Positions 1-53,891 of a stretch of DNA of 53,891 nt are shown piece after piece. The stretch spans positions 1-53,891 of the forward strand of contig FLMG01001958.1 in assembly GCA_900088475.1 (NCBI GenBank), in the 5' to 3' direction. Numbering within the stretch: position 1 is the stretch's first letter; every line of letters begins with the position of its first letter. The translations under genes were made by a program, and so were the position numbers. The stretch comes from Hyphochytrium catenoides (lineage: Eukaryota > Protista > Hyphochytriomycota). Under the pieces are notes generated by a model. That model saw only the letters and a list, made by a program, of their open reading frames with translations, made no database searches and was not told where the DNA came from.

Positions 1-899
1 GATTACCACACCAGTCTGATATAAAGGGTCAGGTCTAGACCCTTTTAAAGAAGCAAAAGACTAGTGAGGGCGAGTGAAGGTCAAGATGTCGCCATACAAA
101 TCATCTTTTGAAAAGAAAAGTTGGGGCCTCCTGCTTCACTCTGTCTCTTCTCTACAGATGAAAATTTCATATATCTGTTAGGAACTCCTGCTATATCACC
201 TTAGACGCTCAGTAGGAGACAATATCAAGAAGAACTAGATTATCGTGCTGGTACTTCTAGCGTCACGTACGTTACATCTTACTACTAGGCCACATGGTAG
301 TGTTCCTTTCTAAACCCTATATACTGCATCCTCACATGGTAATGCGTCTATTTGGAGCCGGTAAGAGGATGAGCTATCGGCTGTGTGCTGTCTCTAAAAC
401 AAAATAGAGCCTTGTAACAAGCTACAGGCTGTTAGTAACGATCTCCTAGCTCGTCGCTATTTCCTGATATAGTGCAATAAGGGGTTACTTATACCTCTGA
501 CAGAAAGATCCTTATATAAAAGACAGAGGCTAATACACTAACGAAGTATTTTTATATTGCCGCCTTGGGGCACAAGAAGTGCTTTCGTTGTTGGTGTGTC
601 TCATCAGCTCATCAGCGCCATCTGAAGCGACACACCCAAATCTCATTGAAAAGTCAAGCGGCGCGTGCCTGCGCGTTGCTTGTCAGTCAGTCATCAGCAT
701 CAGCGCTGTGGAGCCATGGCAAGAGGAGGAAACTGCCGTCTTCAACTAGCCTCGTGTAGCTTTTGGCGTGCTGGACAGGACTTGGGGCCGACGATGGCAC
801 GACTTTCTTACCGTGACCGTCAACAAGCAGACATCAATCTGCTGAGACGCACTTACTCCTTAGCTGGAGACAAGAGAGCCTGGTTGATGACGACGAAGT

Positions 900-1750
900 T
901 CTCCGCTCACTCTCATGCCTCCTCTTCTTCTTCTTGAAGTTTGGAAACATCTGACTTGCGCAGGATACGAAAAATGTAGCTGCCGTCGTCCAATGCAATG
1001 TCAGGATTGAGTTGGCCCCGTTGCCAGGGACTAGAAAAACTCCGTCGAGCACTTGGCGAGCATTCGCATACGTGTTAGCCAAGATGAAAAAGGTCACGAG
1101 TTGGAAAGCTGTTTATAAAGAACCCTCTACTTGCTGTTCCAACTCTCAGCACTGTTTTCCTTGCTGTTGAGTCTTCAGCTACCTGAGGACCCTTGCGCCC
1201 GGGCTATACTAGATCGGTACTGAGTACCAGTCAAATCAAAAGAAGAGCTATGTCCTTGTTAGGTCGTTTTCGGGTTGTCACTGTCGGACTCCTTGCAGCC
1301 TTGAGCAGCTACATCGCGGTGAAAGAAGAGAGGGTTGCGGCACATCTATCTTACCAAGGGAAACGTAGCTTGGGCAGAAATAAAACCACACACGGTCGCA
1401 AAGACCATTTGGCTTCTGATCTTGACTCAGGAGGGAAGTAGTCGGTGACTGGCCACGTCAAACTTTTCTCTAGTGTGCTCCTTGCTTGTGACTCTCCTGC
1501 CTTTTATATTGGTCGCTAGGATCTTGGAGGAGGTGAGAGATCGCTCTCTTGCACACAGGGAGTGATCCTTGCTGCCATCGATAAACAAATATGTTATATA
1601 ACTGACAAAGCATAATGGAGGGGTGGATGCCTTTGATAATGTAATGCCTCTGGAAGTAAAAAATGGCCAGCAGCACAGTATAGAGCAAAGTTGGAACCCA
1701 CAAAGGCAACTAGCCAGGATCCTACGACACATGTGGCCTATTCTTCTCAC
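900..1750 (-). mobile_element. Highly decayed tyrosine-recombinase (DIRS-like) fragment
   Basis: Minus-strand frames, broken by stops and frameshifts, show YR-like pieces in the expected order: FFTSRGITLS..TPPLCFVSYITYLFIDG (N-terminal domain-like, ~1575-1670), ATVCGF..LR..RDV (box I-like, ~1310-1400), PKTT*QG (SKTDQ-like, ~1254-1274), ..TTAATF (~980). Matched by eye only. Confidence 0.28.
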
Positions 1751-4700
1751 CAAACCAACGGATAAGGATAAGGATAAGTGAGTTAAAGGAGACCCAGCGA
1801 CTCCCACCCGACGGAACAAGGCGGAAGGGAAGAAAGGACCACAAGAAAAATGTACTTCGCCATTTTGCCATTCGGAAGGGCTGACGGTTCGCCCTCCGCT
1901 GGGTCTCAGTGGCTGGGTGGGCTGGCTGCCATATACCTTGCAGCTGACATTGACCATCACATTTGGCTGACACTGTAGCTACTGTTGGACATCAAGACCC
2001 AAACGCAGCAGCAGCAGAACACCCAGCACAGCAGAACACTGTCCATGGATCGTCCGACTGTGTTCGATTGTGCTGTCAATAAGCAGCTGTTCAAGATGGA
2101 CTAGGTCCTAAAGAGATCGCGGCCAATGCTGCTTGCTTGAGGCTGTACATTTTTTAATAGGTCGTGTAACTGCGTCGCTAACTGCGGTTCCCTTCCTCGC
2201 CTGGCTGCCCATAATAGACGCCTTACTGACTATTTGCTGGCTCTTAGACATGAAGGTGCCCTAACCTGGCCTCTAATGACGGGCAGCACGACTCTTCATT
2301 AGAAGACATCATGGTTCTATTACTTGGTACTACTTGTTAAACCTCTTACTGATGGTGTTGATGGGAAGAGAGAGGCTTTATTAAAGATGAACGAATGAGC
2401 GGAAATCTTCCCCTCCTTGGTCTGCCGCCAAAAGTGCCGCCCTCTCTCTTCGTTCTACATGCTACTAGCAAGCAAGTCAACTTCAGAGCGCTGCCTTCCT
2501 ACTACCAGCTTCCTCTCTCACCGCTCGCACGCGTTCCCCAATGACATCACTCTCCTCCTTCTTTGCTTCTTCGTCACCAATAACAACAAGTACCTCACCT
2601 CCTAACGACGAGCAGCAGGCTATTGAGAGCCGAAGCAGAAGAAAGACAATATGCACTGAACCCACCTCCCCTATTAGACAAACCTTCTTTTTCTTCGTGG
2701 GTCCTGCATTTTCAGCATTGTTCGTAACATTAACTTTGGCGTCTTTAGAAGAGACCGGCCAATCTAGGCCAAGATTAGGATTCAGGACCTAGTACTGATG
2801 ATTGTCAAAGAACAAGCGCTGTCGGTGGCGGGAGGGCGAGGACAAAAATTTGTCTCTTGGACTTTCTTTCCCGTCTAATAAAGATTCTTTAGGACTCGCC
2901 CATCATAGTCAGAGGGGCGTTAGGCTCTTAACCTCTGAAAGAAGTCGCTCTTTCAGACAAGTGAGAACCACCAGCAACGGATAGTTCTTTGGGTGAGTCC
3001 TATAGAATCTCTGTTGAGCCTCGATCGGCAACGTATTAAAGTCCATCATCATAACAAGTTGACAAGGAGGAGAAGAGATCAGAGGATATGTCGTCGTCGG
3101 ACCATCATGATGAAAAGAGAGCAGAGGCATACTTATCTGGTGCCTCTTCCTCTTCAGCAGCCACATGCATTTCTCTTGTTGAGTACCTTCAGCGCGAAAC
3201 GCAAGAAATGTGGGACCTCACTTTAATATATGGTACCTGCCATACCTTCCCGGCTGTCCCCTATCATCGAAATTGCGGCGTTGCCCAAGCACATCATATT
3301 CGTCAAGAAGCAGAGACCACCAAGGACGGGGACAAAGGCAGAGCTCGCGTAACTTTTTTCCCTTCCCTCAGCATGTCCATTTCCGATCTCTGGGCAGGAC
3401 CGTCAGCAACATCCGGTTCTTACGCATGCTTGTTGCAGAATTTTCAGCAAAATACTCAATATTTGATTGTCGTTGGCGAAGAAAAATCTCATTTTCATCC
3501 TCGTCCAAACCTGAATGCTCCTTACTGGCTCGAGTCGAGGTACTGAGAGGACTGAATAATCTCCTCATTCTCCACAGTTTATAGACGGGGTGCTGCAATG
3601 GTCTCATCATGATGCACAACGCTTGATGGACTTAGCCGGGGCATTCCCTGCTAGGTAGAGTCCAACAATATATCAATCTGATGGATAAGGCTGGCGCAAG
3701 CCAACAAAGGGCTCTATCACTCCGTGTGTTTTTATCCCCGCCCTCGCCACCACGACGGCACCTAGCAGGGTTGAAGAAGACGGGGCGGGCTAAGAAACAT
3801 TCTTGTTTGGAGACTATTGAGAAGATGTCGGCTACTATCATCAGGCTTGTGTGCCGTCTCATTAATGTGCCCGCCTTCATCGCGTGGACTCAGTGCGTCG
3901 CTCTCGGATGGACAAGCAGTTGCATACGCCAGAAGGCCAAATGGCATGACAAACAAAGTTTCCCGCGCAAAGAAATACACTGTCCACCTAAAGATAGAGA
4001 TGTTGCTGGTTGAGCAACACGCGAGCATCATGATGGCCTGGCTCTTTGTATTCGGACTTATTGTTTGTCCATTTGGGCTGATGATGACGGGGAAAGATTA
4101 GAGCCACCAACACCGTCATCCATGATGAGAGTTATTTATCTTGGTCCTATTATCGCGTATGCAGTTGCTAATGAAAGCTTTTGCTACGGTCACGACTAGC
4201 CATCCAGCAAAGCGTACCTGAGGAGCAAACGAAAAGTCAATAACTCATCTGTCATCTTGTCCATCTATTGCTCTTCGCCGGAGCGGCATCTTCATGAATG
4301 ATCAGGAACATCATAACAAATATTTTGATCTTCATAAAAACACGTTGGTTCCTTCCCCCATCGAGGTCCTACCACGCCCCCCATCCGCCGCCCAGTAGGA
4401 GCCTAGCAACCAAGCAGGATACAGCCTCTCCAGGAGGGTCTTGACGGGCTTTCTTTGGCGATAAATAAAAGCAAATAGCGGCAACCTTGGTATAAATGAA
4501 GGGAACACCATTCGTCGTTGTTCATAATGGGCTTTTAACGGCTTGGGAGGTCATTGCCCCTTTGGAGCCAGTCATCGAGGGCAATCCGCTATGACCAAAC
4601 AACCGCGCCTTTCCCGCCCAATCAAGCCGCACTGGCACCAGGAGAACATGTTATACGAGGGCCCTGACTTACTACGGCCTTGTTCATTGGCAGCAATATC

Positions 4701-5009
4701 GTGAGTGGTTGTTCGTTATTATTTAGTGGCCAAAGGCCAAGCTCGTGCCTCCAAACAAAGAGGATATGTCAGAGTTATGGAGAATGGAGGTTGATGACGG
4801 GATATTGGATATAGACAAAGTAACTGGCTTGATGAACTCTGGTCTCAGCTCCCTTATTATCGCTCCTCTCTAGCCCAGAACCACAAACTGCCAGCACACT
4901 TAGACCCTACACTGGAGGAGGACCGTAATAAAGTGATTTCTCTCTCATCAGGCTAGTGTATACTGCACTGTTGAGATCTTCATGCATTCATCCAAGGTAC
5001 ATGCCCAAT

Positions 5010-5350
5010 TCTGTCCTTTGGCTCTTGCGGGTGACCATGGATCTTTTTCCAAACATCATAAAAACTTGTTACCTTTACCTTTGTCATCTTGGCTGTGGCA
5101 TTCGTCTGTACTACAGAACACCCTTCCAGTGTGCAGCATTCGGCTCTCAGGCTTAGCAGGCCCTAGCAGGCCCTAGATGTATCTCCTAGTCCTTTCGGAG
5201 CCCAACTGATGATGTGATGAGCATCAGAACAACGACAAGAAAGTACAAGAAGAGCATGGCTGAGCGACTGCCATAGCGTGTTGTTGGCCATCCAGCCGCC
5301 ATGATTCTTTGGCCGTGGTGGCGCCAGTAAGGCGCTTGTGCATTGCCACT
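5010..5350 (+). mobile_element. Decayed DIRS-type reverse transcriptase fragment
   Basis: Across frameshifts reads LSFGSCG*PWIFF..IIKTCYLYLCHLGCGIRLYY (cf. DIRS RT LPFGLxxAPWIFTKxxKxxVxYLRxxGIR), then RVVGHPAAM/SLAVVAPVRRL. No intact YxDD seen. Confidence 0.3.
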
Positions 5351-5875
5351 ACGAAGTAGCTTCAGAGACAACCACTATGCCTCTCGCGGTCAACGGGCTG
5401 AAGCGCCAACCAAGTTCCAAAAAAGCACGCACAAGTAACACATCTCTCTTTTTAGCGTATCAGCTGACGTGTTGACGACTGGTTCTCAAGGTTTCCCGGC
5501 AAATTTGGATGGACCAAAGTTACTGGTGATTCTTCATTGTGAAGGATACCTCCTACATCCCATCCATCTGCAGAAAGAAGTCTCATTGCAAGCAGCCTCC
5601 TTGCCACTGACCTCTTCACCTACCAGGAGGGTATAAGCTGACTGCACAGGCAACAAACTGGCAATGATCGTCCCTCCCTCCAAGCTCGTCGTTTTGGTCT
5701 TCATCTTTGGCCTTTGTCCTCTGACAGGCCCGCAGCACCTCTGTCTGTTGGCGTCCATTCACTCTTCGTACAGAAGAGGCAGATCTCTGTACAGCTCCAG
5801 CAAGGCCTTCTCTGCTGAACAATTGTAGGGACATTTGACATCACCTCTGTTCACTTACAATAGACCGCTCTTCGA

Positions 5876-5973
5876 CCAATCACATCATAGATATAAAGCT
5901 TAGCTCCAATCACAGCTAGGCTTGTCTCCCTCTAGCCAATCAAGATAAGGCTGTTTGTCTCGAGGGCCAATCA
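5876..5973 (+). promoter_or_regulatory. Array of four phased CCAATCA boxes (NF-Y-type)
   Basis: CCAATCA starts at 5876, 5906, 5936 and 5967 (spacing 30, 30, 31 nt), same orientation, with largely dissimilar spacers. Confidence 0.5.
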
Positions 5974-6559
5974 GAGGGTGGCAACATAATTCATGACAAA
6001 GTAGGGTTGCCAGTGGGGCGTTACAGCTCACAAAGCCTGCAGCTTCGCTGGTTGTTCTCTTGGCTAGTTTTCTGGAATCAGAAACGATCGTCTGTGTGGT
6101 CAGTAGGAGTTCCTAGAGACGCAGGTGCCTTTGCCTGGCCTAGCGTCAGCGCCGTACATAGTTCTTCAGGTACAAAAGTAGGCAAGTTGAGGTGGCGGAC
6201 AATGGTACCGTTAGGACATCCTTTATTGCTCTGGATAGAAAGGCCTTCAACGCTTCTTCGTGGTGTCTGTTCGATAGTCTTGGAAAACCAGTGATGACAA
6301 TCAGTAATATAAGAGAGGGCTAGGGTTTGTGTGAGAACTGAATCTCTCTCTCTAGTACAACGACAACATGGATTGCTCCCACCAATTATGAGAGAATGTA
6401 GAGTGGAAAGGACTAAGATTCGAGGATTGTGTGGTAGGACAGGCTAAATCCCGAAGATGTAGGGTTTGTACAAGGAGGTTGTGTCAACTGGCGATTGGTG
6501 CAGGCAGTCTCAAGGTCTATTTATCTTCCAAGCTAATACGGAGTAACTACTATGAAAAC

Positions 6560-7310
6560 AAGTGAACTGCTCCTGCTCCCTATTCTTTTTGGGATAGATG
6601 TCCTGTTATTCATCCAGGCCACAAGGCCTATAAACTTTGAACGATGTGCAGTTTTGGAAGTTGTGGGCGGTCTGCACCAAGGTCTGCAAAGTACAGTTCC
6701 ATAAAAACTTGTGCTTACTCTCAAGCCGCTTGGAATAAGCCTAACACCACCCTAAAGATAGTCTCATAGAGCCTCTTGTCCGAAACTACTGTCCTTCCCC
6801 AATGCGGATCTCTTTTCTCATGGTGCCTATTTGGCCGCATCAAGTTCCCCACCCATCCCAAGGTACAACGTTAGACAGTGTCGTCATCGGCGATGGCGGT
6901 CAAGATACAGCAGCATGGATATTCTTCGCTCTCAGCCCTTGTCTGGTGCAAGTTCGATGTCCAAAGAGCGCCATCTGTCGCTTGCCGCTCGCCAGGCTCG
7001 TCTCTTCTACTGGCTGCAGACACTTCTTGTCCCTCATCATCACAATAATAAGACTATGATGCGGTTCTATAGAACAGGTTCTCAAAAGGCATTTATAAAG
7101 TTAGAGACTTTCGGCCATAAAGAGAGAGTTGTGGATACCATCCAAAGCCCCCTTCCCTTTCCGCCCTCGAACGCAGTAGTGGTGTAAATGGACTTGGATT
7201 GGCCAGAACCCCCCCGCATTTGGGTTGGTCTCAACGAGACCGAAACAGGCTTGAGGGCCAGAGTGTCCACTCCTAAGAATCCTGCCCTCCACTTTTTTGC
7301 GGGTACACGA
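6560..7310 (-). mobile_element. Decayed DIRS-like methyltransferase-domain plus tyrosine recombinase fragment
   Basis: Minus strand, with frameshifts: W.AGFLGVDTLAL (~7252-7292), ANPSPF, WYPQL (~7127-7141) resemble the DIRS MT domain. Then SGLRVS..ELYFADL (~6679-6733, YR box I-like) and TGH..KRIG (~6578-6606, HxxR-like). Confidence 0.35.
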
Positions 7311-7525
7311 GAGGAAGAGAGAGAGAGGAAGGGGGAGGACAAGGGACGAAAAAAGACAGAAAGAAAGAAGGTAAGGAGAGAGAGAAAAGGCTTTCCTTTG
7401 GACGAGGAAAGAGAGAACGAGACAGAGAGAGAGAGAGAGAAGGCAGACTAAGAGCGTCATGGAGAGAGAAGGTATAAGAGAAAGAGAACGACAGAGAGAG
7501 ACAAAGAGAGAGAAAGAGAGAGAAA
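7308..7525. repeat. Purine-rich imperfect (GA)n low-complexity tract
   Basis: Directly visible. It generates spurious SLSL/ERER ORFs. Confidence 0.9.
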
Positions 7526-7693
7526 CCTGCGACATTCAGTAGCGATGAGTGACCACTGGATGTCATACAGAGGAGCAATCTCCCATAGGGATTCAGTACA
7601 AAGGGGGGTGTCATAGATATTGTGACTGCAGCACCTGAAAGACAACACCTGCGCATCATAGAAGATGCCCAATGTTCACAGCATAAAACAAAG

Positions 7694-7697
7694 GAGA

Positions 7698-7755
<58 letters not shown>

Positions 7756-7756
7756 G
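7694..7756. repeat. (GA)n microsatellite
   Basis: Near-perfect GA dinucleotide run upstream of the ARM gene. Confidence 0.97.
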
Positions 7757-8189
7757 CCCGCTCTTTTAGTTCCTAGTGACACAGCTCGAGGGAACAACGA
7801 TTTTCTTTCCTCTTTCCTCCTCTGCCTCTCTCTGATGGGGAGGGAGAGAGAGAGGCGAGGAAGCAGCGGAACGAGTAAAAAACGATCACACCAGACCAAG
7901 CAACAGAACTGAAAAGGACAGACGATCACGAAGCCGCTCGCAGAAGCCTCACGCGACGGTCAGGCCTAATAGCGCTCTGTTTACCTTCGTGGCAACCAAC
8001 AAAAAGCAGAGCAGAGCGTAGAGTGCGCAGTAGCCGGAATAGCCTGGCTGTTAAAAAAATCTTGCCAGATCTTAAGCACTCTCAAAGGAACTGAAGTTGC
8101 ATTTGAGATTTACCTCTGCCCCGTCAAGAGAGAGACGAGGCGGTGGTAGACGCGTTTCTCTGTCTATTTCTTCTGGCGCGTGCAGAAGC

Positions 8190-10794
8190 ATGTCATTGCT
8201 AGCTGCCAATCCGTTGCCCTTTGCAGAGCCTTTTGGCCAAGCGAGGAGGGATATGGATTTCCATGACACAGCCTTTGGCAACGCTCAGAAGAATCTTCGA
8301 GACCTAGGTAAGATTAATTGTTCAAAGTCTATCAGTATCTGGAAACTTATCGCGTCAAAGCTAACGCCATATTTGGGAATGCTTAGGCGAAGGACGTGAT
8401 CCTCCGTTATCACTGGCCTCCTATGCTTGCAAACAAGCCTTCGTGCCTCTCCATCGCATGAAGCACGAGCTCGTTAGTGAAAAGAGCTCCATTCGTGGTG
8501 GCTTGACTCGGGTTGCAGCTGCAGTAAAAGCTGTGGGCCAGGCATCTGGCTCCTTCATGACTTTTGTCGGTGAGAAGACCTCTGACCTTGGCCGCAAGAG
8601 TCTTACCTCTGAGCTGGGACGCAAGAGCCTCAAGCAAAAGGATTTGGACGCCGTCAAGGCCGCTAGTGTTCCGGCCCCCTTGGCTCCGTCTACTTCGCCC
8701 TCAGTGATCCCCGCTCCTCTATCGGCTATAACGACACCAACCCCAACTACCTCTATCCCTTCAACCACGCCAATTTCGGTGATCTCTACTCCTGCCCAGC
8801 TTCACGCTTCTAGACCCACTGTTGCCTCATCGGAAACGGAGGAGACGAAACCAGCTATCACTCAGGCAGACGAGCCAGTTAAAGTCACTCTTGTGGGTCC
8901 CAACACTGTCGACATGCACCAGCCTTTTGAAATCCATGCAGTGACCACAAAAAGCTCGATGAACCTGTCCGACGAGACTCTCAAGGGCGCCTCTTCCATG
9001 GGCGAGACCGTGCTAGGCTCGCTCACGGATACACTGAAGGTTGCGCCACAGGGCCAACTCAATTTTATCGTCTCTCTGCGTGGAGGCTTGAATGAGACCA
9101 CGGGGAAATCTAACCTCATTCTTCAGAGCCAGAAATGGTCTTGGGATTCGAGCAAGCCGATGAAGACTACTTCCTTCAAGTTCACCGCCCCCACACAGGC
9201 AGGCATCTACCGTGGTTGTCTCACTATTCTATACAAGGGCAATCAAGACAGTGAAGCTAAGGTAGCAGCAAACATGTACTTCCTGATGAAGGTGAAGAAG
9301 CCTAAGCGAAAGCACTGGTGGAACACGGTTTTCGACCGCTTCATTAACTCTACTACCGGTATCAATGTCGCTCATCCTGTCTTCCAGCGCAAGATCTCCT
9401 CTGTGACAAAGCTTGTAGCATCTATCACACCGTCCTCGTGGCTTCGCTCTGGCTCGGACCTCTCTGACAAGTACCGCATGCATGTTTTGGAGACTCTGTT
9501 GACCAAGTTGAAGAATGGCTCTAAAAACGAAATCCTTATTGCTGCCGTCGCTATCGCTGACCTGGCTCAGCATGACAATGTACGGTCTACCCTGGTTGAG
9601 TATGGCATGGTTGATCCCCTGGCGCGTCTCGTATATTTTGGTGAAGAAAGCACAAGAGCACAGGCGCGAGCAGCATTGGCAAACCTTGCATTTGGCAATC
9701 ACGCTTACACAGAGACGGTTCTTCTGGCAATGCGGCGAGCATTTCTCCTTGCTTCCTATCATTTTCTCGTCGGTCAGATGGCCAGCGGGTCTACCTCTGC
9801 CAACCAGGTGAGCGCCACCAACGCCGTGGCCCATCAGATGGGTACAGGTTACCGCTCCAATAACGCTGGAGACGGGCCAGAGAAGACTCGTGATGGCAAG
9901 TGGTGGTTTCCTCGTTTCAAGAGCAACTGGTTCGGAGACTTCAGATCCAAGAATCTCTACCGCTGCTGCGAGTGTGCTCTAAAGGGCGAGAGGCTCCAAC
10001 GGTGCAATCGCGCTGTCGGGAAGCATTGTGTGTGCGGGCAAGATCAATGGATTCAGGCCCGTGATGAAGAGGCCAGGGAGATGAAAATGAGACAAGAAGT
10101 CAGTCAGAGGTATGGAGGCATCCGTTATGAAGAGGCTATCGCTCTTGCGAAAGCAGAAAGTGAGCACGCCTTAAAGCGCAAATGGACAGAGCTCTCTCAT
10201 CATCTTTCAGCGGATGAGCCCTTGATGAAGAGACTCCATACTGTCGACTCTCCCACGGCAATCTCTGCAGTGGCCGATCTTCAAAACCTCTCGTCACTCA
10301 TTCAGCTTAGCAACTTGCGCGGGGCTCTGCTAGAGCAGCAGCTGCTTGGCGGGTTCAAGGTTGCTCAGATGCTACCACCATCAGCAGCATCTCTATTGAA
10401 CACACCTCTGGCTTTCCACTGCGATTCTCTGGGGACAGATGGTCTCGCGAACTCGAATGGCGAAAAGGTGATGCACGAGTCTCTTATATTGGAGTCTTCA
10501 TTGGATGACCTGCCGCTGAACCTTGAAGGGATTCCTCTCTTCGAGGACATTACTGATCTGGACCTGGACCACTTCGTATTCGCGGAGGACTTTGCACCTC
10601 TGTCAGATCAAGCAAAGACTGAAAATCACACGTTGGCTGGAGCTACTCTCTTTTTGGAAGAGCCCAGCGGGGAAGTGGATATCTTTGCGGTGAAGGAGGA
10701 CACCATCAAGGTCGACTCAGAACCTCAGCATCAAATCGAGCCCGTCCCTCTCAGCCTGCCAGATACATCTGCGCTATCAACTCAAACCGCTTAA
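8190..10794 (+). CDS. ~841 aa protein with Ig-like beta domain, ARM repeats, Cys-rich motif and acidic C-terminus
   Basis: Exons 8190-8307 (G|GTAAGA, phase 1) and 8387-10794 (CTAAC branch, CTTAG acceptor) join in frame with the 783-codon ORF. ARM-like segment: EYGMVDPLARLVYFGEESTRAQARAALANLA. Also FKFTAPTQAGIYRG and CCEC..C..HCVC. Alternative start at 8253. Confidence 0.85.
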
Positions 10795-10959
10795 GTAGGA
10801 GAAAAGTCTCCGTTGCATGTGGAAGAATATTTTATACTATCTATTTCAAGGAAAGAAGGCGTTGCCGTCGAAGCGACGCAGTGGACCTCTGGCTCCACGA
10901 CTTTTTGTATGTCTTTTGCCTATACTTCTGACTCAAGGGTAGTGGTCTACCTCTTATAT

Positions 10960-13610
10960 ATGTAAATGCATGTCAATACATTGGTTATCCATATAAGCAT
11001 GGTTCTTGGTGAAAGCTGGCCTATTATTGGTTGCAGCTCCTACGTAATGGACCCAAGGCAACGGGTCAAGACGTCTGCTTCTTGGCAAGGGTGTTCGTAG
11101 AAACCTCATGTACAAGCTTCTTACAGCGCATGTGTGAGCTCTGGGAGGACCCTGCATCGAGCGCTCATAAAGCGGCGATTGATGCTTACATTGACTGAAA
11201 GGAAGATAGAAGTCAAAATGAGAGAAGCAATACTGAAGGCTCAAGTTCGTTCCTTCTCCTGCCCCACCATCGGCAGAGAGACGACATCACCTCCTTATTT
11301 TCCTGCAATGCTGAAGAGACGAAACTTCCACGCATATTTCCTATAGAACTACTGTGAGGACTGAGGATTCACACACTCAGGCCAGCTCTCAGGCCCATTC
11401 TTATCCCATAACATGGACCAGCTGGAGCGGCTAACGGCCTTAAGTAGGGTCACCGGTACAGTCGCTGCACACTCGCAGACCCGTTCGCTTATTCGCGCAA
11501 CAAGGCAATCGCGGAAGTAGGAGACGCTGTGAGCGAAGTCAAAACCCGTGGAGAACGCCTCTTTCCCACTGTGTTACTCTTATACAAGAGGCCCGAGAGG
11601 GCAGGCTTTGCCGAGCACTGATCAGCAAGGAGCGTCGATCTCTTCTTCTTTCAACCGTGCAACTCAGAGGGAGAAACAGGGAACTCTTTTGTGGATGATT
11701 AACCATCATCAGGCAGAGGTGCTCATGCCCTGTCACTGTGGTTGAGGAAAACCACCTCTCGTGAGAGTATGACGGTCAATGCTGACTCTTCTCAGTTCGT
11801 GATGCTGCCGTGGATGCTAGCTCTCTACTCTGGGATGTCTTCTCTTATGGACGCCCTCAACTATCATATTCTCACCTTCCTGGAACTCCCACGTCGGCTG
11901 TCTGTCTTTCCTTTCACTGAGTCAGCCAGTGGCTTTAAGATACTGCTGCAGTCACTTACAGAAGACCAGCGGGCAGCACTAGAGCCGCTCTACCAGACCG
12001 TTGGCGGTCCGTTTGCACTCTCGATGTTCGATTTGAGCATCATCCCTCTAGACTCTATGGGATGTTGGAACCTAAGCTTCGTTGTCTTAGTGCTGCTCCT
12101 TTGCTGCCATGCAGAGCATCTCGCCTTTCTATAGGCGGCCGCTTTTCGGACTGGGCTCGTCCTATCTACTGCTTCTTCCTTGGCTTCTGACAGTATTTGG
12201 ACTTGTTGCTTATTTGGGGCGGAGCCTGGCTGTTAGCTATTGGGACTAATCTTTACTTTGAGGAGAGGACTGCGCCAGGGGAATGAAGACATGTTCACAC
12301 TGGCACCTGCTGTGAAGAAGGAAGGGCGACGACTGCACTTAAAGCAAAGGGCTGTCACAAGCTGATGCTGGATATGAACACGGACGGTGTAATGAAGATT
12401 TTCTTCAGCCGTGGCGCAGTCCTGGACGAGTCTTAGCCCGGGGCAGAAAGCTTTTGTCTGCTGGATAAAGGGAAAAGTATCTATGGCTCGGGTGAGAACA
12501 GAGAACAGCGAAAGGGCCAATACATAGATGATTTTCAGGAGGCTGGAGCTACTCTGGCTCTCGATGGAGGCAAGAGTTTGCCTGAACTCCCTTTGCTCTC
12601 CATAGGCACAGCTGCAATGGCTAGGATTCTCCTATAGACGAGGACAGGCACAGGAGTGATGCGATATCATTCTTGCTTTTGTTACATTGGCATTCAGGTT
12701 AACCCGTCAGAGCTCGACGGTAATAGGAACAGGATGTCGTTCCGCTGTCATACATAATGTATTGAGTGGCAGAAAGATCTCTGCTAGTACACCTCTCCAG
12801 GCCAGTCGCGCCAATGATAAGAACAGATGAGACCTCCCTGCTGGCTTGTGCCCAAGGACTATGCATCAACCCCTATCCAAAGACAACCGCTTCAAAATGA
12901 ATGTCACCGTTGTTAAGGACCAGCTCCGTTCCGCCTTATCTCTAGCAGTCAGCACGTGTTGGCGCAAGTCTCATGATCGTCCAGGCCGCGGTCAGCAGTC
13001 TGCCAACACGATCTTAAGACTCATCACAGAAAAGAAGCAAGAACACGAGGGAGCTCAGAACTATCCCTCAGGACTGCGATTACTACTCATACCTGTTCTT
13101 AGGGTCAGCGATAAGCTATAGCGTTATTTGGGATCTGGCGTGTTGGAATGTTGGAACCATGGGATCAGGTTCATCATGGGTTCACAGGAAACTATTATTC
13201 TGAATATAGGAATATCGGTTATTTTCGGACATGGGCACTGTTGTGTCCATCTTCATCCTCATCTCTGCTGCTGCTTGGACTGACAAGAACTGCTGCTGCT
13301 CCAATATCGCCATCCGCCTGAACGCCATCATCCCTGCCCCGCCTTCTGCATCCCTATCGCCGTCTGCTGTGCGTCAGCTTTCTCCAGGTTGCGGAGGATC
13401 TCGCTGACGTTGTTGAGAAAGAAGGCCATCTCTAGTAGGAAGACTCTTGGAAAGTCACACCCAGGAAATGTGTGTCCAGTGCGCAGCTTGAAGTAAGATC
13501 CTTGTGGCTCACTGAGTGATTGGGCGTAACAGAGAAGGCTGCACCTGACTTCAATATCTACTGGGCGGAAGGGAACAGCTCCTCCTACCAGTGCTATTCC
13601 ATCCAATGAC
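10960..13610 (-). mobile_element. Decayed non-LTR retrotransposon (CRE/R2-like RT) relic
   Basis: Disrupted minus-strand motifs in the expected order: IAL..FRPVDI (~13555-13595), MAFRRMAIL (NAF-like, ~13300-13330), PEG/VLSSLVF (QG motif-like, ~13040-13075), GLDD (~12980), LRLVQDC..LHYTVR (~12380-12440), MRFLRTPLP..DP..VHY..TKNH (C-terminal knuckle/RH-like, ~10995-11110). Confidence 0.4.
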
Positions 13611-13858
13611 TGTGCCTGCGAAGTAGTCCTTCTGCCTCTGCACCTTCATCAGTCTGTGGAGGTGTACCTCCACACACCACCCAGGGTTTGAATGGAAACG
13701 TATCTTGATGCTTTCTAAAACTAAGGTAGAGGAGGAGCGCAGTTGGAGCCATTCAGTTCACACTATATAAGATGTCTTAAGCAGAAATATCCTGCACTTA
13801 CACTGTCGAAGCGGATCCAGGTCCGATCTCAAGACCGTTAAGTCTGTCATCCTACTCC

Positions 13859-16800
13859 ATGGAGAAAGCTGAGGCTGCTGCGGCAGGCCTTACACCTTCT
13901 GAGAGTGGGACCCAATTGGCTACAAGCTCCTACTGGCAGGACACCCTGAAGATTCAGATTCCGCCAGCTGGGAGTGAGGGCCCATTCTCTCGTGAGTCTA
14001 CTCCGCGGGCTGAGAAGAACGGACTCATACAGATAGTCTTTGAGCAGGTTTGCCCTTCTTTTTGCCCTGGCTTAACCCTTACATTAGTGTGGCAGAGAGG
14101 CGGATGGTGTTCTGCAGTCGATAGTCCTCTGCCTGGTACTCTGCACAGAGGCAATCCTCTCTCTTAACACCTTTCCTTTCAACTCGCTTTGTTTCCAGGA
14201 GGAAGGTTATGTGACGAACATCTTCCGTGTACGGTATACAACAACCCTGGCAGAGATTCGTGAGCTGGTGGCCAAAAAGCGGCAGCTGACAGCTGAAGGG
14301 GTGAAGGCCTATGGTGTCACCATGACCCTTGCCGACGAGAAAGGTGCGTCTAACACTTTTCACCGGGTGTCGTCTAGGTGCATTTCTTGCCATTCTGTAA
14401 TGATTCTTCGGTTCTTCTTTTCTTCTCTACCTCTCTTTGCCTTTCAATATCGTCTCCCACGACCTGCATCCTAAGTTTGGTTGGCTAAGCGCCATGAAAT
14501 CCTAAGTATCTGTAACGTTGAGTCTCAGCACCCTCATTATCTATAATTTACTTACCGTCATATGTAGGCGTTCATAGAAAAATCCGGGACATTAATGATG
14601 ATGAGATGCTTTTGCAGCTGGCGGAGGAGTACCGTCAGCAGTATCCCAACGAGATTTCTAGCCTTTCATCGCCAAGTGCCCGGACCAGTCCAGCATCTCG
14701 AGGAGGAACAGGGAAGTTCACCCAGGAGGACCTAAAGGCCGTGAAAAGTGGACGTGGAAGACAGGGAAAGTACCGGATAAAGTTCCTCTTCAGAGTACGT
14801 ATTGGGTTTGTGACTTAACCTACCCTGCTGTTTACCTACACTGTCCCAATATTGCCCTTAGCTCTTCATTGGCTCCTCACGCTTTCTATTCATGTGCTGG
14901 TATTCAGTGCACTACGTTATTCTTACCTCTGTGTTCTGCCCTCACGTTTAAGTCTTTATTTCTTTTTCGCACTGTAGCGGCCTATGAAGTCCGCTGGTGT
15001 TTCTCAGAATAGCGGGACAAATGCCTCCTCGGGGACTGACCCGGCAGACTACTTCTCTCTGGTCCAGCAGTTGGGCTCCGTAAGTGACACTCAAAAGGGC
15101 TCCTTGGTATTTACACTTACACTAAACAACTCTCCAGGGTGAGCGCTCAGGCTATCTTTACAAAATAAGCAAGAAGAAAAAGGGTGTTGTTCGTAAACGA
15201 TGGTTCGTCCTGAAGGTAGGCAACCAATGGGTAGAGTGTAAAACGACGCTACGTTTGGCCTGTTAAGGCGGGAGAGGGCTGATGTGATGAGAGAAGCGCG
15301 TCAGAACCCAGGACATGCAAGCAGTGGAATCTGTTGCGACGTGTTCTTGGTGCTAACAACTCTCGTAAGGATGACTGCTTATGGTATTGCCCATCTCACG
15401 AGGACCAGAAGATAATAAAGTGCATTCCGCTGGTTTCCAGTGAGATCATTGACGCGGAGGTGGGCTGCATTGAATGCTGTCTTATTGGCTCTTGGATACT
15501 TACTGCTTACGTTTTGAACCCTTCAGCATGTCTACCAGTACTGCTTTGAGGTCAACACACCTCAAAGAGTATACCAGGTAAGGGGTAGCACTTGTAAGAG
15601 AACCTTCCTCCTGTTTTCTCTTATTGAGACGTTCTTGCTCACTCCCCTTTATTTAACGTCACTCCTCGCCTAAGAGCACCCTCTGCTCCTTCCCAGTTTC
15701 AGTTGGAAAGCTCCGCGAAGTCTTCATCGTTACGCATCTGGGCTCGAGAAGAGGCTAACGTACTTCACTCCATCTCTCAGCTATTGGCAGGCAGTAAGGC
15801 GGATATGCTTGCTTGGATGAGTGCGCTCAACCGCCAAGTGGAGGTAGCGTCCAAGAATGATCTCATTGCTATTGCGGACCACATAATCTGCGACGAGGTA
15901 TCGAGAGCATTTGGCTGAAAGGGTTGGGAAGGGATAGCTCGAGTCTATTCCGGCGGATGTTTCCGTTCGGCTTCTTTACGCTCTCCCTCGTACAGGAGCA
16001 ATCAGCCACGAGAAGGGAGGAGAATTTTATCAGAAGCTTGATGAGGTCGTTTACAAACAATCTCTCTTTGAAGGTGAGGAAGGTCAATGGAGAACACTGT
16101 GTATTCTGGTGAAACCTGACTTGATCTGTGATGCAATGGCTTGGATGGTGTCCTAGCCGATGTATGATGTCGTCTCCCAGTATCTAAAGCACGAGGAGAA
16201 GCTGCACTGGCTGCAAGCCTATCAAGAGTTACAAAGCACACTCGCAGGGATAGACTCTAAGGCCATCTTGTGGCAGGAGGTCAGTCACTGGCGTCTCTAG
16301 CTTGGCCGGGCTTTACGGCTTCCATCCCCGATCTCGTCTTTGTCTCGTTTGACCTCACCTTCCTGGGATTCCCTTACCATCTTGCTTGGTTATGCTGTCT
16401 GACAGTCATAATCTCTTGCCAGGCTCAGAGCCACGTCCAACGCATATATCAGAGCTACTTTCAGGTAAGAAAAGCTCAATCTCGACTCTCGGTTACGACA
16501 AACAGCATCATTCTGTCTTAAGCTCACTCATCTTCATTTCAGGATCCTGGTTCAGCCATATACATTGATGCTCCAAACCTCGCACACCTCAGAGAGAGAC
16601 TAGCAGACGTATCAGCTTTATCCAGTCCCCCTTCAATGGTAAAGCCACATACTCTCCCATCGGGAATCCAAAGATTGAGTCTGACCCACGCTTCAAAGAT
16701 CGGCAGCAGCGAGAGGGGCGATGTAAGAGCGATCCTCAAGCTTCTGGAAGCAACACGTGTGGAGATAGCGCGAAGCATTGATGAGGTGAACATACGTATC

Positions 16801-17058
16801 TCACTATCCTTTGGCTTCACCACCTTACCTCTGAGTTCCTCAGGGGCCATTCAAACGACTCAAGCAGAGAAGACAATATGCCAGATCATTGGCGATAATG
16901 GTGCATTCAGTTAATCTCCAGCAATTCGTGGGGCATTCCATGTCTAACTCTTGAAATCTGATTTCGTCTCACAGGTGCTGCAGCTGCGCAAACGGGATAG
17001 ATTGAAGCGGCAACGCAGCTCGCTGCGCTCACAGAAAGGCAGCCCTAGGCTATCATAG
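13859..17058 (+). CDS. RA (ubiquitin-like) - PH - RGS-like domain protein, ~513 aa, 15 exons
   Basis: Exons 13859-14047, 14199-14343, 14568-14794, 14978-15079, 15138-15215, 15370-15459, 15527-15577, 15781-15897, 15996-16073, 16181-16279, 16423-16464, 16543-16638, 16699-16785, 16844-16900, 16975-17058. All GT-AG and phase-consistent (1542 nt). RA: IRDINDDEMLL..KFLFR. PH: SGYLYK..RKRWFVLK..FEVNTPQRVYQL..MLAWMSAL. RGS-like: YLKHEEKLHW..RIYQSYF..IYID..GPFKRL. Confidence 0.85.
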
Positions 17059-19357
17059 TGCTCATGGCCAAGAGTGTAAACCTCTATTAAATCTCTGGTA
17101 TAACGCCATCAGAGATACATCCTCTCTCTCCTTTCCAAAGCTCCATTGCCCTTACTATTTGAAGTAGTTGGGTCCATCAGTGCCTAGTCGTCTTTTCTGA
17201 CCAGTTAGCGCTAGGAGCCCATGTGTATAAATACCTATCACTGTTCACCCAAACTTTGACATTGAACCATAGCCTCAAGGCAGGCGGGATGGTCTCGCAC
17301 CCCGCATCCAGAGGTAGCTTCGAGCTCTTCATGCCTCATAACCTCTTTGAGATTATAACACATTCCGTCGTTCACAGCGGTTCTGGCGACAGGAAAGTGA
17401 TCACCTAGAAGCTCGACAAATAAAAGCTATTTTGAGGCTTAGGAGTAACAGACAGTTCCCAGACTTCACACATTATTGGACAGGTTATACCTACTTGTAG
17501 AACTTCCAGGCAATAATCTTCCAGGGTCTTCAGCCATGATGCTGTTGTCACTTCGAACAAAAAGATTGACCAGGAATGCAACGGTGGCACTGGCGGCAGC
17601 CCCATCGCAATGCAGAGAAAGTAGGGGCAGATAAACTACAGCATTATTTTTCTCAGCGATGGTACTATATCAAGCTCCTGACCTTGGAAAGTACACTGCG
17701 GTATAGCTTATAGGCTGATATGACTGTCACTGACCCTGTCACGTCTGTACGTATGGCTCCGAATATGAGACAAAGTGAGGGTTTAAGGGGGGGAAGTGAT
17801 TGTAAGCTGGGCCCGCAGAGGCCCTTCACGACGGAGGGATGACCGTTTGCACCGAAGCAGAGTACCTGATTGAGAAATGGAAACAGCTAAATGGGACTGA
17901 TTATCATGACGCTTACCAACCCAGACAATTGTGGAAAACATAACAGCGAGCAACAGAATAGCACTTTAATCAATGTTATGGGTCTTGGTCAATCTTCTCA
18001 AGCCTACATGCGGTGCATTATGTAGATTCAATAAAACGGGAAAGGAACAGCTTCCACCGACAGCAGCCAAGAATGACATCAGCATGGACGATGCCCTGCA
18101 CCTTGAGCGCTCCCCCTGACGCAAGGTAGGTCATTGGTAACCCTTCCTTCTAGTCTGAGGCCACTCTTGCGCATCACCTGGACCTCAGTAAGTGCGATGC
18201 AATAGCATCGTCATCGTCGTCTGCCCAGTTATCTATAGAAGGGCGATTTATCACCAGACACCTGTTGGTGCTGTCTGGGGTTCTATCTCTCTTTTGCTCT
18301 ATGAAAGTCTATGAAGGATCTTCTAACAATCTTCATCATGGCCATCATCGCCATCATCCATCAGATCAGGCCAGCTCCTTCCTCCTTCCTTCAATGTACA
18401 ATTACGCCATTTTTGACAATTATTGACAAACGCCATTGTTCAGTTTATTTCACAAAATGCGTAAGAATAGGTTAGTAAATTCACAGCACTCGAGCCAAGA
18501 AGATGAGGGGCCTCTGCCAAAATTGACTTTATGTCAACAGTGACGATGAGGACAGGGTGCTCGCATTTGTAATACAGTTTCCAACCCACACCAGCCTTCT
18601 TGGCAAGGAATTATTTGGGGCAGGAAAGCTATGCTGGGTTTTCTTGTGTTCTGGTTATAATTGTTAGGCCTCCCTCCGACCTATCAACGTGTGTTTGTCT
18701 GGTTGTGTGGCGTGTCCAGGGTTGGAGGGTTGGGGAAATTTGGGGTCCATTTGCTTGTAACAATAAGAAACCTAACCGACAAACATAATTGTACTAACCA
18801 GGAGACAGACTAATAAGAGATAGGCTTCCATCAAGACAGAGAGCCAGGATACGTATTTTACCTATGCTAATCCGGAAACCGAGATGGGTGTTAGAGAGGA
18901 AGAGTCAGTGAAAGAGGCATGTTGGAGGCAGCAGGGTGGACGGGGTCAGCAGGGCAGGTGCCACCATAATAACAGCCCCTAACAATGGCGGTGCAGGGAG
19001 AGAGAGACAGAGAGACAGAGAGCAAGAAAGATGGCGGTGATCAGTGAGTTAGAGGCATGTGAGCTTTTCTTCAATGCGAGCCAGAGCTATCGTCATTGAC
19101 CTCCTCGCGTCTCCAATTGAGAAACGCGATGATGAGGCTTCAGACGGGCAAATGAAGGCTCACAGACAGGCAGAGGAGCTTTATGGTGACGGCATCGACT
19201 GGCGGAAAGAGGTACTTTGGCAGAGAATAGGACTGAGTTGATGACTCGTCGGCCGTTCGTAGCCATCTGATACCGCTTCTCTGTTAGCGTAGGGGAGGAT
19301 GCATCGAGAAGACGAGCTAAACCATTGTAAGTTCTGGGACTGAAAGTCACGATAAGA

Positions 19358-22300
19358 ATGGAGCGGCACTGCGTCTGGGTGCCCGATAAGCGGGTAGCTT
19401 GGATTCAGGCTGAGGTGGTCTCAAGCATGGGGAGCTCTGTGGTGGTGGACATTGTCCAAGATGCTGAGGAGGTGATGAAGGGGAACTTTGAGCGGCCAGA
19501 AGAGTTAGAGCGGCGGACAGTTCTCGTCAATGCGGTTACCAAGTTGATTAGAACTCCAGGTAAAGTTCTCCCGTCGCTGACACTGCTTACGCTGCTTTAT
19601 GTTGACTAAATGGGCATCTGATTCTGGTGCTGACCTTCTCCATCGTCAATAGGGTCACCTGACGAAGCGAACTTTCTCCCCCTGGTGAATGGTACAATGG
19701 GTCATAGCGGTATTGAGGACATGAGAGATTTGACATACCTCCATGAACCAGCGCTGCTTGACAACCTACGGAGGCGTTTCTTCGCCGAACTCCCTTGTAA
19801 GAAATATTGTCAGAGAGCCGCACCTCTTTCTTTTGAAAGGTAGAACTTGCTCCCATCTCACCCCTTGGTTCTCTACGACCAGACACTTATGCCGGGGACG
19901 TGCTGATTAGCGTCAACCCATACAACTGGCTCGATATCTATGACGAATCGTACCAGAAGAAGTATATGGACGGGTATGACAATAAACCCCTCTCTCTTTC
20001 AGTTGTTGGAGACTACTGACAGGACTACTTTATAAGCGTTACGTCCGAGCATCGTTTTTCATTCCTTCGCTTCTAGCGGCATGACCAGAGAGCTGTAAAG
20101 CTCTTTACTCGTGTTGGCATCTCTCTCTTTCCTCTCTGCTGATTGACGTTGTCTAACTCTAGAAATAGGTCGGAGGAGCTGGCCCCACATCCTTATGCCA
20201 TCTCGGCTAGGGCGTACATGAATGCTATCGATAAGTGCAAAAACCAGACGATTCTTGTCAGTGGAGACTCGGGTGCAGGGAAGACGGAAATGGTCAAAAT
20301 GCTCATGGAACACCTGGCGTTTCTTTCTTCCTGCTCTGGAACTGCCCCTGCTGACGTCATGCACAGCAATGACACAGTCATAAGGGTGTTAGAGTCAAAC
20401 CCTCTCCTGGAGACCTTCGGCAACGCACTAACAACGCAGAATGATAACAGCAGCAGGTTTAGCAAATTTGTTCAGATGCAGTTTGACGCTTCCGGCCGCT
20501 TGCTGGGCTCCGTGACCTCAGTTTATCTTCTGGAGAAGAGTCGCGTGGTGCACCTGGATGGAGGAAACAAGAACTTTCATATCTTTTATCAAATCCTTAG
20601 TTTGCCAGTAGAGCAAAGGAAGCGCTACTATTTGGAACTTCGATTGGAGGACTATCAATACGTGGTGCCCCCAAAGGGGGCTATGGCAAAAGATCCCGAA
20701 CTCGCAGTGGAACCGACGTGCTTCGAAGACACGGTGAATGAACTCGAAGTAGTAGGCATCTCTGAGGAGGAACGGAGGCAGATCTTTGAATTGATCGCTG
20801 GCATTCTAAACACTGGTAACTTGGAGATCATTACCTCGCGGGAGAACTCCGAAGGGTCCGACATTGCAAGCAGAGATCAGCTTGCCATAGTGGCAACGCT
20901 GTTTGGCGTAACACCCGCGGAGCTAGCTTCCGTTCTCTGCACTCGTTCAATCACAGCCCGGGACGAAGAGTACTCGGTTCTACTACGTAGAGAACAGGCT
21001 ATTGACTGCCGAGATGGCCTAGCCAAGGCGGTGTACGAGCGGCTCTTTCTCTGGTTGGTAGATAGAATTAATCGGTCAACCGGAGGCTATTCTGCCTTTC
21101 TAGAAATTGGTCTTCTGGATATCTTTGGCTTCGAGTGTTTCGCACACAACTCTTTTGAGCAGCTGAACATCAACTACACGAATGAAAAGCTGCAGCAGAT
21201 TTTCATCGCCAACGTGGTAGAAAGCGTGCAAGAAGAGTATCTTGCAGAGGGGTTTCACTGGGCACCTCTGTCACCGCCGGATAATAGGGACGTTCTAGAG
21301 CTACTGGATGGAAAGCTCGGCATCTTCTCGATGCTCAACGAAGAATGTGTGCTGCCCCAGGGCAGCGACCAGTCATTTCTCAGCAAGCTCGTCAGCCGGC
21401 ATGGGAGCCATCCACGGCTCGTCCGACCGCCACCTAAGCAGGCCGGAAGCGTCTTCATTATCAAGCATTACGCAGGGGAAATTAAGTACACCGTAGGTGG
21501 CTTTTTAGAGAAGAACAAGGACACCCTAAACTCGACTGTCGTCTCTCTTCTTTCCAAGAGCAAATCGCCGGTTCTACGAAGCCTCTTCCGCCAATTTGAC
21601 TTCACATTGACAAAGAGAGCGTCTCCGAGAGGAGCCGGAACACCGGGAAGCAGGGCCTCTCCAAACAATAGGAAGCGAAACCTGTCCATGATAACGACTC
21701 CCACAGTCGCCCAGCAGTTTCAGGTGCAGTTATCGGAGTTGGTGCAAGGCATCACGAGCAGTGATATGAGCTACGTTCGCTGTCTCAAGCCAAACAAGCT
21801 TAAGAGCTCTTCAATATTTGATGGACTGACGGTAGTTCAGCAGCTCAGACTCTCAGGTAAGCCCACTTGAGATTGTACCAGGTTACTGGACAAAAGAGGC
21901 ACACTCCAAACAAGTTCATGTCCACCCTCATTAATTATCCGACGTCTATCATTGGCTGTGGCTCGGATCCCTTCTGCTTATTGGAGATCAATACTTAATG
22001 CCTTTTCCTCTGACCTGCCTTCTTTACCGCTTTTTCCTCTGGACTAGGCATCATTGAGGCGATCTACATTAGTCGATCGAAATTCTCTTCTAGAATGACC
22101 TTTGAGGACTTCTATAACCGCTTCCGCATCCTTGGACATGGTAATGGAGACAGAACCTCTGCAACAGGTGAGAAAGTTGCTTGAGATAGGTGCTAGTCGG
22201 AGAAGTTTTGAGAAAGACCACTCGGTGAAGCAGCGAGTGAAATGTAATTCTGTTTAAGGCTTGATTGGCGCCATGAAAGGATTGATTTGACTGCATCAGA

Positions 22301-25300
22301 TGAAGCAAGATCGATTTACATGCAGTCCACAGGGACAGGATTTGAAGCCGAGAACGCCATTCTTCTGGCTCAAGCTGTGTTGCCAGGTGGCGTGACATCG
22401 GAAGAGCAAGAAAGGATTCACAGCGACAGTGAGGTTTTCTATGTCATCGGAAAGACCAAGATATTCTTTCGGACCCATGTACTGGAGGAGCTTGAGCACA
22501 GGAGGCATGAGGTTAGATACGCGTTCATTGCTGCATTACGGTTGTTTGGGCATGGTACTCGACTCATACAAGACAGTAATGCCAGCTCGAAGGCAGTCTT
22601 CAAGCCATGTTCAGAAGTCTCATTTTTGACTTGTAGAGCTTGTTCTGATTTATATCCCCTTAATTTTCTCTAAGATGTCAACGTTCTAAGCCTATATTCC
22701 ACCAGCTTGTGGACAGGAATTCCCGTAGAATCCAGGCTTTCGTTCGCCGAGTAAGCGCGCGGAAACAGTTTTTGCAGTTGAGAGAGATGGTTAGAGTCAC
22801 TCAGGTGATGTTCAAGCTACGCATGAAACGGAAGCAGCGCAGAGCTTTGAGCCATAGCGCGGCCCTGATTCAGGCTACATATAGGGCCTATTGGCATAGA
22901 AGACGGTATCTTAAGCTACGAAGAGCCGTTCTTTGCCTTCAGGCACGTTACCTTCTCCTCCTAAGACGCTGGAGTGAACACCATTCCCAGACAAGTGCCA
23001 TCCTCATACAGTCCATCGTTCGGATGTTCTTAGCCCAGCGGGCAGCCGCCCGCTTGCGCCAGCAAAGAGCGTTCAATGTTGCTCGCACAAGGCTGCTCAC
23101 GGTGAAGAAGAATCGTTCTTCCCGTGTCATACAAAGATCATTTCGACGATATAGCTCAAGAAGGGCGATGCTTCCTGCCCTCTCCGCACTGGTTTTTCGA
23201 AGAAGGCAGTTCTCAGCCACAAAAATCCAGTACTGGTGGCGTCGCTACCGACAAGACGGTTCAAGAGAAACTCGGACACCAACTAACGTTTACCAATCTC
23301 CCAACGCTGTTGATGTGAGTGGCTCCCCGGATCGCAGTTCCACGAACAGCTTCCATAGTGCCCTATCTGCGTCCCCAGCCAGGACTCTGGGCTCCCCTAA
23401 TGTTATGCCGAAGGCTTCGAAGAAAGAGCCAACGCCATGGCCGACCAGCGTTGAACCAGAGGAAGAGAGTCCAGGGGTTACCCTTCCATCTGACTGGAAG
23501 GCCCTTAACAATGGTTACATGAGGCCCGGTGTGATAAGGAGCAAGACACCTACGTCCTTTGGAAGGGGGCGTGGCAGGAATGTGAAGGAGATGGTGAAGA
23601 ACGCAAAAGTGTTTGCTGTCAAAGACGATCCCATGGATGAGTATTATGCTAAGGACGAAGGTGAGAAAACATTCCCCAGGGCTGATCGGCAATCTGGATT
23701 CTTGACGCCTATATTCTTGAGCCACTGCCTAACCTCCTCTTACATCAACCTCGTTATTTTTTGCGCGTATGACTGATGTGGCCTTCCTTCTCGCCTTGTC
23801 GGTTGAGTCCTTTGGACTCGGGTTTGGCTGCTTTCTTATCTCTCATGGGGTCTGCCTTTTAATCTGCCTTTTAACGATGTTAGTTTGCTTCTTATTGTAC
23901 TCTCTTTTCCTTACTGACGCGCTACCGTACAATATGCAGTTGAGACACAAGCCAGCAAGCGGGATCTTATTCAGCGCCATGAAAAGAAACTGAGCCAGCA
24001 AATGACTGGGCCTGCCTATCAGATCCACAGGATGTTGGCTCGGACACTAAAGGCCACGCTAACAGTTCAAGCCTTCTGGAGAGGATACTTAGTGCGAAGG
24101 GTATACAAGGCACGAAGGGCGGCCATTATCAGAATTCAGGTACGTAGAGTGGCAGTGTCGGGATCTTTTAGAGGGAAAGGAACGTTACGAAGAGAGGAAG
24201 AAAGCCTATCCTTGATGATTTCCCGCTAGCCACGAGTCAAAAGGTCGACTTTTTGGTTCCATAGGGTTTTTCTTAGTGGACTGTCTCGAGACTTATCATT
24301 TCCACTCCCCTGCTTATCTCCACCGTAGTCGTTCGTGAGAATGTATCAGGCAGTGCGACTGGTGGACAGGCTCAGACTGTTTATGGGCCAGCCTGCGAAG
24401 TACAAGAGTATGTCCAATGAAACCCTAAGCATTACAGTGATGTTTGCTCTTTGAACCCTAGTTGCATGGCCGTAGCTCAACTGAACTAGATGCTGTTCTA
24501 ACCTTTGATCTACCCTGGCTGCACCATCCTGCCCTGACTCAAATTGCGAACAGATTTTGCTCGTATCCGTCTCCCTAGCAATGGCAAGATTAAGGAAGCC
24601 AGGGATCGCACAGAGAGCGGACCTAGGACCTCAGGTGGGAAAAGAGATGGACCAAGAACTAGCGGACCGAGGGTTAGAACCGGTAAGAGCGCTTGCCTTT
24701 TCTGTCGGGCACCTCCCGTTATTGCGCCGTGCCTTGAGAGGATAGTTGTGGTGTTATCGCAGCAGCGTCTTGTACTAAAATCTGACTCTTTGGCGTTGTA
24801 CATGTTTATAGACCCTAAGCTTCATGCCTCCAATTCTATTTCCTACAGCGCAAGCTTCGGCCTACTCCTTCCCAGATGAAGCGAGAACTGCAACCAGAAC
24901 CACTAGCGGCAAGCTCTCTCTTTCTCCCACAGCCAGCGCCGCCCTCCTTTCAACTTTTGCTCGCAGCACTCGGGGAACAGCGGCAACATCTTCGACAAGC
25001 GCGCTTTCTCCCTCCTCACAACAGAATTCCTCCCCTTCTTACCCCGATGTCAACAACGTGACACCTCCATATCCTGAACCTCAGCCCGGTTATACTGAGA
25101 GAGAAACAGAGTTTGTCTTGACTGCGGATGGACCCGTCAACATGAAGTATCAGAACCAGTTGCAGAATGAGATTCAGGACCAGATGACTGAGAGGGAGAC
25201 AGAATTCGACCTTACCGCTTTCGGTCCTGTCAAGGTCGTCATCACTATTCAGTCTTCTTCTTTGAGCAGCTTTTGTAGCATTCAGTGCTCTGCGCCTAAT

Positions 25301-27736
25301 CTCCCATCTCCCCAAACTTCTCCGTAGCTTATGGTTCTCTCTCATAATTTATCCGTAGAAGGTTCTTCTCGATTGCACTCGCCCTTGTCTCGTGTACGCC
25401 TAACAGCAGCTTCCTTCGTTTCAGGTTGAAAAATCACCTCGAACTGCCGCCAGCCCGCGCACTCAGGCGAAAACCGACAATATGATTAGGGAGGTAGACA
25501 TTGACAGCCACGTGAGTAACTTTGTGGTCCTTGGAGGAAGTAGCAAGGGAGTCTATGAAGGTAAGGGTGTCGATTTGTTAGATCCATGATAAGAGACGAT
25601 AGCTGGTAAGTTCCTGATGTTCTAATTTTACAGATATGAAGATGGATCCGCTACTGGCGCGTGCAGCTTTAGATACTGCGGCGTATGCGGCGGCTAAAGG
25701 CGGTGAAGGTTCCTCAGGTGGAAAGAAGAGTAAAGGCTGGCCACATACGCCATCTGAGCACAGAGGTGAGATAGAAAGTGCTAAGTGAATGACTTAACTG
25801 TGCTGAACTTTTGTGTTTACCTCTGTCAGGGACAAAGCATATGCGCTCGTTTGGCAGTACCGAGAGTGCGGGAAGCTCCTCCGGGTCACCTCGAGTGACC
25901 GGCTATGGCAGAAGTGAGACTGCAAGGACAGATCTTCTAAGGATACATTTTGAACAGGTCAGCTCCTAGCCTGCTTCCTGGTTCTCATTTAATAGCTTTC
26001 CATATTGCGGCTATCCGTGAAGTTCTATCGTAATCCCGAGCTTTGTCAAGCTGGCGGCTGACCTACTTTTGCTCTTCCCATTGCAGGGCGCAGACACTGC
26101 CTCTACAGTCCTTCGGGTCTCTGACAAGATGGACACTGTAACTGTGAGAGACATGGTAGCTAGGAAGAAGGGACTGTCGGATGAGGAGGCGAGCTACTTC
26201 AGCATCGTGCTCCTGATTACTGATGAGAAAGGTGAGACGCAGGGACATTACTTACACCAACCTTCTGCTTCCTAATGTCGTGCGCTCACTATTCTCTGGT
26301 CTAATCTTACCCATGCCTTCTTCAACGCCGCCTCCATATTAGGATCAGCTTAGCCAATGTTTCTCTTTGTCGCTCAATGCATGTGCCATCTTCACCATAG
26401 ACCCATATCTGACGTATTGCACCTTCCTCACCTCTGATACCAGGCACGATTATCGCTGTGAGGACCCTTCAGGACGATGAGCGGCCCCTGGAAGTGGCAG
26501 AAGAATATACGGAAAGCGTTGATATTGATGGCGATTCTGAGAAGAGAAAGAGTTCCAGAAAGAGTGGGAAGCCAGCTAGGATGAGAGTCAAGTTTATTTA
26601 TAAGGTAGAAGCCTTCTCTTTCACTAGTTCTGAGGCGCAAGCTTTTCGTTCTAGAAAGCCTTTAAAATTATGAGACGCCGATTCTTATTGTTCTTCCCGT
26701 TACCCTGGTCTGGTCGTTGACACGTCGTTCTGACTTTGTGAATTGCTCTAGGATGCCCGATCGGCACCTATTGCAGTTGCGAATATGAAGATTAACAAGC
26801 TTGCCAAGTCTGACGAGCCGGACTACTTTAGCCTGACACAGAAGCTTGGCAAGGTCAAACCCTAGCTCCTTCCTCCAAGCAAGCTCTCATACGCACATTA
26901 TTTGGTTTCCTGTTCCTTTCCGATGGTGATGGAATCAGCTGCGTCCTTTGGGATTTCCTGGCTACTCAATAAGGAATCCGAGTACCTCACAGTCTCTTGC
27001 TCTAGGGTGATAAATGTGGTTATTTAAGTAAAGTTAGTCAGAAGGAAAGGAATGTCATGCGACGGCGGTGGTTTGTCCTTAAGGTACGCGATGCCCGCCG
27101 TTGAATGCACTGCTCCTTTGACCCTTGTGAAGCCCGTGCCTTTACCAGTGCCGCCTCAAGGATTATTGTGTTCACTCTCTCATCACTACCTCTGTTTCCA
27201 GGACGACAAGCTATGGTACTGCAAGAATCATGAGAATACGCGTGATCTGAAGTTCATTAACCTCGTCGCGACAGAAATTCGTGAGAGGAGCACCTCGGTA
27301 ATTCAGCTTCCCCGATAGCTCGGCCATAGTCGCCCGTCACTCAATGCTTCTTGGCTGTCTTCTATGCAGGGTATGGCCTACAGTTTCGAAATTATCACCA
27401 GCGAACGTGCCTTCAAGGTAACGATAGTGGCCAACTTTTTTGACCAGAGTGAAAGTCGGGGGTGGATGCCTCACCCAGTCGCACAGGTCCTAACCCACTT
27501 CCCCTCTCTTCTCATTGCTCGACTCTGCTGTCCCCGGTCTCCCCTTTTCGTCCTGCTCTTTCTGTTGGTTTGTTGTTTTGTTTCCCTCTGCGCAGCTTGT
27601 GGCCAGCAGCCGATCCGAGATGCACCAATGGATGGAGGCAATCAGGAAGGCGAAAATTTTTGCGGACGAGAATGACTCAATGATCAGGGCGGACAAAAGC
27701 ATCAGGAAGCAAGTCAGGAAATTCTTTAGGCCATAG
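19358..27736 (+). CDS. Unconventional myosin heavy chain (SH3-like N-terminus, motor, ~9 IQ, low-complexity tail, C-terminal RA-PH), ~1780-1790 aa, 21 exons
   Basis: Exons 19358-19559, 19653-19796, 19883-19973, 20163-21856, 22048-22167, 22300-22511, 22706-23660, 23940-24139, 24329-24407, 24554-24682, 24876 (or 24849)-25234, 25425-25560, 25634-25765, 25830-25957, 26087-26231, 26444-26604, 26752-26853, 27006-27083, 27202-27297, 27370-27417, 27596-27736 form one open frame. Motifs: VWVPD, LHEPALL, SVNPY, GDSGAGKTE, NDNSSRF, LDIFGFE, NEKLQQ, YVRCLKPN, GKTKIFFR. The myosin call is secure; the tail fusion is inferred from splice phases. Confidence 0.9.
25094..25231 (+). repeat. Two copies of the coding motif TERETEFxLTAxGPV, 93 nt apart, in the myosin tail
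   Basis: Copies at 25094-25138 and 25187-25231; 13/15 aa identical. Confidence 0.9.
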
Positions 27737-27911
27737 TCAGTGGACGAAGGGCAACAATATTAGAGGGGCCGAAAAAAAATGTTTTGTTAGAGGCGAGAAT
27801 TAACTTATGGGATAGCTCAATAATAATTTATTACTTTCCATTTGAACCTAGTCATCCCTGTCTGATCTCTGACCGACGCCCTTCCTCAAGTCGCGCTTCT
27901 CTTGGCTACGC

Positions 27912-30900
27912 TTACTCCTCGTCTTCTTCTTCTCCCGACTCTTCGTCTGTTTGTTCGTATTCAAAGCTCTCATCTTCGTCGGTTTCCTCTTCATCTGGAT
28001 CCTTGCTCTCCTCCTCATCTTCGTCTCCGCCAGAATCCTCATCACTGCACTCACCAACCACCAGTCCTGGGCGGTCGAATGCAAGATGCGTCCCATACCT
28101 GGACCGAATGTACCTGTTGCACACGAAAAGCGGGGTTCCTATGAGCAGAGAACAAGTGGTGAAAGTGTTCAACTTTGCAATTGACTGCAGGTCTAAGTGA
28201 GAGCGAAGAGGTAGACGTGTAAGAATAAATAGAGATGTCCGTCGAAAGCAAAGGCACGAAGTGTAAAGCACCCAAGAGAGCCAAGACAGAGGGCAGAACA
28301 AGGGTAACAACGAACCCAGGAAGTAGTAGGAGGAGGGCGTACTCTATGTAATCCATCCCATCTACTCCATCCCAAGGGCGTCTATACCGCTTGAGATAAG
28401 CCGTCTCTCGGTGTTTGTGGAGAATCTGTAATCACAAGCACCACGCAGAGGCTCAGTCGGGCTTACATTAGCAGTAGGAGTAGTAGAGTCGAGGTGAATG
28501 ACGGGAAGAGACGGGTAAGCGTGGTTGACTTTGTCACGGCTCGAACGGAAGAAACATTTCATCCAGCTATAACAAACCAGCTGTTGGGAAGCCTGTATGG
28601 ATTTCAGTGAAGAACTAATAGACCTTTTCTTTAACAGCTTCTTCAGTGATCTCGCTGTACTTATCTACGATCATCTGCTTCCATTCCCGTTCACTCCAGT
28701 AGCTTTTTTGGAGACATTCGAGGTACGAGAGACGGGACAGAGCACATGCAGCTTTCATCTACACGGAGAGGACCCAGCCATAATGGGAACAGATTGGTGA
28801 GCAACAGGAATGTACATACGGCAGAGAGTCAAAGATCATAGGCATGGAGGTATTAGACTAAATTGATGCAGTAGAAGTATGCAGCGGTAGAGGTAGAATT
28901 GTTCCAGACAAGGGACGTAGCGGGACCACCCAGAGTAGTCAGAACCTGCTTTCCCTCATCTCACCTCTTCCATCTCACTCGGCATCACTCCGGGAGAGTC
29001 CAGCAGATCTCTCAATTTTTTCTTGTCCACTTCCATCTGCGATAGATAGGGTGATGGTAAGGAATGGCCCAGTGACCAACCCCACAGAATAGGTATAAAG
29101 AGAGATGAAGATTCCACAACACAGGGCCGATGTCGTGAGGCACAGTTTAGCGACCCTAGTAAGCACAAGAGCAGGGATGCTCCCTATCTATAATAACTAC
29201 TGACGGGCTCAGAAGGAGGTAGATGCAGAGTAGGAAGCAGGACATACCGCGTTTTGTAGCTGTGGAAGCTCAAGTTTGTGCTCCTCTTTTAACTCCAGAA
29301 CCTCCGACGTCAAGAGGGCCAGCCCTTCCATGGAAAGAGATGAACAGTATTGGAACTTTGAACACGGATCAATACTGGAGATGTCTTGTATACCTTCTTC
29401 TGTTTGAGCAAAGTAGCGCTGCGTCTCTCTCTTCGCTTCCTTCACTGCTTTCTCTGTTTCCTGCTGCTCGTCGAGGTACCGCGAGTGTTCATCGTCCCAG
29501 CAGATGACCTGATGCATCAACGGAGAGAGCGTGCCCAAAAAAGAGTGTTACAGAGTTGGCTATATGAGAACAACAAACCCAAGCATAAGCCCTAGGCAAA
29601 CAAGGGAGAGCATGAGGTCGTCCCGGAGAGCATGTGAGCGACAAGGGATGGCCCTACGACAGGCACCTTCTGCAAAACCCATGCGTTTTTTAATCTGGTG
29701 CGCATAAAGAGAATGCGGTCCTTGGAGGTTCCGACGGTCCGTCGCTCCCAGGGCCCAAGGTACCTATCAAGAGCATCCTCAACTTGCCGCCTAGTGAGAG
29801 GATCAAAGGGTACGACTAAGAAGGCGCCAAGGACTAGTACCAGCACTGTGAGGCCATAAGCTATCTGGCCACGTTGTTTAAAGCGTTAAATCAGGTTTCC
29901 CGAGACATAGAGGAAGACTTCCCACTTCAAATGGAGCTTGTTCGAGTGGTAGGTGAGCTATTACCTATGCGCTGTCTCTCACCTTGTGTACGGAAACTGG
30001 ACCCGTGTTCGTCCTCTAAAGATTCTCTCTCTCAAGTGCTCCAATAGAGGTTTCCTTCCTTTCGGGCGCGGCCCCCACAATGCGCTAGGCAAAATCCCAT
30101 AACAGGAGCACATTTGCCCGCCTACAAGCGAAAAAAGTTGGAAAGACGAGGGGTCGAGCCGCCATAACACAATATTAACCATACATCCTAGGCTATCATT
30201 TCCAATGGAGAGGCAAGAGACAGTGGTGCAAGAAGGTCCTCTCAATAGAAACAATTTCCCCATACCTGGGCCCCATGGCCTTTGCACATCGTCATTTAGC
30301 TCTGCCTCAGTAATCCATCTTGAGTATCGCGCGAGCTTGATGAGATCGTACAGACTCTGTAGAACACGCCTGCGGTATTCCTGAGCGCACCGAATGCGAT
30401 CTTCCAAGAAACTATTTATGATGTCTATGCCCCTGGAGATAAATGAAGTCGAAGGAGCACACGGTTAGGTGCGAATAACAGCAGTAAAGCCACTAACATG
30501 AAGAACTGAACTGGGACTGAAGGCCAGCAGTATCTCTTGATTAACAGCATTCGTGCTCCAGTCTCAGAAGCGTGAGGGGCCCTCCTTGAGCAGTCATATC
30601 GGCTTTCAAGCTAAGTGTCTCCCTTCTCACCCATACAACGGCTGCCTGTACCCAGTGGCAGACGACATTTCCAATCTACCCACATTTTCTCCACAATGGG
30701 TCATGTTCCTCTTGCGGAAGCCTGTCTTTGACTCGGCCCGGCTATATCCTTACCTCTGATGATGGTAAAAGAAGTACCCATTTATATATCGGTCGACGGC
30801 ATTATCGAAGGCTACAAGAGTCTCTTTGTCCTGAACAAAAAAGTTGTCTCCACCCTCGAACTCTTCCACCACCAGTAGGTCCTTTGTGGTAGGGGACAGT

Positions 30901-33900
30901 GCCGTCGGTCTATAGGCAATATTTGCAGCCATAAGCAAAGTCTTGATCTCGATAAGACGTTGCTGGCGAGTTTTCAAATATCTTGAGAAGCAGCGGAAGG
31001 ACCGAAAAAGGCGTGAGCCAAACAACCTCAACAGGCAGCAAAAAAAAAGCCGTGAATGGCCACCATGCTACGGCTCCTCCTATCCCCCGTACTGCCCCTG
31101 CTATTGGTCCTTATATATATCACTCAGAAAACGTGAGCCCCTTGCGTAGCAGGGAGCGGAGTTCCATTCTTAGCTTACCTGGCAATTGTTATGATGCCTT
31201 CGTTCATAACTTCTGGCGGAGGATTCCGTAGCGGGTTACCCTCTGTTCTTATGTCATTTGCGTGCTTTTCAAAAAATCAAGGAAGGGCGCATGATTGGGT
31301 CACCAGTAACCACGAGAGAAGAAAGAGAAAATATAGATGAGTGATTATTTGTTCGGGGCCAGCAGGAATCTGTTACAAGGATGGACGATGTCGAAACGTC
31401 TTACCACTAACTTCACTATATCAACAGGCAACTCTTGGATTTTATTTGCCTCCAGCCCCTGCCAGAGAGGACAGGCAAAGAGAAGATATAAGGGACAGCT
31501 GGTAAAAGAAGCCCTAGAAGAGCTCATGAAAGGAGAGACCGTCTGAGTGCTGTCTATCCGCGGCCGTACCAAAACCTCCAAGCTCTGGACGTAACAGACC
31601 ACCCTAGGGAATATTGTAAACTGGTTTCCATTTAGCAGGATGGTACGTAGCCGCGAATCCGATAGGCTAGCTGAAGAGGAGAATGAGCAAGCACCAATGC
31701 AGTACATACGAAAGCTAGGATCGAGTCGGAGGGGACCGGTAGAAGACATCTCTTGGAGAAGATGAGCACTCAGCTGAGCAATAGTGAGAGGTGAAAGTTG
31801 AAAAACGCTAGTCAGTGAGTCAACACAGAGCTTCAAAGGACCTAACCAAGATGAGAACATAAGACAACCAAAGCAGCTAAACAAATTCTCCTTGCTCCTC
31901 TCTCCTTCCTGCTAAAGTAATCAATAGCCTTACGTGGTAAGGCCATGAGTTTGTTCACGGAGGCATTCAGTGTCCTGAGACTAGGAAAACCTTCAAAAAT
32001 ATCTGGAAGCTCAGTCAGCTGATTATGCGAAATGTCCAGCATCTGCAAGCTCTGCAGACAAGAAGGCCACGATCAATAATCTGACTCAATCTAGATTTCT
32101 CTGTTTCCCCTTATTTACGCTCATTGGATGGGGCAGCTCAGAGAGGGACGCTCATTAGAACGGTTCCATCATGTTTCCTTTCCCGCCCGCCCTCCTCCAA
32201 CCGCAAATTCATCTATCATATATCTTGGTATAACCCACCTCTAAGCCTTGAAGCGACTCAGGCAATGTTTGGAGATGATTGTGTCGGAGGTGTAACTCAG
32301 TAAGACGCGCTAGTCGGCCCATTTCGGCTGGTAGTCCCGTAAGAAAGTTCTTCCCAAGCTTCAAGGTCTAGTATGCGATAGTCCCACAAACACAAGACGG
32401 TGAGTACACCTCAAGAACGAAGAGCAAGAGAAAGGATTAAGACACTGCAGTCCGTTATATCGGCGAAACAGATAGGGAGAAAGAACGAGACGTTCAGGAC
32501 AATAGCGGTTGTAGGTCATCACCAGAACCAAAAGGCCCGTACAGGAAAACAGCTATGATTAGGAAGGTCCACAAGGAAACGTGGAAGCCAAGGCCGAGGG
32601 CCGGAAGGGGAAATCTGGACTACACTTAAATACACAGTGCTTCTTGCCTGAAGTGACTTTGATAGGTAGATGATTGAAGCTGGAATAGAGGTCAGAAAGT
32701 TATCTTCCAGGTCCAGTTCAAGCAGGCGTTTGAAGGTGGACTTGCAGAAGATTTCATTGGGGATAATGCTAGTCTGCAATGAACGCAGGTGCCATGTTAG
32801 CTCAATCTTTTAACGATCTTCAGGAAGGAAAGAGGTAGCGTGACAGAGTAATAGGATACAATAGTGCGGACATTGCCCAGCGCAAGCGGGACCACCACAG
32901 CCCAGAGCCGCTCCTCTAGAGGTCACCAAATGCCCCCATCTTAAGTGGTGAACTCACCTTGTTCATTCTATAATGGAGCACCTCAAGCTTTTTGAGAACT
33001 GTCAGTGCTGAAGGAAATTCCGGAAAGTTGTTTCCGGTGATTCTCATCTCCTATTAAGCGCGGGAGGATAGAAAGCTGTGTAAGAAGAAACTCGGCCACC
33101 AGCGGCAAATAAATACGGGGTGAAGAGGTAGGTTGTTAAGGTTAACCAAGTAGCTGTATAAGGGGTACTTGGGACTCGGAGGAGGAAGGGGAGCCTAGGC
33201 TAAGCAACTGGCGGGAGGTACATGGGGGCCCTTTTCTACGGTGCATCCATGTGAGTCACACTCCGACTTCAAGAACAAGTCGCTCAAGCTTCAACCCAGA
33301 GGAGCAAGATTGTTGGATGAATTCTGTCACGTGGCTACCATATGGCGACTAGGGCTGCACAGCATCTTTACTAGACCCATTGTCACCAAGATTCCGGACA
33401 TCATTGGTCCTGGGCGGTCCCAACCCTTCTAAAGACCATCAAACAGCAGACCACTTCTTACCTTGAGGCCGTCCAGCTCTTCAAGCTGAGCTGGAACCTC
33501 TTGTGGATTGAGGTTGTAGCCATGGATTTCGAGAGTCCGCGATGCCACTGCCTCGTGAATTTTTTCCACTAGTTCCTTGTGTAGGTGCAAATTATCGCTC
33601 TAGAGAGATGACGAGTTATGGATAAGGTGCCCAAGTAGGACAGGCAATGAGATTAGACAAAATAGCGTGAAGTTCATGCATACTGTGCATTTACCAGTAC
33701 TTCCGAAGCAATGCCAATGGCCTTAAGGGCTTTCTGCGGCGGAGGCCCTCGGAGGTTGCTGTCGTTGTAAAGGATCGGTTAAGCAGATGCACAAGGAAGG
33801 AAGAGAAGAGCCTAGCTATGACGACATTCTCAAGGGCAGAGAAGACGGTGCGAAGAGGGAAGTGAAGCAACAGGGAGCGCAGAGAATTAGGCTATTCGTA

Positions 33901-36900
33901 AGTATGGCGAGATCTTACTTGAGTTGCCGGTTCCGAAAGTCAAACATTATTGCCTAAGAAGGGAAACAGCTACTTAGATACCCCACGGAGGAAAGGAAGC
34001 GCGAAGGAAGAGACACAGCAAGTTGGACGGACGAGAACTAGAGAGGCATCCTGGAGATTGGATGAATCATGGAAAAAACGGGTAAAGGACGATCCCGATC
34101 CCGTGGAGTGGGCGGCATACCTCCACCCCTTGGTCTAGAACACCCTGAGACGGATTTTCCAACTGCAGGTTATTGGCAAGCCGAACAGTCTTCAAGGCCT
34201 TCAACTTCACAAACGAGTCAGGCAACGTGCGTAAATCGTTGCTGCTAAGATCTAGGAAGCTGAGGGAGGCAAGCTCCCCAACACTTGGAGGGAGGGTCTG
34301 AAGGCGGTTTTCCCGAAGATTAAGGCTACATAACGACATAGGTAATGGATAGGACCAATGACGTGGTCACGTATGAGCAAGCAACCTTGCATCTTTTGAG
34401 AGCAAGCTGGCCAATTTGAACAACGTGCCAAAGGCTAAATCACTATCAGAAATCTGGACTTTGAATAGCAGCTGCACCACGGCTTGTGAAACGCTAAAAA
34501 GGTAGTTCGAAGTGGTAAGACACTTAGTTATTTGGAGACGTCAGCACTCGAGTAACAGATCTTCACGAAGACAGGCTCTAGGACGGTGAACCAGGCTATG
34601 GAGACGGCTAGGTAACCTTTCAAGTCTGGCGAGACAACCCACTTCATCTGGTAAAGCCACCAAGTGATTTCCTCCTAGCAAAAGAGAGCTGATAGCCTTC
34701 AGATGACAAAGTGACGGGGGCAGGGCATACAAACGGTTGTATTCCACCTCCAACGTCTTTAGATGCCTCAGACTCCCCTAGAAAAGGTCATTTACATGGG
34801 GCGAAGTGCAGTGTCAAAAAAATGGCAAGCTTGAGCTGTGTCGAAGGAGAGAGATAGAGAGTAACAGAAGCCGGAGAGTTATGGCGGTCGTGACATGACC
34901 AGAGCCTTAGCAAAAAGGAAACAGAGAGATTCATAGTCCTGTTGAATTGACAAGTAGGAGTGAGGGAGGAGTCATACAATGCTCTCCGGCAAGGATATAA
35001 GGTCGTTCCTGCTAGCGTTCAAATACGTTAAGCTATCAAGCTCTCCGATACGGTCCAGCTCTGGGGGCAGGCTGAGAGGCAGATGCCAGAGTTCAGTGGG
35101 AGCAAGGCACTCTCAAATCCGAAGAGCTAGCCCCATTGAGAGGAAAGATAAAACGAAGAACTAGCGAAAATGGAAGAGTGGGAGTGGTTGAGGACCATAA
35201 AGGACACACGAACAGGAGAGAGAAGATGGATCTGAAGCGAAGGGGAAGAAGAAGGGAGAACGTAGAAGCAGCTTCGAAGGCATTTCCACTTCCACCTTAG
35301 TAACGCTTCTCCGGTTGTCATGTTTCTATATACCGGCTTCCCTTCTTCGCTGTTGACTTCCCATCTGATGGCGCTTGCCTTCTGCTTGTTCAGTACAAAG
35401 AAGAGAGAGTCAGCCAAAGAAGGAGATGACGCCATGGAAGGGCAGAGACCTTGCGACGAGCGGCAAACAAGACCGCTGCTAGTTAAGGATGGACACCGAG
35501 AAAGGTAAGCGCACCGAGAGTAAGTCTACTGAAATTGGAACCAAAGCGATGAGCAAAAAGTATGACCCCTTTTGGTCTGAGAAGGAGGTTAGCACCTTTT
35601 CTTCGTTTCCTCCAGTGTTTGGGTCCGAAGATGGAGGCGGGGATCGTCGGATCTCTTTTGTCCAAACATTGTAGTACACTTTCTGTCCGTTTTCGTCTGT
35701 CATTTCTTGCCAATGATGATTCGCCACCCTTGTGCTCTCAGAACTCTGGAGGCTGTGTCCGTCCTCAGAGCGTTCTTTGTTTAATAGGGGACTATCCCCT
35801 TCCCTCTCTTTCACATCCATCACGGACCCGACCGGCAGAGTACAGAGAGAAATAAGTTTGTTCTGACTCACGTCTAAGCAGGTGAGCGCTACGTAACGGT
35901 GGATGCCTGCAGAGTTAAGGACATTGTGCCGAGCGTTAAGGCCTAAGACCTAAAGCCAGAGAGTGCACAGGGCCAAAGAATAACAGCGATGCAACTAAAA
36001 GAACAGATGATGGCTACGTCTCTAGAGACGGTAGAGAGTCCAGCCAGGGAGGAAGAGCCAAGAAGAGGAGAATAGGATAAGGTGAAGGTCCCGCAACTCC
36101 GTGACCGAAGAGGGTGGTTGCACTGTAGGAAACGCCCGAGTACCTAGAGGAAGAGTCACCAATTGATTGGCAGACAGATTGAGCTCCGTAAGGGACTTCA
36201 ACCCGGACCAGGCAGGGACCTCCTTCAGCCTATTGCACTGAAGCTTGACAATGCATAGCGAAGGTGGTAGCTGCTCAACCGTAACCAATTCGTTGTTGGA
36301 GACATCCAGTGTTTGCAGCCATCTGAGCCTATAGGAAAAATAAAAATTAAACGAGGACGTTAGACAGGACGGCGCGAGGAGGGAAGTGGAAAGAGTTAGG
36401 AAGCACGAGGGATAAAGCCAATAGCGACGAGGGCCAAGAAGAGGAAGCAGGGAGTCGGAGACTAATACTGACTGAAAAAGGAAGAGTGCTTCTCTGTTTT
36501 TGCTAGGCCATAACAGACAGAAAAAAGTGAGCTTTCTCCTCTTCGAAGAAGTGAGTGTCACGTCACCTTTGTATCTGGGAATGTAGTTGCTTCAACTTAT
36601 TGGCACTAACGTTCAAAATGCGAAGGGCTGGGAAGTGGTAAAAGAGTTCTCCCGGGAGCTCTGTGAGGAAGTTCTCTTGGGCAGCCAACTCCGAGAGAAA
36701 AGGAGAGATCTGTTTGGCGATGATGCTGTCAGCTCGCAGCCGGGTTGATTGGTAACCGCCGGAAAGAGAAGAAGGGGGAAGAAGAGAGAGCAGATGACCA
36801 TGGGACTGACCTGAACGAACAGCGTCCGAAAGAGCTGCCGTGGAAAAGTAAACAGTCCCAAGGAGGTCAGAACCAACTTGCCCGAGGACAAAGAAGAGTA

Positions 36901-37863
36901 GAGCCCTGTCAGAACTCGATCTCTTTCTTCTGCTGAATCTCCTCTTCTCCGGTGTCCAGGCAATGGTCGCGTTCCCGCCGTTCCGTGCTGTTGTTTACCT
37001 GCCTTGCTGCTTCTCCGCTGGATCACATCGTACATAGTATTCACCTTGACAGAACCGGACGCGGGTAGCCTAGGGTTTCATAGAGTTAGTTTAGGCGATG
37101 GAAATTCCCCGAAAGCGGAGGGACAAAGGACAGAGAAACAACAAGGAAAGATGTTAAGAAGGCCAAAGGCGCCTTATTACTCTTTCTCCGCATAGATACG
37201 TGTCTGCTTGTTCAGAGCCCGGAGGTACTGCATCTTCTCCTCTTGCAGAATTTCTTCTCTCTGTGCCCTGGCCTTGCTCTCCTTCAACTGTCTCCGCGCT
37301 TCTGCGTAACTCTTGGTCTCCTTTACAGCGTCCGCGAAACTGGGAGAGGACGGTGGAACTTTCACTGCTCTGACATCCCTCCCCTCGGTAAAGCCTTTCT
37401 TCTGTACGGAGATAACTGGAGAGAGAGACTCGTAACCCTGTGTATCCTCTATCATGATATTGGTATCCTGAGTAGTGGACGGCTCCACTACGACAATCGT
37501 TCCCGGCTGCTCATTGTTCCCTGCCGGCATTACCTTGTTATACGCTGCAGCGATTTGCTTCGTCCCATGGCTCAGAGCTCTACCTTCTACTCTTTTCCTT
37601 TCATGCGCAGGGCTATCCCTACTTCCATCAACTCCCTTCGAGTGGTCCCTTCCAGGAGATGGAGAGGAGTTGCTGTGTGGATTAGGGCAAGCGGGAGTAG
37701 GTGCCAAACGGGAGAGACCGGGGACGTTTTCTTTTCGGTGGTAATCCAAAGAAGCATCATAGGGGCGTAACAAGATCTCAGCCTTCCTTGGGTCGAGACT
37801 TCCGTCTGCACCAGGAGACAAAGAAGAAGAAGAATGTCGACCACTTCTTGGGGACGACGTCAT
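27912..37863 (-). CDS. Large leucine-rich-repeat protein with two embedded WW-like domains, an uncharacterised C-terminal region and an acidic tail (~30 exons)
   Basis: Many LxxLxLxxNxLxxLP exons between 31400 and 36900. Two cap-like motifs (LENPSQGVLDQGVEAI; GNPLRNPPPEVMNEGIITIARYL). Exon 31264-31179 splices in phase to 30981-30754, linking the LRRs to exons down to the E/D-rich end at 27912. The ATG at 37863 has an upstream in-frame stop. A few internal junctions (~35400-36140) are unresolved. Confidence 0.8.
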
Positions 37864-38389
37864 GGCTCCTCCTCTATCTTGGCCTCAACCTTGTCTCTCT
37901 CCTCTTGTATGTCTGAAGCACTCATCAGCAAGTGGTTTGTTGTTGGCCCGGGAGAGTCAGCTTGCCTCTTCCTCGTTCTTCTGGCATGGTGTCGATCAAC
38001 ATAGGTAGGAAGATGGCCATCCTCTTCCTGATGGCTCTTCTACAATCCCTCACATCCTGTTGGACTCCTCGCTAGCGCCTTGTTGTCTGCAGCTATTGCT
38101 CCTTAGTGATGACGAGCTGCGGGAGTCGAGGACCACCCAGACAGCGCCGTAGTCGAGCTCTTCCAACCAAGAGACAAAGTACCTTAGAGGATAGTAGGGA
38201 AGGCTCGGCCGCGCGCACGGTGGAAGAAGGCTAAACTGTTTGCCGTAGGATGTTAGAGTATAAGAGAGGGCGAGGAAGACGAGCAGAAGGCTGCAACATG
38301 AGTTAGTGCTGCTTTGGTGAGAAGGAAGAGAAGGGAAGACTGAACAGACATCAATCAAGATGAGGAGGAGGAAGGGGAAGAGGGAGTGA

Positions 38390-38535
38390 AACAGAGAGAG
38401 ATAGAGAGAGATAAAGAGAGTGAGACAGAGAGAGTGAGAAAAGAGTTGAGAAAAAGGGAGAGAGAGGGGGAGAAAAGGAGTGAGACAGAGAGAGAGAGTG
38501 AGAGAGAAAGGGAGAGAGAGAGAGACAGAGAGAGA
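38390..38535. repeat. Imperfect (GA)n tract
   Basis: Directly visible, upstream of the LRR gene start. Confidence 0.9.
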
Positions 38536-39464
38536 TGGAAGAAAGTAGGGAGGGCCTAAAGAGGAGGGACACACTGTTAAAAACAAAAGCAAAACGGAAA
38601 CACAACAAACCATTCCCTCATAGGGGTCACAGAAACACAAAACCCCCATCACTGTAATTGTACCCCTCTCACCAAGGGACATCCCAGGGAGGTGAGAGGG
38701 CACTATCAGAAGTAAAGGAGATTGTGAGCCAAGTGCGAAGCATTCGCCCCGTGAAGGCTCTGGTTCCAGGCGTCATCATAAGGTACCGATGCCGTGTCGA
38801 CTCCTTCTCCTTCTTCTTCATCCTGTGTTAGCCGCGGGCTATGATATGGTGGCGGTCTGGACAAGAAGCTTTCACTCGCAGCAGGTCGGAAGATGGGGGC
38901 AGTGAAGTGACTGGCGGTTATCGTCTGCCCCCCGCCAACCACCATTTGTCTTCAATCCACTCATCAGCAGCTGTTCCGCACTTATCAGACCATCATCGAT
39001 CAGCACGGCCATCGCTGAGGTTTAACAAGGGATGGTAGCGAGAGAGCGAGCAGAAGGAGTCTTCTTGCTGCTGTTGTAAGTAGGACCATAGACAAGACTA
39101 TCATACCCTCAGAAGTAGACACGACATCTATCCGGCGGACCGGCATCGTCAAAGTCTACCTCGGCTGTTGAACGAATATTATCCATTCCAGCCAAAAGGA
39201 GTGTAAACAAGAGCGTGCTGCTGCTGCAATGGCAACACCTCCTTCGGTCAAGGTAAGAAGCGCTGATTAGCAGCAGTATCGCGAAAGCGACGATGAAGCC
39301 AAGGAGAGGGGAGCATGGAAAGGAATTAGAGTGGGCGAGTGAGAAATATGTAGCGCTAAGTGCTACGTGAAAGGCTTAGCAGGAATAGAAGAACAAGGTT
39401 ATGATAAATAAATAGTAGTAGCACATCGACTAAATGAATGACTTGACCAGCTCATGGATGTCCC

Positions 39465-40021
39465 CTATTGACGCTCAAGCTTCGAGCGGATGAACTGCAG
39501 GAAAGCCAAGAGCTCCTCTAGGGTCTTGTTGCCAAGCGCCGAGAGATCGTTACAGCTCTTGAGGTAGAGGAGCTCTTGGCGCAGCTTCTCCTGGGTCCTG
39601 GCAGCTTGCTGGGCGGGTACATAGCCTAATGGAAAGGTTGTTTCATGTTAAACCACGACATTTTGTATCTGAGATGACGGGCGCTGACCTTGCTTCAGAG
39701 TCGTCTCATATTGACTTGAAAGTGCTTCATAACGGGCCTGTGAGGTCAAAATATTGTATGTCCGATTGTGGCGGGTTATTAGCAAAGCCGCTCTACCAGT
39801 GAAGAGAGGAATTGACGTACGATGCAAGAGCCCTAAGAAACGAAATGAACGATTGAGTGGGTGAGCTCTCAACAGGGGCAGGCACGTGGTGTAAGTTTGT
39901 GAGCGGCTCATACCAGACAGCGAAGGAGCGACTCTCTATCATCGGGCGTCGGAACTGGGATATCCCTAGAAACAATCTCCTCAATGATGTCCTGGTAATC
40001 CGCTTTCCCTCTGCGGGCCAT
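39465..40021 (-). CDS. Small helical/coiled-coil protein, ~105 aa, 3 exons (may extend 5')
   Basis: Exons 40021-39914, 39737-39689, 39625-39465 with GT-AG and consistent phases (318 nt): MARRGKADYQDIIEE..ARYEALSSQYETTLKQG..QEKLRQELLYLKSCNDLSALGNKTLEELLAFLQFIRSKLERQ*. Confidence 0.65.
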
Positions 40022-40937
40022 CGCCTTTGAACTTCGCTCCTTACAACGCTCAAATGCTACTCTCTTTGACACCGTTCTTCCAAGTGAGGAAGGAGGAAAA
40101 GTGGTAGTACTACCGATAATACGTGGGCCGTGCTACCTTTCAGAGATTGAAGTTTCGGAACCACTTCTTCTGGTCTGGATGTGCCCTGGGCCTTAGGAGG
40201 TCTTGCATACTACGCCCGTCACTGTCATATTCGCGTTTGAAGTGCATGATCATAATGGTGCTCGGGCCATCTGCATCTGCCGTAGCGGCCCACAACAGAA
40301 ACAGCAGCCAGCATGAGGAGGCAGCGGCAGGAGGAGGAGGAGGAGGAACAGCAGCTTGGCTATCGTCTATGAAGATCCCATCATCAACTCACCATCACTC
40401 ATCTGTAGTAGTCGTACTGCTCTGTACACAATCGTAGCTCAATTGCCCTTTAGAACTAGCACGGTTAATTCCATGCTTACTCCAGAATAATCGCACTAAA
40501 CTCACAATTATATGGAACGAGGGCTACTACGGTAGTACCATCCAGAACGTGAAGGCAAGAGAAGGCGGATGGAGGAGAGCCGAAGGTTGGAGCCCAAGCA
40601 GCCTCATCAAGCAAGGCGAAGGCGAAGGCGAAGGGACTGCAGGCTAGAGACAGGGAAGACTCATCACCTTTCGAAGCGGCTCACATCGGTTCCGCGTGCT
40701 CTGCTGCTGCTGGTTCTCTTCAGCTGTTGGAAGAGAAGGTGAGAGAGCCTCCTTTTTTAATGAGGTGCGAAGGCGACTGGGGAGCACCTGCAAGCGGAAC
40801 GTAGCTTGTATAAGTGTTGGACCAGCAGGGGGAGTGCTTGCGGACATTGCGTGCCCGAGTTACTTCTTTTGTCGCACTACTTCTGACCTTATACAGTGCT
40901 GCGGGACCTCTAGAGTCTGCTAGGAGACCACCTCAAT

Positions 40938-42423
40938 ATGTCCGGCTTACGGCTTGTGAGCGCTGCTCGGACACAAGCTAGCCGAAGCCTGGTCTCTGGC
41001 TTCTCGGCTGTACACGAGAGTACCAGCTATCAGGTAGGCCAAAGGAAGGACCCCATCCAGCTAGGAAGAGTGGCTCACAACAGGCAGTCCCTTTGAGATA
41101 AAGTCTACAAAGATAGCACTGGGCTTGGGGGAAGGCTCAGTAGTACGTAGTGTGTTTAACAAATGACTAATAACCAAGACAGAATATAGAGAGAGGGACA
41201 GAGAGAGAGAAGGCAGGAGCGGAGGAACGACTGCCTAACACATGGGTCCATACTGACCTTGATTCTTAAGGTCCGTCATTTCCAAGCAAAGACCACGAAG
41301 AAGAAGAAGAAGGCGTCGACTGGTGGAGGTTCCCTCTATTCTGCTGAGGATTACGACATCATGGTCAGGGCCTTGGAAGGAAAGAAGAAGGACTTGTAAG
41401 CCATACATGGAAGTCGGGGGCATTCCTTGATTAAGGCGCTATCGCAACGCATTGTCTCTTTCTCTCTCCGTCGCCGTCTCTCTCTTTTCCTCTCATCCTC
41501 TCTGCTTTCCTTGGTACACTCATGATTTACTTCCTTGAACCATGTTTTCTTTTCTGCCCTCTCATTTCTGTCGCCTCCCCTCCATTCTCTTTCCGCAGCC
41601 CCACGCTATCTGAAGAGGAGATAGCCCGCGAAAAGCAGATTAGAGAGACGTACAACCGAGAGTATCAAAAGCGCGACCGAGAGATGCGAAAGCAGATCCA
41701 GCTTCAGATCCATTTGAAGGTAGTAAGGCATCTAACTTTTTATACAATGACGGGGAGGTTTGCTAGGGGACAGCACATTAGCATGCCACATTTTGAATCA
41801 GGACAGAGTCAGGGGAACGAGAGGAAAACAGAGAGACAAACATTGTGTAAGGAAAGGGTGATGTGATGCGTCTTCTTCTGGGGAATTCGGAGCTAGCGCC
41901 GCCATGTCAGACAGACGAGAGATGGCCTAACGGATGGTGGGATATACTTTATCGTTCTCCTCTTGACTGTCTTTTTGCTCTCATCAGTGGGCCGCGATTC
42001 TACGCCTTCCTACGGAGGAAATGAAAGCGGAAGCTGTTGAGCCTGACTATGTCCCAGTGCCTGCATCACTGTAAGTTCATTGGCCATCTGCTTTCCCATA
42101 GACCCGTCACCGGTCGTGATGGCATCAACGTATAGATAGCCTTTCAGTCCTATTGTCGTGACCTACTGTGCTTAGAAATCACCATATTTGATTGTTCTTT
42201 TGACTGTTGTCTAACCCCGTATGCTTTCTTGGCCGGCCCTACCCACACCAGGAAACCACCTCGTGCTACACCATTGACAGCTGAGGAGAGGGCCGCGAGA
42301 AAGAAGGAGACTGCCCAGAGTAGAGAGCAAATGGAGGCAGAGATGCGGAGAATCTTAAGACAGAGAGAGAGAGATGCTCGAAAGGCCGCTCATGAGGCAA
42401 AAAAATTAGAGAGGAAGGCCTAA
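40938..42423 (+). CDS. Probable mitochondrial ribosomal protein mL40 (MRP-L28/L40 family), 198 aa, 5 exons
   Basis: Exons 40938-41033, 41271-41395, 41599-41719, 41988-42070, 42252-42423 (597 nt). R/S/A-rich transit-peptide-like N-terminus and a poly-K patch. PTLSEEEIAREKQIRETYNREY..WAAILRLPTEEMKAEAVEPD..PRATP matches the mL40 pattern as recalled. Gene model strong, family call moderate. Confidence 0.65.
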
Positions 42424-42690
42424 AAACGGGAGAAAACCAACGATGACCGGGCCGGTGTATGGCTGTGCCTCATCAGACACAGAGACAATTTGATTAGTCT
42501 TTAGATGGATTGCGGAAGAGCAGTCTGCTTCGACATTCACCACCTTCAGTCTTCAGCACTAGCAGAATTGTACAGCCATATAGTTCACAGGTGAGGCAGC
42601 TAAGCTGCAACGCCATGGCAGCGGCGCCATGAAGATATCAACATTAATATACAGTGTCAACACTTGCCGATAGAAGAGAAAGGCTCTCTT

Positions 42691-45600
42691 CTAGCCCAGT
42701 CGGGCAGGTAGAGGTAAATCGTAAGACTCCTTGTCTGATCCTTGTGAGGAAGGAGTTGGTAAATCCTCACTCTTTTGCTCCATGGTGGGAGGACAAATGA
42801 AAAGCGTGCGGACTAAGTCTTCCCCTTCTTGCGACTTCTCTTCGCACCGTATATCCGCACTTTGCGAGCAACGACTCTGTGCCCTATCTTGACATTCTCT
42901 CCGCTTGGAGTACCAATGGAGGATATTCCTAGGGAGGAGGATTTTTTAAGCACCATACAATGGTGGGCGCAAAGAAAGCAAATTAACGCGACGGCGAGGG
43001 CAATGCCTCGACGGACGAGATGGTCGTTCACCCTTCTCCATACGCCTGGAGTCAAAGAGGCCTAGACTAGAAGAAAGCCCACCAATCACGCCAGCTTGGC
43101 CATACCTTTGGATCACCAAGGAGGCCTGCAACTGCCTTTTCATCTGCTTAAAATGCTTTCTTTCTAGCACCCCTCTAGTGGCCGCTTGGAACTTAATGGT
43201 GGCGTGACGCGTGTGGAGGAAGTTTTTGCGAGCGAGCATTGAGCGTGTTGCGGCCTGGACAGTGACCACAGCTCTGGACATGAAGCAAGTGAGTGAGAAC
43301 GCGCAAAGAAACAAGGAAGAATAAGGTATCGACAGAGTGAAAGCGACAACATGACTGGGACCTAAACCGTGGAACGGTGTGCAAGTTCAACCACCTTGAG
43401 TATTGTCTAGTTAGCAAAGACGTAAACACGGAACTACTAAAAGCAAGAAGCACATTAAAGGAAGCTTGGGTTATCCGTACTCCGGACGCTAGAGAGTCAA
43501 AGTAAAAAGAGAGAAGCCGAAGTGGTAACACACCGTTCAAAATCCATCATATTCTGTTCCTGCGCGAGAATATTCCTGGTGGTGGCCTGCAGCTTGGTTG
43601 TCGCCTCTCGCATTGTCTTATAGTTTCTCCGTAGTAACCACGCCCTGACAGTGCATCGAGCTCAACAAGTGAGAAAAGGAAGAACAGGAGCCTCGCGGTT
43701 GTCTAAACTGCAAATTGACGCGAGACATTGAGTGCTAATAGCAAAAGGAGACCTGACAAGCCCTCTACCACTTTGGAAGATAAGACCAGGTGAAAGGATA
43801 ATGAAGTCCACACCTAACGTTATGCTGTATGATACGAGCCTCCTCCTCAAGTTTTTGGAGCTCTTCCGGACCCATGAGCTTCATGGCAGCGGTCAAATCT
43901 GTCATTGACCCATCCTCTTTGTCCGTTGCTATGACACTAGAGGCCATCTTAGGTGTGAGAAGGAGAGCAACCTCAAGGTGTAGGAAGGGATAATCGTAAA
44001 AAGGAGAAACCGTAGCTTTACGGCTTTACAATGTGAGAAACATAGTCGACACCTAAAAGGAGGGACAGTTCACGTTTTCCGAGAGGGAAGGAAGCAGCTG
44101 CGGATGGGGACCTCCCACTATCACTTACCTCACAATATCAGCCTCACACAGTTCAGAACCGGCATCACTGAATATATCATTGGCGTTCTCCAGCTTCGTA
44201 TCTCCATTGTTGCACCCATCTCGCGCTATGCCCAGTCCAAGAGACAGTGCGCACTTGTCATGCAAGCTCATCATTGAAAAAGCCTCAAGAAGCAGCTGGC
44301 GGTTGTAGTTTTTGGTATCAGGAGTTCCAGCTGAAGAGTTTTTATTATCAGCTCCAGGGATCCCAGAGAATCTTGGTACGCAACCAGAGCTGGATGACTG
44401 TCGAGACTATATCGAGAATGGAGAGAGTCGGTGGGCCGCACAGACCACGAGAAGGGGAACATTCCACAGCTACCTTATCCAGTCCCTCATCGGAATATAC
44501 AACAGTAGGATCGTTTGTGCCGCTTTCTCGCTGCTGGCTGGAAAGGAACCGCGGTACAGTTTGAGGCCCAGCTTCCCGCCAAGTCCTAAGAAAATAAGTC
44601 AGAGTGAACTCTATTTAAAAACTGTGACCGGTGAAGGTGCAGACTGCAGCGATAGTATAAACAGGAGAATGACTCTAAAGGACGGACGCGAGGAGCATCA
44701 ATCTCTGCCCTGACCACGTAAACTTATGGCGTTCTTGAGATGGCAAGGGTTGCAGAGTGGCAGCAGAAGGAATAGCAGACAAGGCACACAGCAGTAGAGG
44801 GTAGCTCAGCTTGGAAGTAGTCGGCAAGGCAACCTTGTCAGGTGACATACTACTAAGAATGTGGCGATTTACCTCGGGCTTAATACCCATGGGAACTTTT
44901 TAAGGATCTGATGTTTCATCGGAGACGAAGAGACCCACGACTCTGAATCAATAAACCTTTCAGGAGTGGAGGGTAGCGCTTCATCAATCCGGCTTAAACC
45001 TGACGGGGACGAAGAAGAAGACGATCCATAGCTCTCTTGGGCGCCGTCATAGAGGCGGCGGGAGGCTGGCGACGGCCTTAGGGTACGTGGCCTTAGCCAC
45101 GAAAAGATCTCCCGCTCATTGTTTATAGCAGCTCTATGGAAAGAGGAATAGAAAGTATGTGAGATCCCAGATAGCGAGGTAGAGGTAGAAGCAGAAAATG
45201 ACCTGAGAATGAACATCAAATTGAAAAGCACAAATAGGCAAGACATGCTATTGAATCAAACCACTTTGAGAATGCCGCGACTGGTAGAAAACCCACGAGA
45301 GACAAGCAGTACCTATCAGCAGCGGTCAACCCATCTGCGTCTTCCATGTTAGGGTCTGCCCCATCAGCCATTAGCTGCTTGACAATATCGAGATGTCCAC
45401 TGCCCGCAGCCTGCATAATGTGTCAGCAATCAGGGTCAGTCACTAGTAATAGACCAATGGAGAGCGACCAGGTCGTGATTGATGACCCCGATGAAAGCCA
45501 AACGTGGAGACCTGACGCTGACATAGCAGGAGAGATTACGCTTACGTGTAGCAAGCTATAGCGCGCATTATGGTATCTACTGAACTAAGGCTGAAAACCA

Positions 45601-48600
45601 ACTAGGGAAAGATTGATCAACCCCCGAAACCAGAACAGTAAGAGATGGCAAACGAGGCCAAAGATTTACGTTTGAAAGACCAAAAGACTGAAAGATAGAC
45701 AGCTCTTTACTAGTTTGGCGTACCATATGCAAAGGACTCTGATGAGTCCCACTTAGCTGGTTCGGATCGGCGCCTAGAGATATGAGCCTCTTGAGCAGTA
45801 GAGGGTAGTTGTAGAAACAAGCGTAGTGCAGTAGAGAGAACCCTCTTTCATCCAAAGCGTTCAACTAGCCAATGCAACAGTAGGGGGCACGGTAGACGGG
45901 CAGAAGGTCGCGTAAGTACGATGACTTTGGTGCCCATCAAAAGCGAAGAGAATCTTGAAAACGTCTTTGTTATGTCGCCAAGCCCAAACCTTCGGCGAGA
46001 TTGCTGCGAGACAAACTTACTTCCTCCATAAGCTCGGAATTATGCGCAGCCAACTCAAAGAGCTGGCCAGCAACGCGCTGAAGAAGTTCGTCCGAGAGAT
46101 GCTGCAACTGCTTGTCCTCTAGCTCCGCCACCTAAGTAAGCAGTCGGAGTTACAATCTGCTATGCGAGGCGCGTCGGTATATACTCCGGATGGAAATTTT
46201 AGATTGAACTAGTCTTCTGCTTCATCATCTCGCCCTCAATAACAATGGAGTCGTAGTGGGTTCGTCCCTGCACACGTTTTTCTCCAATCTTACCGCATAG
46301 TCATCCAAAAGACCGGAGTCAGCTGCCGGTTGTCCTTTATTTTCCAGATCCCTCGAAGTAATATCAGAAGATTCTTGGGAGCCCTCTATTAGGCGGATTT
46401 TTAACTGACGAATGGCGCCCTCTGAGCGATAGCGTTCATGAAAGAAGGACCATTAGCCAAAATTGTCATCCCGGTGAAGCAGTAGAATGGATTGGCTACC
46501 TCCACCCCCATTCCCAGTGTTGAAGCCTGGAAGGGTAGTCGGCCGTGATCGACACGGCCGCTTTCCGGATCCGCCATTTTCTGACCTCAAGGTCTGTAGA
46601 AATTTCACAAAGTAAACAAAGGACAAAGGGTGGCTGAGAAAGGAGACAGATGCAGGTTTACGCCGTCCGAGGAGTTTTAGAAGGCCATTAAGGTCCATTA
46701 ATCAGCTGAATGGGCTACCTCATTAGACTGGACGATGCTCTCCTTAGAAACAGGACCTGTCGTCTGAAGTTCGAATGCCATGTCTCTCCGATACTGGGGT
46801 GCATCCTTCCAACGATACTCAAATCGCACTCCCTTCGACAGGCGTCGGCCGCTAGCAGTCGCAACCAAAAAGAGCTCGACGTCTCCTCGATTGGCAGGGG
46901 GAGCTACAGAGCAAAAGGAAGAAGAAGGCGCGGGGCGTGGCTTCAGCATTACAGAAAGGGGCATAGTGCGCGGAAGCTGCGACTCAAGTAACCCCAAAAC
47001 CGTAGCGGGCCTAGGGTTGAAGAAGTACAGAAGCTAACGTGGAGGCCTCGGTAGTGATCGTGCCTGCGACTCTTATCAATCTCTAACCTGTAAAACGTAG
47101 CACTGAAGACGAGATCACGTCTGCATCAACTTGAGAGGAGCCGATACAACACGAGATTCCCTCTTCCAAGTCCGTGCCTCGCAAAGCGCTGTCCAAGCAG
47201 ACAAGTATTTTTGCCCCTCCCTCCTCATAGTCCCACGAAGGGGCATACTCTATAATGACCCTCAATGTTTCCTCCTTGTCGCTATCCTGGTTTTCCGTAT
47301 CATCTGTGAAGGTAAAAACAGTGAGCGTGACCGAAGCAGAGTGAGAAGGGGTCGGGTAAGGAGGACTATAAAGGTGCGAACAGCGACCCAGCGGCACTGA
47401 TGGAGCGAGCGGCTCTAACCACAAAAGCCAAAAAACGGAGCTACAAGCCACATCACGATCGGATCACTTAGAGGTCAAGCAGTGTAACAGCGATCTATAA
47501 CTGAAGCTGTTGCAGTCATGATAATGAGTCTGGCAACATTAGGAGGAGCCAATAGGAGCAAGATTTGCAGCTATTTAACGCCTGTGGTAAGGACCGTCAT
47601 TGAATCTCCTCATCTCACCGCTCTCCTCTAGCAAGTCCATTAGTGGGTCTTCTTCCAATTCCATAGCTGCGGGCAACGGTAGACTATCCAACATTTGCAT
47701 GGTCTCGTCCATAACCTCATCTAGCAATCCAAATTCACATTGCGAACGTGAGGACAATGGCATGAACGGGAAATGTACCAGTTGAAGATCTTACCGTCGA
47801 GAATTCCAGCTGTGGCATTGAAGATATCAGCTACAGGGCTAGAGAATAGCTCTTCAGAATCAGAAGATCGCTTCTCATGCTCAGCAACGGATGCTCTTGC
47901 TGTTGAAAAGCATTAGTGAATGTGGAAGTTCTTAGCGCTTTCTATAACTCGCGCAGACCGCGTCGCTACGTGATGATGTCAAACGAATTCTTCTTTCCTA
48001 TACCCACGAAATGACCTTGCAAGCTTTAACGTAAGAATAGCCCTAACCCTAGCCTTTCTGGCTTTGCCTGTCCTCCCAAAAACCTTACCAGAAGGCTGCT
48101 TAGCAAGTATTAGTGCCCCCGCGTAGTCATCCTGCTTCTTCCTCTCATCAAAATAGTGGACCAGGACCAAAGAGTCATTTGGATGGTCTAGTAGCCGATA
48201 CACTCGTCGGTGGAAGGACTAGAGAGAACAGCCTATAAATGGGAGAAGACGCTCAAAAATAACATACATCTACGGATAACCCTTACCGGTGTGATGCTAT
48301 GATGGGCATAGCAGCAATATAGCACAACATGTCCCTCTACCTTCAGCTTCATGTGGTGCTCACGCACCTGAGAACAGCGAGAGCAGCTTGAGTACGCCCA
48401 GACTTAGCAGCAGACCCAACAGTTTCTCAGAAATAGAGAGCTCAAAGAATAGAAGGAGAAGATGAAGAGGCTTCTTTATGTCTATCACGTACCCCATTGG
48501 TCGTGCCCTTCTTCTGCCAGTTGTGTCCATCGTTTCTGAACCTCTTGACTTTATGACGGTCATAGATAATGATGGTGCCACCTGGAGAATAATAAGGTAA

Positions 48601-48876
48601 GCCAGACGACCAACACGGCCCGTACACGCCTTCAGGCGTCAGGTACTCACTCTCAGGAGTCTGAACTGGCTGGTACGTGATGGGAATACCGAAAGCTGAG
48701 TGGTTTGTCAAAATAGTAAAGACCTCCTTGTTCACCAGCCATCTTTTCTTGGCCGCAGCGAGTAAAAGCGGCGCCTTGCTGAGGACCGAACCCACATCAA
48801 TTTGAGGGAGCTTGCTGCAGCATGGCGCTTCTTCTAAGTCTGCCATCCCGGATACGCCATGTTCGGGTGTGAACAT
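42691..48876 (-). CDS. CAMTA: Calmodulin-binding transcription activator (CG-1, TIG/IPT, ankyrin, IQ)
   Basis: CG-1: KRWLVNKEVFTIL..YDRHKVKRFRNDGHNWQKK..VREHHMKLKV..YAH..FHRRVYRL..LVLVHY (48160-48800). TIG: IIEYAPSWDYEEGGAKILV (~47200). Ankyrin: GFSLLHYACFYNY..SPLHMAAGSGHLDIV (45300-45870). IQ motifs: IQHNVRAWL, LQATTR, VQAATRSMLAR, FQAATRGVLER, IQRNI. Last exon 42928-42691. Start at 48876 or 48846. Confidence 0.92.
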
Positions 48877-50060
48877 GGAGTAGAACACGTTGTCCTTCCG
48901 CCAATTATGGGACCCCGCTAGCGGCCGTCCTCACCAGCTGGTGGCTGCGATCACTGACAGAGGCACCCGATCAGCCACATCCGTTTAGGTTCACCACCGA
49001 GCCTTTACTTCCTTTTGGATAAGCCGTTACGGACGAGGAGGAGTATCTAGAGCTCTCGTCACGCAAGGCAAAAACGAACAATCCCACCGGACAGCACCAT
49101 TAAAGGGCTCCACTTCCGTTCTTATCCCAGACTAACCCATACGCCATACGACCACCAGCATACGAAATGACCTGCTCTCATGGGCGTGCGTTAGTGAGGT
49201 TCTATGCCCAACCCTTCCTTTTCAGAGCTTTGCTCGCACCAGAATGAGCTTGAGGAGCTGTCTGCAAAAAGGCCTGGTCAATGCAGCTGCAGCATCAGAT
49301 AGGAACTTTTCCAATGACAGAGCGGTGACAACAACAAGCGTGTCCCCTCTTCGTCTGATGATGGCGGGTAATTTTACCGGAACTGCTTGTCAATAATCCA
49401 ACATAATGACATTCTGGGGCTAATGCTACTCAAGCGGAATACAATATTACTGATAATATCAGTTAGTAACCCAGTCATCAGGAATAGAGCCTCTTGTGTA
49501 CAGTTTTTGACACACTATTATTGCCTTCTTGTAAAACTTAATGTCGATCCCACTCCTGAGAGCTCCCCCTGGGGTGATGGCTGTTCTTTCACACCGCCTC
49601 GAAGTTGATGAAGAGAAGTTCTCAATGAGCTGGAAAGGTCAACAAGCTTTGAAACTTCCTCTCGAGACATGGTCACCTCTTACGCTGCACTCGAGGGAGG
49701 AGCTATACATCATACTTCGCTTTACTCAGCAGTGCAAGCCTCATCGCTGAAGAACAGTGATCGGTGCTAGGGGTGATGGACCTGGAGGTGTAGCCCTCGC
49801 GAGCTCGGTGGGCACCATCCAGTGTAAACCTTGCCGAGCAGGAAGTGCCCTGAGGCTGCACTCCTTTGCCCTCGAGGAGGACTAAAGCACCGTCCTTCAA
49901 GGCAGTGCAATACGTAAGCTATCAGATATGCCAAACGGGGGCCGCTGATGGATGGGTGCGCTGTTTGAACAGCTGCATTTGGAGCTTATCGTTCAGCCTC
50001 GTGACCCTCGGTCAGGTGTCGTTGTTCTGTTACTCTCGTAGGCGACGTAATTTGACCTAA

Positions 50061-53000
50061 ATGGAGCAAGACAAGTCCGCGGTGAATGACGACTCGTCAG
50101 CAGTTGAAAGCTATGGGAGTGGGTTTTCGCTTTCTGCTGACGCAAAAAGACTCCCGAAGTCAAGTTTGGAGTTAGACGATGATTGGAGACCGCCTCCGCC
50201 TCCCCCTCTCCTCTTTTTAAGGCGCATTCAATCCAATGATCCGGAGGCGGTAAGCCACAATTGCTACGGGTGCGACGTGCCGTGAATCGCTAAGCATTCC
50301 ATATCTTGTTAGTCCCCTGATAGCCATGGCACGACTGACGCCGACGAGCCTATCGTAACTCGTCCTCGAAGAGCCACCATTAGCACTCAGGTCCGCTTCA
50401 TCTCTTCTTGGTTCTCTCGCTTTTATTTTGCACTCTCTCTAGCCCCCACGTGAGAACCTTTCCCATTGCTTTCTTGTGCATCAGAACAGCGCTTTATGGT
50501 GTACCTTCGCTTCTGTGTAGGAAGGGGGATTGATCGACCGAACTACCCTGCCAGTCGACGTCGACGGAACCTCTAGCTTCAAACGCTCGAAGGTGAAGAG
50601 ATTGGGATCTCCAACTATGAGCATCTTCAAGCACACGCCTAGGAGGAGGTCGTCGACGGTTTCTCAAGGAGGCTCTGGAGGGGTTACTTCACGTCCTCAT
50701 AGCGCATCGGCCGAAAGTTCAAGCTGGCAAGGAGAAGCCTTGGAGGGAGCGCCAACAGGCTATAGCGAGGCTCCAGACAAGGCACGTTATTTCTTCCCCT
50801 TGAATGACACGAGGGAAGCAACAGGGAGTGCTGAAAGCGAAAGACCCGTGGCAAATGATGTGTCCTCAGTGGTAGCGGTTTTGAGCGGGGAGCCACTATC
50901 TTCAGTCGTTGCGTCTGGGGAAAATCCTCCGACGATCCTTCATGATACCAAAGAGAGTCCATCTCATTTTGAGTCTAAGGTCAAGATAGCTACACCCCGC
51001 GCAGCGCATAAACCACAAGGAGAGGTTGTGCTAGGAAAAGAAGAGCAGATGCCAAGGACGCCGACTTCTCCCATGCCAAACATTGATCCCGAAGAGAATG
51101 AGATATTTCGCCGCTATGCAATGGTCCTAGAGGTAGTCAACGCCGAAACTTTTTTCTCAGGAGTCTGTTATTTGTGCTTTCATTGTCTCTAATGGTCGAC
51201 TTGCAGACTGAGGAGCGAGTGAGACAGCAGATACAAGAGCTTGAGAGTGCAGGGAGGCCTATAGGTAACTGATACGACGGAGAGAAATCTGAGGTGAAGG
51301 GAAGTGGGAGGTGGAAGACAATCAAGACTCACCTCGAAACTGGATGGCAGGACTCCAGTGCAGCAGCACATGACCTATAGACGGAAAGAAGTATAGGAGC
51401 CAAAACTTCCCTTGCTGACAATGGCCCTCTTGTTATGAACTGTAGATAGGACGCTATGGCACCTCTACAAGGAGCTCGCAGTGCTACTTCAGACCACAGA
51501 CCGATTGGAAGAAGCAGTAGAATTGCTTCAGGCTTTTCTTGTCAGGGTTCAGGAGGAAAAGGAAGGTACGATTTGCCCCTGCTAGCCAAATCAGGCTCAT
51601 AGACCTCCTGCCCATAAGAACTATGGCCTATCATATGCCGCGTTCATTCATTGCACGTCAGCATAGGTTCCTTTTGCTATCCTCGATGAGAGTGATGTTG
51701 CAGAGTGTACTGCTGAGACTATCCATATCGATGGCTAAACCTTTTTTGCTGGGCAGAATCCCTCAGCGCTGATGTAGCGTCTGATCTTGGCGCCCTCTAC
51801 CGGCTGGTAGGGAATGAGAAGCAAGCTGCCCATTTTCTGGAGCTTGGGCTTTCTAAACGAACAGAGGTAAGTGTATTGACTGAAGAAACGTTTACACAAT
51901 AAAGATATGGTCTAATATTCTTGGACCAGTCTTTCGGATCAGCCCACGAAAAGACGGCTTCTTGCTTCAGCCTCCTTGCCTTACTGGCACAAAGGTAGAT
52001 CCAGCCCGATATGTTTGGTATCAGTCTCGCAAGCTCTATGTCCACCAGTCCTCGCTCTGCCTCTTAGCTTCTTTTTGTATCTATCGCTTGCTTATTGCAG
52101 AGACCAAGTTCCAGAGAAAGCAGAGGCCAGGCACTTGAAATCAATTCAAATTTATAGTCAGATCTTCCCATCTCCGGTTGCTTCAGTTGCAGGAACTCCC
52201 AAAGATGGGCAGAAAAGAGCTGTAACTCATGATGAGAGAGCCCATATGCGTCTAAATGCGGGCACAAGAGAGAGGGTTACGAACAAAGAAAGTTCTCTGC
52301 GTTCTCAGGTACACACCTTCTCAGGCTACCAGTGTTTCCGTTTCTCTTGAGGGCGCTCGAAAACCTCTTGTTCGGATGACGGTGGTGCTTTCGCGAGCGT
52401 ATTCTCACGTGCCCAAACCATCAAGCCCTCAACTACTGCTCTGGATACCTAGGTTGGGTCTGAAGTTTCCGAAGCCAGTGAACCAGACTTCGCCCCTATC
52501 CTGACTTCTTCACACAAAGGTAAGGAAGACTAAAGCCAAGCATGTTTACCACTCAAACACGCGGTCTTACACTTTCCGACCAGCTAAGGCCCCTCTTCTC
52601 TCTCCCTTTCTCTCTCTCTTTCTCTCTCTCTCTTTTTTATTAAACTAACTCTTCTACGGTCAGACTTCTCCAACGGTCCCAGCCCAAATTCTGAGGGTCG
52701 AAGAAGCAAATCAGTTGACGTCACTAGCACCTTCAGGTGATATCCCTCGTACACACACCTTGTCACCCGTCTGATATTTAATCTTCATGCATCGTTGACT
52801 CTTTCAGAAGTTTTACAGATCTCAACCTGCCTCAAGACCTCAAAGTGGCTGAAACCATGTCGGCATTCACAGAGTAAGTGGAAGTTGCACTGAAAAGCAT
52901 ACAAGCTGTCTCTTAACATGGGCTATAGTTTAGTGTGAGGGAGACGCATGGTGTGCCAAATCTGCCCAGTGGGGTTTGAATGGTTATAAATGCTTATGAC

Positions 53001-53891
53001 CTAACAGCGAATCATTGCTTCCAATGTCTAGGGACAAAGATCTCACCCCACCAAATGCAGTAGAGCAAACTGCAGATGTAAAGACGTTGGTCGAAGCTCT
53101 GCGAGTGCTTCATCACAACGTTAAGGATGGTGAAACAGGATGGAAGGGTGAGTTTGCGCGGCTGCAGGAGCTGGAAGAAGCTCTACCTGAAGGGGATGCC
53201 AAAGACCTTAGCCGTGCATACTCACCACTTTTGGGAGATCTTTTGATCAGGAAGACTAAGAAGCCTCATGAGGTACTCTTACCAGCGTTACTTGTTACTT
53301 CCGTGTCCGTGCTGTTAAGAATCCTTTCCTTGTATCCCGTGAATGTCAGCTCCTTCCAGTCGTCCAAGGGTACTTAGAGAAGTGTAGCGCTTCCATGTTT
53401 CGCTCGTGGGATCGTCGGTGGTTTGTTGCCGACCCAGTCCAATTTGTCGTTCGATATTGGAAGACTGCGGAGGACGCCGAGAATGGCTTAAGCCCTCGAG
53501 GCTTCTTTTGCATCAAGGACATTCTAGATATTATACCTCTGCCGAAGTGAGTGTGCCTCTTGTAGTCCCAAAGATGCGGTCTCACATCTCTATTCCACAG
53601 CAGGAAGCCCTTACACAGGTTCCAGATCACTACGGGCACTACCCTGCCTGGGAGGTCAGAAGTGGCAATGCAGGTATGGGACAACTGATATGGCGTTTAC
53701 TTGTGTTCTGATATGATAAGATGGATCTGATGCCATCCCATCATAATTTACGTCTCTTCTAACCATAGTCTTTAGCTTTGCACTGACCAATGCCCTTTTC
53801 CTCTACGCTTACCAGCGAACCTGGGACCTACGAGGGGAGAGTGAAGACCAGATGATCTATTGGGTCACCTCGCTGGCTAAGTATCAGCAGT
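50061..53891 (+). CDS. Protein with low-complexity N-terminus, kinesin-light-chain-like TPRs and a PH domain (3'-partial)
   Basis: Spliced TPR exons: LWHLYKELAVLLQTTDRLEEAVELL; VASDLGALYRLVGNEKQAAHFLELGLSKRTE SFGSAHEKTASCFSLLA..KAEARHLKSIQIY (51450-52170). PH: VQGYLEKCSASMFRSWDRRWFV (~53360) to RTWDLRGESEDQMIYWVTSL (~53820-53875). Junctions at 52310-53030 are not fully resolved. Confidence 0.78.
52594..52631. repeat. (CT)n microsatellite, intronic
   Basis: Directly visible. Confidence 0.9.

Follow-up and report, generated by a model that had tools for sequence, protein, structure and literature searches.

The window analysed here is a 53,891-nucleotide stretch of the Hyphochytrium catenoides genome (contig FLMG01001958.1). 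Two neighbouring genes on its forward strand contain a related RA-like and PH segment. We placed the exons of both genes, called A and B below, by hand with GT-AG borders, which gave the following features:

13859..17058, plus strand: gene A, a 13-exon hand model of 522 aa, with an RA-like region, a PH domain and an RGS-like C-terminal half, in that order
14020..14794, plus strand: RA-like region of gene A, from the last part of exon 1 through exons 2-3, which aligns with the gene B tail
15138..15897, plus strand: PH domain of gene A, encoded by exons 5-8, in which a regular expression found the basic beta1-beta2 motif K-x-S-x7-R-x-R-W-F
15996..17058, plus strand: gene A C-terminal half, putatively RGS-like according to the first-pass annotation
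17059..19357, no strand: spacer of 2.3 kb between gene A and the myosin, with no ORF of convincing coding signal and negative codon log-odds in all frames
19358..27736, plus strand: gene B, a 21-exon hand model of a 1783-aa myosin, with a continuous frame and GT-AG borders throughout
19358..22511, plus strand: myosin motor of gene B and the SH3-like domain at its N-terminus (exons 1-6)
22706..24407, plus strand: gene B neck (exons 7-9), where five or more IQ-type motifs form two clusters
24554..25829, plus strand: gene B low-complexity linker (exons 10-13 with their introns), which connects the myosin with the RA-PH tail
25830..26604, plus strand: gene B RA-like region (exons 14-16), homology with gene A beginning at about 25900-25930
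27006..27712, plus strand: PH domain of gene B, in exons 18-21 as far as the match with the gene A intron-8 donor; its basic motif is that of A
27713..27736, plus strand: a GT (gtcagg), then seven codons and TAG, at the exact place of the gene A intron-8 donor; a candidate truncation relic

The GT-AG exon chain of gene A keeps the frame open, and the in-frame codon log-odds are positive in 13 out of 13 exons. Exon 12 (16543-16785) may contain a further small intron. Additionally, a possible divergent gene lies about 200 nt upstream of the gene A ATG, which hints at short promoters in this region.

The domain labels of the first-pass annotation fared unequally. The PH identity of both predicted modules was confirmed. 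In a local phmmer search the gene A domain matched the PH region of the myosin-X-type protein P0041 (residues 1233-1336) with a domain E-value of 1e-9, and that region is itself a Pfam PH domain at E 1e-34. The gene B domain matched Pfam-PH regions of myosin X in the same kind of search (E 1e-8); the similarity of its tail to myosin-X-type proteins (P0041, P0055 and P0139) is confined to the PH part. The RA identity of the two modules is only weakly suggested. Exon 15 of gene B taken alone matched Pfam RA at E 0.052, with 14.6 bits against a cutoff of 21, and this single weak match is what the RA half of the label amounts to: the other gene B exons had no RA match, and the exon-wise search of the gene A region gave no Pfam match. 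When the two RA exons were combined into a profile, it retrieved nothing from the PDB, and hhalign did not match it to the myosin-X RA-like domain. For gene A, the label is inferred from its paralogue together with the pattern of strands and helices.

The RGS label was not borne out by any tool. Exon-wise searches of Pfam, the PDB and the Atlas with the C-terminal half of gene A were negative for RGS, although this is a weak test for a domain spread over four or more exons; exons 10 and 12 had no Pfam match at E ≤1, no PDB match at E ≤10 and no lead in the Atlas. Its resemblance to RGS domains is one of motif level only.

The predicted gene B motor is demonstrably intact. Its N-terminus matched Pfam Myosin_N (E 3e-7) and the exon at 20164-21856 matched Myosin_head (E 3e-161). 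The nucleotide-binding motifs were all recovered by regular expression: the P-loop GDSGAGKT, switch I NDNSSRF(S)K, with a serine at the position held by glycine in most myosins, and switch II DIFGFE. The neck matched Pfam IQ at E 2e-10, with regular-expression hits at residues 821, 867, 913, 954 and 1173.

A search of 1.84 billion cluster representatives with this motor returned 22,266 proteins at E ≤0.001, and the 11 matches that were given a Pfam scan were all myosins. The closest motor among these representatives is 44-45% identical, and the metagenome myosin scan gave no match to the motor above 45% identity. The nearest motors belong to oomycete and other protist myosins (41-45% identity), in which IQ motifs are accompanied by a PX domain, a WW domain or no tail domain. 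An RA-PH tail like that of gene B was absent from the 150 nearest motor proteins and from 80 metagenome myosin loci, where local phmmer and tblastn searches with the RA-PH modules found generic PH matches only.

The relationship between the two modules is far clearer than the identity of their parts. The first-pass annotation had noted collinear paralogous peptides encoded at 14020-15897 and 25930-27712. Both the coordinates and the peptides hold, and blastp of the spliced proteins aligned the N-terminal half of A with the C-terminal tail of B at E 2e-53, with 95 identities in 289 positions (33%). The seven introns reported to match between the modules do so in place and phase (7/7) when the spliced proteins are aligned by MAFFT with intron marks; one of them is offset by a single residue next to a two-codon indel. 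The exons pair as follows:

A 14199-14343 and B 26087-26231, plus strand: 145 and 145 nt, with a phase-1 donor in both
A 14568-14794 and B 26444-26604, plus strand: 227 and 161 nt
A 14978-15079 and B 26752-26853, plus strand: 102 and 102 nt
A 15138-15215 and B 27006-27083, plus strand: 78 and 78 nt
A 15370-15459 and B 27202-27297, plus strand: 90 and 96 nt
A 15527-15577 and B 27370-27417, plus strand: 51 and 48 nt
A 15781-15897 and B 27596-27712, plus strand: 117 and 117 nt, each counted as far as a GT

The equal lengths of 145, 102 and 78 nt were already known from the earlier reading, and the 117-nt pair is an addition to them. With about 290 residues aligned, chance cannot explain seven such coincidences of introns. 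The comparison shows that the modules are true paralogues, copied as intron-bearing DNA and not by retroposition.

The identity counts given previously were also reproduced: 11 of 48 residues in the RA exon (23%) and, counted by eye, 15 of 26 in the first PH exon (58%). At the DNA level, a dot search between A and B matched only the first PH exon (64% over 90 nt), and alignment of the 5′ flanks produced short shared words that were not significant. The divergence of the modules amounts to a pS of 0.81 and a dN of 0.68. Since synonymous sites are saturated, the duplication must be old, as had been proposed; the frames are under purifying selection where it could be measured, in the gene B tail.

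The two modules lie 12 kb apart on one strand, and the gap of 2.3 kb between the genes (17058 to 19358) is as first described. Because of this adjacency, the common strand and the common introns, a local duplication at the DNA level is favoured. Thus, of the original proposal that a local duplication of the gene A segment created the chimera, the copying of linked, intron-bearing DNA stands, whereas the origin from gene A is only slightly favoured over the opposite direction.

In our preferred account, to which we assign a probability of roughly 0.55, an A-like block was duplicated and its copy was then truncated and spliced onto a myosin. One ancestral RA-like and PH segment, duplicated as genomic DNA together with its introns, would now reside in two neighbours on the same strand. 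The local block duplication would have set a second A-like gene directly downstream of the ancestral myosin, in the order A, myosin, A′. The copy would then have lost everything past exon 8, so that translation enters seven codons of the equivalent of gene A intron 8, and it would have been joined to the myosin by splicing via three short low-complexity linker exons.

The pointer from A to B comes from the GT kept at the end of gene B, the seven-codon run-on behind it and the order A, myosin, A′; together they tilt the sequence comparison modestly towards copying in this direction. A codon-by-codon comparison of gene A exon 8 with gene B exon 21 revealed that intron 8 of gene A, if read through, would add six codons before a stop. 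No RGS-like remnant was found downstream of gene B, and no further RA-PH copies were found within the window. The 3′ end of gene B adjoins a convergent minus-strand gene at about 27.9 kb. The chance expectation for a GT kept at the intron-8 donor site is 1 in 16.

The direction could be reversed if the myosin with its RA-PH tail were the older gene and a copy of the tail had landed upstream, where the GT seven codons before the stop spliced it to an RGS-type gene. We find this rather improbable: it takes more steps to arrive at RA-PH-RGS upstream and myosin-RA-PH downstream, and the copied tail must gain a new promoter and a start codon. Additionally, exon 14 of gene B has an in-frame ATG at 25840, just inside the new acceptor, as expected of a captured first exon, and the nearest motors are without such a tail. 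Nevertheless, it is not unusual to meet a GT at any one position, and nothing in the window roots the duplication.

Our preferred account, the truncated copy spliced onto the myosin, also requires that gene B is one gene. Judging from the splice sites and codon usage, the myosin and the RA-PH tail probably form a single transcript. The predicted junctions are 25234/25425, 25560/25634 and 25765/25830. Donors and acceptors of introns 12 and 13 score in the top 1-4% of all GT and AG sites; the acceptor of intron 11 is in the top 2%, and its donor reaches 3.9, a moderate score within the top 12.5%. The in-frame coding signal of exon 12 is clear, and the codon bias of exons 10 and 13 is ambiguous. 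Reading through past the exon 11 donor gives 90 nt that score as non-coding.

A further comparison came from soil strain X4, which is about 99% identical and is represented by DNA contigs; four sequencing runs gave no RNA contigs of the locus, and searches for runs turned up DNA runs and soil metatranscriptomes only. All seven exonic differences in gene B are synonymous third positions (7/7), two of them in linker exon 12, while 24 differences and all eight indels (8/8) fall inside predicted introns. The two differences in the RA-like region, at 26224 and 26487, are both synonymous. 

These data bear on a second alternative without any fusion, in which the stretch at about 25.4-27.7 kb is a separate, truncated tandem paralogue of A and the myosin stops near 25325 without a globular tail. 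It could draw on in-frame ATGs at 25482, 25636 and 25840 as possible starts of an RA-PH-only protein, on the moderate donor of intron 11, on the ambiguous exons 10 and 13, and on the short promoters that may occur in this genome. We nevertheless regard it as unlikely. The strong acceptor at 25424 needs a donor upstream, the 90 nt beyond exon 11 do not look like coding sequence, and the first candidate ATG would follow only 157 nt after the myosin stop. Exon 12, moreover, codes in frame before its first ATG, a synonymous difference at 25478 precedes that ATG, and the frame stays open across three consecutive well-scoring introns.

That A and B are chance neighbours, with modules from different unlinked members of an RA-PH family with common intron places, is highly improbable: family-wide intron conservation is possible in intron-rich protists, but by our estimate for a genome of about 60 Mb a second member would fall within 12 kb on the same strand in about 2 in 10,000 cases per member, and a close relationship is suggested by 33-36% identity across the module as a whole and by four exons of equal length.

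If the truncated copy did become the tail of the myosin, it would bring the motor to membrane patches with active Ras/Rap-type GTPase, through the RA-like region, and 3-phosphoinositides, through the PH domain. Both PH copies retain the basic K...R-x-R motif, and the gene B tail may bind such ligands. The idea that the two proteins act as a regulator-plus-motor pair with a common input is speculation; in the RA exon the two copies have only 23% identity. The full proposal, namely a new motor-IQ-linker-RA-PH myosin whose tail is a coincidence detector of Ras/Rap-GTP and 3-phosphoinositide acquired whole from a neighbouring G-protein regulator, the linked pair answering to the same signal, is one that we consider doubtful.

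Myosin tails set the destination of the motor, and surveys show frequent tail swaps but rarely how they come about. Here donor and recipient would still be adjacent, with introns in register and a possible relic of the breakpoint, which would make the locus a concrete example of tail acquisition at the level of exons. A tail that did bind a small GTPase and phosphoinositides would make this a motor that responds directly, outside animals, to recruiting signals of the Ras/PI3K type. As an old event in one lineage, the case is a good illustration of domain shuffling and not a new principle.

Chimeras of the Drosophila Sdic and jingwei type arose when a duplicated neighbour was partly deleted and read through into the adjacent gene, giving a composite protein; in Sdic a duplicated neighbour was joined to a motor-complex gene. 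These are recent events whose DNA identity can still be recognised, in contrast to the A-B pair, which is ancient and has a saturated dS. Because of this age, its steps are no longer traceable in non-coding DNA.

Judged by its nearest matches, the gene B motor is similar to the heterokont-type myosin XXI group. Myosin XXI is a heterokont and haptophyte class with variable tails (PMC3942036). Gene B shares with it the SH3-like domain at the N-terminus, an intact motor and a neck of IQ motifs, and the nearest motors fit the tail pattern of the class (PMC3942036). Gene B differs in its RA-PH tail and in a motor identity of 41-45%. In two classification papers an RA-PH tail is not reported for class XXI or for any other myosin class, and our literature search found neither a myosin with an RA-PH tail nor an RA-PH-RGS architecture. 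Myosins IX (with an N-terminal RA), X (with PH in the tail) and XXII (with RA between MyTH4 and FERM) likewise connect a motor with signals from GTPases or lipids; unlike gene B, they are holozoan or opisthokont classes, are not among the nearest motors, and have these domains in other places and combinations.

If the C-terminus of gene A is indeed an RGS domain, its protein would be similar to RGS12 and RGS14, in which a Ras-family-binding module is joined to a G-alpha off-switch. In those proteins, however, a pair of Raf-like RBDs follows the RGS domain, and a GoLoco motif is present. RA-PH modules of Grb7/10/14 and of the MRL proteins (RIAM, lamellipodin, MIG-10 and Pico) detect the coincidence of Ras/Rap-GTP and phosphoinositide at membranes. 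The modules described here share with them a putative ubiquitin-fold RA-like region, a short linker and a PH domain whose beta1-beta2 loop is basic. They are without the SH2/BPS, proline-rich and coiled-coil parts of those proteins, and instead are placed C-terminally in a myosin and N-terminally in an RGS-like protein.

The window is intron-rich eukaryotic DNA with a G+C content of about 49%. The exons of two adjacent genes, here called A and B, were placed by hand from the sequence and checked by script, and all of their 32 introns are of the GT-AG type, with lengths of 58–279 nt.

Features of the window
8365–10791, forward strand: 809-codon open frame with a Pro/Ser/Thr-rich low-complexity start and a sub-threshold Armadillo repeat match
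13859–17058, forward strand: gene A, 13 exons, 522 aa (hand model)
19358–27736, forward strand: gene B, 21 exons, 1783 aa (hand model)
36022–36558, reverse strand: leucine-rich-repeat exon (Pfam LRR_4 2e-8, LRR_8 6e-8)
42949–48930, reverse strand: CAMTA-like gene, two Pfam-matched exons

The two exons of the CAMTA-like gene carry a CG-1 DNA-binding domain (48445–48930; Pfam 8e-15) and IQ motifs (42949–43386; Pfam 6e-10). The 809-codon frame is probably the main exon of a gene upstream of A. Reverse-strand open frames with coding bias (13191–13640), for which no Pfam match was found, end about 200 nt upstream of the gene A ATG and may represent a divergent neighbour that shares a very short promoter region with it.

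At its N-terminus, gene B encodes the SH3-like domain of myosins (Pfam 3e-7), followed by a myosin head in a 1.7-kb exon (Pfam 3e-161) with intact P-loop, switch I and switch II. Next come an IQ neck of five motifs, a low-complexity linker and a C-terminal tail, the segment which the first-pass annotation had matched to the front half of gene A. Alignment of the spliced proteins confirmed that match in full: residues 43–330 of protein A and the last 270 residues of protein B are 33% identical (blastp, E 2e-53). When intron positions were marked on the alignment, seven introns coincided in the same phases (0,1,0,0,0,0,0), one of them displaced by a single residue beside a two-codon indel. Besides the equal exon lengths already reported (145, 102 and 78 nt), the last common exon is also of the same size, 117 nt (15781–15897 in gene A, up to 27712 in gene B). 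The original observation was right and even understated. It had also called the event old, and the divergence of the copies bears this out: across 264 aligned codons, 36% of the amino acids are identical, synonymous differences are saturated (proportion 0.81) and dN is 0.68. At the DNA level, likeness is recognisable only in the first PH exon (64% over 90 nt).

The paralogous modules lie 12 kb apart on one strand in a genome of tens of megabases. Chance adjacency is very unlikely, and local duplication is therefore the best reading. The 3′ end of gene B might even preserve a relic of the breakpoint. In gene A, the common 117-nt exon ends at the donor of intron 8 (GAG|gtatcg), and retention of this intron would add 6 codons before a stop; gene B has a GT (gtcagg) at exactly the same place, followed by 7 further codons and TAG. 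A copy truncated inside intron 8 would look like this. At the other end of the module, an in-frame ATG lies 10 nt downstream of the acceptor of gene B exon 14, an arrangement that a captured former first exon would show. The gene order A – myosin – A′ would result if a block containing A and the myosin was duplicated in tandem and its distal parts were then lost.

On the reverse strand, convergent with the myosin, lies an exon (27915–28118) with strong coding signal and a very acidic (Asp/Glu-rich) product; about 150–200 nt separate the gene ends. No RGS-like remnant was found after gene B; its absence and the abutting convergent gene fit a duplication from an A-like gene to B. Together with the putative relic, the ATG in exon 14 and the gene order they favour this direction, none of these points being decisive. 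Gene A could instead be the younger chimera, and a GT at the gene A donor position is, after all, a 1-in-16 event. On balance, the A-like to B direction seems somewhat the better supported.

The next question is whether the tail belongs to the myosin at all. The locus was not found in the RNA runs searched, and three metatranscriptomes gave no contigs. An open frame runs from the neck of gene B through exons 10–14, with GT-AG introns throughout; the linker junctions are predicted at 25234/25425, 25560/25634 and 25765/25830. In a leave-one-out splice model, with sites ranked against all GT/AG sites, both ends of introns 12 and 13 fall in the top 1–4%; for intron 11 the acceptor is in the top 2% and the donor is only moderate. 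According to codon log-odds, exon 12 is clearly coding in the predicted frame, and the 90 nt of read-through past an unused exon 11 donor have a non-coding look.

A high-depth soil-metagenome run from 2024 contains a contig of a strain about 99% identical to ours, spanning 23667–27237. Its 7 differences within predicted exons all fall at third codon positions and are synonymous; two are in linker exon 12 and three in the RA-PH exons. By a rough estimate, chance would make all of them synonymous in about 1 case in 10,000. The predicted introns hold 24 differences and all 8 indels (Fisher p 0.006 for the exon/intron contrast). This pattern speaks for the exon model and for purifying selection acting on the tail. 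Frame, splice scores, codon bias and strain differences thus make up indirect but consistent evidence, and we put the probability that the motor is fused to the RA-PH tail at about 0.8. A separate short RA-PH gene, which could start at one of the in-frame ATGs at 25482, 25636 and 25840, is the less probable alternative.

As for the domains, a local phmmer search matched both spliced proteins to regions of myosin-X-type proteins (E 1e-8 to 1e-9) that are PH according to Pfam, which makes for a solid assignment of the PH modules. Both copies keep a basic K-x-S-x7-R-x-R-W-F motif in the β1–β2 loop; basic PH motifs of this type go with 3-phosphoinositide binding. The RA assignment is weakly supported: one gene B exon gave a below-threshold Pfam RA match (E 0.052), exon-wise Pfam and further RA-exon profile searches added no significant match, and the order of strands and helices, as we read it, would suit a ubiquitin-type RA fold. 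No tool matched RGS in the C-terminal half of gene A in exon-wise searches, which are weak queries because at least four exons would share the putative domain. Exon 12 of gene A may contain a further 60-nt intron (16639–16698; gtaaag ... tcaaag), which would shorten the RGS-like region by 20 residues. Overall, the earlier interpretation is a sound hypothesis, to which the putative breakpoint relic adds new support; the single transcript and the direction of copying are its two less certain links, and its RA and RGS labels are provisional.

The probable role of the gene B tail would be to bring the motor to, or switch it on at, patches of membrane that combine an active Ras/Rap-type GTPase with 3-phosphoinositides, and gene A would carry its C-terminal domain to similar sites. 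Identity between the copies is only 23% in the RA exon, which makes it doubtful that the two modules still have a ligand in common; the PH exons are much better conserved.

Among 1.84 billion cluster representatives against which the motor exon was compared, none exceeds 44–45% identity, and the top matches are protist sequences, oomycetes and Diphylleia. One sequencing run, labelled as another organism, shares 6% of the words and may offer a usable relative. An RA-PH-like tail beyond generic PH was seen in none of the 150 best proteins, nor an RA-PH-like tail in any of 80 metagenome or metatranscriptome myosin loci. Literature text searches found neither a myosin with an RA-PH tail nor an RA-PH-RGS protein, and the two large myosin classifications mention RA only in classes IX and XXII. 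The motor-IQ-linker-RA-PH architecture is therefore not described in the proteins, loci and literature searched. Duplication plus fusion is a classical mechanism, and we regard gene B as an ancient yet well-preserved example, of moderate interest, of how a myosin acquires a tail. In class IX the RA domain is N-terminal, whereas the putative RA of gene B lies in the C-terminal tail. The closer likeness is to class XXI of heterokonts and haptophytes, whose pattern is one of variable tails (PMC3942036): the nearest motors of gene B carry PX, WW or no tail domain, and gene B would sit in a myosin group known for tail turnover.

What the first reader, a model, noticed from the sequence alone, without database searches (positions are those of the whole stretch)
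19358..27736. Myosin with a C-terminal RA-PH module: candidate new myosin architecture
Seen: an unbroken phase-consistent GT-AG chain from motor through IQs and tail into RA (VRTLQDDERPLEVAEE..VKFIYK) and PH (CGYLSK..WFVLK..FEIITSERAFKL..MHQWMEAI), with no intergenic gap. Known: myosin IX has an N-terminal RA domain, and myosin X has PH plus MyTH4-FERM. I do not know of a described class with an MRL/Grb7-type RA-PH tail. Inference: a motor recruited to membranes by coincidence of an active Ras-family GTPase and phosphoinositides.
Basis: partly seen in the sequence, partly recalled or inferred. Interest (0 to 1): 0.9.

Follow-up and report, generated by a model that had tools for sequence, protein, structure and literature searches.

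The report
Myosin motor with RA-PH tail
A soil protist's genome carries what is most likely a single 21-exon gene joining a myosin motor to a Ras-association plus PH (lipid-binding) module; I found no description of this tail, but no RNA yet spans the join between the two halves.

Summary
From ATG 19358 to the stop at 27734-27736 there is a + strand chain of 21 exons and 20 GT-AG introns. It encodes an SH3-like N-domain, a motor with intact ATPase motifs, about 7 IQ motifs, a Ser/Pro-rich stretch, 2 more IQ motifs, a roughly 300-aa low-complexity linker, an RA domain and a C-terminal PH domain (about 1,780-1,795 aa).

- **Splicing:** spliced contigs of a related organism confirm seven junctions.
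- **Reading frame:** all 17 exonic differences listed for near-identical DNA assemblies fall on third codon positions.
- **Weak link:** exon 9 (from 24329) has no good donor and runs into an in-frame TGA at 24452 if left unspliced. No RNA covers 24086-25132.
- **Why one gene is still favoured:** the next exon (to 24682) encodes GPRTSG twice with five synonymous codon changes, in a frame that has no ATG. Its donor ranks second of 415 decoy GT sites. The strain differences in 24415-24445 look non-coding.

I put one gene at about 0.75-0.8.

The motor is a long, deep branch among heterokont myosins with PX, WW or Tub tails, so a new class is not shown. None of 150 related motors or 80 metagenome myosin contigs has this tail, and no paper I could search describes it. 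Function is inferred only.

The parts
19358..19559 (+). Exon 1: start codon and Myosin_N SH3-like domain
   Evidence: Pfam PF02736 E 2.9e-07; donor CAG|GTAAAG with a 93-nt intron
19653..19796 (+). Exon 2: start of the motor
   Evidence: tblastn of related myosins; model
19883..19973 (+). Exon 3: motor
   Evidence: tblastn; spacing fits the consensus of 40 relatives
20169..21856 (+). Exon 4: core of the motor, with P-loop GDSGAGKT, switch I NDNSSRF and switch II DIFGFE
   Evidence: Pfam Myosin_head E 3.2e-161; motifs found
22048..22167 (+). Exon 5: motor (converter region)
   Evidence: Model; donor CAG|GTGAGA
22300..22511 (+). Exon 6: end of the motor
   Evidence: Its 3' junction (intron 22512-22705) is confirmed by an X6 spliced contig
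22706..23660 (+). Exon 7: about 7 IQ motifs, then a Ser/Pro-rich low-complexity stretch
   Evidence: Pfam IQ E 1.6e-10; IQ positions; both flanking junctions seen in X6
23940..24139 (+). Exon 8: second IQ cluster (first motif)
   Evidence: X6 contig joins 23660 to 23940; strong donor CAG|GTACGT at 24140
24329..24441 (+). Exon 9: completes an IQ motif across the junction. Its 3' end is unresolved (24399, 24407 or 24441), and an in-frame TGA at 24452 follows if it is left unspliced
   Evidence: IQ continuity; weak donors; X5 variants 24415, 24426 and an insertion after 24442
24579..24682 (+). Exon 10 (alternative start 24554): bridging exon read in frame 1, with GPRTSG twice. The cryptic in-frame donor at 24635 would remove 16 aa
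   Evidence: Peptide repeat with 5 synonymous codon changes; donors 24683 and 24635 are the two best of 415 decoy GT sites; no X5 variants
24849..25234 (+). Exon 11: Ser/Thr/Pro-rich linker with a TERETEF..GPV motif twice
   Evidence: 3' junction confirmed by X6; SNP 25177 is synonymous; ERETEF repeat
25425..25560 (+). Exon 12: linker, with SPRT twice
   Evidence: 5' junction confirmed by X6; SNPs 25478 and 25487 are synonymous
25634..25765 (+). Exon 13: linker. It contains ATG 25636, which is internal and not a start
   Evidence: Flanked by frame-preserving 73-nt and 64-nt introns with strong signals
25830..25957 (+). Exon 14: linker, probably including the first strand of the RA domain
   Evidence: 3' junction confirmed by X6
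26087..26231 (+). Exon 15: RA domain, N-terminal half
   Evidence: Pfam RA E 0.013-0.052, profile positions 12-61; the ten best Atlas family hits are all RA or its clan, top score 0.90; both junctions seen in X6
26444..26604 (+). Exon 16: RA domain, C-terminal half, with a charged insert
   Evidence: 5' junction confirmed by X6; SNP 26487 is synonymous; no family hit on its own
26752..26853 (+). Exon 17: 34-aa linker between RA and PH
   Evidence: Canonical splice sites; X5 variants cluster in the flanking intron and not here
27006..27083 (+). Exon 18: PH strands 1-2 with a basic K...RRR motif
   Evidence: Pfam PH profile positions 3-26; SNP 27077 is synonymous
27202..27297 (+). Exon 19: PH middle strands
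   Evidence: Pfam PH profile positions 17-58 on the ORF that contains it; 3' junction seen in X6
27370..27417 (+). Exon 20: PH strands
   Evidence: Both junctions confirmed by X6
27596..27736 (+). Exon 21: PH C-terminal helix, a 28-aa tail and the stop at 27734-27736
   Evidence: Pfam PH profile positions 85-103; the X6 contig runs through the stop; the spliced PH matches myosin X PH domains at i-E 3.4e-07

Best explanation
This is one protein-coding gene of 21 exons (19358-27736, + strand) for an unconventional myosin of about 1,780-1,795 aa.

**Shown**
- An SH3-like N-domain and a motor with intact P-loop, switch I and switch II.
- A neck of about 7 IQ motifs, a Ser/Pro-rich spacer, and 2 further IQ motifs.
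- A low-complexity linker of about 300 aa.
- An RA (ubiquitin-like, Ras-association) domain, then a PH domain 36 aa later, 28 aa from the C-terminus.

**Inferred**
- The motor walks on actin, and the IQ necks carry calmodulin-like light chains.
- The PH domain has the basic strand 1-2 motif typical of phosphoinositide binders.
- The RA domain binds a GTP-loaded Ras/Rap-like GTPase.
- The tail therefore attaches the motor to membrane patches where both signals coincide.
- The weak donor of exon 9, with an in-frame stop just behind it, may also allow a short, tail-less isoform.
For: **Domains**
- Pfam on single exons gives Myosin_N, Myosin_head (E 3.2e-161) and IQ. It gives RA at E 0.013, and three colinear PH pieces at 14.0, 16.2 and 16.2 bits.
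- The spliced PH matches myosin X PH domains at i-E 3.4e-07 among 150 sequences.
- The first RA exon's ten best Atlas family hits are all RA or its clan, top score 0.90 with 182 shared features.
- Catalytic motifs are present.

**Gene model**
- Seven junctions come from a relative's spliced contigs, on both sides of the disputed gap.
- 17 of 17 listed exonic strain SNPs are third-position changes, 15 of them synonymous. All listed indels lie outside my exons.

**Continuity across 24400-24848**
- GPRTSG occurs twice in frame 1 (24619 and 24649). Five of six codons differ and all the differences are synonymous; DNA identity is 11 of 18.
- Only three such repeats (four or more synonymous codon differences) exist in six frames of the 54-kb window. 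The other two lie in coding exons or ORFs.
- Frame 1 is open over 24538-24682 without any ATG. An independent start would need a 1-3 codon first exon.
- Donor 24683 is the second best of 415 decoy GT sites. It is frame-compatible with the strong acceptor at 24848.
- X5 differs at 24415, at 24426 (second position, Leu to Pro) and by an inserted T after 24442. That is unlike every confirmed exon and like the introns.
- A PRT motif recurs in exon 12.
Against: - No RNA covers 24086-25132, so no transcript links the two halves. I found no RNA run of the organism itself.
- Exon 9 has no AG|GT donor. Its frame-compatible donors score -1.0 to 1.5 bits, against a median of about 7 for the others. Left unspliced, it ends at TGA 24452 and gives a 1,245-aa myosin.
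- Codon statistics stay mildly positive up to about 24441.
- An ATG at 24581 with a good context opens frame 2 of exon 10. It could be spliced in frame from 24635 or 24683 to an acceptor at 24811 that has a CTGAC branch site at -26.
- Genes are close here: a convergent ORF ends 176 nt past the stop.
- RA is below Pfam's threshold on single exons, and its second half has no hit.
- No homologue with this tail was found anywhere. Function is untested.
Confidence: 0.7

Rival explanations
1. There are two tandem genes. The myosin ends at TGA 24452 (1,245 aa, no cargo domain). A separate RA-PH adaptor gene starts at ATG 24581 (frame 2) and is spliced from 24635 or 24683 to 24811, then on into the same downstream exons.
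For: - Exon 9 lacks a good donor and has an in-frame stop.
- ATG 24581 has G at -3 and G at +4, and frame 2 is open there.
- Acceptor 24811 scores 4.6 bits and has CTGAC at -26, like the confirmed introns.
- Genes are close here, 176 nt stop to stop on the other side.
- About half of the 40 nearest myosins have no recognised tail domain.
Against: - The GPRTSG repeat with synonymous codon changes marks frame 1, not frame 2, as translated. It also spans donor 24635.
- The 3'UTR, poly(A) site, promoter and 5'UTR would all have to fit into 126 nt that look like intron, with CTAAC and CTGAC motifs and strongly negative coding scores.
- The last 13 codons of the myosin would carry a Leu-to-Pro change and a frameshift between strains whose other exons show only third-position changes.
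Confidence: 0.1
2. There are two tandem genes, and the RA-PH gene starts unspliced at ATG 24824 (a 527-aa product).
For: The frame-2 ORF 24812-25234 contains this ATG, and the model is the simplest to draw.
Against: - The ATG has a poor context and sits inside the pyrimidine tract of a strong acceptor at 24848.
- An upstream ATG at 24802 opens an overlapping short ORF.
- It leaves unexplained the two best decoy donors, the exon-like island at 24579-24682 (about 4 SD above intron windows) and the GPRTSG signature.
Confidence: 0.04
3. The two units overlap. An internal promoter in or before exon 9 gives a motor-less RA-PH protein starting at a Met of exon 9, while myosin transcripts retain the next intron and stop at 24452. 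The fused protein is absent or minor.
For: Exon 9 holds several in-frame ATGs. A weak donor followed by a stop suits regulated or alternative processing.
Against: There is no evidence for an internal promoter. It needs more assumptions than one gene. The relative's contigs have similar low depth (2.5-3.3) over both halves, which is weak evidence.
Confidence: 0.06

Closest known systems
Heterokont/haptophyte myosins with lineage-specific membrane-binding tails (classes XXI, XXX and XXXI of Sebe-Pedros et al. 2014, PMC3942036; XXX-XXXIV of Odronitz and Kollmar 2007, PMC2375034)
   Same: The nearest motors (up to 46% identity) have IQ necks and PX, WW or Tub tails. Class XXX has an N-terminal SH3-like domain, IQ motifs and a C-terminal PX domain, or a PH domain in Ectocarpus. 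The logic is the same: a motor plus a lipid-binding end.
   Different: The motor here is a long basal branch (0.97 against a median of 0.46). No RA domain is reported in these classes, nor found in the 40 nearest motors. This protein also has a second IQ cluster after a disordered spacer and a roughly 300-aa linker.
Grb7/10/14 and MRL proteins (RIAM, lamellipodin, MIG-10): the RA-PH tandem
   Same: The order is RA then PH, about 36 aa apart (from my own knowledge, the mammalian modules are spaced similarly). The PH domain has a basic strand 1-2 motif.
   Different: There is no BPS-SH2 (Grb) and no proline-rich Ena/VASP- or profilin-binding C-terminus (MRL); the protein ends 28 aa after the PH domain. 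No sequence match to them was obtained. Here the module sits on a motor.
Myosin X
   Same: It is a myosin with PH domains. The best sequence matches of this PH domain among 150 motors are myosin X PH domains. Myosin X also has an RA-like F1 lobe.
   Different: Myosin X has the order PH, MyTH4, RA-like/FERM. This protein has no MyTH4 or FERM_M domain and a single PH, and its motor is not in the myosin X group.
Myosin IX
   Same: It is a myosin with an RA domain.
   Different: In myosin IX the RA domain is N-terminal and the tail is C1 plus RhoGAP. It is restricted to metazoans and filastereans.
PHLPP and ARAP proteins (RA next to PH)
   Same: The top Atlas hit of the first RA exon is a PHLPP RA cluster. 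From my own knowledge, these proteins also carry an RA-PH pair.
   Different: There is no LRR/PP2C and no ArfGAP/RhoGAP here. The resemblance rests on one 48-aa exon.

Membership tests
Myosin superfamily | Motor domain matching Myosin_head above threshold | tested here: met
   538 bits, E 3.2e-161 on one exon
Myosin superfamily | P-loop GxSGxGKT, switch I NxNSSRF and switch II DxxGFE | tested here: met
   GDSGAGKT, NDNSSRF and DIFGFE are present
Myosin superfamily | Actin-activated ATPase and motility | not testable with these tools
   Needs protein biochemistry
Heterokont class XXI/XXX myosins (Sebe-Pedros 2014) | Motor groups with the class in a phylogeny with labelled references | tested here: inconclusive
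   FastTree of 118 motors places it as a basal long branch in a 54-row clade (support 100) that includes PX- and WW-tailed members. No class-labelled references were available
Heterokont class XXI/XXX myosins (Sebe-Pedros 2014) | Tail with PX, WW, Tub or a C-terminal PH domain | tested here: met
   A C-terminal PH domain is present. The RA domain is additional
PH domain | Match to the PH profile above the gathering score (25.1 bits) | tested here: inconclusive
   Three colinear exon pieces score 14.0, 16.2 and 16.2 bits at profile positions 3-26, 17-58 and 85-103. The spliced domain matches PH domains of myosin X at i-E 3.4e-07. A Pfam scan of the spliced sequence was not possible by reference
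RA domain | Match to the RA profile above the gathering score (21 bits) | tested here: inconclusive
   16.5 bits, E 0.013, for profile positions 12-61 on one exon. The ten best Atlas family hits are all RA or its clan. The second half gave no hit
RA domain | Binds a GTP-loaded Ras-family GTPase | not testable with these tools
   Needs a binding assay
Grb7/10/14 | RA-PH followed by BPS and SH2 | tested here: not met
   The ORF stops 28 aa after the PH domain, and no SH2 was found in any exon
MRL (RIAM/lamellipodin) | RA-PH followed by a proline-rich region with Ena/VASP and profilin sites | tested here: not met
   There is no sequence after the PH domain. The proline-rich stretches lie upstream in the linker
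Myosin IX | N-terminal RA, with a C1 and RhoGAP tail | tested here: not met
   The RA domain is C-terminal, and no C1 or RhoGAP was found
Myosin X | PH domains followed by MyTH4-FERM | tested here: not met
   No MyTH4 or FERM_M was found in any exon

The most novel reading that the evidence does not exclude
A motor protein carries its own Ras/Rap-plus-phosphoinositide coincidence detector. In animals this job is split between RA-PH adaptors such as lamellipodin and myosin X acting together at actin protrusions. Here the two would have been fused independently in a stramenopile lineage, so that small-GTPase signalling is read directly by a myosin.
Probability: 0.3. Interest if true: 0.6.

Novelty: new variant of a known kind. 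Interest (0 to 1): 0.45.

Why it matters
Myosin tails decide where a motor works. Heterokonts are known for inventing tails, but I found no report of an RA-PH pair on a myosin. If the fusion is real, it gives a compact natural example of a motor gated by a small GTPase together with membrane lipids. It would also be a case of convergence with the animal lamellipodin and myosin X partnership. The claim is directly testable with one RT-PCR and simple binding assays. It is seen in one lineage only (this organism and a close relative), so its reach is limited.

Tried and rejected
- **RNA evidence.** Two run searches found no RNA run of the organism itself. The soil metatranscriptome X1 laid nothing on 21800-27790. 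Only five short contigs of the relative (X6) were usable.
- **Homologue searches.** Searches with the RA exon ORF and the linker ORF returned only the same locus from the soil assembly. The tool's length window excludes long relatives of short queries.
- **Metagenome scans.** The scan with the linker exon found nothing. The scan with the motor gave 80 myosin contigs of at most 41% identity, none with a similar RA-PH.
- **Solved structures.** Exon-wise searches were uninformative.
- **My first gene-finder model.** It skipped exon 13, the first PH exon and a confirmed donor, and I corrected it by hand.
- **Direct splice 24408 to 24848.** This 441-nt intron is frame-compatible but would skip the exon with the coding signature, so I rejected it.
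- **Separate start at ATG 25636.** Rejected, because this ATG is internal to a well-defined exon.
- **SNP density.** On its own it did not separate exons from introns under my first model (0.63% against 0.74%, counted by hand). Codon position and indels did.
- **Left out.** I did not run Pfam, solved-structure or structure-prediction steps on the spliced RA-PH or on the full protein. A spliced sequence has no reference, and long letters may not be typed.


Full report
**What is there.** The window looks like nuclear DNA of a stramenopile-like protist. GC content is about 49%, and earlier notes of the scan on the same genome say the same. On the + strand, Pfam recognises:
- a Myosin_N SH3-like domain at 19358-19609;
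- Myosin_head in a single 575-codon open stretch at 20143-21867 (E 3.2e-161);
- IQ motifs in 22709-23776.

Weak but colinear RA and PH signals lie in short open stretches between 26069 and 27736.

**Gene model.** I built the exon chain in three steps: a codon-usage and splice-site dynamic programme, inspection of the sequence, and reads. The model has 21 exons and 20 GT-AG introns of 64-279 nt, with donors mostly AG|GT and a CTGAC or CTAAC branch motif 9-31 nt before most acceptors. The protein is 1,779-1,793 aa, depending on one junction. It has, in order:
- P-loop GDSGAGKT, switch I NDNSSRF and switch II DIFGFE in the motor;
- about 7 IQ motifs;
- a Ser/Pro-rich spacer;
- two further IQ motifs, one of which is completed across the 24139|24329 junction;
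- a low-complexity linker;
- RA at about residues 1512-1625;
- a 34-aa connecting exon;
- PH at about residues 1660-1755, followed by a 28-aa end.

**Independent support for the model.** Run X6, from a related organism at 90-99% identity, holds spliced contigs. These confirm seven introns on the + strand, in intron coordinates:

| Intron | Length (nt) |
|---|---|
| 22512-22705 | 194 |
| 23661-23939 | 279 |
| 25235-25424 | 190 |
| 25958-26086 | 129 |
| 26232-26443 | 212 |
| 27298-27369 | 72 |
| 27418-27595 | 178 |

One contig runs through the stop codon. These junctions lie in the neck and tail of the myosin, in the linker, in RA and in PH. Transcribed, spliced exons therefore exist on both sides of the doubtful region.

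Two DNA assemblies of nearly identical strains differ from the window at 31 and 14 listed sites. These are X5 (a soil metagenome contig) and X2. All 17 differences that fall in my exons are at third codon positions, and 15 of them are synonymous. All listed insertions and deletions lie outside my exons. This fixes the reading frames, including those of linker exons 11 and 12.

A separate start near 25640 is not supported. ATG 25636 lies two bases inside an exon (25634-25765). That exon is preceded by a 73-nt intron (AAG|GTAAGG ... TTTTACAG) and followed by a 64-nt intron (GAG|GTGAGA ... CTCTGTCAG). Together they carry the frame from the X6-confirmed exon 12 into the X6-confirmed exon 14.

**The weak link.** Exon 9 starts at 24329 after a good acceptor. 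It has no AG|GT donor, and if it is not spliced the frame ends at TGA 24452, giving a myosin of 1,245 aa. No read of any run covers 24086-25132 as RNA. Many frame-compatible GT-AG pairs can be drawn across this gap, so a 'phase-consistent chain' alone proves nothing here. I therefore looked for evidence that does not depend on my choice of splice sites.

1. *Splice signals.* Among 415 GT sites of the locus that are not model donors, the two best-scoring ones are 24635 and 24683, both inside the gap. The segment 24579-24682 scores about 4 SD above intron windows in an exon-versus-intron codon measure. Its flanks are strongly negative. So the gap contains an exon.
2. *Coding signature.* In frame 1 of that exon the hexapeptide GPRTSG occurs twice (codons from 24619 and from 24649). 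Five of the six codons differ, every difference is synonymous, and one is a TCA/AGC serine switch. DNA identity is only 11 of 18. A six-frame scan of the whole 54-kb window finds only three peptide repeats of this kind (four or more synonymous codon differences). The other two lie in a long ORF (8587) and in the confirmed exon 11 (25097). This is the mark of selection on a peptide, so frame 1 is translated across both copies. The exon therefore runs to donor 24683 (CCG|GTAAGA), which is frame-compatible with the strong acceptor at 24848 and exon 11. A similar PRT motif recurs in exon 12.
3. *No start codon.* Frame 1 is open only from 24538 and has no ATG before 24682. An independent start would need a first coding exon of one to three codons with a poor donor. 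The frame must therefore come from upstream, and the only coding exon there is exon 9 of the myosin.
4. *Strain variation.* X5 differs from the window at 24415, at 24426 (second codon position, Leu to Pro) and by an inserted T after 24442. That is three changes in 31 nt, including a frameshift, whereas every confirmed exon shows only third-position changes. This fits an intron that begins at 24400 or 24408. It fits coding sequence running to 24452 poorly.

The exact junction stays open. The candidates are:
- 24400 to 24578;
- 24408 to 24553, which has a GTATGT donor and CTGAC 17 nt before the acceptor;
- 24442 to 24578.

**Counter-evidence.**
- The candidate donors score -1.0 to 1.5 bits, against a median near 7 for the rest. 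One X6-confirmed donor (27298) is just as weak.
- Codon scores in frame 2 remain mildly positive to about 24441.
- ATG 24581, in a good context, opens frame 2 of the same exon. It could be spliced in frame to an acceptor at 24811, giving a stand-alone RA-PH gene.
- Genes are close here: a convergent ORF ends 176 nt beyond the stop.

Weighing these, I put one gene at about 0.75-0.8 and the various two-gene readings at about 0.2 together. The weak donor followed by a stop would also suit a regulated choice between a tail-less and a full-length isoform.

**What the tail is.**
- *PH.* The spliced PH region matches PH domains of myosin X representatives at i-E 3.4e-07 in a search of 150 sequences. 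Three exon pieces match consecutive parts of the Pfam PH profile. Strands 1-2 carry a Lys, then Arg-Arg-Arg before Trp-Phe. From general knowledge of PH domains, this is the pattern of phosphoinositide binders.
- *RA.* The first RA exon matches Pfam RA below threshold (16.5 bits). In the protein-language-model Atlas its ten best family hits are all RA or its clan. The top hit is a PHLPP RA cluster at 0.90 with 182 shared features. The second RA exon, which has a charged insert, gives nothing on its own. RA is thus probable, not proven.
- *Not done.* I could not scan or fold the spliced domains, because a spliced sequence has no reference.

**Relatives and novelty.**
- *Motor relatives.* The best of 1.84 billion representatives is only about 44% identical over the big exon. 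In the tree alignment the highest identity is 46%. The 40 nearest have IQ, WW, Tub, PX, and in one case Ank-PH-Ank-Aida_C2 tails, and no RA.
- *Tree.* In a FastTree of 118 motors the window's motor is a long basal branch of a well-supported 54-row clade that holds the PX- and WW-tailed proteins. That makes it a divergent member or neighbour of the heterokont group that Sebe-Pedros et al. call XXI/XXX. Those authors note diverse tails there and a C-terminal PH in Ectocarpus. A new class is not shown.
- *Tail relatives.* None of the 150 motors and none of 80 metagenomic myosin contigs carries a similar RA-PH.
- *Literature.* The texts of the two large surveys, their held supplements and two further full-text searches give no myosin with RA followed by PH. 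Their figures could not be read, so I cannot rule out that a domain drawing shows it.
- *Conservation.* The related organism B expresses both halves of the locus with the same junctions.

**Verdict.** The fusion is likely but rests on one junction without RNA. The tail combination appears undescribed, but it is a new variant within a group known for tail invention. The proposed coincidence-detection mechanism is a sensible but untested inference.

Noticed in passing
window 24635 and 24683: Two strong donors lie 48 nt apart, which is in frame, at the end of exon 10. Using 24635 would drop 16 aa, including the second GPRTSG copy, so this is a possible alternative 5' splice site.
   Followed up: partly
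window 25085-25234: Exon 11 encodes a motif of about 15 aa (TERETEF.LTA.GPV) twice, 31 codons apart, with synonymous codon differences. It may be a conserved short linear motif in an otherwise low-complexity linker.
   Followed up: partly
window 42949-43386 (- strand): An ORF with IQ-like repeats matches the necks of several myosins by tblastn (for example E 7e-07 at 43105-43287). It may belong to another IQ-motif gene.
   Followed up: no
window 27912-28310 (- strand): A convergent ORF with a very acidic Asp/Glu-rich C-terminus ends only 176 nt from the myosin stop codon. An AT-rich stretch between them could serve both 3' ends.
   Followed up: no
window 34067-34339 and 35127-35871 (- strand): ORFs with leucine-rich-repeat-like and WW-like peptide patterns suggest a multi-exon signalling gene on the minus strand.
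   Followed up: no
window 23667-27237: A soil metagenome run (X5) holds contigs about 99% identical to the window at word depths of 59-117, so this organism or a very close strain was abundant in that soil sample.
   Followed up: no
window 8365-10791 (+ strand): An 809-codon open frame carries an LGRKSL peptide repeat with synonymous codon differences. I used it only as a coding control.
   Followed up: no
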